DNA of 63,996 nt, filler included, from Stramenopiles sp. TOSAG23-2 (taxonomy: Eukaryota), in assembly GCA_900128395.1 (NCBI GenBank). It is 11 parts of 11 records of this genome, joined end to end, with 100 filler letters (N's around TTAATTAATTAA, not from the genome) between each part and the next. Parts side by side here need not be neighbours in the genome. Positions count along the whole stretch, not along the records: positions 29,361 to 35,114 come from LT650596.1; 10 more parts are not named here. One strand, given 5' to 3'. The notes below the pieces were generated by a model that had not been told where the DNA came from, ran no database searches, and worked only from the letters and a program-made list of their open reading frames with translations. The stretch's first letter is position 1, and each line of letters begins with the position of its first letter. The translations under genes and the position numbers were made by a program. This document shows positions 1 to 63,996 of this stretch, in pieces.

Positions 1-548
1 ACCAAATATATTAGCATGGAATTACAGGGGCTGGTGCCATGTAAAAATTATATCCCCACTATGAGATATGCATATTTTTTTTTTTATTTTTTTGTTTTTT
101 AGCTAATATCATAAAATGTACATCATAAGCTGATACACGTAAAAACACTAGGATGATATTATATGCATATATATTACGTTTTGTAAATTTTCCTAAAATC
201 ACTAGATCATATGATGTCGAATCATAAAATCAAAACCAAAATTGCGGGGTGCATTGTACAGTACCATTTTCTTAAATAAAGTGTACCGAACTGTGCAACT
301 TTCGCATAAAAAATACAACACGCGCTCTTTCAGTACAGTCCAATTGTCATTCGCCGGAATCTCATTTCTATCAAATATGTATTTTAAATTATTTATACGC
401 ACATAAAGTAAATTTTAGATAAATAAGAGACACACATTTGTTAAAAAGAAAGTAATTAACAACAATTGATATATTATTTTTTTGTTAATGAGACGAAAAA
501 TATGATTATTATGTGATGATATATATATATTAGAGATTTGAAATATAT

Positions 549-3500
549 TCATATCATCATTTCTTCTATAGGGCTTGACATACCATCGCTGCTGATTTCA
601 TCTGCTTTTTTTTGAGTATCACTTTCAACTTCTTCCTCAGCATTAGGTGACATTTTCAAGCTAACTGGTTTCAATCGGTTTTTATTTTGATGGTCATTTA
701 CAACCGTATCAACAATATCTGTCTTGAATAATGAACTAGGCGTTTCCGTTGTTCCTCCAATTTCTATTTTTTCTGGTTTATTTACAGGTGTATTTGTAAT
801 ATCCTTATTATCATTCCTAGCCCAAGATGCAAGACTTGGAACAACAGTGCTATCATCATCCTCTTTTACATATTCATTATCTACTACTTTCCAGCCATGT
901 GGGATTGATGATGATGGTATTGGTCTTGTAATACCAGAATTATTTACATGCCTATTTGCATCTTCTACATCCTTATTTTCAGGTTCTTCTAGATAGTAAG
1001 CTGATAAATTTCTATTCCTGGTATCAATTTCTGAAGGACGTTCTTGCGACGTCTTAGTTACCTTCACATCAATGCTTGTACTTGAAACATTATTTGCATT
1101 CTCTCTTGGATTTTCATTATCTTCAACAAATTCAATATCGCCAACTTGATCAATAGCATTGCGCACATCATTGACATGTTCATTGCCTATTCGTTGTTTA
1201 CGGACAGGAGACATGCCGCCAAACATTTCAGGAGTTGGTGCATATGTGCTTTGAATTAAAACATTTTTATTTCCATTATCAGCAACGACTGAATTTACAG
1301 GTAAGGTTAGGTTTGTCGTTGGCGTCGTAGGCGTTTTTGCAACTATTCTCATTCCACTTTTACTTCTAGCTTTTGCTTGCTTCTTTTTATTATTATTAAT
1401 ATTATTTGGCGACGTCTTGTTTTTTTTACGTGCAAATGACTTCCCACCACTAATATTATTTTTCTTTTGTTGTAACTTTTGCTGTTGTTGTTGTTGTTGC
1501 TGTTGTTGCTCCGGGATATATGCTGAGAGTAAATCTTGCATTTCTTTCCAACCACCTAATGCTTCATATTCAGAATCTATGGAAGTTTCTGGACTCAATG
1601 CACGTTGCGATTCGTTGATTTGAGAGGCATTTAATGCCGTTGTAACTTTTTGTAATTCATTTTCTATAATTTCTAATTGTCTATTTTTCTCACTCATTAA
1701 TTTATATTCTGCGGAGGATTCATCTAATTCCACGGAGTTATCTTGTTTATTAGATATTGAATTTATTTTTTGCAACAATGATTGTTTTTCCTTTTCCCAT
1801 AAGTCTCTTTCTTCCTTTAAACGTTGACTGATTTCATTATCAATAAATTGTTCTAAACGCTTTCCTGAAGATTTCGTATAAAATTTTTTATTTAGCATCG
1901 ATTTAGCAGGTGAATTTTTGTTTTTAACAAATCGCAATCCACTATTTTTACCACGGCGTTTTGGACTCATACCTTCCTTACTTCCAGCACTTCTGGATGC
2001 AACGACGCTTCTATTTTTCGCTCCTTTCTTAAGTTTTTTTGAACGATTGTCAGCGACATTTTTACCCCATTTTTTTTCTTCCTCCATATGTATACGTACT
2101 TGTTCTGCCTCATACAATTTTAATTTACGTAATTTCTCTTCTTTCATTTTAATCAACATACGATTTTTTTCACGCTTATCTTCTAAGAATTTTTTCTCTC
2201 TAACTTCACGTGCTTCGATCTCTGCTTGTAATTTCTTCCGTTTATTTGCTTCATCCAATAACTTTTGCTTTAATTCTTTCCTTTGATCTTCTGACTTTTT
2301 CAATTCTTCAACTACACGACGTCTTTCTGCTGCTTCTTTTTGGACTCTATCCCAACGCTTTGCACTTTTCTGCGGTGGTATTATGGTAGATTTAACTACT
2401 CCATTATCTGTAACAGTAGTTCCAACCTTTAGAGTTTTAGCTGTTGATGATTTTGCTTTTGTTGCTGGCTTTGATTTTTTCTTTTTTTCCCCTCCTACGG
2501 TTATAGGCTTTCGTATGATATTTTTAGATGATTTCTTTTTATTGTTGTTAAAATTATTATTTGTATCTGTTTTTGATTCAATGGGGGATTCTTGTTGCGC
2601 TTGTTCTTTCTCTTTCGCAGCTTTTCTTTTTGCCATTAATTCAATTCTTGCTCTTTCTTTTGCTTCTTTTTCTTCTAGTTTACGTTGCAATGCAATACGC
2701 TCACGAGTTTCACGATTTAATTTAGCTTCTAAAACTTTTCGTCGTTTACGTGCAAGTTTGATTTTATCTTTTCTTTCTCGTGACAATTTAATTTTTTCTT
2801 CTTTCGCTGCTTTTTCTGCAGCAAGCTTCTTTTTAACCGCACTGCCATTATTATTCTTCATCTCATTTTTATTTGTATGATTACTATTGGAGTTTGATTC
2901 ACGTGTTGCTAAACGATTTTGTAATTTTGCTTTTTCTCTATTTTTTTTACGTAATTGCTCAACCAATCGCTTTTGCCTATCTAATTCTTCTTTTAATAAA
3001 TCTTCATCTTCTTTCTTTTTCCTTGCTTCCGCCTCTCGTTTCGCTCTCGCCCATCTAGTTTCGCTTGGTTCCCCACGAACGTTCTCTCTAAAACTATTAT
3101 TACTATTACCTCCTCCTCTTCGTCTAGCAGGTGAACGCGTTTTATTACTACCAACTCTGCCTGGTGATAATCTTTTGCTAAATCCACCACCACCCCTATG
3201 CATGTAGCTATTCATTCTATTTAATGATTTATAATTATTACGTTCTCGATCCCACGCTGATGGAATACTATTATACCCTGATTGCAATTTACCAGATTCT
3301 TTCAATGCAACTGCATTTTCCCAACGTTCATCGAGTTGTGCCTTAATTTTCTTTGCTGCCTCTTTCGTTTGTTCAATACGACGTATTCTAACTGCCTCGC
3401 GTTTTTCTTTTTCTAGCCTTCTTCGTTCTAATTGTTTCTTTTTTCGAGCCTTTTCTAATCGTTCCAAACGTCTAATAACAATCAATTCCTTTGCTCTTAA

Positions 3501-4502
3501 CATTTCAGACGATTTCAATGCATTTTTTTCTTCTTGTATTTCAATAAATGCTTTGAAACGTTTTCGCTCCTCGATTTCTTCTCTTTTTTGTCGCTCCAAC
3601 GATTCTTGTTTTTTCCTTTCTCGCTCACGAACTAATTCTTCTTCTTCATGCCTAAGCTTCAATGCTTCTATTGCTTGCGCCTTTGCCTCTTTGCTTGGCA
3701 AAGAATACCGTATAGCTTGCCCTTCTTTTAAATCAACAGCAGTTCGACGTACAGGTTCAGTACTTTGTAAAGTTTCTAATATTGCTTGTACATCTGACTC
3801 TATTTGTTGTTTATATTCTGCACTTTTATTTTGTCGACTATATCTATACGTTGTTACTTTTATGTTATTTGGCACTTTTCTTCTTCTTGATCGCTTTTTC
3901 TTTCCTTTCTTTTTCGTATTATTACGTTTATTATTATTATTTGTTTTATTTGTAACAATTGGATCCGTTTCCTCCGTTGCTTCCAAGGTAACCCAACGTA
4001 TTGATGGATCTAACTGTTCCTCTTCTTCTTCGTCGTCGTCATCATCATCATAGTCACCATCCTCATTATTGTTTGCTACTTCTTGTTCAATTTGTTTTGA
4101 TCGCTGTGCATTATATGCCATTGCAACACGTTCTAATTCATCCGAGTTGTTGTTATTATTATTATTATTATCACTGTTGTTACTGTCAATATTAATATTA
4201 ATATTGTCACTAGACGTTATAGCATTGCGATAAAGTTCTTCATAGTTGACGTTGATATCTTCTGGTTTTTGTTGCTGTTTACTTTCATTTTCTGGCATTG
4301 AAGGTGATCTTTGATTGCTTTCAACCACATCAGCACGATAATCAAGTGTTGCCTGTACATGCTCTTCATACCGCTGTTTCACAGTTTCCTTTTTATTTGT
4401 CGGTAACTTGTAACTATTATTTAAATTGAGTGAGTTGTTATTATTATTATTAGTCTTTTCTAGTTGGTCATAATCTGGTATTTCAAACTCATCATTATCC
4501 AT
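549..4502 (-). CDS. Hypothetical low-complexity, coiled-coil protein (1317 aa; K/E/R-rich, poly-N, poly-Q)
   Basis: 3.95-kb uninterrupted ORF with ATG start in AT-rich DNA; long charged helical stretches; no recognisable domain. Confidence 0.8.
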   Translation of the reverse strand: MDNDEFEIPDYDQLEKTNNNNNNSLNLNNSYKLPTNKKETVKQRYEEHVQATLDYRADVVESNQRSPSMPENESKQQQKPEDINVNYEELYRNAITSSDNININIDSNNSDNNNNNNNNSDELERVAMAYNAQRSKQIEQEVANNNEDGDYDDDDDDEEEEEQLDPSIRWVTLEATEETDPIVTNKTNNNNKRNNTKKKGKKKRSRRRKVPNNIKVTTYRYSRQNKSAEYKQQIESDVQAILETLQSTEPVRRTAVDLKEGQAIRYSLPSKEAKAQAIEALKLRHEEEELVRERERKKQESLERQKREEIEERKRFKAFIEIQEEKNALKSSEMLRAKELIVIRRLERLEKARKKKQLERRRLEKEKREAVRIRRIEQTKEAAKKIKAQLDERWENAVALKESGKLQSGYNSIPSAWDRERNNYKSLNRMNSYMHRGGGGFSKRLSPGRVGSNKTRSPARRRGGGNSNNSFRENVRGEPSETRWARAKREAEARKKKEDEDLLKEELDRQKRLVEQLRKKNREKAKLQNRLATRESNSNSNHTNKNEMKNNNGSAVKKKLAAEKAAKEEKIKLSRERKDKIKLARKRRKVLEAKLNRETRERIALQRKLEEKEAKERARIELMAKRKAAKEKEQAQQESPIESKTDTNNNFNNNKKKSSKNIIRKPITVGGEKKKKSKPATKAKSSTAKTLKVGTTVTDNGVVKSTIIPPQKSAKRWDRVQKEAAERRRVVEELKKSEDQRKELKQKLLDEANKRKKLQAEIEAREVREKKFLEDKREKNRMLIKMKEEKLRKLKLYEAEQVRIHMEEEKKWGKNVADNRSKKLKKGAKNRSVVASRSAGSKEGMSPKRRGKNSGLRFVKNKNSPAKSMLNKKFYTKSSGKRLEQFIDNEISQRLKEERDLWEKEKQSLLQKINSISNKQDNSVELDESSAEYKLMSEKNRQLEIIENELQKVTTALNASQINESQRALSPETSIDSEYEALGGWKEMQDLLSAYIPEQQQQQQQQQQKLQQKKNNISGGKSFARKKNKTSPNNINNNKKKQAKARSKSGMRIVAKTPTTPTTNLTLPVNSVVADNGNKNVLIQSTYAPTPEMFGGMSPVRKQRIGNEHVNDVRNAIDQVGDIEFVEDNENPRENANNVSSTSIDVKVTKTSQERPSEIDTRNRNLSAYYLEEPENKDVEDANRHVNNSGITRPIPSSSIPHGWKVVDNEYVKEDDDSTVVPSLASWARNDNKDITNTPVNKPEKIEIGGTTETPSSLFKTDIVDTVVNDHQNKNRLKPVSLKMSPNAEEEVESDTQKKADEISSDGMSSPIEEMMI

Positions 4503-5481
4503 TTTTTGTGCTTTGTAAATATATTTATATATATATTATATATGTAATATTTAGTATATATTATTATGGTATTTTTTATATGTGTCTGTGAATATATTAA
4601 ATATTAGTATGACTTGTTGGATGGAAATGTGTTATATGCAAATATATGTATGATGTTTACATTTTGTATATATTATATATATATATAAATACAGTGCATG
4701 TATTAATACCGGTACCTATTTACCTGCTAATAAATTTTATAAAATTCAAATATGTGAATTTTAAAAAATAACCCGCACTCTAACCCGGCTGTATTTGTTC
4801 CTGTTGTAGTATAAACTTTATATATATTTAAAACAACAAAAATCATCTTAATCTAATTCACGTCGTATGATGATGCCAATTTCTGTTGATTTTTAATCTT
4901 GTATGTTCTCGATACACACTCGTATGTAAATATATATAGATGATTACACACAGAAACTACACACACACACACACACTTATAATCTACTACTACAATTGTA
5001 TATATATATATAAATACTCTTCATACTTTTATTGAAATAACTAACATGAGGAAGAAAAATTTCTGAAAATCATCGTGAAGAAATCGTTCAACTTTTTTTT
5101 AAAAATATACTAAGTACATATATTGGTATACTAATAGTCTAATAGTGCAATCAAATCAAATATTAATATTAGTATACAAATTTATATACTTAATATATAT
5201 TAAGAAAAGTATGAACGAGTTTCAGAAATTTTTCCTTGTGTGTAAGAATTAATGTAAGAATTAATGTGTCCATTTGATAGAGAGAAAACAGAAGGGTCGA
5301 TATATGTTTCAAAAAATTATGTGCGAGCGTAATAAATAAATATACACTGAAACACTGTTGTCTCGTACTACAATAATGAATACGAAGGTTCGTATCTTTT
5401 TTACTTTTTTATATAAAAGAGCTTTTTTAAATTTATATTATACTTTTTCCTGTTGCGGACACTATGAAATCTCTAAATATC

Positions 5482-5784
5482 TTATGACAACTCTTCAAGT
5501 GCATCAATTGCTAACGTATTTCCTTGTTCTGCTGCTTTTGTATACCATTCAACAGCTTTTGCTTTATCCATTGTAACACCATCACCATATTTATACATTA
5601 AACCAAGATTATATTGAGCACGCGCAATTCCTTGTTCTGCTGCTTTCGTATACCATTCAACTGCTTTTTTGTAATCCATTGTAACACCATAACCATTTTT
5701 ATACATTCTACCAAGATTACATTGACCACTTGAATGTCCTTGTTCTGCTGCTTTTGTATACCATTCAACTGCTTTTTTGTCATA
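5482..5784 (-). CDS. Sel1-like repeat protein, C-terminal fragment (5' end lost at scaffold edge)
   Basis: Three copies of KAVEWYTKAAEQG and two of (A/G)Q(Y/C)NLGxMYxxGxGVTMD with 36-aa period; frame is open up to the N spacer. Confidence 0.9.
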   Translation of the reverse strand, partial: YDKKAVEWYTKAAEQGHSSGQCNLGRMYKNGYGVTMDYKKAVEWYTKAAEQGIARAQYNLGLMYKYGDGVTMDKAKAVEWYTKAAEQGNTLAIDALEELS

Positions 5785-5785
5785 C

Positions 5786-5885
5786 NNNNNNNNNNNNNNN
5801 NNNNNNNNNNNNNNNNNNNNNNNNNNNNNTTAATTAATTAANNNNNNNNNNNNNNNNNNNNNNNNNNNNNNNNNNNNNNNNNNNN
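5786..5885. other. Artificial scaffold spacer N44-TTAATTAATTAA-N44 (also at 11664-11763, 17539-17638, 23403-23502, 29261-29360, 35115-35214, 40968-41067, 46820-46919, 52667-52766, 58506-58605)
   Basis: Ten identical 100-bp spacers with six-frame stop linker; intervening pieces are 5778, 5775, 5764, 5758, 5754, 5753, 5752, 5747 and 5739 bp, i.e. length-sorted scaffolds. Confidence 0.98.
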
Positions 5886-6832
5886 GATGTTGCTGCAGGT
5901 TAATATTATACGCCATTTTTAATATAGGTGATTTTGAACCAATGCCTAGCATCATCATTTGTGGTGGTGTTTCATCTGTTGACATATTGACACTATGTTG
6001 GAAGGATAAAAATTAATTTTACAAGTCGTATGCGTTTGTTAATATATATATATATATATATTATAATTAGTATTATATTGTGGGGTATGCCAAATTCATA
6101 TGTATACTATAATATTAGAAATTAGAAGAACTCTATATTTTTCTCACAATAATTATTTTGTTATTTATTATTAAATTTGAATTCTTCTTCCTGGAATTCC
6201 AGAATTCAAAAATACCTTAACCTGTAATTAAAATAACAAAAAAAGAAGAACAACTTTTTTATTATTTTTGTGCATCAATCACCTGTGGTAGTACGCTTTG
6301 CAATTAATATAGAAATAGTATTAAAAATTGCATCGAGATGCCTTACTATACTAATTATGCATACTTATTTTTTACAACACATTGCCTATATCAATCATCG
6401 ATGTGCGCGAAATGAATCTTGAAATGGGATATTTATTTTTCTGCCCAAAACAACAACAAAATTACATGCTGTGTCTATACTACCTGGTACGTATATACCT
6501 GAAAGTCTGTTCGTCTTTTTATTTTCTTTTAAAACAAAAAATATACAAGGCACACATCATCATCAATCCCATATTGTACACAAATACCACACAGGTAAAC
6601 TCTTCTTATATTTACCATTTATCATTTATTTGTTTTATTTATTGTTGCACATTGGTATATCGGGTGAACGAATATTTATGATACATGTAAAGTTTTGATA
6701 TACATGTTTGATACAAAGGAAATTTCTGCTACATATAATTATTAATTAAAATAATTTATTTAGTCAAAAAAAAAACACAACTGGGTACTTAAAGTTTGTA
6801 ATACAATCTCAAAGTTAAAATATTACAGTACT

Positions 6833-9800
6833 ATGCCACCAAATAATGAATCACAAGATTTAACAACTGAAGAGTTGACATCCACAAAATCAATACCGAG
6901 AAGGAGAAGAAGATTACCACGTACACCAACGCAGTCTCCACGTTCAATTCATCACGATACCCCACCTGCATCACCATCACACAAAACCTGTTTCAACATG
7001 AAAGAACCGATACCATGTATTCAAATTTTATGTCATAACATAGCTACTGAAAAAATTAATAATGAAGATATATCACATGGCGAGACAAAGGTTAAATATG
7101 TAGCAGAATTGCAATTAATAAGATCAAATAATGACAGTAATATTAAAAGATCGAATAGCGACAGTAACATTAGTCACAGTTATAGCACACCCAAAAGGAA
7201 AGGCAAATTGCGCAGATCGTTATCTACGACATCAATGAACTTAAAATTAAGGGAAAACTGGAAAATATCGTTCACATATACCGAATTATGTAAAGCGTAT
7301 CATCATGCTAGACGGGTGCGCAGTGTTGATGTTGTTGAAGATTTAATCAAGGACCAAATACGTAAAGTGAAGAAGCAAAGGCGATTGCCACGTTTAACTG
7401 CCCCACAGCTGCATTCAGGATTAGTGTGCTCTTTACTGTTGCGGTTACTTGGAGTTGCATTTTCCATCCTGCTTTTATATTTAACATATCATCATGCAGA
7501 AAAAACATTACCAAATGATGCTGAAATTTTACAGGCGTCTAGCAATGATTCGGAGTCCAAATTTTTAACAAGTATCTTTTGGAAAGCCATTTTGCACATG
7601 CTTCTGTATGTAATCAGTTTGTATTGGGGTGTAACATCGATTTTTATTGTAAGTAGAATATCCTTTATCTTCTTCCTTACTTAAATTTGATTATCTTCTT
7701 TACACTCGATCATTTGTATCAATATTTATTGACACACACATTCACACATACAAATGCATTACATAACAGTCTTTTGACATTATACGCCTCAACACATGGA
7801 CACCGCGTAAAATGTTTCTGGAACTTTTACAAGATGATGCGCCTTCTATTGCAAATGTTGAAAACATGTTCAATAAATTATTGGATGATCCGAATTTATT
7901 ATCATCAATGACACTTTGTGAATTTCTAGGTGTAAGTAGTCGTTTTGCACATGCTGGCATAACGGTTTTGAAAGAAGGTCGATGCCATAGTGTTTTGTTG
8001 AACAAAACAACGTACGAAAGATCTTTGAAAAGGCGCGGATGTAGATTTCTTTGTTTTACAATGAAGTTTGATTGGAATTTCTGTAATAAAAGAAAGAATA
8101 ATTATTGCGACGGCGAAAAACGTTGGGTTGTATTAACTCCTGAGGGTATTGCATTATTTCATTCGCCGGTTGAAAAAAGCAGTACAAATTACATCTTGTT
8201 GGATCAGACATTTAGCGTATGGATTAATGACCGAGACGAATGCGTTGTTAAAGGTTCTAATGCTGTATTAAATCTCACGTTTAGTGATGCGCACGAAGCT
8301 AGAGATTGGGTGCGGGCAATTAATCAAGTGGCTGTCAAAACCGAATTTACAAAAACTCACAAACATGGTAGTTTTGCACCACAAAGATTGCCATCGCGTG
8401 AAGGAAAAATGCCACAGTATACCGTGACAGGTAAAGTTGTACCGCCATCTCCAAATGGTAATTGTCAATGGCTTATTGATGGAGAGACGACATTTAAAAC
8501 AATGTATAAATATTTACTAACTGCCAAGAAGGAAATTTTCATTTGTGAATGGTGGATGAGTTTAGATATACCATTGGATCGATCATCTGAAAATCCGGAG
8601 GAAACAACATTATTCCATATTATAAAAAAAAAAGCTATAAATGAAAATGTACAAGTGTATGTATTATTGTATAAGGAATTAAGTGGTGTAACCGATGAAA
8701 CGAAGTCTTATACCACAGCTGAGCGTTTAAAACATATGGGATCTGAAAATATACATGTTTTACGCCATCGAAGCAGGTTTTCGATGAATATACTATGGTC
8801 CCATCATGAAAAAATTATATCTATTGACCAACGGGTTGCATTTCTTGGCGGATTGGACATATGTCCTGGCAGATTTGATAATCATAAAAAACAATTATTT
8901 GAAAGAGGTGGAAAAATTATAAATGATAATAGTCAAGATAGAAACACGTTTCCAGATCTTGATTATAGAAATCCAAGGTTATTTGCACCAAGCGAGACTG
9001 AATCAAAAAGAAATGTATTGCCTCGTATGCCATGGAGTGACATTCACGTATGTTTATTTGGTGAAGCCGCTACAGATGTTGTTCGACATGTAGTCGATCG
9101 TTGGAACTATGCACGTATGGTCACTGGTGCATTTAAGCGCATACCTGCAACTATATGTCGAGATAAATGGTGGAAAAAGGAAAACGAGCATGAAGGGAGC
9201 AATGAGTTGGATTTAAATGTACCGAATCTTAGTCCATATCGTTATAATAATAAAAAAAATACATCGTCATCACAGGCAGGAGTATTGTCATCTTGTAAAT
9301 GCCAAATTGTTCGCAGCATATCAAGGTGGAGTGGTGGATGCATAATAGAAACTAGTATACATGAAGCTTACATTAAAGCAATTGAAGAATCGCAACATTT
9401 TATCTACATAGAAAATCAATTTTTTTGCACTGGCTGTGAAGGTGATGAATATCTTGGTAATCGTATAGCCGAAGCATTACGTATCCGCATCAATCGTGCA
9501 CATGAGTATGATGAGCAATTCAGAGTAATGGTTGTATTGCCATTACTGCCGGAAGGAGCTGGAGATTGTCAAAAATCCAACACGCCATTAGTTGCTATGA
9601 TACATTGGCAACTATCGTCTATCAGTCGTTCCAAGCGTTCATTGTTTGAAAAATTACGCCTAGATGGTGTTGATAAACCGGAACAATATATACATTTTTT
9701 TTCACAACGAACATATGATGTTAGGCCAAGTGATGGTAAAGTTTTTACATCGATGATATATGTACATTCGAAAGCTATGATTGTTGATGATAGAATATCT

Positions 9801-10367
9801 ATCATAGGTTCTGCTAATATTAATGACAGATCCATGCTTGGTATTCGCGATTCCGAAATCGCTGTTGTTATTGAGGATATTGTTGGTCCTTGCATTCCTT
9901 TAGGTAATAATAAAAAATTTGATGCTGGAAATTTTTCCCACTCATTACGTATGCAATTATTTAAACAAATGTTGGGTGATAAAAAGCATTGCCCAAATCC
10001 AGCTAGCAACGAAGGTTGGGATTTATTAGTATCTGTTGCTATTTGCAACACAGCAATTTATGAAGATACGTTCCCTATTGGCGAAATACTACCATCCAAT
10101 TCGATTCAAACTTGGGACAAGTGCCTCAAAGCACTGAAAGACTCAAAAAAAGAAGAGAAACATTTGAAAAATCTATATACATCCGGCGCGGAAACTGATA
10201 GAGCTGAATGGGCAGCGGAAAATAAAAGGCGTTTGAATTCCTTGACAAGCAGCATTCAAGGCACATTAGTGGAATATCCAATTCATTTTTTAAATGGTGA
10301 AAAATCGTTAGAACCACGATATCATGATGTTGCAAGTAGTATAGCCCCGAGTGATTTATTTAATTAA
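6833..10367 (+). CDS. Phospholipase D, PX(with transmembrane insert)-PH-HKD-HKD type, ~1137 aa; exons 6833-7648 and 7770-10367
   Basis: Two HxKxxxxD motifs (HEKIISID, HSKAMIVD), GGLD, PRMPWSD, YIENQFF, IGSANINDRSM; PH-like KRWVVLT...ARDWVRAI; phase-0 intron GTAAGT(7649)..AACAG(7769) joins the 283-aa and 851-aa ORFs in frame; two hydrophobic helices at the end of exon 1. Confidence 0.92.
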
Positions 10368-10960
10368 AAAAAATAAAAACGATGAAGCGCGAGAAATGAT
10401 TCATTTTAAAGACGTATGCATCAATTTACGCACGGGAGAGGTTCGAAAACGTGTGAAAACAGACTTCGTTTAGTATTAATAATATCACCACAAACGTAAT
10501 ACATCTCTAGGACATCTCCGGTAGAGAGTGTGTGTATAACAAAATTTAAAAAAAACTACGAATCTCAGTAAAAATAAATTATCGGGGGATAATTTTTATA
10601 ATAAATCCATTTCATTATGCGCAACTATATCCACACACTATATATCCTCTCTCACACCCTATTATTGAACCATCCAATTTGTATGTGGTAAAACTTTACG
10701 TTCATGTTGAATACTTTGATTTGCATATTTATCTATAATCAAACCTGTCTCTTTTAATTTCATGTTGTAACTTGGTATATCCTCTTTTCGCCTAGGTCGG
10801 TAACGAAACATTTTATCCATACGATCTATAACAGGTCCTAATACAAAATCTGCTTCATCTGTAATTAATGCCTTGCCCCAAGTTAAATAACATTTCAATT
10901 TTTTCATTTTTTTATTCGAAGTACTATTGTTATTATTATTATTAAATTTTAACATTGAAA

Positions 10961-11663
10961 ATGCTAAATCAACTAAATTTGATACACTCTGTTATAAAGA
11001 AAACTACAAGAAGTAAATCCAAATTATCTCCTCCTTATAGAAAAAAAGCAGATAGTAATAGTAGTAGTTTTAAAGGCACTGTATCCGACGAGAAAAAACA
11101 AATTAAACCTATTGATAGAACTAAAACTACCACAAGTCCTACTGCTATATCAATAAATGTAGATAATAGTAACAATAATAATACGAATAACCAGAAAATG
11201 AAGCAACAGAAATTGCCAATAACACCCATTATTAAGCAAAAACGTAAGCCAAGACGACGACTAGATGAGACTAATGTACAAGATTTATTCTCTCCAGCAA
11301 TAAAATCATTGAAAAAAAATATGTATGATCAGTTACAGATAAATATCAATTTTGATACAAGTGAAAATGATGCAATGGAAGAAATATTGAAACAAAGGCG
11401 AGATCAAGTACGAGCAGAAACGCCTGAAACACCAGACAATAATTACGAATGGAACAGAAAGACAACACCAATTTTATCTAAATCACCAAAACGTAAAAGG
11501 GTCAAAACGCCAAATGCTATACCACTGCCTAATATATTGACATCTGCATCTCCGTTGGTAACATTACGTTTAGTCAAAGGGAAGTTGTATAATAGTGTTG
11601 GGAATCCTCGGCCAGACACTGCAGAAGAAGATAGAATCACACCAAGAAGAAGGGGAGTAAATG
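10961..11663 (+). CDS. Hypothetical low-complexity protein fragment (3' truncated at spacer)
   Basis: Open frame of about 235 codons with S/P/K/N-rich composition like other genes here; no domain recognised. Confidence 0.45.
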
Positions 11664-11764
11664 NNNNNNNNNNNNNNNNNNNNNNNNNNNNNNNNNNNNN
11701 NNNNNNNTTAATTAATTAANNNNNNNNNNNNNNNNNNNNNNNNNNNNNNNNNNNNNNNNNNNNT

Positions 11765-13555
11765 TACACAGCGCAAGATTTATACCAATTACCGAATGCT
11801 GGTGAATGTAAATCTGACAAAGCGAAAGCAACAACAGCTAAAGAAGATGTTAATAATAAAGATACCGATAAATGTAAACAATATATAGTCGAAGTAGGTA
11901 ATTTTAATAAACTAGATAAAAGTGCACCACAAGTATTCTATAGCGGTGCATTGCATGGAAATGAACGAATAGGGCCGACAGCAGTTGTAGAGTTTATAAC
12001 CTACTTGGTCGAAGAATATGAATTTGATGCTAATGTACGACGACTAGTCGATACACGTTTAACAGTTGCAATGCCAATGCCAAATGGATGGGGATATTAT
12101 CATAATAAAAGAGAAGAAATTAATATAGATCCAAATCGTGATTTTGCATTTAATACTAGCCCTGATAGATGTATGGAAAGTATTGCTGCGCGTGCAATTA
12201 ATGAAGTGTGGATCAATCATGTTTTTCAACTTGGTGTTACATATCATGGTGGTGATAATTTAATTGGTTATCCATGGGGTGATCAAACACATTGTAAACA
12301 TGGTTCAATACGGAAAAGTCCATATTCAAGGTGTTCAAATGGTTTTATAGCTGGTGATAAAATTGCAATGCATGGTTTGGGTGAATTTTTAGTACATGTT
12401 TGTGGTAAAGGTTTTGGTGGTGATGGTCTTTATAAACTTGGAGAAATGAATGATGTGATTTATCCTGTAGAAGGTGGAATGGAAGATTGGGCATATGGTG
12501 GATCGTGGCATTCTGAAAAGACTACATGTAAACCTAAGACATATAATGGATATGCAAAAGAAAAAACAACTTATAAAGATGAAACATTACGTACAGTCTT
12601 ATATTTAATTGAAACGGCAGATGAAAAAATACCAAATCAAAATACACTTGGTTTAAGATATCATCGCTCATTGTTTAGTGTTGGCTCGAAAAATGCTGTT
12701 AGTAAAATGGAGAAAAACAATATGCTTTTATATCCTGGTACAGTTGGTGATGGGCATATACCACGAAATATACGTCTTAGCTTAGGTGTTTTAAATGCAG
12801 TAGAACCATATATAAAAATTAAAAAAGTGAACACCATTAGTAATAATGAAAAGAAAAAATACGAAACTGAAATTAAAATTAGTGTAAATGGCGTGGAGAA
12901 AATAGATGATATTGTTTGTAAAGCATCTGATATAATAACATGTCATATTTCTAATGATCCAAATAAAGAAAATTGGATGCCTTACGGTGGTTTATCGATA
13001 AATGATAATCATATCATTTTAAAAATTGTAATTGAAATCAATTCGCCAGTAAAATTCAAACAATTATTGTTAATGGAAGATAAAGATGAATTGACAACAA
13101 AATCAGCAGCATTAGCATATGAAAAACATTTAACAATACAAATAGGTATTAAAAGTGATTCCCATTGGAAAAAAATACCACCAAAAAGTTCTGATAAAGT
13201 TCACGAATCACATTGGGTAAATGTACGTACAAATCCAAAATATAATGTTGATAGTAAATATGCAAAAATATCTGGAAAGGATATTTGGTACTCCGAACCA
13301 TTTAATGTTGCTGATAAATTTGATGATGCAATACGAGATAAAATAAGAGCTGAACGTAATGAACTACAAATACAAAATGAAGAAAAACAATCTGAAATCA
13401 AAAATGTAGTCTCATTGAAACAGAATGAAAAACATGTTGAAGGCATTGTTCATACAACAATAATTTGGTATGGTACGATTGGTATATTGATTTTTGTATA
13501 TTTATTTTTACGAAAACGATGGAAAAAAACAAAGAAAATCAATACACGTACCTAG
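11765..13555 (+). CDS. Zinc carboxypeptidase (peptidase M14) with C-terminal TM anchor, 5' partial
   Basis: FYSGALHGNE (HxxE zinc ligands), PNG, DPNRDF, TYHGG, YPW, YPVEGGMEDWAY; C-terminal hydrophobic helix followed by basic tail; frame is open from the scaffold start. Confidence 0.9.
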   Translation, partial: YTAQDLYQLPNAGECKSDKAKATTAKEDVNNKDTDKCKQYIVEVGNFNKLDKSAPQVFYSGALHGNERIGPTAVVEFITYLVEEYEFDANVRRLVDTRLTVAMPMPNGWGYYHNKREEINIDPNRDFAFNTSPDRCMESIAARAINEVWINHVFQLGVTYHGGDNLIGYPWGDQTHCKHGSIRKSPYSRCSNGFIAGDKIAMHGLGEFLVHVCGKGFGGDGLYKLGEMNDVIYPVEGGMEDWAYGGSWHSEKTTCKPKTYNGYAKEKTTYKDETLRTVLYLIETADEKIPNQNTLGLRYHRSLFSVGSKNAVSKMEKNNMLLYPGTVGDGHIPRNIRLSLGVLNAVEPYIKIKKVNTISNNEKKKYETEIKISVNGVEKIDDIVCKASDIITCHISNDPNKENWMPYGGLSINDNHIILKIVIEINSPVKFKQLLLMEDKDELTTKSAALAYEKHLTIQIGIKSDSHWKKIPPKSSDKVHESHWVNVRTNPKYNVDSKYAKISGKDIWYSEPFNVADKFDDAIRDKIRAERNELQIQNEEKQSEIKNVVSLKQNEKHVEGIVHTTIIWYGTIGILIFVYLFLRKRWKKTKKINTRT

Positions 13556-14056
13556 AAGTGATAATTTTTCTTCTTTGCTTTTGTACCGGTATTGTGTACG
13601 CATCACATCACATGGTATACTTCGTATATATTATTAAAATATATACGGTACGAACGTACGAAGTACGTAATATATTAATTTAATATATGCGTTTCTAGAG
13701 TATTTTTTATTGTTTTTTTGTATTCTTATAAAATTTATCAGAAGTTTTCGATATGTTAATATAATATTATGTAAAAAATATGTATGTACATGCATATCTC
13801 ATATAATATATACATATGTATGATAGTAGTTATATTTAAATTAATGTATCATATCATATGATATGATAATAGCAATATATATACACAGTATAATATAACT
13901 AATCATAATACTGATACGATAAAATATATAATACAATGCATATTTCTATATTACATTTACATCATTTAAAACAATTTTTTAATCTCAACTATTTATACAC
14001 TTGTATATGTAGATAGATACATGCTATACATTTACGTCAAAAACAAAAAATTATAT

Positions 14057-14440
14057 TTACGCTTCGTTATTTGATAACTTTTCAATAAGTGTTTTTTGTT
14101 CTTGTTCTACTTTAACTAACGAATCATATTCAACACGAAGACGTTCTAATTCAGCATGCTTTTCATCAATAACTGAACGAAGTTCGTTATGTAAAATTTT
14201 CCTATTTTCTGACTCCGACTCCATCTTATTTCGCTGTCCAATTGCCTTCAACTTCGCACGCTCGATTTTCTTTGCTTGCGATGCCATAACATCAACCAAT
14301 ATATCAACAGTATCTGTAAATTCAGTTAACTTTCCTGAGAAAGCGTTACATTCATTTTGAAGTTTTTCAGCTTGGTTAAATTTTTCCTCATCCAAGACTC
14401 TAACTTTTCCTTCGTTATCAAAAGATACACTAATTTCCAT
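14057..14440 (-). CDS. IFT20: Intraflagellar transport protein 20 (127 aa)
   Basis: FDNEGKVRVLD N-terminus, KIERAKLKAIGQRN, ELERLRVEYDSLVKVEQEQ match the IFT20 consensus. Confidence 0.9.
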   Translation of the reverse strand: MEISVSFDNEGKVRVLDEEKFNQAEKLQNECNAFSGKLTEFTDTVDILVDVMASQAKKIERAKLKAIGQRNKMESESENRKILHNELRSVIDEKHAELERLRVEYDSLVKVEQEQKTLIEKLSNNEA

Positions 14441-15118
14441 GGTTCCTATATTATGTGTGTATATATGTATATATATGTATGCGGACGATAATGATGCTGG
14501 AAAGTTGCAGATCGGTATATTCACTGTCTTTTCTCTATTTATTTCTTTTTATTTTATATATATATATATAGATGTTTTTCATAATCTATTTCCATTGTAT
14601 TTATATGTTAAGTATTTGAAATTATTATTCAAAAATTATTTTTTATATGCAGAGAGGTGCAGAGTGCCAGAATTATCGGAATTCATCGGTGTAATACCTT
14701 AAAATATTTTCAAGTTTTTCAAGCAGGTAGTTTAAGTTGGTAGTTTAAGTTATAGTGTTGTGTGTTGTGCCCTTAATAAATTATTAGCTACGTAGTATAC
14801 GTATTAGACTATAATATACGTAGTAGTAAGTTCTACTATTATCTTCTTCACACTATGTACTTTGTCATTACTGCTGTATTATTATTCCTTATAGGAATAC
14901 CTGCCAGGCCTGGTAATATTAATACATTTAACTTGTTCAATATATTATCACATATTATATCAAAACAAATACCTGTATAGATTGATTGTAGAACAGGAAT
15001 AAGTTATAACATTACATATATATTCATATTTATAAGTACTTTTTAGTAGACATAGTATATACGTATATACATATACATATATACACACACATATTTCTAC
15101 ATATACGATATATAAATT

Positions 15119-16174
15119 ATGGCAACTAGAAATTTAACAAGGAAATTTCAAAATTTAAGAAGAGATTCTAAAGGGTCTAGAATTGGGAGTGATAGTGCAC
15201 ATGATGAATGGGAACAAGCAAGACGAACGTTGCCACCATATTGGGTTGATACCGTGGATGAATGCCGTGTTCATATTGATCAAATATCAAAAAAAAGTAA
15301 GTATATACATACGCATATATATATATATATATGTATATGTATGTCATTTAAAACATAAAAAATTTTCTAACACACAAATATATATAAATATAATTTAGTG
15401 CAAGAGCTGGAATCAACACATAATAAACGTTTACGTGTATTTACAGATTCAGAAGAAGCGAAGTTAGAAGGTGAAATTGAAATTATAACAGGTCAAATCA
15501 CCAATTTATTTAGGAAAACAGAAAGAAATTTAAAACGCATTTTCTCCGCGCAATTGCAAAAAGGTACTCATGATGATACGATACGTAAAAATATACAACG
15601 TTCGATGGCAAAACAATTACAAGATTTTTCATTTGATTTTAGAAGAATGCAAAAAGCTTACATGGAAAAGTTAAAAGGTAAAAAGTTAGGTAGTGAAGGT
15701 GATGGATTTGGATTTGGAAATTCAAATTCATCTGATGATAATAATAATAATAGCGATGGGGTAGACACAGGATTTAATGATATGCAATTGGAAATGCTGC
15801 GAAATTATGAAAGCGATATTAATCAACGAGATAAAGAAATTGCAGCCATTGCAAAATCGATTGGTGAATTAGCAACAATATTTAAAGAATTGTCTGTATT
15901 AGTTATTGATCAAGGTACGATATTAGATCGTATTGATTATAATATGGAACAAGTAAATGATAAAGTTGAAAAAGGTGTTGAAGAATTGGAAAAAGCTGTG
16001 AAATATCAAAAATCATCACGACCTGTATGGTGTATTGTAGTATTATTACTAGCAAATGGTATAATGATTTTATTGTTATATTTAAAATTAAAACCAAAAG
16101 ATGAAAATTCATCAAATAATGATAGTAGTGCTAGTGATAATGGAAGAAGAATGTTACGTGGATTAGGATTTTAA
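15119..16174 (+). CDS. STX16: Syntaxin-16 / SYP4-like Qa-SNARE, ~317 aa; exons 15119-15296 and 15399-16174
   Basis: N-peptide MATRNLTRKF, LPPYWVD, SNARE motif IFKELSVLVIDQGTILDRIDYNME, C-terminal TM; phase-1 intron GTAAGT(15297)..TTTAG(15398) with CTAAC branch-like site restores the frame. Confidence 0.92.
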
Positions 16175-16577
16175 ACGAATGATATTTTATCAAAGATACT
16201 AATATATTAAAGAAAAAAATATTTTTTGATGTGTGAGAAGAAATTTATTACGAACGTAATACCGAGACGACGTCGTAGTTTTTGAATATTATATATACTA
16301 ATATATAAATATTTTTATATAGTTTTAATTTACTCCATATGAGATAAAAAAACGAAGTGTACAGTATAACTGAGAGGCAATAATACAAGTATCTATCTCA
16401 CACACTATGTACACTTGTATATATATGATACCCTACTATTGTATTTTTTTATATATAAAGAAAATAACAAATATTATTTTATCTCACTCATACCTCTTTT
16501 AAAAAACATGATATAATATGATAGCTATATAGACGACGACTCAAATAATCGTTATATAAACATACATGCACGGACAC

Positions 16578-16610
<33 letters not shown>

Positions 16611-16633
16611 ACTATCTTTATTCATCGTTTTTC

Positions 16634-16729
16634 NNNNNNNNNNNNNNNNNNNNNNNNNNNNNNNNNNNNNNNNNNNNNNNNNNNNNNNNNNNNNNNNNNN
16701 NNNNNNNNNNNNNNNNNNNNNNNNNNNNN
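16634..16729. other. Intra-scaffold gap (96 N, no linker) with duplicated flanks around a (TA)n tract
   Basis: GACACATATAA..(TA)n..ACTATCTTTATTCATCGTTTTTC occurs on both sides of the gap. Confidence 0.9.
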
Positions 16730-16774
16730 GACACATATAAAAATATATATATATATATATATATATAACTATCT

Positions 16775-17170
16775 TTATTCATCGTTTTTCCAAAATTTTT
16801 TCAAAAAATCTGATTCACCAGTATTTAAACTATTATTAACTTCATTATTTTCTTGTATCATTCTTGGATCTTCCAAAATTCTCATTAAATGTGGTTTTTG
16901 TTTATATTGCATAAGTGTTTCTTCCAAATCCATTTCCCCTTTTACTACAAGCATATCAACGATACGTGGATCTTGAATATGCGCTGATTTCCTAAAATGC
17001 CATGTAATTGCACGCCTCATCTCTGGCAATGGCATATCTACATCAAAAACCGTTTTTACTTTTGGTGTTGCTTTTAATACATTTCTGTATAATTTAAGTG
17101 CACGGCTTGATGCTTCCTTCAAACTTTGTGAAGATGCAGTGGTTACACGTGTCAAATGTCCTGGATTCAT
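16775..17170 (-). CDS. NDUFA6: NADH dehydrogenase 1 alpha subcomplex subunit 6 (B14, LYR family)
   Basis: ALKLYR motif, FRKSAHIQDPRIVDMLVVKGEMDLEETLMQYKQKPHL. Confidence 0.88.
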   Translation of the reverse strand: MNPGHLTRVTTASSQSLKEASSRALKLYRNVLKATPKVKTVFDVDMPLPEMRRAITWHFRKSAHIQDPRIVDMLVVKGEMDLEETLMQYKQKPHLMRILEDPRMIQENNEVNNSLNTGESDFLKKFWKNDE

Positions 17171-17967
17171 GTTTTATATATGTGTGTATATACGTCTCTC
17201 TTTTTCACTTATAAATCTTGTGTAACAACAATTAATGTATGTTATCTATTGTTACCTTGTGTAATAACTATTCTTCTTCATTAATGACTTATATTATTAT
17301 TTATTAATTCATTTTCCTTTCTTCTATTCTACATCTGGACTACTATCAATATACGTCGCGAACCATTTTTTACAATCTCTTCTGATGTGCTTCTTGCCTG
17401 CTGGGCCTGCTTGCCTGCTGGCCTGCCTTAGCCTGGGCGAATAATAGATTAATAGTATCTCTGGTGGCTTAGACTACAGAATGTACAGAGCAATTCTTAA
17501 ATATTGGGTGGGCAAGATCCAATTCAACCAACACCAGCNNNNNNNNNNNNNNNNNNNNNNNNNNNNNNNNNNNNNNNNNNNNTTAATTAATTAANNNNNN
17601 NNNNNNNNNNNNNNNNNNNNNNNNNNNNNNNNNNNNNNGATGCTAAAAGACATGTATTATGAAAGATACCGATAAATTTGTAATTTATTACTATGATAAA
17701 GTATGTTTTTTAAATTTTCTATTTTTTTTTTTTAATTTAACAAGTTAAATTTATTAATTATCAAGTACAATTTCTTCCTATATCTTCGTATTCTAGTCGC
17801 CGAAGGCGGCTTCGCCGTGTTGCACTCAGTGTTGCACAGCTGGTGGGTACTCATATAGTATACGAATAGCATAGCGGGGTTTCCTGAGTATGATTTGGTT
17901 AGTCGAAATGTGCAAACTTAAACTGCTATATTTTTTTGTTTTTATTTTTTTGAAATGATTATTGTAG

Positions 17968-18449
17968 GGCAAATGCAAATGGGCTTAGTGGGTAGTGTTA
18001 TATTAAATAACAAACAAACAATAGATCGTAATAATACTAAAGATAAACTTAAAAATGCGGATGGAAGCGCTGATGAGGATGAATATGGAGAAGGAATATT
18101 ACCAGCAGCTAATTTTGTATGCTCTGCATTTGGATGTGTTCTTGGTAGCTTGCTCGGTCCCTATATTTGGAGCTTAGGAAGTAGCGCACCCGGTATTGTT
18201 GGCTTTATCACAACATCATTTAATTTTTCACTTTGGTTTTTCTATTATAAATATCATCATCATTATCCTGTAGAATCTGGCACAATGAATATAGATGATA
18301 AAAAAAGTTCTGGTATAAAAGAATATTTTGACGAGAGAAGACCAACCTTTTTAAAATTTTTTTTTGTGGAATATATGTGTCATTTAATTATATATTATTT
18401 TACAACAAAAATTTTTATATGTTCGTATACGACTTCGTATCATGTTTAA
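17968..18449 (+). CDS. Probable terminal exon of a multi-pass membrane protein (MFS-like C-terminus)
   Basis: Acceptor-like TGTAG at 17963-17967; ANFVCSAFGCVLGSLLGPYIW...GIVGFITTSFNFSLWFFY resembles the last two MFS helices; upstream exons not resolved. Confidence 0.45.
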
Positions 18450-18475
18450 ATGAATATAGATATTATAATAAAGTA

Positions 18476-21400
18476 TTAAATATTAAGGATTCCACCTTTT
18501 GAAATTATAAGATCAATTATCTCTTGTTGAACTAGACTAGTTTTATTTTTTTTTGCCTCATCCAATGGCGTAAATCCAAATTCATCTGTCTTATTAATAC
18601 TATCAAGAGACATATGCTTTAATAAGCATTCAATCACCTCAGTATTGTTTTGGTTATTATATGCTGCTAAATGTAATGCATTAAACCCACTTTTATGTAA
18701 AATATTAGGATCAGCTTCAACCTTTTCAATTAAATATTGAACTATTTGAAAATGATCTTTCCATGCTGCTATCACCAAAGGTGCATATTTATTACCACAA
18801 CTATCTTTACCTTTTTGATTCACATATTCTTTCAATGGCATATTATTATTATTATCATTACTACCACTATTCACATCATCATGCCCTGCAATCAATAATT
18901 TCACATCCTCAAAACGTCCTTTTTCACATGCACATATTATTGGTGTACCTTTTGGAAATTCTTTTTTATATTTCTCCTTTAATTCTTTCAACGCAATTTT
19001 ATTACTATCAATTTTAGCTAATTTCTTTTTTCCCTTTATTTTACTATTATTATTATTGTTATTATCTTGTTGTGGTTGTCCATCAAAATGATTTAAATCA
19101 CCATTATGAACTCCTCCTACATTATTACCATTTTCATCATAACGAATTGCTTTTCCACCTTTTAAGTGTATAAAATCAATTATCTTTTGTTTAATTGAAC
19201 TATCATTATAATCATAACAATTGTCCAATGGTGTGTATTCGTAACGGTTCTTTTTATTAATACTATCATGGGTCATGTGATTTAGTAAACATTCAATCAC
19301 ATCAGTATCCTTTTTGTTATATTGTGCTGCCCAATGTAATGCATTTGACCCATCAATACACTTTGCAGGATTAGCTTCACCTTTTTTAATTAAATATTGA
19401 ACTATTTGAAAATGTTCGCCCCTTGCAGCTATCATTAAAGGTGTCCATTTAGTATAACCATCACTACCTTCAGCAACTTTATTCACATATTCTTTCAATG
19501 CCATACTATTATTACCATCTGTACTACCATTCACATCATGATGGCCTGTAATCAATAATTTCACATCCTCAAAATGTCCTTTTTCACATGCACATACTAT
19601 TGGTGTACCTTTTGGAAATTCTTTTTTATACTTCTCCAGTACTGCCTCTTTAGCTATTATTTCTGAAGAAGGCTTTACATCCTCTTTTTCTGGACGTTTT
19701 CTACCTTTTGACAATTCTTCTCCCCGTTTTCCACCTTGTGAACGTATAAGATCAATGATCTTTCGACTAATTGGACTTACATCGTGATAACAAAAGTCTA
19801 ATGGAGTCTCTCCATTTCTGTCCTGTTTATTAATACTATCAAGAGACATATGCTTTAATAAGCATTTAATCACATTAATACTATCGCTGTTATATGTTGC
19901 AAAATGTAATGCATTCCACCCATCTCTACTTCTTGCAATAGTAGGATCAGCTTCAGCTTGATCAATTAGATATTGGACTATTTGGACATGTTCTTTCGCT
20001 GCAGCTATCATTAAAGGTGTATATCTGTTACCACAACTATCTTTCCCAACTTGATTGACATATTCTTTCAATGGCATATTTTTCAATGGCATATTATTAT
20101 TACCTTCACTATGCCCTGCAATCAATAATTTCACATCCTCAAAACATCCTTTTTCACATGCACATACTATTGGTGTACCTTTTGGAAATTCTTTTTTATA
20201 CTTCTCCAGTACTGCCTCTTTAGCTATTATTTCTGAAGAAGGCTTTACATCCTCTTTTTCTGGACGTTTTCTACCTTTTGACAATTCTTCTCCCCGTTTT
20301 CCACCTTGTGAACGTATAAGATCAATGATCTTTCGACTAATTGGACTTACATCGTGATAACAAAAGTCTAATGGAGTCTCTCCATTTCTGTCCTGTTTAT
20401 TAATACTATCAAGAGACATATGCTTTAATAAGCATTTAATCACATTAATACTATCGCTGTTATATGTTGCAAAATGTAATGCATTCCACCCATCTCTACT
20501 TCTTGCAATAGTAGGATCAGCTTCAGCTTGATCAATTAGATATTGGACTATTTGGACATGTTCTTTCGCTGCAGCTATCATTAAAGGTGTATATCCGTTA
20601 CCACAACTATCTTTCCCAACTTGATTGACATATTCTTTCAATGGCATATTTTTCAATGGCATATTATTATTACCTTCACTATGCCCTGCAATCAATAATT
20701 TCACTTCCTCAAAACGTCCTTTTTCACATGCACATACTATTGGTGTACCTTTTGGAAATTCTTTTTTATATTTCTCCATTAATTCTTTCAAACCATTTTT
20801 ACTACTACTATCATTTTTTGCTAATTTCTTTTTTTTCTTTATTTTTTTACTACATGTACTATTATTGTTATTATTATTATTACTACTACTAGAGCTACTA
20901 CTAAAACCCAACATCATTGTATCAGTTTCATCAACATATGTTCCAACATCCGTCTTTGATGATGATGGTGGTGATGAACCACTGATACCACTATATCCAT
21001 GTATACTGGTACTACTATTATCATCATTACTACTTCCAATCATTTTTTCCAAATCCAATACTTTTAAACTTATAATATCTTTTTTTGCATGTTTAAATGG
21101 CAAACAATTTTCAACACGTAATTTAACACCCAATGGTATTAATATCTCATTTTCATGTGTCACATCAGAAAATTCTTTGATTGATTTACCACATCCAGAT
21201 ATTGAAAATATTGTATTCCATTCGTTTTCATCAGCAAAATCAACCATTACAACATTTCCATCAGTTGAACAACTTGAAAATGCACTCCAAAAAAAACATT
21301 TACCATTTGGATACTCACGGTTTTTAAATTTTTGATTGACAACACGATAAAATGTACCATCTGCTTCATTTGGCAATTTATCCAGTCCGGATAAAAGTAA

Positions 21401-22684
21401 ACGTGCAAAATTAAGCATTTTCTTACGTTCTCTATTATTTCTTAAACATTCATTGAAACGCTTATATAAACAATCTTGTGTATATAAATGTATTGCAGCA
21501 ATTTCATCAATTGTTAATGTTTTATTACGATGTGCATTGACTTTTCTTTTCGCAAATTCTAATGCAACATTTTTACCTGATGTATATTGTTGATCTATAT
21601 TGTTTAAACAGTCTTCAAATGATTTGACTGGAGCATTGTACAAGTCTTTAATCCACTTCTCCGATACTTGTTTTGCAAAACCTGTATCAACTACTTTTCC
21701 TTTTATTTCTTTTAATCCATGTTTATTTAATTCTTGGACTAATTTAGTTGATGTCCATCGTGTAGCTACTTTTGGTAAAAGCATTTTGGCAACCATATTA
21801 CCTAATATTTTATCTCTAATTTTGCATGATCTAATAATATATTTACGCATGTCACCATTCTGATTTGGAGAATTATTTTCAAATCCTGGACAATCGTAAA
21901 TCAACCAACCACATAATAATTCAGCAATTATTAAACCTAATGACCAAACATCTGCTTTCCCATCGATTTCAACACCTGGTTTTATACTTTCTGGTGCTTG
22001 ATATGTTTCATGACCACGTGCTTTTGCTAAAGTTTGTTTCTTGTATGTTTTCATATCATGGCCTGTGAATTGTGCTGCTAAACCCAAATCAATTAATTTT
22101 AAATTTCCATCTTTACCAAAACATATATTATCTTGTTTCAAATCACGATGGACCAAACCTCTGTCATGTAAAAATTCCAACCCTTTGGCAATTTGTAACA
22201 TGTATTGTCGTATTAGTTGCGGTGTCAAAGCAGATTTGATATTTTTATAATATTCATCCATAGTTTCACCACACAACTCCATTTTGATGAAGATATATTT
22301 ATCAGTATCATGTACAATGCCATGATAACCTACAACATGTGTATGACCAGTTGGATTTGTAACTCTAGCTAAGTTTTCAATTTCTTTTGGGACTTTTTTC
22401 ACTGCATCTTGGCCTCGATTTTCTGCCATATCTTCTTTGTCAATGACTTTTACTGCATAAGATTGTTTTTCAGTAATATGAAATACACAATAAACACTTC
22501 CAAAAGCACCGCTTCCAAGTTCAGCATCCGTGACTTTTTCAGCCTTTTTATTACATTTTCTATCTCTGAGTTCAAATTTATTGGTTTCAAAAATCTTCAG
22601 TACACTTTTTTCTCCTTCTGATGTAGCAGTAGTGGTTCTTGTTGTAGAGGAAGAAGACAAAGACGAAGAGGAGAAAGAAGCCAT
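18476..22684 (-). CDS. Ser/Thr protein kinase - mono-ADP-ribosyltransferase (R-S-E) - ankyrin repeat fusion protein, ~1402 aa, intronless
   Basis: Kinase (~22530-21730): LGSGAFGSV, AVK, HRDLKQDN, DLG, APE, DVWSLG. ART (~21560-21055): AAIHLYT, LYKRFNECLR, FYR, FSSCS, HENEILIP. Four ankyrin modules each starting KYKKEFPKGTPI(V/I)CACEKG with (T/A)PLxIAA, NALHxA and TPLD. Confidence 0.9.
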   Translation of the reverse strand: MASFSSSSLSSSSTTRTTTATSEGEKSVLKIFETNKFELRDRKCNKKAEKVTDAELGSGAFGSVYCVFHITEKQSYAVKVIDKEDMAENRGQDAVKKVPKEIENLARVTNPTGHTHVVGYHGIVHDTDKYIFIKMELCGETMDEYYKNIKSALTPQLIRQYMLQIAKGLEFLHDRGLVHRDLKQDNICFGKDGNLKLIDLGLAAQFTGHDMKTYKKQTLAKARGHETYQAPESIKPGVEIDGKADVWSLGLIIAELLCGWLIYDCPGFENNSPNQNGDMRKYIIRSCKIRDKILGNMVAKMLLPKVATRWTSTKLVQELNKHGLKEIKGKVVDTGFAKQVSEKWIKDLYNAPVKSFEDCLNNIDQQYTSGKNVALEFAKRKVNAHRNKTLTIDEIAAIHLYTQDCLYKRFNECLRNNRERKKMLNFARLLLSGLDKLPNEADGTFYRVVNQKFKNREYPNGKCFFWSAFSSCSTDGNVVMVDFADENEWNTIFSISGCGKSIKEFSDVTHENEILIPLGVKLRVENCLPFKHAKKDIISLKVLDLEKMIGSSNDDNSSTSIHGYSGISGSSPPSSSKTDVGTYVDETDTMMLGFSSSSSSSNNNNNNNSTCSKKIKKKKKLAKNDSSSKNGLKELMEKYKKEFPKGTPIVCACEKGRFEEVKLLIAGHSEGNNNMPLKNMPLKEYVNQVGKDSCGNGYTPLMIAAAKEHVQIVQYLIDQAEADPTIARSRDGWNALHFATYNSDSINVIKCLLKHMSLDSINKQDRNGETPLDFCYHDVSPISRKIIDLIRSQGGKRGEELSKGRKRPEKEDVKPSSEIIAKEAVLEKYKKEFPKGTPIVCACEKGCFEDVKLLIAGHSEGNNNMPLKNMPLKEYVNQVGKDSCGNRYTPLMIAAAKEHVQIVQYLIDQAEADPTIARSRDGWNALHFATYNSDSINVIKCLLKHMSLDSINKQDRNGETPLDFCYHDVSPISRKIIDLIRSQGGKRGEELSKGRKRPEKEDVKPSSEIIAKEAVLEKYKKEFPKGTPIVCACEKGHFEDVKLLITGHHDVNGSTDGNNSMALKEYVNKVAEGSDGYTKWTPLMIAARGEHFQIVQYLIKKGEANPAKCIDGSNALHWAAQYNKKDTDVIECLLNHMTHDSINKKNRYEYTPLDNCYDYNDSSIKQKIIDFIHLKGGKAIRYDENGNNVGGVHNGDLNHFDGQPQQDNNNNNNSKIKGKKKLAKIDSNKIALKELKEKYKKEFPKGTPIICACEKGRFEDVKLLIAGHDDVNSGSNDNNNNMPLKEYVNQKGKDSCGNKYAPLVIAAWKDHFQIVQYLIEKVEADPNILHKSGFNALHLAAYNNQNNTEVIECLLKHMSLDSINKTDEFGFTPLDEAKKNKTSLVQQEIIDLIISKGGILNI
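19549..20770 (-). repeat. 570-bp near-identical in-frame tandem duplication within the ankyrin array
   Basis: Sequence at ~19561-20130 matches 20131-20700 with only a few substitutions; module starts at ~20770, 20200, 19630 and 18970. Confidence 0.95.
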
Positions 22685-23978
22685 AATTGTTATTGTTATA
22701 AACTGTATATATTGTAAATCCACTTCCCTGTATTTCTATTTTTAGAACGGGTAGGATACTACATATATGCATATGCAATAGATTAGTAATAATAATAATT
22801 AATAATAATAATAATAATAATTGTATATTATAGTACTAGAGATTTTTTGGATCCAAAAATGTATAATTATTTGTGATCAATCTTTAATGCTAATCGCATT
22901 GTAGAAGATGAGTACAAGTTTAGCTGAGTATAAATAGTAACTATAAGTAAACTATCCAATACATAGCGGCGAAATGCCTATCGCGGGCTGGGCGGGCCTC
23001 AACCGCGAAGGTTTTTTTCGTAAACTATGTTTTTTTGTTTTGTATACTTATAAGTAGTAGCTATATACTATTAATGAAATTAAAATGTATAATATACAAT
23101 AAATTAGTTTTTTTTGATTTTATACATCTTTAGGTAACAGCCGCAATTTTTTTTACTACAGACAAAAAATAAATACTATGATATACTTGTCAATATAATT
23201 TTACAAATAGACAAAAACGGATACACCAATGGATGATTTAGATGATATATTGCTACATAGTATAGCAAACAGTGGCCATTTGTTATTTGAGAATGCTTCC
23301 AACGACTTTCGTCGATGGGTACGCGATCCTGATCAATTGCCTCATTAATTAGATGCTGCTGAAAAAACGGAAGATGAATTACGTGATAAGATTGATCGTA
23401 TANNNNNNNNNNNNNNNNNNNNNNNNNNNNNNNNNNNNNNNNNNNNTTAATTAATTAANNNNNNNNNNNNNNNNNNNNNNNNNNNNNNNNNNNNNNNNNN
23501 NNGTGCAAGTGATATTGAATTAGTTGTTGATGGTCTTGGCGAGTTTCATTTAGATGCATTGAAGAAGAAGAAGAAGAAGAATGGAGAAAGACGATGATGA
23601 TAAAAAATAATAAGAGTGGGTTAAAATATTTTCTAGTCAATATTGATATTAGTATACTAATAAGTACAAATATTAAAAATTTCACTTTTTCATTCTTCGA
23701 ACAAAAAAATTAATAATATAAAAACTATAAAATATATTTTCGAAAGTGAAAACATATATCCAATGTATATATACAATTGACAATCCAACACATATGTAAA
23801 AGTACAATTGAAAAAACAAGATTGATAATAATGTCATTGGAGACCTATATATCATATCATAAGTTATTTTCTTTCAAATCACTCATTTAAGAAAAAAAAC
23901 AATTTCATATATATATATATACATATAAATTAATCTAAATCAAATTGTGAATAATATTAATTTAACAACAATAAAAAA

Positions 23979-25075
23979 ATGTTATTGCGATATATCCACA
24001 ACAATTTTTTAAGAAAACCATTGACAAGGAGAAGAAGTATATTTTATAGTACGACAACGAAAATTTTTACCGATAATAGTGCATTAGATCCACCATCATT
24101 TGAAACATCGGTTCCACCAAATATACCATCTGATTTTCAATCATTAAAATTAATTCATTCTGAAATTGTTGCAAATAATACAAAATTATTATCTTTTGAA
24201 TTACCACAACATGTGTTCCACCAAATATACCATCTGATTTTCAATCATTAAAATTAATTCATTCTGAAATTGTTGCAAATAATACAAAATTATTATCTTT
24301 TGAATTACCACAACATGTCGATGATTTATCTTCATTACATATACCTTCCGGTATCAAAGTGAAACAAGAGGTATTACCAGGTTTAACGCATGATAAATCC
24401 TATTCACCAATATCATTGCCAAATAATAACAAACAAGTAGATATTGTTGTAAAAAGATATGAATCAGCCGATCCATCCTTTAAAGGATTAGGTGCATACA
24501 TGTGTAATGATTTAAATATAGGTGATTCCATTGATGTTAAATTTAAGCCAAAGAAATTGTTACATGGAAAACCATATGAAGCAAATCGATTTAAAAATTT
24601 AATTTTTATTGGTAATGGAACTGGAATTGCACCATTATATCAAATGGCTTTACATATATTGGATAATGATATGGAAGATCAAACAAATATTTATTTCATC
24701 AGTGCACATCGATCTGAAAATGATATATTATTAGGAAATGAATTAAATTCTATGTATGAGAAACATGAACAATTTAAAGAAAATATATTTGTCTTATCAA
24801 AAAGTAGTAATAATGATGGAGAGAATATGACGAAGAAGAACAGCGGTCGATATGTTGGGTTAGAAGATTTGAAGGAGATACCATTGCCAAAATCAATAGA
24901 TGATGTGGAAACAAGTCATTGTATTATTTGTGGTACCGATGGATTTTTAGAACATGTATGTGGTATGACATCATTTGCATATGAGGAAGATGGTTCAAAA
25001 CATAAACAACAAGGTGAATTGAAAGGTTTTTTAAAGGAATATGGTTTTCATAAATCTCATGTAACAAAGTTGTGA
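23979..25075 (+). CDS. NADH-cytochrome b5 reductase-like FAD/NAD(P) oxidoreductase with predicted mitochondrial presequence (~330 aa after collapsing a 104-bp duplication)
   Basis: KSYSPIS, VKRY, FIGNGTGIAPLYQ, IICGTDGF; removing one copy of 24111-24214/24215-24318 fuses ORFs 23979 and 24359 in frame. Confidence 0.85.
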
Positions 25076-25380
25076 AGGGTTTGCATATGAGGAAGATGGT
25101 TCAAAACATAAACAACAAGGTGAATTGAAAGGTTTTTTAAAGGAATATGGTTTTCATAAATCTCATGTAACAAAGTTGTGAAGGGTGACTATATAATGTG
25201 ATTATAATATGATGGAGATATATATATTTGATTCGAATCGGGGATAGTGGATGGGACCTGCAAACAAATCGCGCGCGTGTAAAATTGTTTTTTGTTTTGA
25301 TTCATTTTTAAAATAACCTTTTAAAAGTAAAATGTAATCCCCGTTATAAACGCTCTTTTTAAAACAAACACGCACACACT

Positions 25381-26189
25381 TCACAATGATCCTGCTACTG
25401 ATGATGATGGTTTAAATCCAACTGTTTGTAATATTTTTACATTTGGTTTACCACCGATAAAAGGTGCTTGACGTTTTCCACCAGCTTTAAAATAATCTGT
25501 ACTACCATGAAGTTGAATACTGATGATGATGGTTTAAATCCAACTGTTTGTAATATTTTTACATTTGGTTTACCACCGATAAAAGGTGCTTGACGTTTTC
25601 CACCAGCTTTAAAATAATCTGTACTACCATGAAGTTGAATAGCTGATGCATCTGTATATAACTCCGTAAAGATACATTTCGATTCATAATCATTTTGAGA
25701 TTTAAAAGTTTTACGTTGTTTTCCTAAACAATACAATAAATTACCAGATTCTTTTGATTGAACATCATCCATCAATGGTAAAGTTGCTTTTTCAAAACCA
25801 GCAATACTTTCTGTACTACTATCTTTCAATGGAATTTCTGCAATTATCGCCATGGTTGGTTTCTTACCCTCTTTGAATCCTGTATTACCAACAACATCTA
25901 AAAATTGTACAGCAGTTTTACCAATTTGCAACGCAGCACGTGCAGCTTGATTCTCCGCTCCATTTTTAAATAAGGCTAAATGTGCCTTGAAAGCAGCTTC
26001 ATCTTTGTACAATTCAATCACATAATATTCCCCAGGATTTTTTGGTGCTTTACATAATTGAAATAATAAAACATCTGGTTCTGTGCTGTAAATTTGTGCA
26101 GCCCTTTCTAAAAATAATGATTCATATTTTGCAAGTGATTCTGCATCTGATTGTATTGTCATAGACGCGACGATACATAATGGTGGCAT
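25381..26189 (-). CDS. Tandem ABM (antibiotic biosynthesis monooxygenase-like, dimeric alpha+beta barrel) domain protein, ~228 aa after collapsing a 122-bp duplication
   Basis: Two ABM-like units: EPDVLLFQL...YYVIELYKDEAAFKAH and ESGNLLYCL...IFTELYTDASAIQLHGSTDYFK; true end ...KPSSSVAGSL* at 25381. Confidence 0.8.
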
Positions 26190-26814
26190 GTTGTGAATAG
26201 AACTAAATTTGTGCAGCCCTTTCTAAAAATAATGATTCATATTTTGCAAGTGATTCTGCATCTGATTGTATTGTCATAGACGCGACGATACATAATGGTG
26301 GCATGTTGTGAATAGAACGACTATATAGATATAAAAAAAACAAAAATGTTAATAATGTAGTTCGTTTGAATGGAATATGTTGTGACGAGTCTGTATATCT
26401 TTTATATGATGTCATTTACATCATCACCCACCATCCACACACACACACAAATCAAATCAAAAAAGGCCCAACAAAAAAGAAGATGTAGATAGAAGATATT
26501 AATATAGGAAGAATACCATCAAACAAATATAATATACCATCTAAAGAAGAAGTGCAAAAAAAAAAAACGTTTTACGATACAACTATTTAAAAATCAATAT
26601 AAATCATAATAATAATAATCAATTATATATATCTTTTTGTTTACGCTAATCTATATACAAAAATGTTTCATTCAAAAATAATATTACGTCATGCTTCATC
26701 ATCTACAATACATATTATTAGAAATGTAAAAAATAATAATAAATATCAATATAAATCATAATAATAATAATCAATTATATATATCTTTTTGTTTACGCTA
26801 ATCTATATACAAAA

Positions 26815-28369
26815 ATGTTTCATTCAAAAATAATATTACGTCATGCTTCATCATCTACAATACATATTATTAGAAATGTAAAAAATAATAATAAATTTAA
26901 ATTTAAATTCAAATATAATAATTGGAAACAAATAAAAAATAGGATGCCGATCATTACCAAATACAATACGATGAATTTTTTACATTACCGCGTGTTTTCA
27001 TCATCATCTATGAACGATGATTCATCCAATGCATTGAAAAAGAAAATTGTACAAAATAATAATATCTATCAATATGATGCAAATAGTAAAACATTTCAAA
27101 AATCTAATGAAAGAATTTTTTACATTACCGCGTGTTTTCATCATCATCTATGAACGATGATTCATCCAATGCATTGAAAAAGAAAATTGTACAAAATAAT
27201 AATATCTATCAATATGATGCAAATAGTAAAACATTTCAAAAATCTAATGAAACAAAGACGTTTTCAAGTGTTGGACAACGATTTGTAAAACATTTATTGC
27301 CAAAAGATTATAAAACCTCTGTTCCTCGTAGCTACATTGACTATTCAAAGGTTTATGCAGTAGGGGCATTAGCTAGTTCTGCTGCTATGGTATTATCTAC
27401 ACAATCATTGTTATATGCAATTGGTTTAGGTGCAGGTGCAATTCCATTATCTGCTGCAATTAATTGGGTATTGAAAGATGGATTGGGTCAATTAGGTGGT
27501 GTATTGTTTACAAGTTTTGTTAATAATAAATTTGATTCCGATCCTAAACGTTGGAGAATTGTTGCTGCATTTTCACTTGATATTGCAATGTATTTAGAAG
27601 CATTGACACCATTGGCACCAGTATTATTTTTACCATTAGCAGCTGTTGCAAATACGTGTAAAAGTATATCATGGTTAGCTGCAAGTGCTACACGAGCTGG
27701 AATACATTTATCATTTGCAAATAAAGGAAATCTTGCTGATATTACTGGAAAAGCTGGTTCACAAGGTGTTGTTGCATCTACTGCTGGTAATTTTCTTGGT
27801 ATCTTTATGTCACCATTTGTTGGTACTGATCCATATAATATTTTTGCATGTGTTTTTGCGTTAAGCACGGTACATTTAGGGTCGATGTTTTTTGCATTGA
27901 ATCATGTATCATTAAATACATTAAATATGCAACGTGGAGAAATGTTTACAAGATATTATTTAGATCATTACGATGGTAGTAATAATAATAATAATAATAA
28001 AGATGTCATTTTAACACCAGAAATGGTTGCAAAAGAGGAAGTTGTTGTTGGTAGTAATTTGAAATATTTATTTAATGGTTTTGATAGTAAATTAATTGTT
28101 GGACCACCTATTGATAATTTTAGTGGGACGATGATATTGTCAAACAATGATACCAACGGAGTCGATACATTATTAAATGATCTTGAATTAAATAAATTTG
28201 TTGTATTTGATTATAGTAGTAGTAGTAGTAGTAGTAGTACTGATGATGGTATTGGTTTGTATTTCGATGAAAATGCTACAACTAGAGATATGTTAAAAGG
28301 TTATTTAACAAGTATGCATGATACATTATTAAATGATCTTGAATTAAATAAATTTGTTGTATTTGATTA

Positions 28370-28422
<53 letters not shown>

Positions 28423-28697
28423 CTGATGATGGTATTGGTTTGTATTTCGATGAAAATGCTACAACTAGAGATATGTTAAAAGGTTATTTAACAAGTATGC
28501 ATTATATAAGATCCATGGAGGATAAAAATAATATAACATACACAAGTTTTGAAACTTCAAAGGAATATGGAGAAAAAGAAGTAGATCATTATATATTACA
28601 ATTAGAATCAAATGGATGGAATGTACAACATGTATTTTTCGATGAGAAAAATATGGGAAAATTGAAGTTATCACAAAGAAGTGATGGCGAGGATTAG
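26815..28697 (+). CDS. RUS1 / DUF647 (root UV-B sensitive, C16orf58-like) family protein, ~530 aa after collapsing duplications
   Basis: LLPKDYKTSVPRSYIDY, VLSTQSLLYAIGLG, AAINWVLKDGLGQLG, FDSDPKRWR, ATRAGIHLSFANKGNLADITGK, LNTLNMQR; removing the 140-bp duplication joins ORFs 26815 and 27132. Confidence 0.9.
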
Positions 28698-29362
28698 TTT
28701 TTTTTTTTATAGAGATATGTTAAAAGGTTATTTAACAAGTATGCATTATATAAGATCCATGGAGGATAAAAATAATATAACATACACAAGTTTTGAAACT
28801 TCAAAGGAATATGGAGAAAAAGAAGTAGATCATTATATATTACAATTAGAATCAAATGGATGGAATGTACAACATGTATTTTTCGATGAGAAAAATATGG
28901 GAAAATTGAAGTTATCACAAAGAAGTGATGGCGAGGATTAGTTTTTTTTTTTGATATTTATATATATATATATACGACGATGACTCCTGAACTTTATAGA
29001 GAGAGAGACTGAAAAAAGTTTTTGAGAGAAAGGTGTAAAATTCGTGTAAAAATAGAAACAATAATAATATATCCTAGAGAGAGTAAATTTTTTTTATACG
29101 ACGTGTCATATAATTTATTTAGCACATGCGCGCACATTTCTTTTTCTGGCTGTGTGTTTTCTTTTCTAATTATAACATTTTTTCAATCACCTTTTCTTCT
29201 TCTTCGTCCCTTCTTCATCACTATTATTAGTACATTGTTTTTTCAAATAATATGCAATTANNNNNNNNNNNNNNNNNNNNNNNNNNNNNNNNNNNNNNNN
29301 NNNNTTAATTAATTAANNNNNNNNNNNNNNNNNNNNNNNNNNNNNNNNNNNNNNNNNNNNAT

Positions 29363-32300
29363 GCCTCGTCCTCTTCTTTTTCATATAATGTTGCGGGTTT
29401 TGACGGCGGCGTATTTTATTTAACATGTTCGAATGCCTGTAAAGAAGTAGAAATTCAAGTAAATTTATGCCTTTTTGCAGGCAATGAAGCGGTTAGATAT
29501 GGTGGTGTATTAGCATATCATGCGGATGCTACTACTAATAATGATGGCAATACAAATTTAAAAATTCAATTTGATGAAAGTAAATTTCTTAGTAATATTG
29601 GCAAAGAAAACGGTGGAGTTATTTTTGGCAGTGAGCACATTTCACATATTTTTATAAATTCTTGCCTATTTGCTGATAATACGGCTTGGTATGCTGGGGG
29701 TGGTATATACATTGTGGGACCAGAAATAACCATGTCGACCGATTCTCAAATAGTTCTAAATATATTTGATACAATCTTTTTACGTAATACGGCTACGGTA
29801 TGTTACAATAGCGATACTCAAATAAGTGGTGGTGGTGGAGCAATTTTTATCAGTGACAGTGCTTCTATAATCATATTCAAATCAACATTTTTCAACAATT
29901 CAGCGGTTTCTAGTTCAAGGGGTAATGGTGGTGGAGCAGTATTAATCAATCAAGTTTCAAAACTTGTAACAAATTACATAGACTCGTCAATATTTGAAAG
30001 GAATACTGCAAAAAAAGGCTCAGCATTATCAATCTATGAGAGCAATTTAGAATTGTCAAACGTTTCGTTTATAGAAAATATGATTTCAACAGCCCCTGAA
30101 ATTAGTTCAACTGTAATTGTAACGAAATTAGGTGACGATGATGATGGTAAATACGGAACTATTAAAAACGTTAACTTGTATTCATGTAAATGTAAATTTT
30201 CGATAGAATTAAACAAAGAACCAAATTTTGCACATAAAAAAGTGAGATATTTGGATAGAGAAGAATTTAGAATTATAACAAAGAATTATTTCGATAAAAA
30301 TAAATTGGAAGGTGGCACAGTACTTTTTGATGGGGATGCAGACAGCGAGAAAAAAGTATTAACAATAAATAATTGTAAACTAATTAAGAATCATGCAAAA
30401 AATGGTGCCGGGGTATATATTAAGGGATCCGTAATCGCAAATATATTAAATTCAACAAAAATTTCGACCAATGTGGCGCTATTTGATGGTGGTGGTATAT
30501 TTGTTACACAACATGCACGCGTAAATATTTATCACAGTATTTTAAGTGAAAACATAGCCAAGCGAAATGGCGGTGCAGTTTTGCTTCAAATAAACTCGAA
30601 ATTGATGTCATCAAAAAACAGTATTGTGAAAAACAATTATGCTTTTGGTAATGGTGGTGGTATTTGTGTAAAAGAGGAATCAAACCTTATATTATCTGAA
30701 GCAAACGGTGTTGAAATAGTCTCAAACAAAGCGTTGAAGGGCGGTGGTATTTTTTTTAATGCAATTGAAGAAATCCTTAGTAATTTACATTATACAAATT
30801 TTCCAAGTAACAATACAGCAGTACATGGACCCGATTTATGGGCATTTGATCTTAATGTAAAGCCAATTGGAATTATATGCCCGCAATTTAAATATTTTAA
30901 ATATAGGCTTGGTGTGCCTCAAAAATTTCACAATGCTACAAATTTACTTGAAATTATGTGTCCTACGTGCAAAAATGGAAAAACTGCCGAAGAAAATTCT
31001 TTTCAATGCAATTTCTGTGAATTTGGAAAAGCGGGTATACTGGGGCGATGCAATGATTGCCCTGTAAATTATTATAGTGACAGAAGGGGAGCTTTTTCTT
31101 GCGCCCAATGTCCTAATGGTAGATATGCTAGCGCTGTCAATAATGTATTTTGTCTTGATTCACCAAAACCATGCAAGCCTAGCAATGTTCACCTCACATT
31201 AGTGTCGCATTTTAATGTTTCCGCTGTCAATTTGAATGATGTCAATGTCACTTGGGCATTAGATATTTATGACTGTAATGCAAAACTGCCTGATGGATAT
31301 ATAATTGAAATATCATCTTCAAGAAACTTTCCCAAAAATAAAACAGGTATTGCATATTATCAAAAAATTGTTTTTGGAACTGAGATTCGATTTACAACTT
31401 TACGTGTCAATGACCCGGTAAATAACATGAAATATTTAGCACGAGTACGAGGCTTTATAAACGATACATTAGCAACAAGTAACTGGTCTCCCGCTTCTAT
31501 ACCGTATACTGCTAGCTTTGAATGCAATGTGCATTCATATCTGCATTTAAACTCCATAGACCCAGCAAAATGGTATTGTGCCTCGTGCATGAAGGGTGCT
31601 TCTTGCAAGTCAACAATAGCATCATATACAGCAATCTATGCACAAAAAAGCAACCAATTATACCTAGTAGTAAGTGGCATTAAAGCAAAATTTGGTTATT
31701 GGAGAGCAAGCAAAAACATAACAAATTTTGAGCGCTGCTTATTTCCACCAGCATGTCTTGGTGCCGCTAACCCGGAAGAATTTCAAGGTAAATATGTTGA
31801 TTCTTTGAATGAAAATAGAGATCCATCCTTAATTGAGAACCCAGAAGAAGAATGTTACGTAGATGCGGGGTATAAGGAACAGTGTATTGATGGTGATGGA
31901 AATTCAGAACGTTGTCGTTTATGTATGTTCTGTACAAGTGACATGAGACGTTCATATGCATCCCCTCGATGCAAGTTATGCCCCGAAAGTAATATTTTGT
32001 TAATGGTAGGTATTCTATTGGTTTGCATCTTTGTTTTTGTATTGTTTTTATTGCATGGAATGGGACGAGCAGGTAAAAAGTATACTAGCGCGCATCAAAG
32101 GCGCTTGTTATTATCTTATATGCAAATGAACGCATTGTTAGCTAGCGTTGGAATTGATTGGCCAAATAGTGTTATGACTTTGTTTAACATTCAATCGGCT
32201 ATAAGTACTGTCGGGGATCATGTCTTAAAATTTGATTGTTTATTTCAAAACAATCAACCGGAAGAGCTGGTCATGCAACTTCAATTTATTTATTTAATTG

Positions 32301-33785
32301 CACCATTATGTGTACTTTTACTGTTTTGGGCACTAATATCAATAACAGTGAAGCAAACAAGCGCGCATAGATCGTGGACACGAAATGATTTGCTTATAAA
32401 AGGGACTGTGTTGATGCTATACATGACATATCCATCAATTGTTCGACAGTCTTTTGTTTTGTTTCACTGTTTTAATTTACCAGGTCGCTGTGAAAACGAA
32501 GCAGGGCAAAATTTTCCAGAAATTGCAAAGGAAATGTGTGAAAGTAAGACTATGCAATCTCTTGGTTATACATGGGTAACGGTTGAGAATAAGTTTGGTC
32601 TAGGTGACTATTTGTATGCAGCCCCAACACTGAAATGTTGGACATTTCAGCATTTAGTATATGTTGGTTTAATTGGCGCGCCACATTTAATATTATATGT
32701 AATTGGTTTGCCGTTACTTGGGGCTATTACCCTTTACTCGTTAAAAAAAAAGAATTTATTAAAAGAAGATAGAACCATTTTCTTACTTGGTTTACTCTAT
32801 GATGGTTGTAAGTAAATTCTGTTCCCCTACACCTCAAAAAAAAGATACACCTTCTAACACATCAGTCGTTCATACACTACGCTCCACAGATAAACCAAAT
32901 AGGTGGTGGTGGCAAATTGTTATTTTATATGTAAAAGCGTGTATTGCTTTTGTAGCATATGGTTTCTCTGGTCACCCAGTGTTAGGTTTATTATTTTCTA
33001 TGCTTGTTTTTATGATTTTATGGTTGTTAGAAATATTGTTAAGACCATGGAAACATGAAGGACTATTAAAGGATAAAATAGAATCTAATATACAAACAAC
33101 ACGAAGTCTAAGAAATTCATGGGCACCAATAGCAATGTTAAATCTTCAAACTACTCTTACTAATGCTATGGAAAAAACAACGTTGTCTAAATTTAGTGGA
33201 ATTGCAACGATGCTATGTCTTTTAACAGCATGGTGTGGAATATATTTTCATTTCGAACCTACATGTGCGGTTGCAAACAGTAATACTGCCGTTGGGAATT
33301 TATGTAATATATTTGCATACTCTTTAATAACAGCTCATATAATTTTTATATTTTGGGCACTTAGAACAATTTTTAAAACTCACAGGTTTGAAATAGCAGT
33401 GAAGAAAAAGGCAACAGAAGAAAATAATTTGGTAAAGAATGATTCAAACGATAATATAAATATATTAAATACGAAAAATGGTAGGAAAGAAGGCACGGAA
33501 TTCAAAAAGTTGGACTTGAAAGCAATTGAAATGGTAAAATCTTCAAGACCATATCGTAGTGCAACCAAAGTAACAAAGAAGCTAAAAAAAAGGGTAGCGT
33601 TTGATTTGAATAGGAAAAGGGCAAAAACAAGCAACAATGACAACAATGAAATTGCTCGTTCAACTGGGCTTACTTTCAAGAAACAAATTAAGAACCAGAG
33701 TAATACTGGTGTGACAATTGATGATGATGTTGTTATGTTGCAAAATCCATTGAACCGGTTAAAAAATGTAAAGTTAAATCCATAA
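29363..33785 (+). CDS. Large cell-surface multi-pass membrane protein: GGA(I/V) beta-helix (PMP/pectin-lyase-like) repeats, Cys-rich repeats, FN3-like domain, ~7 TM region; 5' partial; exons 29363-32807 and 32890-33785
   Basis: Repeated NxAxxxGG(A/G)(I/V); CxxCPxGxY repeats; YLARVRG...SNWSP; GYWR, YMQMNALL, YPSIV; splicing gives LLYDGYKPNRWWW. Confidence 0.85.
32808..32889 (+). other. Spliceosomal intron (82 bp), homologous to the intron at 62014-62098; introner-like
   Basis: GTAAGT...TCTAAC...CCACAG; removal restores the frame; aligns end to end with the ABCD-gene intron. Confidence 0.85.
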
Positions 33786-34400
33786 TATAAAAAAATACGA
33801 GAGTAGCTCTTCTATGCTAGTCTTCTGCGGCGTCAGCCATCTCTGGACACCATGGATCTTCCTGGTCCAAATCTCCGTTTTTCCAGAGGAAGCGTCAGCC
33901 TCTATCAGTAATGCTTTTCGTGTAAAAAAAGTATGACCACACCACACTCTTTCAGAATTTTTTCTCTGTGTGTATATTAATAGATATTACACATGAAATA
34001 AGATTTGAGAGAACTATCCTAATTATTTACCCTTTTTTTTCAAAATTTTTTCCGTGTCAGAAAAAACCTTATTGTTCGGCTCTCTTTTGGCACATTTTGA
34101 GAAGTTTCTAGCTACGAACAGTACAGGTACATCATGTGTAGTAGTGTACTGGTACGTACATACTGGTATGTAGCACTTTACAAGAACTACTACCTGTAAA
34201 ATAAAATGACAAGTAAAAAAATATTTATCTTTCAACACATATTTTCAATACAACATGTACATAAAATATAGAGATATATATGTACAAAGAACTTCAAGAA
34301 CAAACAATTCTCGATTGAATCATAGTATATATACGATTGAAAAGAAAACAAGGATAAAAAGGAAAACAATTTTTATATTTTTAAGAAACGATTAAAAACA

Positions 34401-34610
34401 ATGCCAAAAGCAAAAACTAAACGAAGAAGGCGTCGTGTTTAGACATTAAATCGTCAAAGTAATGGGATGAGACCAAATCGAAAACGTTGTGAATGTGGTG
34501 GGATTACTGGGATTTGTGGTACTGCTGATGGTGCAAATGCATGGAGAAAACATATGGGCACTGATCGTCATATGAAATGGGAAGCACAACGATATGGATT
34601 GGATTTTTAA
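34401..34610 (+). pseudogene. Small CxC...Hx5H zinc-finger ORF with an in-frame TAG at codon 14
   Basis: MPKAKTKRRRRRV*TLNRQSNGMRPNRKRCECGG...AWRKHMGTDRHMKWEAQRYGLDF*. Confidence 0.4.
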
Positions 34611-35214
34611 TGATCCGGTTCAATCATTTCTAAAAAAACCTCTGTGTTCTCTAAACATCAAACGACTTGGAAATTGGATGATTTTAATAATGTATCACGT
34701 CGTCTTGAACGCATAGAAAAAAACACATAAAGAGAGAAAACTAATAAGAAAAAAGAGGCAATTCAAAAGGATGTAAGATATACACTTCATCATGCTTTGC
34801 TTTATTTACATATGCATTATAAAAATAAATTCGCACATTGCAGTCGAATCGAAATACCATTTATAAATGGTTCTCATAATTTTGTATTTTTTTATTTAAT
34901 TTTTTTTAAAATATAAAAATGATATCAAAATATGAAATGTGAAATAATAAAAAATAAAAAAAAAGATGATTTATACTTTAGACATGAGGAGGAGTAAAAA
35001 TATTACAAACGTATTGTTAATAATACACCACGTGTGACGTGTGTTACATTTTTTAAAACGAGGCGTGTCTAGATTATTATTATTTTTATTATTTAAATAT
35101 TACGTATATATAACNNNNNNNNNNNNNNNNNNNNNNNNNNNNNNNNNNNNNNNNNNNNTTAATTAATTAANNNNNNNNNNNNNNNNNNNNNNNNNNNNNN
35201 NNNNNNNNNNNNNN

Positions 35215-38200
35215 AATTTTTCCACCATCGTATCTAGCTCTACGTATAGTTTTCTCTTTCAAATCACTCCAATAAATATATTCTCCAGTTTCTTGGTCTA
35301 CAACGATTGCGTGTGGTCTAAACATATGCACTGTTCGTTCCACTTTTGATACAATTGGTAATGTATAGCCTTCGCTTAAACGAACTTTGAAGTTTCCAAT
35401 ACTTGTATCTTTTGTAGAATTTCCTTTTCCAGTTTGAACTACAACTTCCGTTACCATAAATGTTGAAAGTGTTGCCCCTTGTACTAATTGATGTAAACCA
35501 GTGGTACATTCCACGTAAGTTGAATTGTAATATATCATCGGATTGCAATTAAAATTACGAATATAAATTCCTTTTAAATCATCCTTATTAAATCCTAAAT
35601 TTGTTCCATACAATGAAAAAGTTGCGATACCAGAAATAATTTTAGTGCTACTACCAATGTCACTACCTAATACATTTAAGGATGATTTATAAATAGTATG
35701 ACCGTCTGAATGGTATACACCATACGATTTTGCAAAGAACGTGTTAGTGCTAACATCTACATCGCTGTCTTTACTTTGTATGGCAAAGCCTAAAATTGCG
35801 CTTTCTGACTTATCTACCAATTCGGTGCCATTACTGAGTACTTGTAAACTGCGATATCCCCTAGTTGGCTTGTATCCCATAATATGATTTGATAAAGCAT
35901 TCCGTGTTAATGACACCACACCAAAAATATCCTCTTCGCTGAATCGATCTTGATAAGTATGTTCCTTTGATTTAGTGCGTAAGATTGATGGGAATATTGA
36001 TGTAATGATCGGTATTTTTGCTACGACTGAAATGCTTTTACCCGTTGTCACCTCTACTTTGGTCTGTATAGAATCTACAAAACTAGCACTTTCCATTAAA
36101 TGCTTTGTATCTTGTGCAGCTGCATCGTCTTGAACTTTCACCTCATAGACTATAACAATTGTCGTTGAGAGCAAACGGCGCCTTCGACTTGAATCGACAA
36201 CTTCTGTTATGGATATGATCGTCACGACGTCAGGCTGAACACCAAGTGCTTGGGCAATATCGTTGGTAATTTCACTTCTTTTATTTTCAATCTCGGCTAC
36301 TGTTATATCACCGCTAAATTCTAAGCTTTGCGTTACAAGTTTTGTTGCCATGCATATTTTCAAGTCCATAAATGGATTATTTTGTGCGCTTGTTGTATAT
36401 CCAAAAGTACCATTGCCAAAATTAAAAACAAAACAAATATTCGGATTTGACATTAAGGTGGCATCGTTAAACGCATTTGTGCGCACATACACCGTTGCAT
36501 TTCCAGTAAAATTAGTGCATTCAGCTGTTGTGCATGTTCGCATTGTTTGAATAACATGTGTGCCATTGCACACGTTCGAGACGTAACTAAATGTATTACA
36601 GTTACCGCCTACATCACTTTTTGCAACAAACTCATTTCTATTTCGTCCAGGTATCCATTGATATATTGGAATATTTATACCAACTGTACTACCATTACAA
36701 TTATCAGTCTGTACAGTATCATGTGTCCATAATGGCGCACCATCGAACTGCGAGGTCGGTTTGTTCTCTGGTGAAAGGTCGGGAAACATTTTCGATGCAT
36801 CTCCACCACAGCATGGCGCTAATTTTGTTAAATGATCCAGTAAATTTGGAACTGCATAGTCAGTTCCAGCATGCGTAACAGGATGCTTAAACATAGAACA
36901 TGTTGGATTTGTTAAATCCATACCTGGTAGCAAAGAATCGAGGTAGGCAAGCCAATTCTCACAAGTGTTTTGGTTGTGATTTATATTGACTACCAAGTTT
37001 CCTTGATAATCGACTGGGTTAGAGCACAAGTTTAAATATAACGCACCAGGTGGATCTACTTCACTAACTGTGATTGATGACGATACTTCAACTGCGGTTA
37101 GTAATCTACGCCTTCTACTACTTATGCTCAACGACTTTGGTATTGTATTTTTTGCGTCATTTTCCACATTATCAATCGAATCGTCGTCGCTCATTGTTAA
37201 TGTTATGAAAACATTACATTCGTCATTGTTACTTTGGTGAATATATGAAGCGTTATTCACCGTCGATAGTGTTGCTTTAATGTCATCTGTAATTTTATTA
37301 GAAACCTCATCATCACATGCGGTTTTGTACGATGCTATTGACGTGATTTCTTTTCTTTTTTTCAATTCTGTTACCACGCCATTTTGTTTTTGCAATGTTA
37401 ATGCATTAATCATGAATCTTGTTTTCGTGTCTGGCTTTAAATTACTAGCAAGCAGCATGAATTCGGTTTCTGCTATTGTATCACAACTTTCCGAAGATTC
37501 CCCGCTAGTGAGACAATCTGCTTTTAGAATTGCTGCGCTTGAAATAGCACTATTATACTTGCGAGCTTTTAATTCATTTTCTGTTATGTCTAATTGTGTT
37601 ATTTGTGCTTTCATATCATCTTGGCATTGACTACCAGTGCAGGACAATTCTAATTGAATCATTTCAAATTGGCTGCGTATTAATGTGTTATCAATTGACA
37701 GTTGGCTTTTCATGTCATGTTGCAACATCAACGTTGCATTTTCTTTACATGACGCAATTGTTTCCCCGCTTTTTCGACAGTCTGCAATATAATCTCCAAC
37801 AATTTGCGATTTAGCTTTTTCAATATCTGCATGGCGATGTATATTGTTGCGCAACAATGCATAAGTGCCTTGATCCCCAATATTTTCCGTGCCATTTATG
37901 CCTTGTAAGCCATCGCTTGTAGCCGAATTGGCAAGTATTTGCCGATAAAGCAATTGTTCTGCGCCTTCCCTTTTAATCGTTGCTTTTTCGGTTGTTGAAC
38001 TTAGCCGACGAAGTTGACGCCGGCGTCTACTTGTGCTAGATGTAACAACTTTTAAATATTCTTGCTCGTAATTACAATCATTAATATTATCTTTGTTTGC
38101 TTTTAAACACGACAAAGCCGTACTAGCTATTTTTGATGCCCCAACTTTTTTCGAAAACATATGTGCTTTTAATGGCTCCACATCTACGTCAATTCCAAGT

Positions 38201-40965
38201 GCTTTCATATCAGCCTTTCGCTGGGCATTTTGTTCTTCACTTGAGGAGGAGGTATCGGATGATAGTGCTTCATTAGTTGTCGCTAATGCTTGCATCTGCG
38301 CCATCCGATTAAATTGATGCACATCAACCGCCGTCACGCTTGATTTTCCTAATGCTTCCTTTACAGATGTTTCTGTATCGGCATTTACGGACATACATTC
38401 TTGTTTTTTCGTCTCATTGCCTAAAGCTCCATCATAACATGCTTTTATCACGTCCATGACGTGGACTGCAGCGCCGTCGAATTTCACTTCTTCAACTTCA
38501 GCCTCTGAAATCGTATTATCTTCCACAGATGTATCCCGGCCCAATAAAATGGCAACCATATTTCGTGCTTCTAATTTACATTCATTTAATTTTTCCGTAT
38601 CCGAACCAGCGAGGCTTGTACATGCGACAACAGTTTCAGTAGCTTTCCCAGATGCACCCTCAAGAACATATGCTTCTGCCAAATAATCATCAACGGTTAA
38701 AACACCTGTTGATTCTTTGATCGTCTCAATTAACTCAGTACGATCGCTACTGCACTTCTTTTGTTCTGTTACATCTGTACCAGCAGCATTCATACAGTTT
38801 TTCCGGCTGACAGCAGCACTTGCTTTACCAGCCTGTTGAACAAATTTGTTTACATCTGCATTAGTGATGTCTTCGCTTCCTAACGCAGTTTGCAACGCTT
38901 CTTTTGCACTATTTCCAGCACATGCCGCAGTGGCGGCTTCAACCTCACCTTCTGTTGGTTCCAGTTTAGCCGCATCCACGCAGCTTTTCATCATGTCAGC
39001 AACAGCATCTTGAGCGCCTTTGTTCTTGAAGAACTCAAACGATGTATCATCAATTTCACTTTGTCCTAGCGATTGCGCTAATGCTTGCTTTACTGCTTGT
39101 CTCTTTTCTGCCTCGCTGGTAGAGTCGTCTTCCACAGCTGCCTTCATGGCATCTGCAACTGCGGCTTTAGCAGCATTTCGCACAAACGCTTCCACTTCTG
39201 TCTTCGAAACATCATTACTATCTCTTTTCCCAAGTGCGTTTGATAATGCTTCTCTTGCGGAGCTAGATCTACAATCATCTAGTTTTGCCTGTTTTGCAGC
39301 AGCACCTGTCTCGCTTTCAGCAGCCGCAGCACATGCTGACATTGCATTTTTTACGGCCGTTTTGGCCCCGTCCTCGATAAATTCCTCTAGCTTCGTATTT
39401 GAGATCTCTGCTTTTCCCAGAGCGGCTTTCAATGCTTCTTTTGCAGCCTCTTTTCTCTCCGCCACGCTCGTTCCATTAACAGATGCAGCAGCTTTCATAG
39501 CTTCCATAGCTTTCTCTTGTGCGCCTTTTCGGATAAATAACTCGACATCAACCTGTGTCACAGTAGCTTTGCCTAAACTTTTTGCAAGCGTATCCTTCGC
39601 AGATGTTGATCTGCATTTTTCTTGCTCCGTCGTGTTTGTGGATGACTCCATACAAGCTTTCATTGCATCGCCAACAGCATCTTTTGCACCTTCATTTATA
39701 AATTCATTTACTTCCATGTTGGAAACCTCTGTTTTTCCCAATGATTGTGCTAATGCGACTTTTACAGCATCTTTTGCAGCTTTAGCTTTTTCGTCTGCCG
39801 TACCGTTAACTTCCATTGCAGCCTGTATCGCTTTCATGGCTGAGGATTTTGCACCCTCCCGAACAAATTCTTCAACGTCAATAGCAGTCACCTCTTTACC
39901 AAGCGAGCCTTCCAATGCATTTTTGACAGATTCACTTTTACAGTTTGCCAAAGCGGTAGTTTTATTTTCGCCACTCAATGAATTTGCTACACTCATACAG
40001 TTTCCCATGGCATCCTCAGCAGCTTTTTTGGCACCTTCTATGATAAACACTTCTACATCTATGTCAGTGACTTCAGTTTTACCAAGACTTGCTTTCAATG
40101 TATCTTTCAAAGTATCACCTCTACATGATTGGAGAGCAGCACTTTTATCTGCCGTACTATTTACGGCATTTGCAGCTTCAACGCATGCCTTCATTGTATC
40201 TGCTACAGCAGACTTTGCCCCTTCGTTTAAAAACACTTGCAATTCTGTATTTGAAACATCCTCTTTTCCTAAAGCTTGTTTCAATTGATCTTTAGCGATC
40301 TCTTTAGCTGCGCTTGCCCTTGCTTCTGCTGACACGCCAGTGTTATTGCCACTCATGGCATCTTGCATTGCTTTCAACGCCGCATTTTGTGCTCCTTTTT
40401 TAATAAATTGCTGTACATCCACATCAGTAACATCAGCTTTCCCAAGAGATTCCTTCAACGATTCCTTAGCGTTTTGGTTTTTGCATGCATCAATGGAAAT
40501 TTGCCTTGCTGTTCCAGTTAAATTTCCTGCCGCTTCAACGCACTGAGACATTGCATTTTTTACCGCATTTTCAGCTCCTTTTTTCAAGAATTCTTCTACA
40601 TCTTCTTGGGAAACATCTAGTTTGCCAAGACTATCTTCCAGTGCTTTCTTTGCTTCCTCTGTTCTGCATCGATCGATTGCTGCTTGGTCGTTTCCAGCAT
40701 TTCTCATACATATTCCCATTTTGTCTGCAACTGCATCGCCAGCAGCGTCGTTAAGCTTTTTGGTAAACTCCGTTTCAGTCAATGGTGCCCCTCCACCAAG
40801 AGCTTCTTCCATTGCTTTTTTCGTCTCAGCGCGAATTAGAGCTTCTTTCGCTCGTATTGACATACCCGTTTGATTTAGTATTCTCTCCTTTTCAGCCTTT
40901 GCTTTTGCTAAAGCTTGGGCTTGCGCTTGCCGTTCTCTTATTTCTAGTTTTCTAGATTCTTCTTT
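35215..40965 (-). CDS. Giant extracellular protein, internal fragment (>1900 aa): ~14 Ala-rich helical repeats, three RRRR(Q)L motifs, IPT/TIG-like domain, start of a YWTD beta-propeller
   Basis: One open frame spans the entire scaffold; repeat GAxxAxxxAMxxC...C...LGKxxVxxxxVxxF; LYGTNLG...NSTYVECTT; PHAIVVD...YIYWSD...IRRARYDG; many NxS/T sequons. Confidence 0.85.
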
Positions 40966-41204
40966 ATNNNNNNNNNNNNNNNNNNNNNNNNNNNNNNNNN
41001 NNNNNNNNNNNTTAATTAATTAANNNNNNNNNNNNNNNNNNNNNNNNNNNNNNNNNNNNNNNNNNNNTCTTGCGATTGAGTATTGAGCATATTACTTAAC
41101 ACGAGAAGTGTAAAATTATTACAAAGCGTATAACTTACGTAGATTTTAACCACCATATAATATGATAATTAAAATATTTTTTATGTCAAAACATTGTCTT
41201 TTTT

Positions 41205-42170
41205 TTATATAGATGTACGCTGTTTCGTTCCATCTGGATTGATATTTAATTGAATACATACTTGAACAAACTCTTCAAATGGCAATTCTTTATATTGCCC
41301 ATTTGATGTTTTCAATATTAATTCAAGTCTCCTCATGGCATCACTATTAATTCCTTGACTTCGTTTTGTATATGCCCGAAATTCTTGAATAGAAATAGCA
41401 CCATTTTTGTCTGTATCCAATAGACTAAATAACTTTGTATACGGCTGCGGTTTTGCCTCCGAAACATTTTGTGACAATTGTACGGATGAACTTTTTACTG
41501 CATCACTATTGAAACTTTTATGAGCCATATTGTTGTTTCCAATACTATTACGAGCCATATTGTTTACAACAGGCGCAGCTGTAGCTGTTGGCATTGCATT
41601 TAGACTGCCGTTTGCAACATTTGTTGTCATACGTTTTAAAAAACTTTCAAATGTCATTTTTGCTTCTTGAATCCAGTATTCATTTGGATCTTCACCAGGC
41701 ACTCGGAAACCAAAGCCATCAAAACGAAATTGTGCAACTGACAATGCGGAAAGCAAAGTCAATTCGTCTTTTGTCGCATCTGGTACGTTAGCTTGAGAAA
41801 GCAGAGGCATCCATCCTACTTCATGATCTTGGTAATAAACAGTTTCAAGATTGCCACATGGCGCATCCTGTTTCGGACGGAATATTGGTTGAATCTCAAC
41901 TCGATAAGGATATTGAACAGCTGTCTCTTTTTTAGCAAATTGACAACATTTGCAATTCCCAGCACTTCGACACGAGCAACATACTTCATAACATGGTTTG
42001 CAAATAAAACAACATTTGTTACACGTGTCGAAACAGGGTTGGCATCGTCTTAAGCACCCATTGATACAGTTTTTGCATGGTGTACAACGCAACCAATACA
42101 TACACCTCGCATAGCATTTTTTGCAAGAAGCACACGGCCCCTGCATGTACAAATGTTTCACTGTTTCCAT
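41205..42170 (-). CDS. Protein with Cys-rich N-terminus and C-terminal EF-hand pair (321 aa)
   Basis: About 20 Cys in the first 80 aa; canonical loop DTDKNGAISIQEF plus a degenerate second hand (LPFEEF). Confidence 0.75.
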   Translation of the reverse strand: METVKHLYMQGPCASCKKCYARCMYWLRCTPCKNCINGCLRRCQPCFDTCNKCCFICKPCYEVCCSCRSAGNCKCCQFAKKETAVQYPYRVEIQPIFRPKQDAPCGNLETVYYQDHEVGWMPLLSQANVPDATKDELTLLSALSVAQFRFDGFGFRVPGEDPNEYWIQEAKMTFESFLKRMTTNVANGSLNAMPTATAAPVVNNMARNSIGNNNMAHKSFNSDAVKSSSVQLSQNVSEAKPQPYTKLFSLLDTDKNGAISIQEFRAYTKRSQGINSDAMRRLELILKTSNGQYKELPFEEFVQVCIQLNINPDGTKQRTSI

Positions 42171-42343
42171 CTTCAGTAAACATGTAAACTTTTTTGGGGA
42201 TTAACGTACAGTTCATTAGACGCAGTCTCTCGACTAGCTAAAAGGATAAGGTTTTGTAGAATCGATCATAATTGAATATGATCGCAAGGCTCATCTACAA
42301 ATTCTAATGAATTGTCAATTCTAATTGAATGAACAATACACTT

Positions 42344-42845
42344 TTAATTACTGACGGAAAATTTAGCACTACATAGCACTAAAAACAAGATTTCAGGTGA
42401 AAATGTTTTCCGTCAGTAAATGAATTATTTCTATACCTTGATTTTTTAATTATGGAATTATATAGTCAAAATATAATATTATTATTATCTTAATAATAAT
42501 ATATTTATATCAAATTGTATATCGGATATTTATTATAATAATGTTATATCGATATAAATATGTAATTTAAAGCATGAAATCATGATGAAATCAAGAATGG
42601 AATATTTTCATTTTTTATCAGATTTTTACATATATCATCATGTATTTATTGGAATTTTGATGATATTTTCTCAATGTATAGTTGTTATTATATTATATAT
42701 AAATTATATCATAAATTATTCGTATATTTTGTATTTTATAAAATTATTATATACAATAATTGTCATTTTGGAACTGACGGAAATATTTTCACCTGAAATC
42801 TTGTTTTTAGTGCTATGTAGAGCTAAATTTTCCATCAGTAATTAA
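42344..42845. mobile_element. MITE-like non-autonomous DNA transposon (~500 bp, ~73-bp terminal inverted repeats)
   Basis: TTAATTACTGACGGAAAATTTAGCACTACATAGCACTAAAAACAAGATTTCAGGTGAAAAT..TTCCGTCAGT at 42344 is nearly the exact reverse complement of 42773-42845; extremely AT-rich non-coding interior. Confidence 0.8.
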
Positions 42846-44233
42846 TGCACAGTCTGGGCTAGCCCTGGGCTAGCCAGCTAGCTCCGCTGGTAAAATCTTA
42901 TAGGAAGACAGAGTGTTTAAGTATACCACAAAATTTGTACCGAAAATCACTAAAAGAGGAGTGCATTATTAACAAATAAAAAAATGGGGGGCTGGGGGTA
43001 CAGTAGAGTAGCAAGTAGTTTACTGTGCTTTCAGGACCTTTTTCGAAAAAAATTCGAATTTCCCCGAAATTCCAAAAATAAAAAAAGAGAATACATGAAT
43101 GTGTTCTACTCATAAAACGATGATTTCAAAACACCCAACTTTTATAACATAATTCCATCTAGTATTCAAATTAGATTTGCTTAATGTTTGTTCATTTACA
43201 TTAAATTTGTCACTTTTAACGTTTATATGACATATAACATGTATGTATCATGTGTTTACAAAACTAATTTATTCATGTGTATAATGATATATTTTTGTTG
43301 AAGTAAGGGGATCATTAAGGTTGCATATACAGTGGTATAACATGTTTCCATCGATTATTATAAAAATAAATTTCCGATTTGAATTGCTATATTATTAGTA
43401 GTCTAGTAGTACAATATAATAGCAACATTAATATTTTAAAATTGTATAAGTTAATTCCATTTTATAGATGAATATAAAAATTTTTTGGCCATTCCATTCC
43501 TCATCGTTTAAAAAAAATAAAGAGGAAAGAATTGTCAGAGGTAGCAAATATGATGCTAAAAAAGGACCCGGAACAAAGATGCACGGCGGCCTGCGAAGCA
43601 ATCACCTAGTCAGTGAAGTATCTGGGCTGATTGATGGTAGAATCCATAAAATTAATAGGGTTCTGATACAACATGTTGTAGATGGGGCAATTTTTAATTT
43701 TACTTATATTATTTTTAATTATAGAAGACATCTATGTAATAATAAGAATGTCCTTTTTTTAATTACTATGATGATCTATTCTTTGTTACAATATTTATCA
43801 TTTACACCGATGAAATAATTTTTCCTCTATTATTATTATTATTGTTTTATATAGAGTAGTAGTATTGACCACATATGTATATCTACATGTATATATTATG
43901 TCTTATAGAACTTAGACAACTTAGACTTTTGCTTTGATGGGCTTTCCAGCTTTCTGGCTTTTCAGCTTTCTGGCTTTCCAGAAAAGCTGAAATTTATACT
44001 TATTAGTATATACACTAAAAATAATGAGGATCTATACAGGATACAGGCAACGCAGGTACTCATAGAATAGCTTCTGTATCTGTGATGAAAAATTCGTTGT
44101 ATTCAAAATACATACCAGCATACACACATTATATTGATATATCTAGAAGTGTATAATACATGTCGTCTCATGAAACAAGGATACTGGAAAGAAAGAAAAC
44201 ATACAGATATATAGTAATATTGCTTTGAACATA

Positions 44234-44264
<31 letters not shown>

Positions 44265-44641
44265 CTTGAAAAAAGGCCTCAAAATATCTTCAAAAAAAAT
44301 ATCTTTATAAATATGGATATTTTAATACAATATCTTTTGTTTATCTCTGAATATTTTGGTCATTTTGGTATTTTATCACGGAGGTTAAGGTGGAGCAGCG
44401 AGAGGAAAAAAAATGATAAAATTAATTGAATTGTGATTGATGGGCACCATTCCAGGCATTGGCAACATTGGCCAAAATAATATATATAGTTATAAATGTT
44501 TAATGTATTTAAATCGATTTCAATTTATATGTATATAAAGTAAAAGTATTAATCTATTCAATTGCCCACCCTTTGCACATACTTGAAGACAAACTACCCC
44601 TCCCCAACAAAATTATAACCACCCCACCTAATCACACAACA

Positions 44642-46108
44642 ATGGCAACGAAAAAACTACGAGTAGCAATTGCACGACATGCAAATAATTTAATTGGTGA
44701 AACCATGTCAATATCTGGTTGGATTCGGACGATAAGAAAACAAGGTAAAATAACATTTTTAGAAGTAAATGATGGCTCATCATTAAATAATATGCAAATT
44801 GTTGCTAATTTTGATCTTGATAAATCTGATAATAACAAAAATAAATCGTTATCCATAGGATCATGTGTAAACATTCAAGGTAACTTAGTGGAAGGGCCAA
44901 AATCACACGGTGAAATGGAAATACAATTAAATAATAAAAATGATTTAAATTTAATAGGAAGTTGCGATGCAGAAACATATCCATTACAGAAAAAATACCA
45001 TTCCGTCGAATTTTTGAGAGATATATTACATTTAAGGCCTAGATCAAACACCGCAGGTGCTATATTACGAGTACGAAGTGAATTAGCTCATGGCATTCGT
45101 AATTTTTTCCATGAACAAGATTTTTTAGAAATTAATACACCAATATTAACATCAAATGATTGTGAAGGTGCAGGTGAAATGTTTGAAATTTTACAAGGTC
45201 ATGATGCAACTAATAATAATAATAACAACAACAACAATCCAAAAATGTATGATTTTTTCAATAACCCAACATATTTAACAGTTTCTGGACAGTTACATGC
45301 AGAAATATTTGCAAGTTCAATGACAAATGTATATACATTTGGTCCAACCTTTCGTGCTGAAAATTCAAATACATCTCGTCATTTAGCTGAATTTTGGATG
45401 GTAGAGCCTGAAATTGCATTTGCAGATTTACAAGATGCAATGTCATTGGCAGAAAATTGTTTAAAATATTCAATTAAACATGTGTTAGAACATTGTACGG
45501 AAGATATTGATTTTTTCAATAAACGTTTAGATAAAAATGTAATGAATCGTTTGACAAAAACAATGGATGAACCATTTCAATATATTTCATATACAGATGC
45601 AATTGATATGTTAAAAAAAGATGTTTCAACTAATCCGAAATTAATATTTGAACATGATGATATAAATTGGGGTATGAATTTACAAAGTGAACATGAAAAA
45701 TATATATCAGAAATAGTATTTAATGGAGCACCAACGGTTATACATCATTATCCAAAACGTATTAAACCGTTTTATATGAAAGAGTCTAAGGAAGAGGATG
45801 GTGGATATGGAGAAACAGTAGAAGCGTTTGATTTAGTCGTACCAAAAATTGGAGAATTAATTGGTGGTAGTGCACGTGAAGATGATTATAATAAGTTAAA
45901 ACAGGCAATGTTGCAACATGAATTATTAGATGAGGGTAATAATGATAATAATGAATTGCAATGGTATTTAGATTTAAGAAAATATGGAAGTGTTCCACAT
46001 GCTGGATTTGGATTAGGATTTGAACGTTTGTTGCAATATGTTAGTGGTATTGGTAATATAAGAGATGTGGTACCGATGCCACGGAGTAGAAATAGTTGTA
46101 ATATGTGA
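44642..46108 (+). CDS. NARS2: Asparagine--tRNA ligase, bacterial/mitochondrial type
   Basis: GWIRTIR, FLEVNDGS, HLRPRSN, DCEGAGEMF, YLTVSGQL, FGPTFRAENSNTSRHLAEFWMVEPE, GELIGGSARE, YGSVPHAGFGLGFER; exact start uncertain (frame open from 44573). Confidence 0.93.
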   Translation: MATKKLRVAIARHANNLIGETMSISGWIRTIRKQGKITFLEVNDGSSLNNMQIVANFDLDKSDNNKNKSLSIGSCVNIQGNLVEGPKSHGEMEIQLNNKNDLNLIGSCDAETYPLQKKYHSVEFLRDILHLRPRSNTAGAILRVRSELAHGIRNFFHEQDFLEINTPILTSNDCEGAGEMFEILQGHDATNNNNNNNNNPKMYDFFNNPTYLTVSGQLHAEIFASSMTNVYTFGPTFRAENSNTSRHLAEFWMVEPEIAFADLQDAMSLAENCLKYSIKHVLEHCTEDIDFFNKRLDKNVMNRLTKTMDEPFQYISYTDAIDMLKKDVSTNPKLIFEHDDINWGMNLQSEHEKYISEIVFNGAPTVIHHYPKRIKPFYMKESKEEDGGYGETVEAFDLVVPKIGELIGGSAREDDYNKLKQAMLQHELLDEGNNDNNELQWYLDLRKYGSVPHAGFGLGFERLLQYVSGIGNIRDVVPMPRSRNSCNM

Positions 46109-46919
46109 AATATATTATTTTTTTGTATATTTTTAAGATCCACAGCCCACAGCGTAGAGGCCTTGTGCCATGCGTAAATCCATAAAATATAATAGCGTAT
46201 ATATATAAGCTCGTACAATATTCTAATCTCTATACATTTATACCACTTTAACATATATATTTCTACTTTTTATTGAAAAACATGTCTTTTGTTGTTGAAA
46301 ATGGTAGGTAGAAATAAATTAATACAAGATAAAATATATACACATATCGTTATATATTTTAATGTTATTAATTAAATTAATATTATATGATAATGTTTTA
46401 GATTCTCCACCTGGTTAGTTTTAATATCTATGATAATATTCAACTTTATATTTTCTTCAATTTGTATCATTTTTCAAATAGCTTCCAACGCACTATAATA
46501 ATACACCATGTCAAGCATCAAAAAATTTTCAATGGCATAATCTTCGCCATTTCGTTGAATAGATGCCTAATTCTTTTTGCAAACGCTAGCTGACATGATT
46601 CTTTATGCCTCTAGACGCTGTCCCGGTTTCTATCGGAAATTTGGAACAGAGAAAAAAGTGTGCGCATAAAAATGTTTGTGTTTAACTTTTTAATATTTTT
46701 TTTTGAAGGGCATGGTTGTTCTAAAACTCTTATTTTTTCATTTTCGTGTTTTAAAACACTCAAAAGCTATAAACGATTATATGACGATTTCCGGCATAAA
46801 ATTATAGATAGAATATCTANNNNNNNNNNNNNNNNNNNNNNNNNNNNNNNNNNNNNNNNNNNNTTAATTAATTAANNNNNNNNNNNNNNNNNNNNNNNNN
46901 NNNNNNNNNNNNNNNNNNN

Positions 46920-47663
46920 TTACGGGGAGCCACATACCATCTAACGTAAGGATGGTTGTGGTGGCCTTTTTTAACCAGTTTCCTACGTTGTTTCCCAACG
47001 TGATCACGAATTTGTTCTATATTTCATTACATGATAAATCGGTTACAAAATATACAATATAATAAAGAAGTTGTGTTAGAGATAGAGGATAATAAAATAT
47101 AGGCCAGCAATGTGTATGGTAAAAGAAAACTTACTAAGTGTACGTTCGCCATTTAATATATCATAAATTCTATTATATCGTTCTTTAGTGTCGTAATACT
47201 TTATAAATGTTTCTAAACATAATCTTCTGGTCTCCCTGGTCCATCTAACTAATTGTTGTATTGAACCATTTTCATGGACGATGTGCTTAAAATTTTCGGG
47301 AGAAATAGTTTCGGGAGGCTCTTCATTTCGCAGCACCATTCCTCGATCTACAGTTATATCATTATCGCAATCAATTTCATCCAGGTAATGATCCTCCTTT
47401 CTATATTTATTGTATTGGCGAGCATATTTTTCTTTCCGGCCATATAACACGTCTTCTTTGTTTTCACACCCCATATTTTCTGCACGAATTCGTCTAAAAT
47501 TCTTTCTTTTTATTGTTCGGCTTCCCACAGTCCTTGATAATTGTTCGTTTGTAATAATTGGACGATCCAAACTTAATAATATCCCTCCTGTATCCAAGGG
47601 GTTAGTGTTTAAATGTTGATGTTTTCCTTTTAATTTTAAATACGATTGAAGTCCTGAAAGCAT
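46920..47663 (-). CDS. Divergent Myb/SANT-domain protein; exons 47663-47135 and 47016-<46920, 3' truncated
   Basis: Phase-1 intron GTAAGT(47134)..ATAG(47017) gives RWTRETRRLCLETFIKYYDTKERYNRIYDILNGERTLKQIRDHVGKQRRKL, which follows the Myb pattern WT...RTxxQIRxH. Confidence 0.6.
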
Positions 47664-47696
47664 GATGGATAAATTATATATTTGAACCACACAATG

Positions 47697-47800
47697 ATGT
47701 ATATTATATCTATATAAGATATAGCACTTGCAACACTTTATATTTCAATTTAAATTTGATTTATTTATTATTAAAATAATTCAATTGAAAGGTGGGTTTG
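47697..47800 (-). repeat. Copy 1 of a ~95-bp repeat, inverted relative to 52575-52666
   Basis: ATGTATATTATATCTATATAAGATATAGCACTTGCAACACTTTATATTTCAATTT...TTCAATTGAAAGGTGGGTTTG equals the reverse complement of 52575-52666 apart from small indels. Confidence 0.9.
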
Positions 47801-48157
47801 TATTATAGTGTTGCAACTGTTGTTGTCGTCAAACAAATTATTAAATTTTGTTTTTTTTTTTTGTTATGATGTATATATTATTATCAATGGTGTGTACATG
47901 TTGGCTAGGAAGTGATTGACTTTTTAAGAGCAAAATTGTACCCTGTATGCTATTGCGATAGACATATTTGTACTTAGTAGAATAAATGTGTTACATAGGG
48001 AACGGGAAAAGCATACATATTCCAAAACATTACATGTATCATATTTTATAGTATAATATATATACATATACTTCGTATTACAATGTATATATATATATAC
48101 ATCCTCGTATCATACCCAAATTTATTTTGAATTATAATACAACACAATATGAAACAT

Positions 48158-49030
48158 TTACCAATTTGGTTCACGTTTTTCCAAAATACTATCCAATCCT
48201 TCGCCCATTGTAGTTGCATAACTATGTGCTTGACAATCCGCTTCACGCCACAAGGCTTGATCTAACCCAATATCAATTTTCATTCTCATACTACGTGTTA
48301 AATCTTGTACAGAATCTGGTGAGTTAGATGCTATACGATCAGCTAAGTTCAATGCATGTTCCAACGGTTCATCATTCAAAAGACATAGCCCTAATTGACT
48401 TGCTTCTTCTCCAGTAATTATGTCTCCAGTCAATAACATTTGTGATGCAACTTGTGTTCCAACAATTTGTGGTAAAAAATGAGTTGCTGCCATTCCTGGA
48501 TGTAATCCAATTTTAACAAAATTTAATCCCATCTTTGCTTTTGGATGTGCCACTCGTATATCTGTAGCAAGCGCAACACAAAATCCTGCACCAATTGCCG
48601 GGCCATTCAAAGCAGAAATAACTGGAACTGGTAAATTTCGTAAAGATAAAAATCGACGATAAAATGCTCTCATGATTTTACTATTGTTATATGGCGTATC
48701 TTGCGTCCTTGCACGTAAAAAATCTAAATCACCCCCAGCACTAAATGCCTTTCCTTTCCCGGTCAATACTAAACACCGCATATTTTTATCTGTTGATAAT
48801 TCCATCATTTTTTCTTCGAATGCTTCTCCCATAGCTAAAGTCATTGGATTCAATTTCTTTTCATTATTCAATGATAAAGTATATACTCCATTTGGTTTAG
48901 TATCGACAACTATTTCCTCTCCACTATTATTATTATTCGTTACTGGAGTAGTTGAAAATGATTTGAACGTAAATTGATTATATATTAATTTCCTACATTT
49001 GCAGTGACTACGTTTAATAATGGATATCAT
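48158..49030 (-). CDS. Enoyl-CoA hydratase/isomerase (crotonase) family protein with probable mitochondrial presequence
   Basis: LTGKGKAFSAGGDL, PVISALNGPAIGAG, ALATDIR, FVKIGLHPGMAAT, LLTGDIITGEEA. Confidence 0.92.
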   Translation of the reverse strand: MISIIKRSHCKCRKLIYNQFTFKSFSTTPVTNNNNSGEEIVVDTKPNGVYTLSLNNEKKLNPMTLAMGEAFEEKMMELSTDKNMRCLVLTGKGKAFSAGGDLDFLRARTQDTPYNNSKIMRAFYRRFLSLRNLPVPVISALNGPAIGAGFCVALATDIRVAHPKAKMGLNFVKIGLHPGMAATHFLPQIVGTQVASQMLLTGDIITGEEASQLGLCLLNDEPLEHALNLADRIASNSPDSVQDLTRSMRMKIDIGLDQALWREADCQAHSYATTMGEGLDSILEKREPNW

Positions 49031-49601
49031 TTTCTCTTTGGAACACTATATTGTTAGTGAATAAATTAATGACTGTATATATGATGTTTGTATTTAAATG
49101 TATATAGATGAATTTTATTTTGAATACAATGATTGGAATCATTTGATGATGTGAATAAAATGTTGTAAAGTTCTTCAAAAATAAATAAATATCTTTTCAA
49201 TAATACAGTACTGTATATACTACTGTGTATATGTATATATAAAATACGCGTGTAGTAGTAGGGTTTGCTGGTTTGCAATAATACCAGGTAATACAGAAAA
49301 TTTTGTAAAATTTTTTCGCACCACACCACACACCTTAAAAAATAATATTTACTGGGGTATTATACAACCTTTTCGTTCTTCTTTTTCGTTGCATTTTAAT
49401 TTGCCAGGTTTGAGACGTTTGAAAAAAAAACAAAATTAAAAAAAGCAGTTATTGTTATTTGAAAAATTATAATAAATACAGTTATGTACCACAAAGTATA
49501 AATAGTAAGAAACAAGAACAAAAGACTCAAAGAGATACAAAAATATATACCTACGTACCCACACTTCTATATATAAGCAACTGTGTCATAATAAGACAAA
49601 G

Positions 49602-52004
49602 ATGAATGTTTCTGATGACATCGTCGTGGAAGAAGATATACCGGAAACAATATCACCTAATCAACATAATAGGACATCTCCAAGGAATTCACCAATAATA
49701 GATAAGAAAGCTTCTATTATTGAAGAGTTAGTTGATGGTGCTGAAGAAGACAATAATATAAAAATAGAGGAGGAAATGGTAGTATTGGAATCTGATCATG
49801 TAAACATTATAAAAGTGCAAGAGTCTATTGTTACCACTGTCAATCAAGAAATGAAAGTTATGAAATCAGTTACAACACCACCACCACCTTCAAAAAAGAA
49901 ACTTACTACTACTACTACTAATAATAATGGTGATAATAATAAACATGAAGTAGAAAAGACGGAAGAAAAGCAATTATCACCGCATTCATTAAGCGTCCAA
50001 GAATTAATTAAAACTACGCAAAATTTAATTGGAAATCTTGATATTCAACTTCCAAAGGATTTTGGAAGAAATCGTAACAGTAAAGATAATAAAAAATCGA
50101 ATAAGAAAACATATAATAATCACAACAGTAACAGAAATACTAGGATATTAATAAAACAACAACAGCAGCAGCAGCAACAACAACAACAACTGCCACCATC
50201 TGTTTTAAATTCTACATTTAAAATAGCTATGCCACAAATGAACATATCCAAACGTGATTTGCAAATGCAACAGCAAATGGATACAACTGCAGCTGTATCT
50301 GCAGCTCGCGATATTATGGCAGAGAGGGCTAGAGATCGTATGTTAAAAAAAGAACATGACAAATTAGTTGCAAGATTATTGAAAGAAAAAGAAGAGAAAG
50401 CAAAAGAGGACGAAAGAAAGCGGAAGCATGAACATAAACGACAAGTGATTGAACGCGAGCGTAGTGAAAGGATGCAAAATGTCAAGCGTTGGCAAATAGA
50501 ACGTGATGCTGCAGCGAAATCAAAATTGGAGAAATTAGAACAAAACAAGCAACGTAAACTAGAACAAAAATTGAAATTAAAAGAAGCAAGAAAAAAAAGA
50601 AAAAAAAGAAAGAAATTAGAAGACGCAAAGCAACAGCAGCAGCAACAACAACAACAATACAATAGTAATTTACCGCACAGTCCTTCAAACATGATGCAAA
50701 CACCTACGACATTAGGTAGTGAACCTGGTAGTGATAATTTTGCATTGGATTCGATGATATCGCAGTATATCTCCATATCTAGTGGTTTACGTGCACAATT
50801 ACACATCACAGAATTACGCTTAGCTTCTAGAGCAAGAGTTTCTAAACGTGGTAGAGAATTGGATGCAGAATCATCAGGGGCAGCAATAAGTTCACCATCG
50901 AAAACGGAGAAAGCATACGATATCGTATCTCGTGTACGCAAATTATTATCAACAGTTGATGAAGAACTTCCAACATTGCACCATTTATTGTCTGATGTTG
51001 AATTTTTAGCCAAGCCGAAATTAACACGCTCTGCTATAAAGGAACAATATGGCGGTGGTGGCGATGGCAGCAGTAACAATCCTTACTCTGCAACACCACC
51101 AATTGTACGTAAATCTCAAGAGGTGTTGCGTAGTGTCATTAATTTCGAAGCGAAAAGTCCAGAAATGCGCAGTAGTCGAAGTTTATATGGAAGCAATAAT
51201 AAAAGAAGGAGTAATAAAAATATTAGTACAAGTCCCGGGCAAGCAAGTTCAGCTTTTTTAGATTTTAATGAAATTGCTTCTCAAAGTAAAAATGCATTGC
51301 AATATGATAATAATGATAGTAACGAAGACGATATCGGCGACGATAATGATGCAAATAGTGATTGGGAAGTAAATGCTATCCGAAATCAAAACAAACATAA
51401 TCGTGGTAGGCATAGTGCAAAACATAGTCCTACGTATAAAAGTAAAAGCAGAAAAAGTGATAGTAGTAGTAAAAAACATCGCGATGCCAGTGGAAGTCAT
51501 AAAAGCAAATCTGCTCGCTCCTCTTCATCATTAAAAAATCATAGTGCATCATCACATATGCCAAAAATAAGTAAAAGCCTCTCTGTTGCTGAAATACGTG
51601 CAATAAAGCAAAAAAAATTAGCAAGCGGGGGTTTAAAACTTGCATTCCATGCAACAAGAACGACGAAACGTGCAGGTGCCAATCGGGGTGGTAGTAGTAA
51701 TAACGGGGATTCTAGACGCGAAGATGAAATACGAAAAGTTAAAAAAGTTAGAAAAAAGAAAAAATTACGTACAAAGAAAAAAATTAAAAAAGCCCAAGCA
51801 TTATCAATTGTGGATGATGATTATCAAAATGGTAATAATAATTTGATTGAAAGCAATAATCGTTTTGATGATTACAATGGTGATGGTGGTAAGAATAGCA
51901 CTAATAATGCCGATGGTGGTGGTGCTCGTGTTGTAACTTCTAGAAGTACAAGTGATTTGTCTAAAGTCTATGAAAATCATCCTGGTATAACCTTTATCCC
52001 ATGA
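49602..52004 (+). CDS. Hypothetical low-complexity / coiled-coil protein (800 aa)
   Basis: 2.4-kb ORF; poly-Q, K/R/E coiled coil, S-rich; no domain recognised. Confidence 0.75.
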   Translation: MNVSDDIVVEEDIPETISPNQHNRTSPRNSPIIDKKASIIEELVDGAEEDNNIKIEEEMVVLESDHVNIIKVQESIVTTVNQEMKVMKSVTTPPPPSKKKLTTTTTNNNGDNNKHEVEKTEEKQLSPHSLSVQELIKTTQNLIGNLDIQLPKDFGRNRNSKDNKKSNKKTYNNHNSNRNTRILIKQQQQQQQQQQQLPPSVLNSTFKIAMPQMNISKRDLQMQQQMDTTAAVSAARDIMAERARDRMLKKEHDKLVARLLKEKEEKAKEDERKRKHEHKRQVIERERSERMQNVKRWQIERDAAAKSKLEKLEQNKQRKLEQKLKLKEARKKRKKRKKLEDAKQQQQQQQQQYNSNLPHSPSNMMQTPTTLGSEPGSDNFALDSMISQYISISSGLRAQLHITELRLASRARVSKRGRELDAESSGAAISSPSKTEKAYDIVSRVRKLLSTVDEELPTLHHLLSDVEFLAKPKLTRSAIKEQYGGGGDGSSNNPYSATPPIVRKSQEVLRSVINFEAKSPEMRSSRSLYGSNNKRRSNKNISTSPGQASSAFLDFNEIASQSKNALQYDNNDSNEDDIGDDNDANSDWEVNAIRNQNKHNRGRHSAKHSPTYKSKSRKSDSSSKKHRDASGSHKSKSARSSSSLKNHSASSHMPKISKSLSVAEIRAIKQKKLASGGLKLAFHATRTTKRAGANRGGSSNNGDSRREDEIRKVKKVRKKKKLRTKKKIKKAQALSIVDDDYQNGNNNLIESNNRFDDYNGDGGKNSTNNADGGGARVVTSRSTSDLSKVYENHPGITFIP

Positions 52005-52574
52005 GAGGGGATTGATGGAGGGAGAGGTTTGTAAGATCTTGTGCTTTTTGTACTTTTGTAGCTTTAATTGGGAAGTGCTGAAAATGTGGTTGTTAACGAC
52101 CATCGTATTCATCAGTAGATTCTGCCAGCAGTCAAGAGGATCATTCTCGACGAATAATTTTTGAATTTTTCGTATCTTAGTTTGCGTTTTATTTGTAATT
52201 GTTGTGTCAACATAGAATAAGACTTCATCTGGCGTCTCTGCAGTATTATAATAGAAAGCTGGAAAGCAATATATATAATGTTGGTTTGCCTAATAACAGT
52301 TGTTATAATTTATTGCTGTGTATATGTTATTGTGATAGACGTACTTAAATTACGTCATTATAACAATTCCTACTGCTATCAAAATACCCCGCACTCCGCA
52401 CTATGTAACACATTTATTCTACTAAGTACAAATATGTCAATAGCATATACACATACAATTTTGCTTTAAAGCTAACATCTACACACCATTGATAAATATT
52501 ATAATATACTAATACATCTTTCAACTATTTATATTCTTCTTCTTCATCTCTTTATTATTACAAACTACTACTGG

Positions 52575-52666
52575 CAAACCCACCTTTCAATTGAATTTTA
52601 ATAAATAAATCAAATTGAAATATAAAGTGTTGCAAGTGCTATATCTTATATAGATATAATATACAT
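52575..52666 (+). repeat. Copy 2 of the ~95-bp repeat (inverted), running into the scaffold end
   Basis: CAAACCCACCTTTCAATTGAA...GTGTTGCAAGTGCTATATCTTATATAGATATAATATACAT. Confidence 0.9.
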
Positions 52667-52919
52667 NNNNNNNNNNNNNNNNNNNNNNNNNNNNNNNNNN
52701 NNNNNNNNNNTTAATTAATTAANNNNNNNNNNNNNNNNNNNNNNNNNNNNNNNNNNNNNNNNNNNNAATTTTTATTACAATAAGCAGTGAGAGAAAAATT
52801 TTACAAACAACGTGTGCTATGAGTAATATATAATATTAAAGTATACTATAAAAATATGCATACATTAATATTTTTTACTAGTGACCCTGTAAAAAAAACT
52901 TTATAAAAATGTATCTTTA

Positions 52920-55805
52920 TTGAGATTATCAAGGGCTTCATTTATTGCATATCCAAATAATAATTGTATACATATATTGACTGATCATGATAGATGGTGC
53001 GATAGAAAAAATACGAAAACAAAGCCTCCATTTGTATTATGGCAAAAATTAAACGTAGAAGGATCAAAACCAATATTAACTGTAAGTTGGTGTGAAGAGT
53101 TGTCGAATATTGGAACAGAGTATTGGCTTGCAGCAGCAACTTGTACATCGGTTTATTTATTTGCCGCATCAACTGCGGATGAAAATCAAATTTCTGTTTT
53201 GCCCGTATGGGAATTGATACGTAAAATTGACGTCCAGAAGAAAGGACGGATAAATACATTGTCATGGTCTTCTTTTTTTGGTGTACGTAAACTTCTTGTT
53301 GGTGGGCATAAATTAAACCTTTTTGCAATTAATGGAAAACAAAATGTACCTTTAACAATTTGGAAGGCAAAACGTTATCCTGTCAGTGGAAGCGTTGTAA
53401 TAGATGCTAAGTTATCAATGGATGGAAGATTATTTGCGACAGCAGAAAAGTCAAGCCGTTTGGTTCGAGTTTGGTTTACTAAGCATGGTGTTCATGGCGT
53501 CTATAGCTGTGCACATTTACCACATGAACGCTCTGTAGTAAGCATTTCATGGCGCCCATATTTAACAACATCAGCAAAAGGTGATGTTCAAATGATTCAT
53601 GGTACATCAACAAGGCGAGCTTTAATGACTCTTACGAAGGGATCCATTGTATATATCTGGCAAGAAAGTGACAAAAGTGAAGAATTTCGTATGTTATTAG
53701 CCTTAACATTTGGCGAGCAAAGTCCAGTTAATAATTTTTCACCTTCATGTAAACTTTTGAGTAGCGTATGGGTTACATATCGAAAGAAAGAAGAAACTTT
53801 TGAATGGGGAGATATGGATAACAGTTTCAACATTAATAATGATAATAATAATAATAACATCGATAATGGTAATAATAATAATAATAATACTAAAGGAAGC
53901 TCTGCTTTTAACAATGATAAAAAATTAAGAGAATACGATGAAAATAAAATGAAGAACCAAAAAAAAATAATATCTAAATCACATGGCCACGTAGTTGGAA
54001 GAAAAGAAACATCAGTACGTCTTGGACCATATGCGGAACATTTTGAAGATACAGATTATATAGTAGGATTAACAAATGAAAATAAAGTAAAAATTTGGGT
54101 GATTAGTGGTATCGACGCACAACCACGATGTTCCATTGGTGTAAAACCATGGGGAACTGCATCAACAAGAAACGTTATGCCAGATTCAAAAATACTTGCT
54201 GCAACATGTTTTATAACAGAGGCAAAGAAATTATTATCTATGCAATCAACTTCATCAACCAATGGCATTTCAGGTTCACATGTTGGAAAAGCAGCGACAA
54301 GCCGTAGTATGCCAGAACCTATTCGTTTATGTTTGATATTAAACTCTAAACAGGCACTTTCATGTAAAGCTGTATGGCTTGAATGGGATGCCAATCGACC
54401 TTTGTCTGTTGCTGGACAAGCTGCATATGATAGAGGTGGCCAAACGACGGAATCGAGACTTTACGATGCTGGGCACTCACACGATATCATTGCTGTCAGC
54501 ACCTTAAGCAACGGTAGTTGTCTAGAAAATGCGGTTGTATCATTAGATTGTGCTGGGATCATAAAAACATGGAACGTTGATAGCCTATCTGGAGTCTTAT
54601 TGTCGTCATTTGATGAATTTAAGTCTTTCAAAGCCATGGCAGTACAATTATGGGGCGGAACCATAAGAACTGAAAACGGCGATGATTGTTGGATGACTGT
54701 ATTGATTGTTGTAAACAAAAATTACGATTTAATAGCTTATGTTCGCCAAAACGTAACGTTATCGGTTTCAAATGATAATCATAATGGTGATTATGATAGC
54801 AACAATAATACTTGGGATTTACTTTGTAAAACAAATTTAGCTGATACAATTTTAAGTGAGGATTCCTCTGAAACGTTGTTGGCTCCTGTTTTGGATATCA
54901 ATATTATTGGAATGATCGATTCATTGTATATAGGTCTAACTAATAAAAGTAATGGAAGTGTCATGGTGGTACATATGAAAGTTTTCGATCGTATATTTAA
55001 AATAATGCCATCAAAAAATCATGTATTTTCCAACAGTATTACATGCGCATCATTTTCTAAATGTAATGCTGCATTTACATACAGTAGATTTTACGTAGCG
55101 TGTGCAGATAATATTATTTATTCCCTCACAATGAATGAGGGTGAGAATGAAATGTTCCGAAAGGACATTGACGTAAATGCGGGAAACAATAGAACTGGTT
55201 TTCAAATAATTAGCTTTGCATCTACTTCAAAAAGCTCGAAAATGGCGTTAATAGTGAAAGATGTCGCACGAAACTTATTTCAGGTCGAGGTTTACGATGA
55301 AAGAAATAGCAAGTATGAAGTTCAATCCATAATATCTATAATAACAGATACGGATGTGAAATATAATGCAATTAATGAAAAATATTTACAAATTAAATGG
55401 TTGCATAGATATGGCCATGATTCGTTTATTGCAACCAATTGCGGTACACGGATTGATATTTACTCCACAAATGGCAAAGTTATTCATGGTGACGATGGTG
55501 ACGGCAATGAAGTGCAAAAAAACACATTAACTACTAGCCCATTAGAATACAATTTAACAAAAATTGCTTCGACAGATCGTTTTGATAATATGTGCAAAGG
55601 ATTTGTTACTAAAAATAATGGAAATATGTTTCTAAATTTCGGCAATCATATTGAATTATATGATGGATTATTATTTTATGAGATAAGTAATAATATGAAG
55701 TTACGATCCAAATGTCTTGACCATATTTTAACAAAGAAAATGGGTAGAGCAGGAGAAGCTACAAAGTCAACAACCTACATACAAAAAAAACATCAACAAC
55801 AATAA
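52920..55805 (+). CDS. DMX-like / Rav1 (RAVE complex, rabconnectin-3 alpha) WD40 protein, N-terminal part; apparently truncated
   Basis: SMDGRLFATAEKSSRLVRVW, HLPHERSVVSISWRP and LMTLTKGSIVYIWQE follow the DMXL/Rav1 N-terminal propeller pattern; further WD repeats (GHSHDI...IKTWN); true 5' exon not seen. Confidence 0.65.
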   Translation: MRLSRASFIAYPNNNCIHILTDHDRWCDRKNTKTKPPFVLWQKLNVEGSKPILTVSWCEELSNIGTEYWLAAATCTSVYLFAASTADENQISVLPVWELIRKIDVQKKGRINTLSWSSFFGVRKLLVGGHKLNLFAINGKQNVPLTIWKAKRYPVSGSVVIDAKLSMDGRLFATAEKSSRLVRVWFTKHGVHGVYSCAHLPHERSVVSISWRPYLTTSAKGDVQMIHGTSTRRALMTLTKGSIVYIWQESDKSEEFRMLLALTFGEQSPVNNFSPSCKLLSSVWVTYRKKEETFEWGDMDNSFNINNDNNNNNIDNGNNNNNNTKGSSAFNNDKKLREYDENKMKNQKKIISKSHGHVVGRKETSVRLGPYAEHFEDTDYIVGLTNENKVKIWVISGIDAQPRCSIGVKPWGTASTRNVMPDSKILAATCFITEAKKLLSMQSTSSTNGISGSHVGKAATSRSMPEPIRLCLILNSKQALSCKAVWLEWDANRPLSVAGQAAYDRGGQTTESRLYDAGHSHDIIAVSTLSNGSCLENAVVSLDCAGIIKTWNVDSLSGVLLSSFDEFKSFKAMAVQLWGGTIRTENGDDCWMTVLIVVNKNYDLIAYVRQNVTLSVSNDNHNGDYDSNNNTWDLLCKTNLADTILSEDSSETLLAPVLDINIIGMIDSLYIGLTNKSNGSVMVVHMKVFDRIFKIMPSKNHVFSNSITCASFSKCNAAFTYSRFYVACADNIIYSLTMNEGENEMFRKDIDVNAGNNRTGFQIISFASTSKSSKMALIVKDVARNLFQVEVYDERNSKYEVQSIISIITDTDVKYNAINEKYLQIKWLHRYGHDSFIATNCGTRIDIYSTNGKVIHGDDGDGNEVQKNTLTTSPLEYNLTKIASTDRFDNMCKGFVTKNNGNMFLNFGNHIELYDGLLFYEISNNMKLRSKCLDHILTKKMGRAGEATKSTTYIQKKHQQQ

Positions 55806-55929
55806 CAACAAAATATTACTTTCCTTTCTTTTCTTAAAATGGGTAGAGCAGGAGAAGCTACAAAGTCAACAACCTACATACAAAAAAAACATCAACAACA
55901 ATAACAACAAAATATTACTTTCCTTTCTT
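55737..55929 (+). repeat. 99-bp-period tandem duplication at the point where the WD40 ORF ends
   Basis: AAAATGGGTAGAGCAGGAGAAGCTAC...TTACTTTCCTTTCTT present twice. Confidence 0.9.
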
Positions 55930-56031
55930 CTCTTTCTTTCTCTATTATATATATTTACTAACAATGACATTGCTTATAAATTCGTATACAAACATACTAT
56001 AACACCAGTAGCAGATACTGATGAACAAACG

Positions 56032-56706
56032 TTGTGTTTAAAACAACATGAAGGCACTATGGTTGCAAGCAACATAGGAACATCAGCTACTACTAGAAAT
56101 ATTACCATGGAAAATGACGCTTCTACTAAAGTAAATATGAATGCTTTAGCATTTGAAGTAAATTCTACTGTAACAACCGAAGTAGATTCAATAACTACAA
56201 AAATATTATCTATTGGAAATCGCAGTATAGACGTAGCAGATGCAGCTAGTATGAATATAGTAATATCAACAGATGCTTCTTATGATACATCTAATATAAA
56301 TATAGGAACATCAGCTACTATTAGAAATATTACCAATGGAAATGATGCTTCTACTAATGAAGTAGATATGAATGCTTTAGCATTTGAAATAAATTCTGCT
56401 ACTGGAACAAATTTAATTTATTCATGTGGACCCGCTTTACCCCAGAATGATATAATCAAATATGATGGTTATATGGACAAATGTATGAATGATAATAAAA
56501 TATTGGAAGTTTGTGGAGATTTAGCTGGTACCAAGTACTATGGATATTATAGTACCATTTTCATGTCACAAGGTAAGTATTGGCATCATGATGGAAACTT
56601 TTTCATATTTGATCCAGGCGGCGATACAAATAACATATATATATATATTACTTTTCTTCCATCTCTTTCACTAAACAAAAAACACCAAAAACATAAAATT
56701 AATTAA
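56032..56706 (+). pseudogene. Degenerate ORF with two fibre-like repeats (NIGTSATxRNITxxNDAST..V(N/D)MNALAFE(V/I)NS)
   Basis: DNA-level internal repeat (~56074-56170 vs ~56302-56402); composition resembles viral fibre/beta-solenoid proteins. Confidence 0.4.
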
Positions 56707-56723
56707 ATCAAAAATGCGTACAA

Positions 56724-56818
56724 CCCTTTTATCAACCTAAAAGAAGTGTGTGCTGAAAGGCAAACCTGGGTGATTGGGTCCCCAGTATAAATTATGGACA
56801 ATCTGGTTGATGAAAGGG
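56724..56818. mobile_element. Tiny piggyBac-like MITE candidate (95 bp)
   Basis: CCCTTTTATCAACC...GGTTGATGAAAGGG (14-bp inverted repeat, 1 mismatch) followed by TTAA; left flank reads ACAA rather than TTAA. Confidence 0.45.
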
Positions 56819-57208
56819 TTAATAATGTGAAATATATTATTATTTTGTTGAATTTGTATGTATTTATATTATGTACAAGATCGTAGTCTTGTGAATTATT
56901 TCGGATATTTATATTATTATAAATTGATATTTTAGTATTTTATAATAGCCAATATATTCTTAGTACTATATGTCTAAATTAATCTAAAAAAAATCATACA
57001 AAAATGTATATTAATATTATAGTGGATTTTAAGTGACTAAAAATAAAAATAACGTTTTTCAAAAAAAAAAAATAATAATAGACTAAATAATAATAAAAAA
57101 TAAAAAATAATAGAAAACAAACTTATTCAATATACACATTAACATTTGCATGATAATACACTGCATAATTTATTTCATTGTTCACCCTCATTATCATCTG
57201 TGGGCATC

Positions 57209-58438
57209 ATGAATAACAATGAAATCATTGTAACTAATGATAATTATCGCCAAGAACAAACACAGAAAAAGAATACATATTTTACAACACGTCTATTATT
57301 ATTATGTATTGGCATTGGATTTACAATAATATCAATAGTATCAGTGTTACCAGCCAGCAATAGTCCAACGGCGATACCCACAGCTAGAGCTGCGAGTGTC
57401 CAATTCATACATATAACACAACATCATATTGCTGAGATTTTAAGTCCAGTAGGTTGGGTATCATTTGGTACTCATTTATCCGTGGCTGCACACGTGGACC
57501 TAAAGATTACATATATGGATAAGGTTCATTTCATAGCTGTATGGTTTCACTATATTTGTTGTATATATCATTGCATATGTATTGGATCATATGCAAATTT
57601 GAGCTTTGTATTGATACCAGCAGTAATATTGCTGCCAATATACTTCCACACAACTGCAATACGAAAAGCGATAAGAGCAAGTTTTTATAAAAGGGCGAAG
57701 GATGAATCTAATTTTGATAGTAGCAATATAAAAGGTAGACTAAAACTTGAAAAATTTGAAGGTCAAGTTGTTGTTGAAAACCTCATGCGTGGCTTTACTA
57801 TAGTTGGTGGAATGACATTTCTTTTAAGTGAAGTAACGGAATGTTTACAAGGTATTTACACAAAAAGCAAAGCAGATGCGAAATGTTCAAATATCTTTAT
57901 GAATAATTACGTTATCTTGACTGTAATGTCTCAGGTATTTTTGTATAAAGTTTTATTAATTGACACTGGCAGTACTTCCATAACTAATGCTGTTCGTTGT
58001 AATGCGAAGACAAAAACATTAACATATAGCAATACGTTGGTTGGTCTTTGTGTACTTCAAGTTTTTGTTTTATTTTCCGTTAGGCATTTACCACCTTCGG
58101 ATCTTGGTTTTATTTTCAGTCTGCTTTTTGCATATATGCCAATGATTACTATGCCAATTAATTTGTTCATAGTCGTAAAAGTAATCAAAAGTAATTTCAA
58201 AACAATAACAGAAAATGGAAGTGGAAGTGGAGGTTTTATTAACAACATAAGGAAAGACAACTTGATGATGATGACAAATGACAGTGAGGTCCTCTCTACA
58301 AATGATGATAATATTAAAGATATTGAGAGAAACATTTCTGAAAAAGAAACAACGATTGTGACGTCGTCTGGAGGATCAAAACAAACTAAATCAATAATCA
58401 GCAGTGGTAATAGCAATAGCAAATATGTAGTAGAGTAA
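57209..58438 (+). CDS. Hypothetical multi-pass membrane protein (~7 hydrophobic segments)
   Basis: Long ORF with several ~20-aa hydrophobic stretches and an N/S-rich C-terminal tail; start uncertain (frame open from 57146). Confidence 0.7.
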   Translation: MNNNEIIVTNDNYRQEQTQKKNTYFTTRLLLLCIGIGFTIISIVSVLPASNSPTAIPTARAASVQFIHITQHHIAEILSPVGWVSFGTHLSVAAHVDLKITYMDKVHFIAVWFHYICCIYHCICIGSYANLSFVLIPAVILLPIYFHTTAIRKAIRASFYKRAKDESNFDSSNIKGRLKLEKFEGQVVVENLMRGFTIVGGMTFLLSEVTECLQGIYTKSKADAKCSNIFMNNYVILTVMSQVFLYKVLLIDTGSTSITNAVRCNAKTKTLTYSNTLVGLCVLQVFVLFSVRHLPPSDLGFIFSLLFAYMPMITMPINLFIVVKVIKSNFKTITENGSGSGGFINNIRKDNLMMMTNDSEVLSTNDDNIKDIERNISEKETTIVTSSGGSKQTKSIISSGNSNSKYVVE

Positions 58439-58659
58439 AGGTATATATATCCAGGCTAGGGACGATGATGTATACAATGATAAATCAACTTTGAAAACAG
58501 TTCCTNNNNNNNNNNNNNNNNNNNNNNNNNNNNNNNNNNNNNNNNNNNNTTAATTAATTAANNNNNNNNNNNNNNNNNNNNNNNNNNNNNNNNNNNNNNN
58601 NNNNNAGATAAAATATATACATATCAATATATATTTCTACTTTTTATTGAATAATTAAT

Positions 58660-59358
58660 ATGTCAGCTATTACTTCAACATCAGCTTTAAGTAAATTAAA
58701 TATTGAAACTTTAAATGAAGGTGATGGCAAAACTTTTCCAAAGAAGGGTGATACTTGTGTTATGCATTATACTGGTACATTAAAAGTTGGTGGCAAGAAA
58801 TTCGATTCATCTAGAGATCGTGGAGAACCATTTTCATTTGATATTGGAGTAGGACAAGTCATTCAAGGGTGGGATGTAGGTGTCATGACAATGTCACTTG
58901 GGCAACGTGTTAAATTAACTATTCCTGCAGATATGGGATATGGTGCTAGAGGTGCTGGTGGTGTGATTCCACCTAATGCAGATTTAATCTTTGATGTTGA
59001 ATTATTAAAAATTGAGCCACCACCTCAACTTGAAATGGAAACTATCAAAGAAGGAGATGGGAAAACGTTCCCAAATCCTGGAGATACATTGACAATGCAT
59101 TATACTGGAACATTGGCTTCAAATGGTAATAAATTTGATTCTTCCAGAGACAAAGGGAAACCATTTGTCTTTCAAATAGGTGTTGGAAGGGTTATTAAAG
59201 GTTGGGACGTTGGTGTAATGAAAATGTCACTTGGTCAACGAGTTAATTTGAAAATTCCATCTAAAATGGGATATGGTGCTAGAGGTGCTGGTGGAGTTAT
59301 ACCACCTAATGCAGATTTAATCTTTGATGTTGAATTATTGAAAATCCAAAGAAGATAA
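58660..59358 (+). CDS. Double-domain FKBP-type peptidyl-prolyl isomerase (two FKBP12-like domains)
   Basis: Two copies of GDGKTFP...MHYTGTL...KFDSSRD..PF...VI(Q/K)GWDVGV...[26 protein letters not shown], with many synonymous differences between copies. Confidence 0.95.
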
Positions 59359-59905
59359 ATTTAAAAAAGACGGAGGGGAGAAGGATGTTCGTTGTGTAGG
59401 AGAGAAAGAATTTTAAATTTTTAAATAAAATATACAGAGAGTGTGTGTTTTATAATAATATACATTATACTAGTATTATTTTTATAAAATATGCAATTAA
59501 TAATTATTATAAAAATATTTTAATAAATTTAAAATAGTTTTTGTTTCTTCATGTGTAAAAATCGAAATAAATTGGAAAAGTGATTTCTTGTTAATATAGA
59601 GATTTGCATTTCATCAACCAATATTTGAGAATACGAATTTCGTATAATATTTTATAAAAAAAGTAAAAAAAAGGACGATCTGGGGAATATAATTGGAAAT
59701 GTGTGTAAATGCATGAAATTGTAAAATATTTTTATTTGTGATGGATTACTTAGGCTAAATGTACACACACGTACAACTTTACACAAAAAAATGATTCATA
59801 TTTCCCAGTGTCATTATTTTAATAATACACACGCACTAAAACCACATTGCTCTCTCTCTCTCTCCCTCTGTCTCTCTCTCTCTCGCACACACACACACCT
59901 CTTTT

Positions 59906-60808
59906 TTACTCCATTCCATCTCTACTGTAAAATCCTCTTAAATTAATATTATCCGATGCTTGTCTTACAGTAGCGACACATAAAGGGCATGTTGAATGAT
60001 CTTTCAGCCATTTATCTATACAACTTAGATGAAAATAATGTTTACATGGAAAATTACGAATTGGATGTTCTTTTTCAATAGCTTCTAAACATATAGTGCA
60101 TTCAATTCCATTTGGTATGATCTCATATGCTTTAACAATTGGACTAGATAAAATGACAATTTGACTATCCATTGCTCCATTCTCATCAGATAAAAATTGT
60201 GGAGTCAATTCAATTCGCTCGGATACTAAACGTGTCATGTAACTTAAATCGGATGATATGTACATTCCATATACAAGGCCAATTTTTAAACATGTAACCG
60301 CAACAGCAAAAACTAATAAAAATTCTGTAAGTAAGATAACATGGATTGGTAAACATTTTTCCACTTCATCTTTTGTACTACCATTATTAATTGATAGCAA
60401 TATGAAACCCGCCATAATTAAAAGTACAATACAAGGTATCAATATTTTATGACAATTAATAAACATATATACGTAGCGTTTAATTTTTGTATCATTACGC
60501 TTTTGTATAGCATTTTGCCATTCATTGACACTAATATGATGTATGATTCGAAACAATAATAAAACAATTGTATATATAATTAACCATACTTCATAATAAA
60601 TACAATAATCATATGTCTTACTTTTGCTGTAATGATATAATGAATAAATTAGAAGTGCAAACGTAAATATTAATAAGACACTAATACCACCACCTTGCTT
60701 TTTCAAACTTTGAAATAATTTCCATTCCGGTGCAGTGGACGTTATAATTCGATCATTGCTATTGTGACGGGGATGATGATTATTACCAGGCACTTTGATT
60801 ATTGGCAT
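59906..60808 (-). CDS. Membrane-anchored RING-H2 E3 ubiquitin ligase
   Basis: CTICLE...FPCKHYFHLSCIDKWLKDHSTCPLC preceded by about 4 TM segments. Confidence 0.9.
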   Translation of the reverse strand: MPIIKVPGNNHHPRHNSNDRIITSTAPEWKLFQSLKKQGGGISVLLIFTFALLIYSLYHYSKSKTYDYCIYYEVWLIIYTIVLLLFRIIHHISVNEWQNAIQKRNDTKIKRYVYMFINCHKILIPCIVLLIMAGFILLSINNGSTKDEVEKCLPIHVILLTEFLLVFAVAVTCLKIGLVYGMYISSDLSYMTRLVSERIELTPQFLSDENGAMDSQIVILSSPIVKAYEIIPNGIECTICLEAIEKEHPIRNFPCKHYFHLSCIDKWLKDHSTCPLCVATVRQASDNINLRGFYSRDGME

Positions 60809-61413
60809 TATTCTTGTTTGTTATTATCCGTGTTTCGTATATTAAAAATATGTGTATATATATATCCCATATATGTATCTTCATTCACAGTACACATAAT
60901 CGTCTATCTAACCCATCAAAATGTGGACACACCTTCAAGGATGAGGAGAGAGGGCGTGTGTGTGTACTATAAGCACTAAATACAATAGTGCAAAAAGACT
61001 TCGCAGAACAAATTATAATAAAATTATTATAAAAAAATCATCATCTGATACGGTAAAATTTAGTACAGCACATCACCCAGATCACAGAGAGGATTCTTGC
61101 GATATGTCCATGTGCCGTCAATTTTAAGGATCACGCGATGTGACAAACAAACTAACAAACCAAACTAGCCTCAAATAGGAATCTTAGTATACAAATATAT
61201 ATATACTACTAAATATATTTTAAAAAGATCATCCATATTAATATATATATATATAATTAATATCTTATTTTTAATAAGAAGTTATATGTCATAGATCTAT
61301 ACCTGGTACATATAAAAAATATAATAATGAAACAACATTTTTTTTTGAATTTTGCATTTTAATCATTTAAAGATAAAAAGTGAAATCGTCGTGCATTATT
61401 ACACTTCATCAAG

Positions 61414-63442
61414 ATGATGATAAAAAGCAACACTATAGACGATGTTGCAAAAACACCAATTGAAATATTTTATCACATTATCGTTTTAGGCAAACGACTA
61501 TATGTACGTGCAAATATAAATATATCAAAGAAAGAACAATATGAAAATTTAAAACATTTAATATTATTAATTGTTTCCATTGTCACTTTATTAATTGTAA
61601 ATACTGCATATGCGGTGTATTGGAGCTTTTTGATTCGACGATTTGCAACATCATTGCAAGAAAAAAAGGAAGCTGATTTTTATAACGTGATCTATGAAGT
61701 TTTGTTGAATTTAGTACTGAAAATTCCATTAGCATCTTTGTCAGAATTTTGCCAAGGGCGTTTATCCTTATTTTTACGAAGACACTGCACAAAAGCTTTT
61801 TTCAAATCATTTTTTAATAAATCTTCGAAAGTTTTTTATCATACAAAAATTGAAAATGCTGGTATACGTATACTCGAAGTAGAAAATTGGGTAGGGGAAG
61901 TTCAACGCTTATTTTTAGTTATTATTAATCGCGCATTGAATTTAATAGCATTTTCATCATTGATGTTGTATTTATCAACAAGATTATTTACTGCATTGGC
62001 TTTGTATGCGATGGTAAGTAAAAATTCTATTCCCGCTAAAGCTAAGAAAGGTATCCTCTCTAACACACCATCGCTCATTCATACGCTACGCTTCGCAGTT
62101 TGGGACATTTGTATTATTCTACATTTTTTATGATAAAATTACTCAATTAACCATGCAAACAACGCAAAAATTAACAAATGTTCAATATCAACTGGTAAGG
62201 ATCTATGAGAATCGAGAATCAATTGCATTTTATGAAGGGGGTACGCGTGAATTTGAAATCTTATGGAATTTATTTGATTCGTTTTTAAAATCAGTTCGAG
62301 ATTCAATGTTATGGCAAATAGGATTACAATTTTTTACTGAATTATTAGAAGATATAACAATTGTATTTCCATATTTAGTGATTGCACCTTTGTATTTTGG
62401 TGGTGAGATTGAATATGGGATCGTGTCACAATCTACGATGGCATTTCATCGTGTACGTAATGCATTGAATATTATTGTAAATAATTTTTCATCGATATCA
62501 TCTATTCGAGCAACAACGATACGTTTAAAAGAATTATTGGATGATTTAGAAAATTATGAACGAACAAAAGTATTGCCAATGCAACATCAAGATATTATTG
62601 ATGTAGTAGATGTAAAGAAAAAAAATAATTCTAATAACATCATCAACAAAAAAAAACGTTCAAAGACTCCATCATTATTACGTAAAAGAAAAAAAAAATC
62701 AAATAATAATAATGATAATAATAATAATGAAGATAATCCTATTATTCATTATTCTCACGATGACGATAATGATAAATATGCATTGGTAGTGGATTCTTTA
62801 ACATTGAATACACCATCTATATCTTCGCCTGTTACATTATGTAATAATTTATCATTTAAATTACCATTTGGTTCAAATCTTTTAATATCAGGCACTACTG
62901 GATGTGGTAAATCAAGTTTATTACGTTGTTTTGCAAATTTATGGAAAGCAAAAAAAGGTTTTATGCAATTTGGTTGTGAAAAAAAGAAAATATTATTTAT
63001 ACCACAAACACCATATATTCCTATCGGAACATTACGCAATGCTTTATTGTATCCAAACAATAGTGATAACACGATGATAACGGATGAAATGATTTTAAAG
63101 GTATTGCAAAATGAAGCACGTTTGCCAGATCTTATTGAACGGGTAGATAATGGTTTAGACAGTAATAAAAATTGGAGTGAATTATTATCACATGGAGAAC
63201 AACAACGAATAGCATTTGCACGTGTATTTTTACAAAAACCATCCATTGTATTGTGTGATGAATCAACAAGTGCAGTTGATGAAAATACAGAAATGAAATT
63301 GTATAGTCATTTGGCTGTAGTTGTACCAACGATAATATCTATCGCACATCGTTCTTCCTTGGCTAAATTTCATAACCACACTCTAACATATAATAGTACA
63401 TATGATAGTAAGTGGACGCGTGGTAGGTCTGAAATATTATAA
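61414..63442 (+). CDS. ABC subfamily D-like half transporter (~647 aa); exons 61414-62013 and 62099-63442
   Basis: LVRIYENRESIAFY, PYLVIAPLYFGGEIEYG, Walker A GTTGCGKSS, PQTPY, signature LSHGEQQR, Walker B IVLCDESTSAVD, IAHR; phase-0 intron joins the two ORFs. Confidence 0.92.
62014..62098 (+). other. Spliceosomal intron (85 bp), homologous to the intron at 32808-32889; introner-like
   Basis: GTAAGT...TCTAAC...TCGCAG; removal restores the frame. Confidence 0.85.
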
Positions 63443-63996
63443 ATATATTTTATACTACGAAGTTCGTATATAATGTGAGATGACGAAGGAGAAAATAAAA
63501 AAAAGGCAATTGTTAAAAAATATCATATATACTCGTATATATTAGAAATACGGGATAAAAATAAAACTCGCTTTTAAATTAAATGATTGGTTAAAAAATC
63601 TAAAGTGTTATATAATAATTTTACACCTCTTTTATACGACCGTCGTATTTTAAGAAAATATAATATATATGACCCACCTTCGATAAGATCAGGAGGAATA
63701 TAAAAAAGACCATAATATTACATAGTACCTAGTTTTACATAATTTTTAATGGTATTTATATGCTATTTCTACATATTTTTAAGCTCTTTCCGTATTATCA
63801 TGTCTCTGAGGAGCAAAAAATTTTCAACGTTATAATCTTGGAAACTAGATCGATTCACTATCTATAATTTTATGCCGGAAATCGTCATATAATCGTTTAT
63901 GCCTGTATAGAGTTTTGAAACACGAAAATGAAAAAAAACATGTTTACGAACAACCATGCCCTTCAAAAAAAAATATTAAAAAGTTAAACACAAACA

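What the first reader, a model, noticed from the sequence alone, without database searches (positions are those of the whole stretch)
32808..32889. Introner-like family: homologous introns in two unrelated genes on different scaffolds (copy A)
Seen: intron A is GTAAGTAAATTCTGTTCCCCTACACCTCAAAAAAAAGATACACCTTCTAACACATCAGTCGTTCATACACTACGCTCCACAG. Intron B (62014-62098) is GTAAGTAAAAATTCTATTCCCGCTAAAGCTAAGAAAGGTATCCTCTCTAACACACCATCGCTCATTCATACGCTACGCTTCGCAG. They align end to end well beyond the splice signals (TTCTxTTCCC, AAAGxTA, TCTAACACAxCA, TCxTTCATACxCTACGCTxCxCAG), have similar length (82 and 85 bp) and sit in different phases (1 and 0). The other three introns I resolved (PLD, syntaxin, Myb) do not share this sequence. 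Established: introners are mobile elements that create new spliceosomal introns (e.g. Micromonas, Aureococcus, dothideomycete fungi). I see no TIR or target-site duplication. Two copies among five introns in 64 kb would imply a large, moderately old family.
Basis: partly seen in the sequence, partly recalled or inferred. Interest (0 to 1): 0.75.

Follow-up and report, generated by a model that had tools for sequence, protein, structure and literature searches.

The report
Mobile mini-intron family, marine protist
The two look-alike introns belong to a family of about 80-base introns copied into many unrelated genes of an uncultured marine protist, a new example of the known "introner" way of gaining introns.

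Summary
Observation confirmed, interpretation supported. Introns A (32808-32889) and B (62014-62098) are as quoted, lie on two of the 11 small scaffolds joined in the window, and align at 67 of 89 columns; 0 of 5000 signal-preserving shuffles reach that score.

One degenerate 21-mer scan of public metagenome contigs gave 71 loci. 60 hold a full family intron (74-97 nt), 2 a truncated copy, 1 a partial copy, and 8 are chance hits. The 60 collapse to 45 distinct sites in unrelated genes, all in sense orientation. Removing the element restores long ORFs and continuous Pfam domains.

Intron B is spliced exactly in a polyA-RNA contig, and a DNA contig about 80% identical lacks it. Removing intron A restores a motif conserved in homologues, two of which are uninterrupted there.

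The element has no TIR, no TSD, no protosplice preference and no RNA structure. It is G-poor and carries GTAAGT, TCTAACA and CAG itself.

It is an introner family of the "direct insertion" type, closest in behaviour to Micromonas IE-C. Whether it spreads through RNA or DNA is unresolved. Novelty: new member of a known kind.

The parts
32808..32889 (+). Intron A, family copy, 82 nt, phase 1. Donor GTAAGT at 32808-32813, branch motif TCTAACA at 32853-32859 (branch A 31 nt before the last base), acceptor CAG at 32887-32889.
   Evidence: Family model 74.3 bits, E 4.6e-22. 85% identical to the majority consensus. Removal restores the conserved LLYDG-Y-K..WWWQ motif of homologues. Identical locus in a metagenome contig, L032.
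29363..32807 (+). Upstream exon of host gene A, open at the scaffold start: large membrane protein with Chlamydia-PMP-type repeats and an ephrin-receptor-like Cys-rich domain.
   Evidence: ORF; Pfam PF02415 and PF07699; homologues P0223-P0237.
32890..33785 (+). Downstream exon of host gene A. Its first two bases complete the split Tyr codon; the stop codon is included.
   Evidence: Aligns to homologues directly after the junction: P0224 residue 1590 follows 1588, P0225 residue 942 follows 940.
62014..62098 (+). Intron B, family copy, 85 nt, phase 0. Donor GTAAGT, TCTAACA at 62059-62065, acceptor CAG.
   Evidence: Family model 68.6 bits, E 2.7e-20. A polyA-RNA contig (X15, record 12) joins 62012/62098 skipping 85 nt with GT..AG ends, with 129 and 210 nt on the two sides. 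Allelic copy in L021.
61414..62013 (+). Exon 1 of host gene B, an ABCD-type (peroxisomal-type) ABC half-transporter. The start codon at 61414 is inferred.
   Evidence: ORF. Pfam ABC_membrane_2 profile positions 14-163.
62099..63442 (+). Exon 2 of host gene B, stop codon included.
   Evidence: Pfam ABC_membrane_2 resumes at profile position 173 at residue 5, followed by ABC_tran.

Best explanation
SHOWN (about 0.9). A and B are two copies of one family of short, self-contained spliceosomal introns, that is, introners. The median length is 83 nt and the commonest 79 nt. Each copy is exactly one intron. It carries its own strong donor (GTAAGT in 36 of 45), its own branch site (TCTAACA in 36 of 45, mostly 32 nt before the 3' end) and its own acceptor (CCACAG in 36 of 45). 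It is G-poor and unstructured. Copies sit in sense orientation inside the coding sequence of many unrelated genes of an AT-rich, intron-poor, uncultured marine protist, and splicing restores the reading frame exactly.

INFERRED. The copies arose by repeated insertion of one sequence, not by gene duplication or convergence.

MECHANISM, INFERRED ONLY (about 0.45). The excised intron RNA re-enters another transcript by reversal of splicing, is copied into cDNA and is recombined into the gene ('intron transposition'). This would explain whole-intron units with exact ends, no target-site duplication, no terminal repeats and no coding capacity. The main alternative, a DNA-level 'direct insertion' element moved in trans, is nearly as likely (rival 1).
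For: Family. A 21-mer pattern scan gave 71 loci: 60 full introns, 2 cut by contig ends, 1 partial, 8 chance hits. The 60 collapse to 45 distinct sites. Similarity also covers the 5' two-thirds that were not in the search pattern: mean pairwise identity 72%, mean identity to consensus 83%.

True introns in unrelated genes. Removal opens the sense frame for at least 100 codons, or to the locus end, on both sides in 33 of 45. In the other 12 the shorter arm is 18-95 codons. Pfam profiles run on across the junction, for example FAD_binding_3 157->160, ABC_membrane 105->107, ABC_membrane_2 163->173. 30 of 44 loci scanned carry different families. All-against-all blastp of flank proteins finds one weak pair only.

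Splicing. An RNA contig removes intron B exactly. Removing A restores a motif conserved in 4 homologues.

Not ancestral. X2 record 28, about 80% identical, has 55 letters where the window has 140, a difference of exactly 85. P0224 and P0225 are continuous across site A.

Multi-copy in the source. Summed contig depth over intron B is 102-703 in X1 against about 6 beside it, and 139-314 in X2 against about 17-22. Nine X2 contigs leave the reference at 62092 with CCACAG followed by unlike flanks.

Mechanism-related. 41 of 45 have no junction-spanning repeat of 3 nt or more. The termini are not inverted repeats. 0 of 45 upstream exons end in AG. All 45 sites plus 5 unascertained copies are co-oriented with their genes. 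Intron GC is 33-43% against GC3 of 16-37% in the host ORFs.
Against: Against the family reading: nothing found.

Limits. The 45 sites come from metagenome contigs and may mix closely related species. Copy number in one genome was not measured. The depths are summed contig depths from an amplified or mixed sample, not copy numbers.

Against the RNA-level mechanism. There is no protosplice (AG|G) preference at insertion sites, only weak G at -1 (16 of 45) and at +1 (15 of 45). There is no 3' bias: of 35 usable sites, 9 lie within 200 codons of an upstream ORF limit and 7 within 200 codons of a downstream limit.

The sense-only and exon-only pattern is also what selection would leave after DNA-level insertion. 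It is inflated by ascertainment through an intact 3' splice region. Among the 7 copies found without the pattern, 0 lie in non-ORF DNA where about 2.6 would be expected (my arithmetic from the 73% ORF fraction; P about 0.07).

Phases are uneven, 9/13/23 for phases 0/1/2 (chi-square p 0.03), and this is unexplained.
Confidence: 0.88

Rival explanations
1. Same introner family, but mobilised as DNA. It would be a non-autonomous element moved in trans by an enzyme that leaves no target-site duplication and needs no terminal inverted repeats, or by capture at DNA breaks. Only sense copies in exons survive, because only they are spliced out.
For: Published surveys class many introner families as 'direct insertion' or unknown. 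125 rows of supplementary file 8 of PMC12130899 carry that label, and about 72% of families were unclassifiable (Results section). PMC9860276 describes Alternaria alternata introners without TSD or TIR (passages). Here there is no protosplice preference and no 3' positional bias, which an RNA/cDNA route would predict more readily.
Against: No TIR, no TSD, no longer relative and no intergenic or antisense copy in about 124 kb searched with the profile. This is weak, because the sample is small and gene-dense.
Confidence: 0.4
2. No mobility: the likeness reflects shared splicing signals, or convergence of introns in an intron-poor genome with strict signals.
For: The organism's other introns also use GTAAGT, and the syntaxin intron has TTCTAACAC.
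Against: Shuffles that keep the signals never reach the A-B score (0 of 5000). The likeness runs through the whole 79 nt across 45 sites. The PLD and syntaxin introns get no hit from the family profile.
Confidence: 0.01
3. The introns are alike because their host genes are paralogues or segmental duplicates that inherited one intron.
For: Two host genes (L032, which is gene A, and L033) belong to one membrane-protein superfamily.
Against: Their introns lie at different positions. All other flanks are unrelated and carry different Pfam families. The similarity stops at the intron borders.
Confidence: 0.01
4. The sequence is kept alike by a function of the intron RNA (an intron-borne small RNA or regulatory element), so the family looks younger than it is.
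For: Intron GC is above synonymous-site GC, which constraint could also explain. The 3' block looks very uniform, but it was the search pattern.
Against: No Rfam family in the window. No stable fold: energies 0 to -5.9 kcal/mol, z from -0.92 to +1.21. No consensus pairs in 45 sequences. Copies found without the pattern vary in the 3' block. A function would not explain how the copies reached 45 unrelated genes.
Confidence: 0.04

Closest known systems
Micromonas introner elements, especially class IE-C of strain RCC299 (Verhelst et al. 2013, PMC3879977; passages read)
   Same: Marine picoeukaryote host. Repeat introns at novel positions in unrelated genes. The whole intron is the unit. Short: IE-C averages 67 nt, with 221 copies. 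Strongly conserved branch-point motif. Found only in transcribed regions in sense orientation. Traceable in ocean metagenomes.
   Different: Different host lineage: green alga there, probably a heterotrophic stramenopile here (a guess). Different branch motif (GACTGACG there, TCTAACA here). Sequence homology was not tested, as I had no IE sequence. This host is AT-rich and intron-poor.
'Direct insertion' or unclassified introners of the Gozashti et al. surveys, such as Alternaria alternata and Parmales sp. scaly parma family 1 (PMC9860276 passages; PMC12130899 Results and supplementary files 7-9)
   Same: Carries both splice sites. No TSD, no TIR, no coding capacity, mechanism unknown. Aquatic unicellular host, the setting those surveys found enriched for introners.
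   Different: Not in their tables as far as I could search. Two 13-nt motifs of this family have 0 occurrences, and 'uncultured', 'stramenopile' and 'MAST' name no species there. The files may hold no sequences, and I do not know the organism's name. Those surveys used annotated assemblies.
Fungal introner-like elements, ILEs (Collemare et al. 2013, PMC3609843, passages; van der Burgt 2012 seen only as a reference entry)
   Same: Many alike introns in unrelated genes, with standard splice signals and no transposon hallmarks. Said to decay into ordinary introns.
   Different: ILEs are longer than regular introns and have stable predicted structures with compensatory changes. This family is shorter than the two other window introns I examined (82-85 against 102 and 121 nt) and has no predicted structure.
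DNA-transposon introners with TSD and/or TIR, such as Aureococcus, Symbiodinium, Chrysochromulina (PMC9860276 passages; Huff et al. 2016 seen as a reference entry, content recalled)
   Same: Generate introns on a genomic scale in marine protists.
   Different: Those co-opt one splice site from a 3-9 bp TSD and/or have TIRs. Here both were tested and are absent.

Membership tests
Introner (groups of highly similar introns in unrelated genes; operational definition in PMC9860276 and PMC12768974 methods passages) | Several introns of one genome or lineage share sequence similarity | tested here: met
   A and B in the window; 45 distinct sites in metagenome contigs; pile-up of source-run contigs on intron B.
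Introner | Similarity starts and stops at the intron-exon borders and is not due to paralogous host genes | tested here: met
   Flanks unlike from the first exon base; one weak flank-protein pair among 45 sites; diverse Pfam families.
Introner | The copies are spliced introns | tested here: met
   Direct for B only (RNA contig). For A by restored conserved motif. For the others by restored ORFs and Pfam continuity.
Introner | Recent gain: the position is empty in relatives | tested here: met
   B is absent in a contig about 80% identical, run kind 'DNA?' as guessed by the tool. Site A is uninterrupted in P0224 and P0225, which are 34-36% identical homologues and may be paralogues. The other 43 sites were not tested.
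Introner | Demonstrated mobility or polymorphic insertions within a population | tested here: inconclusive
   No intron-less joint for B in DNA runs X1 or X2 at high identity (table 5). Only one site and two DNA runs were examined.
TIR/TSD DNA-transposon introners | Target-site duplication of 3-9 bp flanking the insertion | tested here: not met
   41 of 45 have no junction-spanning repeat of 3 nt or more; the other 4 have only 3-4 nt. The intron ends are constant while the exon flanks vary.
TIR/TSD DNA-transposon introners | Terminal inverted repeats | tested here: not met
   The first 20 nt and the reverse complement of the last 20 nt of near-consensus copy L039 do not match.
Fungal ILEs | Stable predicted secondary structure, lower free energy than regular introns | tested here: not met
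   Minimum free energy 0 to -5.9 kcal/mol, z-scores -0.92 to +1.21 for 5 copies; 0 consensus pairs in 45 sequences.
Fungal ILEs | Longer than the host's regular introns | tested here: not met
   74-97 nt against 84-121 nt for 5 non-family candidate introns: window 7649-7769 and 15297-15398, L023, L037, L039. Small sample.
Micromonas IE-C type | Short repeat intron with conserved branch motif, sense-only, in transcribed regions | tested here: met
   This is likeness of behaviour only; sequence relatedness to IE-C was not tested.

The most novel reading that the evidence does not exclude
This could be a natural case of spliceosomal intron transposition through RNA: a minimal, unstructured, G-poor 79-nt intron that spreads by reverse splicing into other mRNAs. 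It would supply roughly half the introns of an abundant uncultured ocean protist, and its insertions could be followed site by site in global metagenomes and metatranscriptomes. Reverse-splicing-mediated intron gain has been proposed for decades but, to my knowledge (recalled), never shown in nature.
Probability: 0.3. Interest if true: 0.85.

Novelty: new member of a known kind. Interest (0 to 1): 0.55.

Why it matters
How new spliceosomal introns arise is a long-standing question, and introners are the only known source of bursts of gain. This family is a very simple case: about 79 nt, nothing but splice signals, and no transposon hallmarks. Its host is intron-poor and cannot be cultured, but it is present in many ocean metagenomes and polyA metatranscriptomes (20 runs from 14 studies hold part of the scaffold).

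Presence/absence of each insertion, the exact empty sites and splicing efficiency can therefore be read from existing public data, which would separate RNA-level from DNA-level spread. The result also shows that two similar introns in 64 kb were enough to predict a genome-wide family.

Tried and rejected
- Whole-genome search: no genome is held for the window. Records behind the metagenome loci cannot be searched. So there is no census in one genome.
- Earlier notes of this scan: none by place, sequence or words.
- Rfam on the window: 0 matches.
- Viral contigs with a 3' and a 5' pattern: 0 and 0. Prokaryote genome contigs with a mid-element pattern: 0. These are exact-pattern scans, so absence is weak evidence.
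- Taxonomy. The protein atlas on the AsnRS gave only bacterial clusters, and the AsnRS is a bacterial-type enzyme with only environmental close relatives. The PLD search gave one unnamed EukProt hit at 54% and oomycetes as the best named full-length hits, 36-37%. 'Stramenopile, MAST-4A-like' (GC 33.9%, 0.56 introns per gene in PMC5269757) stays a guess.
- Rate test on the same site in different metagenomes: uninformative. Divergence was 2% or less, and the ungapped comparison gave equal change at all codon positions, which points to alignment shifts.
- L006 and L008 as orthologues sharing one intron: rejected.
- PLD and syntaxin introns as decayed family members: no support.
- Contig depth as copy number: rejected, because depths are sums over contigs from an amplified or mixed sample.
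- Position-in-gene bias: none seen. This is crude, since ORF limits may be unseen introns.
- Parts of scaffold B without RNA cover were not interpreted.

Full report
**What is at the coordinates**

The window is not one stretch of a chromosome. It is 11 scaffolds of about 5.75 kb, in descending length, joined by N44-TTAATTAATTAA-N44 spacers.

Intron A (32808-32889, 82 nt) lies in scaffold 29361-35114. Intron B (62014-62098, 85 nt) lies in scaffold 58606-63996.

- A interrupts, in phase 1, a large membrane protein with Chlamydia-PMP-type repeats and an ephrin-receptor-like domain.
- B interrupts, in phase 0, an ABCD-type ABC half-transporter. The Pfam ABC_membrane_2 profile stops at position 163 five residues before the junction and resumes at 173 five residues after it.

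**Is the likeness more than chance?**

A and B align end to end with 67 identical of 89 columns (score 38). I made 5000 shuffles of B that keep GTAAGT, the CTAAC pentamer in place and the final CAG. They gave mean 3.9, sd 4.6 and maximum 22; none reached 38.

The PLD intron (7649-7769) and the syntaxin intron (15297-15398) score -8 to -13 against A and B and get no hit from the family profile. Three profile searches of the whole window find A and B and nothing else. With all filters off they score E 4.6e-22 and 2.7e-20, and the next best is E 0.84.

**Are there more copies?**

No genome is held for the window, so I used public data.

*Sequencing runs.* 20 public runs from 14 studies hold part of scaffold B. 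They include a small 2015 run that is probably the source, many marine metagenomes and six polyA RNA runs. I laid contigs of four runs on scaffold B at 80% likeness or more:
- Summed contig depth over intron B is 102-703 in X1 against about 6 beside it.
- In X2 it is 139-314 against about 17-22.
- Nine X2 contigs leave the reference at 62092 with CCACAG followed by unlike sequence.
- These are sums over contigs, not copy numbers, but they show many contigs carrying the intron in other contexts.

*Metagenome scan.* One scan of the public metagenome contigs with a degenerate 21-mer from the shared 3' block returned 71 loci.
- 60 hold a full intron that aligns with A and B from GTAAGT to CAG.
- 2 are cut by a contig end, and 1 (L012) holds only the 3' part.
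- 8 are chance hits in GC-rich contigs.
- L032 is locus A and L021 is an allele of locus B.
- By their flanks the 60 collapse to 45 distinct sites.

*Copies found without the pattern.* The family profile also finds five further copies in the 700-nt flanks that do not match the pattern: L035 168-259, L014 889-959 (the same site as in L051), L053 1061-1142, a diverged one at L006 123-225 and a partial one in L058. All are co-oriented with the first copy. The same flanks hold three candidate introns that are not family members (L023, L037, L039).

**Anatomy of the family**

| Feature | Value |
|---|---|
| Length | 74-97 nt, median 83, commonest 79 |
| Donor | GTAAGT 36, GTACGT 5, GCAAGT 2, GTTCGT 1, GTAGGT 1 (of 45) |
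| Branch motif | TCTAACA in 36 of 45; 32 nt from branch A to the 3' end in 30 of 43 |
| Last six bases | CCACAG in 36 of 45 |
| Composition | Intron G 9%, C 28%; flanks G 19%, C 15% |
| Identity, part outside the search pattern | Mean pairwise 72%; mean to majority consensus 83% |
| Identity to consensus, whole length | A 85%, B 86%, L039:701-779:- 99% |

Variants of the middle segment recur in several copies, as in subfamilies. An ACACC type occurs in 9 copies including A, and a GATATCC type in 12 including the allele of B.

There is no stable fold. Five copies give 0 to -5.9 kcal/mol with z from -0.92 to +1.21, and 45 aligned copies give no consensus pair. Rfam finds nothing in the window.

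**They are real introns in unrelated genes**

Deleting the element opens the sense frame for at least 100 codons, or to the locus end, on both sides in 33 of 45 sites. In the other 12 the shorter arm is 18-95 codons; L023 is the weakest, with 18 and 21.

Of 82 flank ORFs from 44 loci, those of 30 loci match Pfam families. The families differ from locus to locus: aminotransferase, HAD hydrolase, MFS, ankyrin, Myb, Rieske, sulfatase, amidase, ArgJ, FAD monooxygenase, ABC_membrane, SDR, enoyl-CoA hydratase, RPE65, PhyH, WD40, DAG kinase, acyl-CoA oxidase, and 7tm_3 with a kinase, among others. Where both flanks hit one family the profile runs on across the junction: FAD_binding_3 157->160, ABC_membrane 105->107, CTP_transf_1 160->173. 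All-against-all blastp of the flank proteins finds a single weak pair, with its introns at different positions.

A polyA-RNA contig (X15, record 12; 129 + 210 nt, one mismatch) joins 62012 to 62098, skipping 85 nt with GT..AG ends. Intron B is therefore spliced exactly.

For A, the spliced product reads LLYDG-Y-K..WWWQ, a motif conserved in four homologues.

**Not ancestral positions**

X2 record 28 is about 80% identical on both sides. It has 55 letters between 62006 and 62147 where the window has 140. The difference is exactly the 85 nt of intron B. The tool marks the run's kind as 'DNA?'.

Two homologues of gene A called on metagenome contigs, P0224 and P0225, are continuous across site A: residues 1588/1590 and 940/942 flank the split Tyr. 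They are only 34-36% identical and may be paralogues.

A third homologue, P0223, ends two residues after LLYDG.

**How it may spread**

- 41 of 45 sites have no direct repeat of 3 nt or more spanning the junctions.
- The termini are not inverted repeats.
- No upstream exon ends in AG (0 of 45).
- The flanks show only weak G at -1 (16 of 45) and +1 (15 of 45).
- Both splice sites are inside the conserved unit, so none is borrowed from a duplication.

This places the family with the 'direct insertion' or unclassified introners of the published surveys (PMC9860276 passages; PMC12130899 Results and supplementary file 8). In behaviour it lies nearest to Micromonas IE-C: 67 nt on average, a conserved branch motif, and sense-only copies in transcribed regions (PMC3879977 passages). 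It differs from fungal ILEs, which are longer than regular introns and structured (PMC3609843 passages).

I rate RNA-level intron transposition (reverse splicing, reverse transcription, recombination) as slightly more likely, about 0.45, than TSD-less DNA insertion, about 0.4.
- For it: whole-intron units with exact ends, no transposon hallmarks, and every one of about 50 copies in a gene in sense orientation.
- Against it: no protosplice preference and no 3' positional bias (9 sites near an upstream ORF limit against 7 near a downstream one, of 35).
- Not decisive: the sense-in-exon pattern is also what selection and my ascertainment would produce. Among the 7 copies found without the pattern, none lies in the 27% of sequence outside long ORFs, where about 2.6 would be expected (my arithmetic; P about 0.07).

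Intron GC (33-43%) exceeds host GC3 (16-37%), so the copies are not at mutational equilibrium. They are either young or constrained.

**Host**

Close relatives of the encoded proteins are environmental only. The PLD's best named full-length hits are oomycetes, at 36-37%. The GC content and intron scarcity resemble published figures for MAST-4A single-cell genomes (PMC5269757 passages). This is a guess, not a determination.

**Novelty**

Searches found no paper linking 'introner' with 'MAST-4' (0 papers). Searches pairing 'introner' with marine, single-cell, Tara Oceans or MAG terms listed nothing describing this family. Two motifs of the family do not occur in the supplements of PMC12130899, and no uncultured stramenopile appears in its species list. 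I do not know the organism's name, and those files may hold no sequences, so prior description cannot be excluded.

The kind of element is well known: introners were reported in 201 of 8,716 genomes, mostly aquatic protists and fungi (abstract and Results of PMC12130899). I therefore file this as a new member of a known kind.

Noticed in passing
window 1-63996: The window is 11 separate scaffolds of about 5.75 kb, in descending length, joined by N44-TTAATTAATTAA-N44 spacers. There is one internal N run at 16634-16729. Neighbouring genes across spacers are not linked.
   Followed up: yes
protein P0223 (homologue of gene A; no DNA held): Its ORF ends two residues (VR, then stop) after the same LLYDG motif where intron A sits. 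This would fit an intron one base upstream (phase 0) in a 34-44% identical homologue: parallel gain, intron sliding or chance truncation.
   Followed up: partly
window 62035-62073 (table 4): PolyA-RNA runs X15 and X16 each hold one contig lying over intron B with 1-nt and 3-nt deletions relative to it. These are unspliced family sequence, probably other copies, in RNA libraries: retained introns, pre-mRNA or DNA carry-over.
   Followed up: no
45 family sites (loci L002-L070): Intron phases are uneven, 9/13/23 for phases 0/1/2 (chi-square p 0.03). No explanation found.
   Followed up: partly
window 32808-32865: Intron A has an internal CAG at 32863-32865, 7 nt after the branch A. Using it would give an in-frame 58-nt intron and 8 extra codons. 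It is probably too close to the branch site to be used.
   Followed up: no
window 63646-63996 and 58606-58785: The ends of scaffold B have very high summed contig depth (up to 6020 in X1 and 1372 in X2). Some other repeat probably ended the assembly there. The peak at 61126-61305 is AT-rich simple sequence.
   Followed up: partly
window 44513-46105 (+): The asparaginyl-tRNA synthetase is of bacterial type. Its best named hits are Parachlamydia and other Chlamydiae at about 51% identity, and closer relatives are environmental only. It is either an organelle-targeted enzyme or an old transfer.
   Followed up: no
window 18479-22735 (-): One 1419-residue ORF combines a protein kinase domain, an NAD:arginine ADP-ribosyltransferase (ART) domain and many ankyrin repeats.
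   Followed up: no
L036:701-797:-; L040:701-795:- against L066: Copies change by small length events. L036 has a (TA)n run inside it. L040 has a 15-nt duplication of the 5' end that is absent from the same site in L066, an indel polymorphism between metagenomes.
   Followed up: partly
L065: Here the host gene joins a 7tm_3 (class C GPCR-like) membrane domain upstream of the intron to a protein kinase domain downstream.
   Followed up: no
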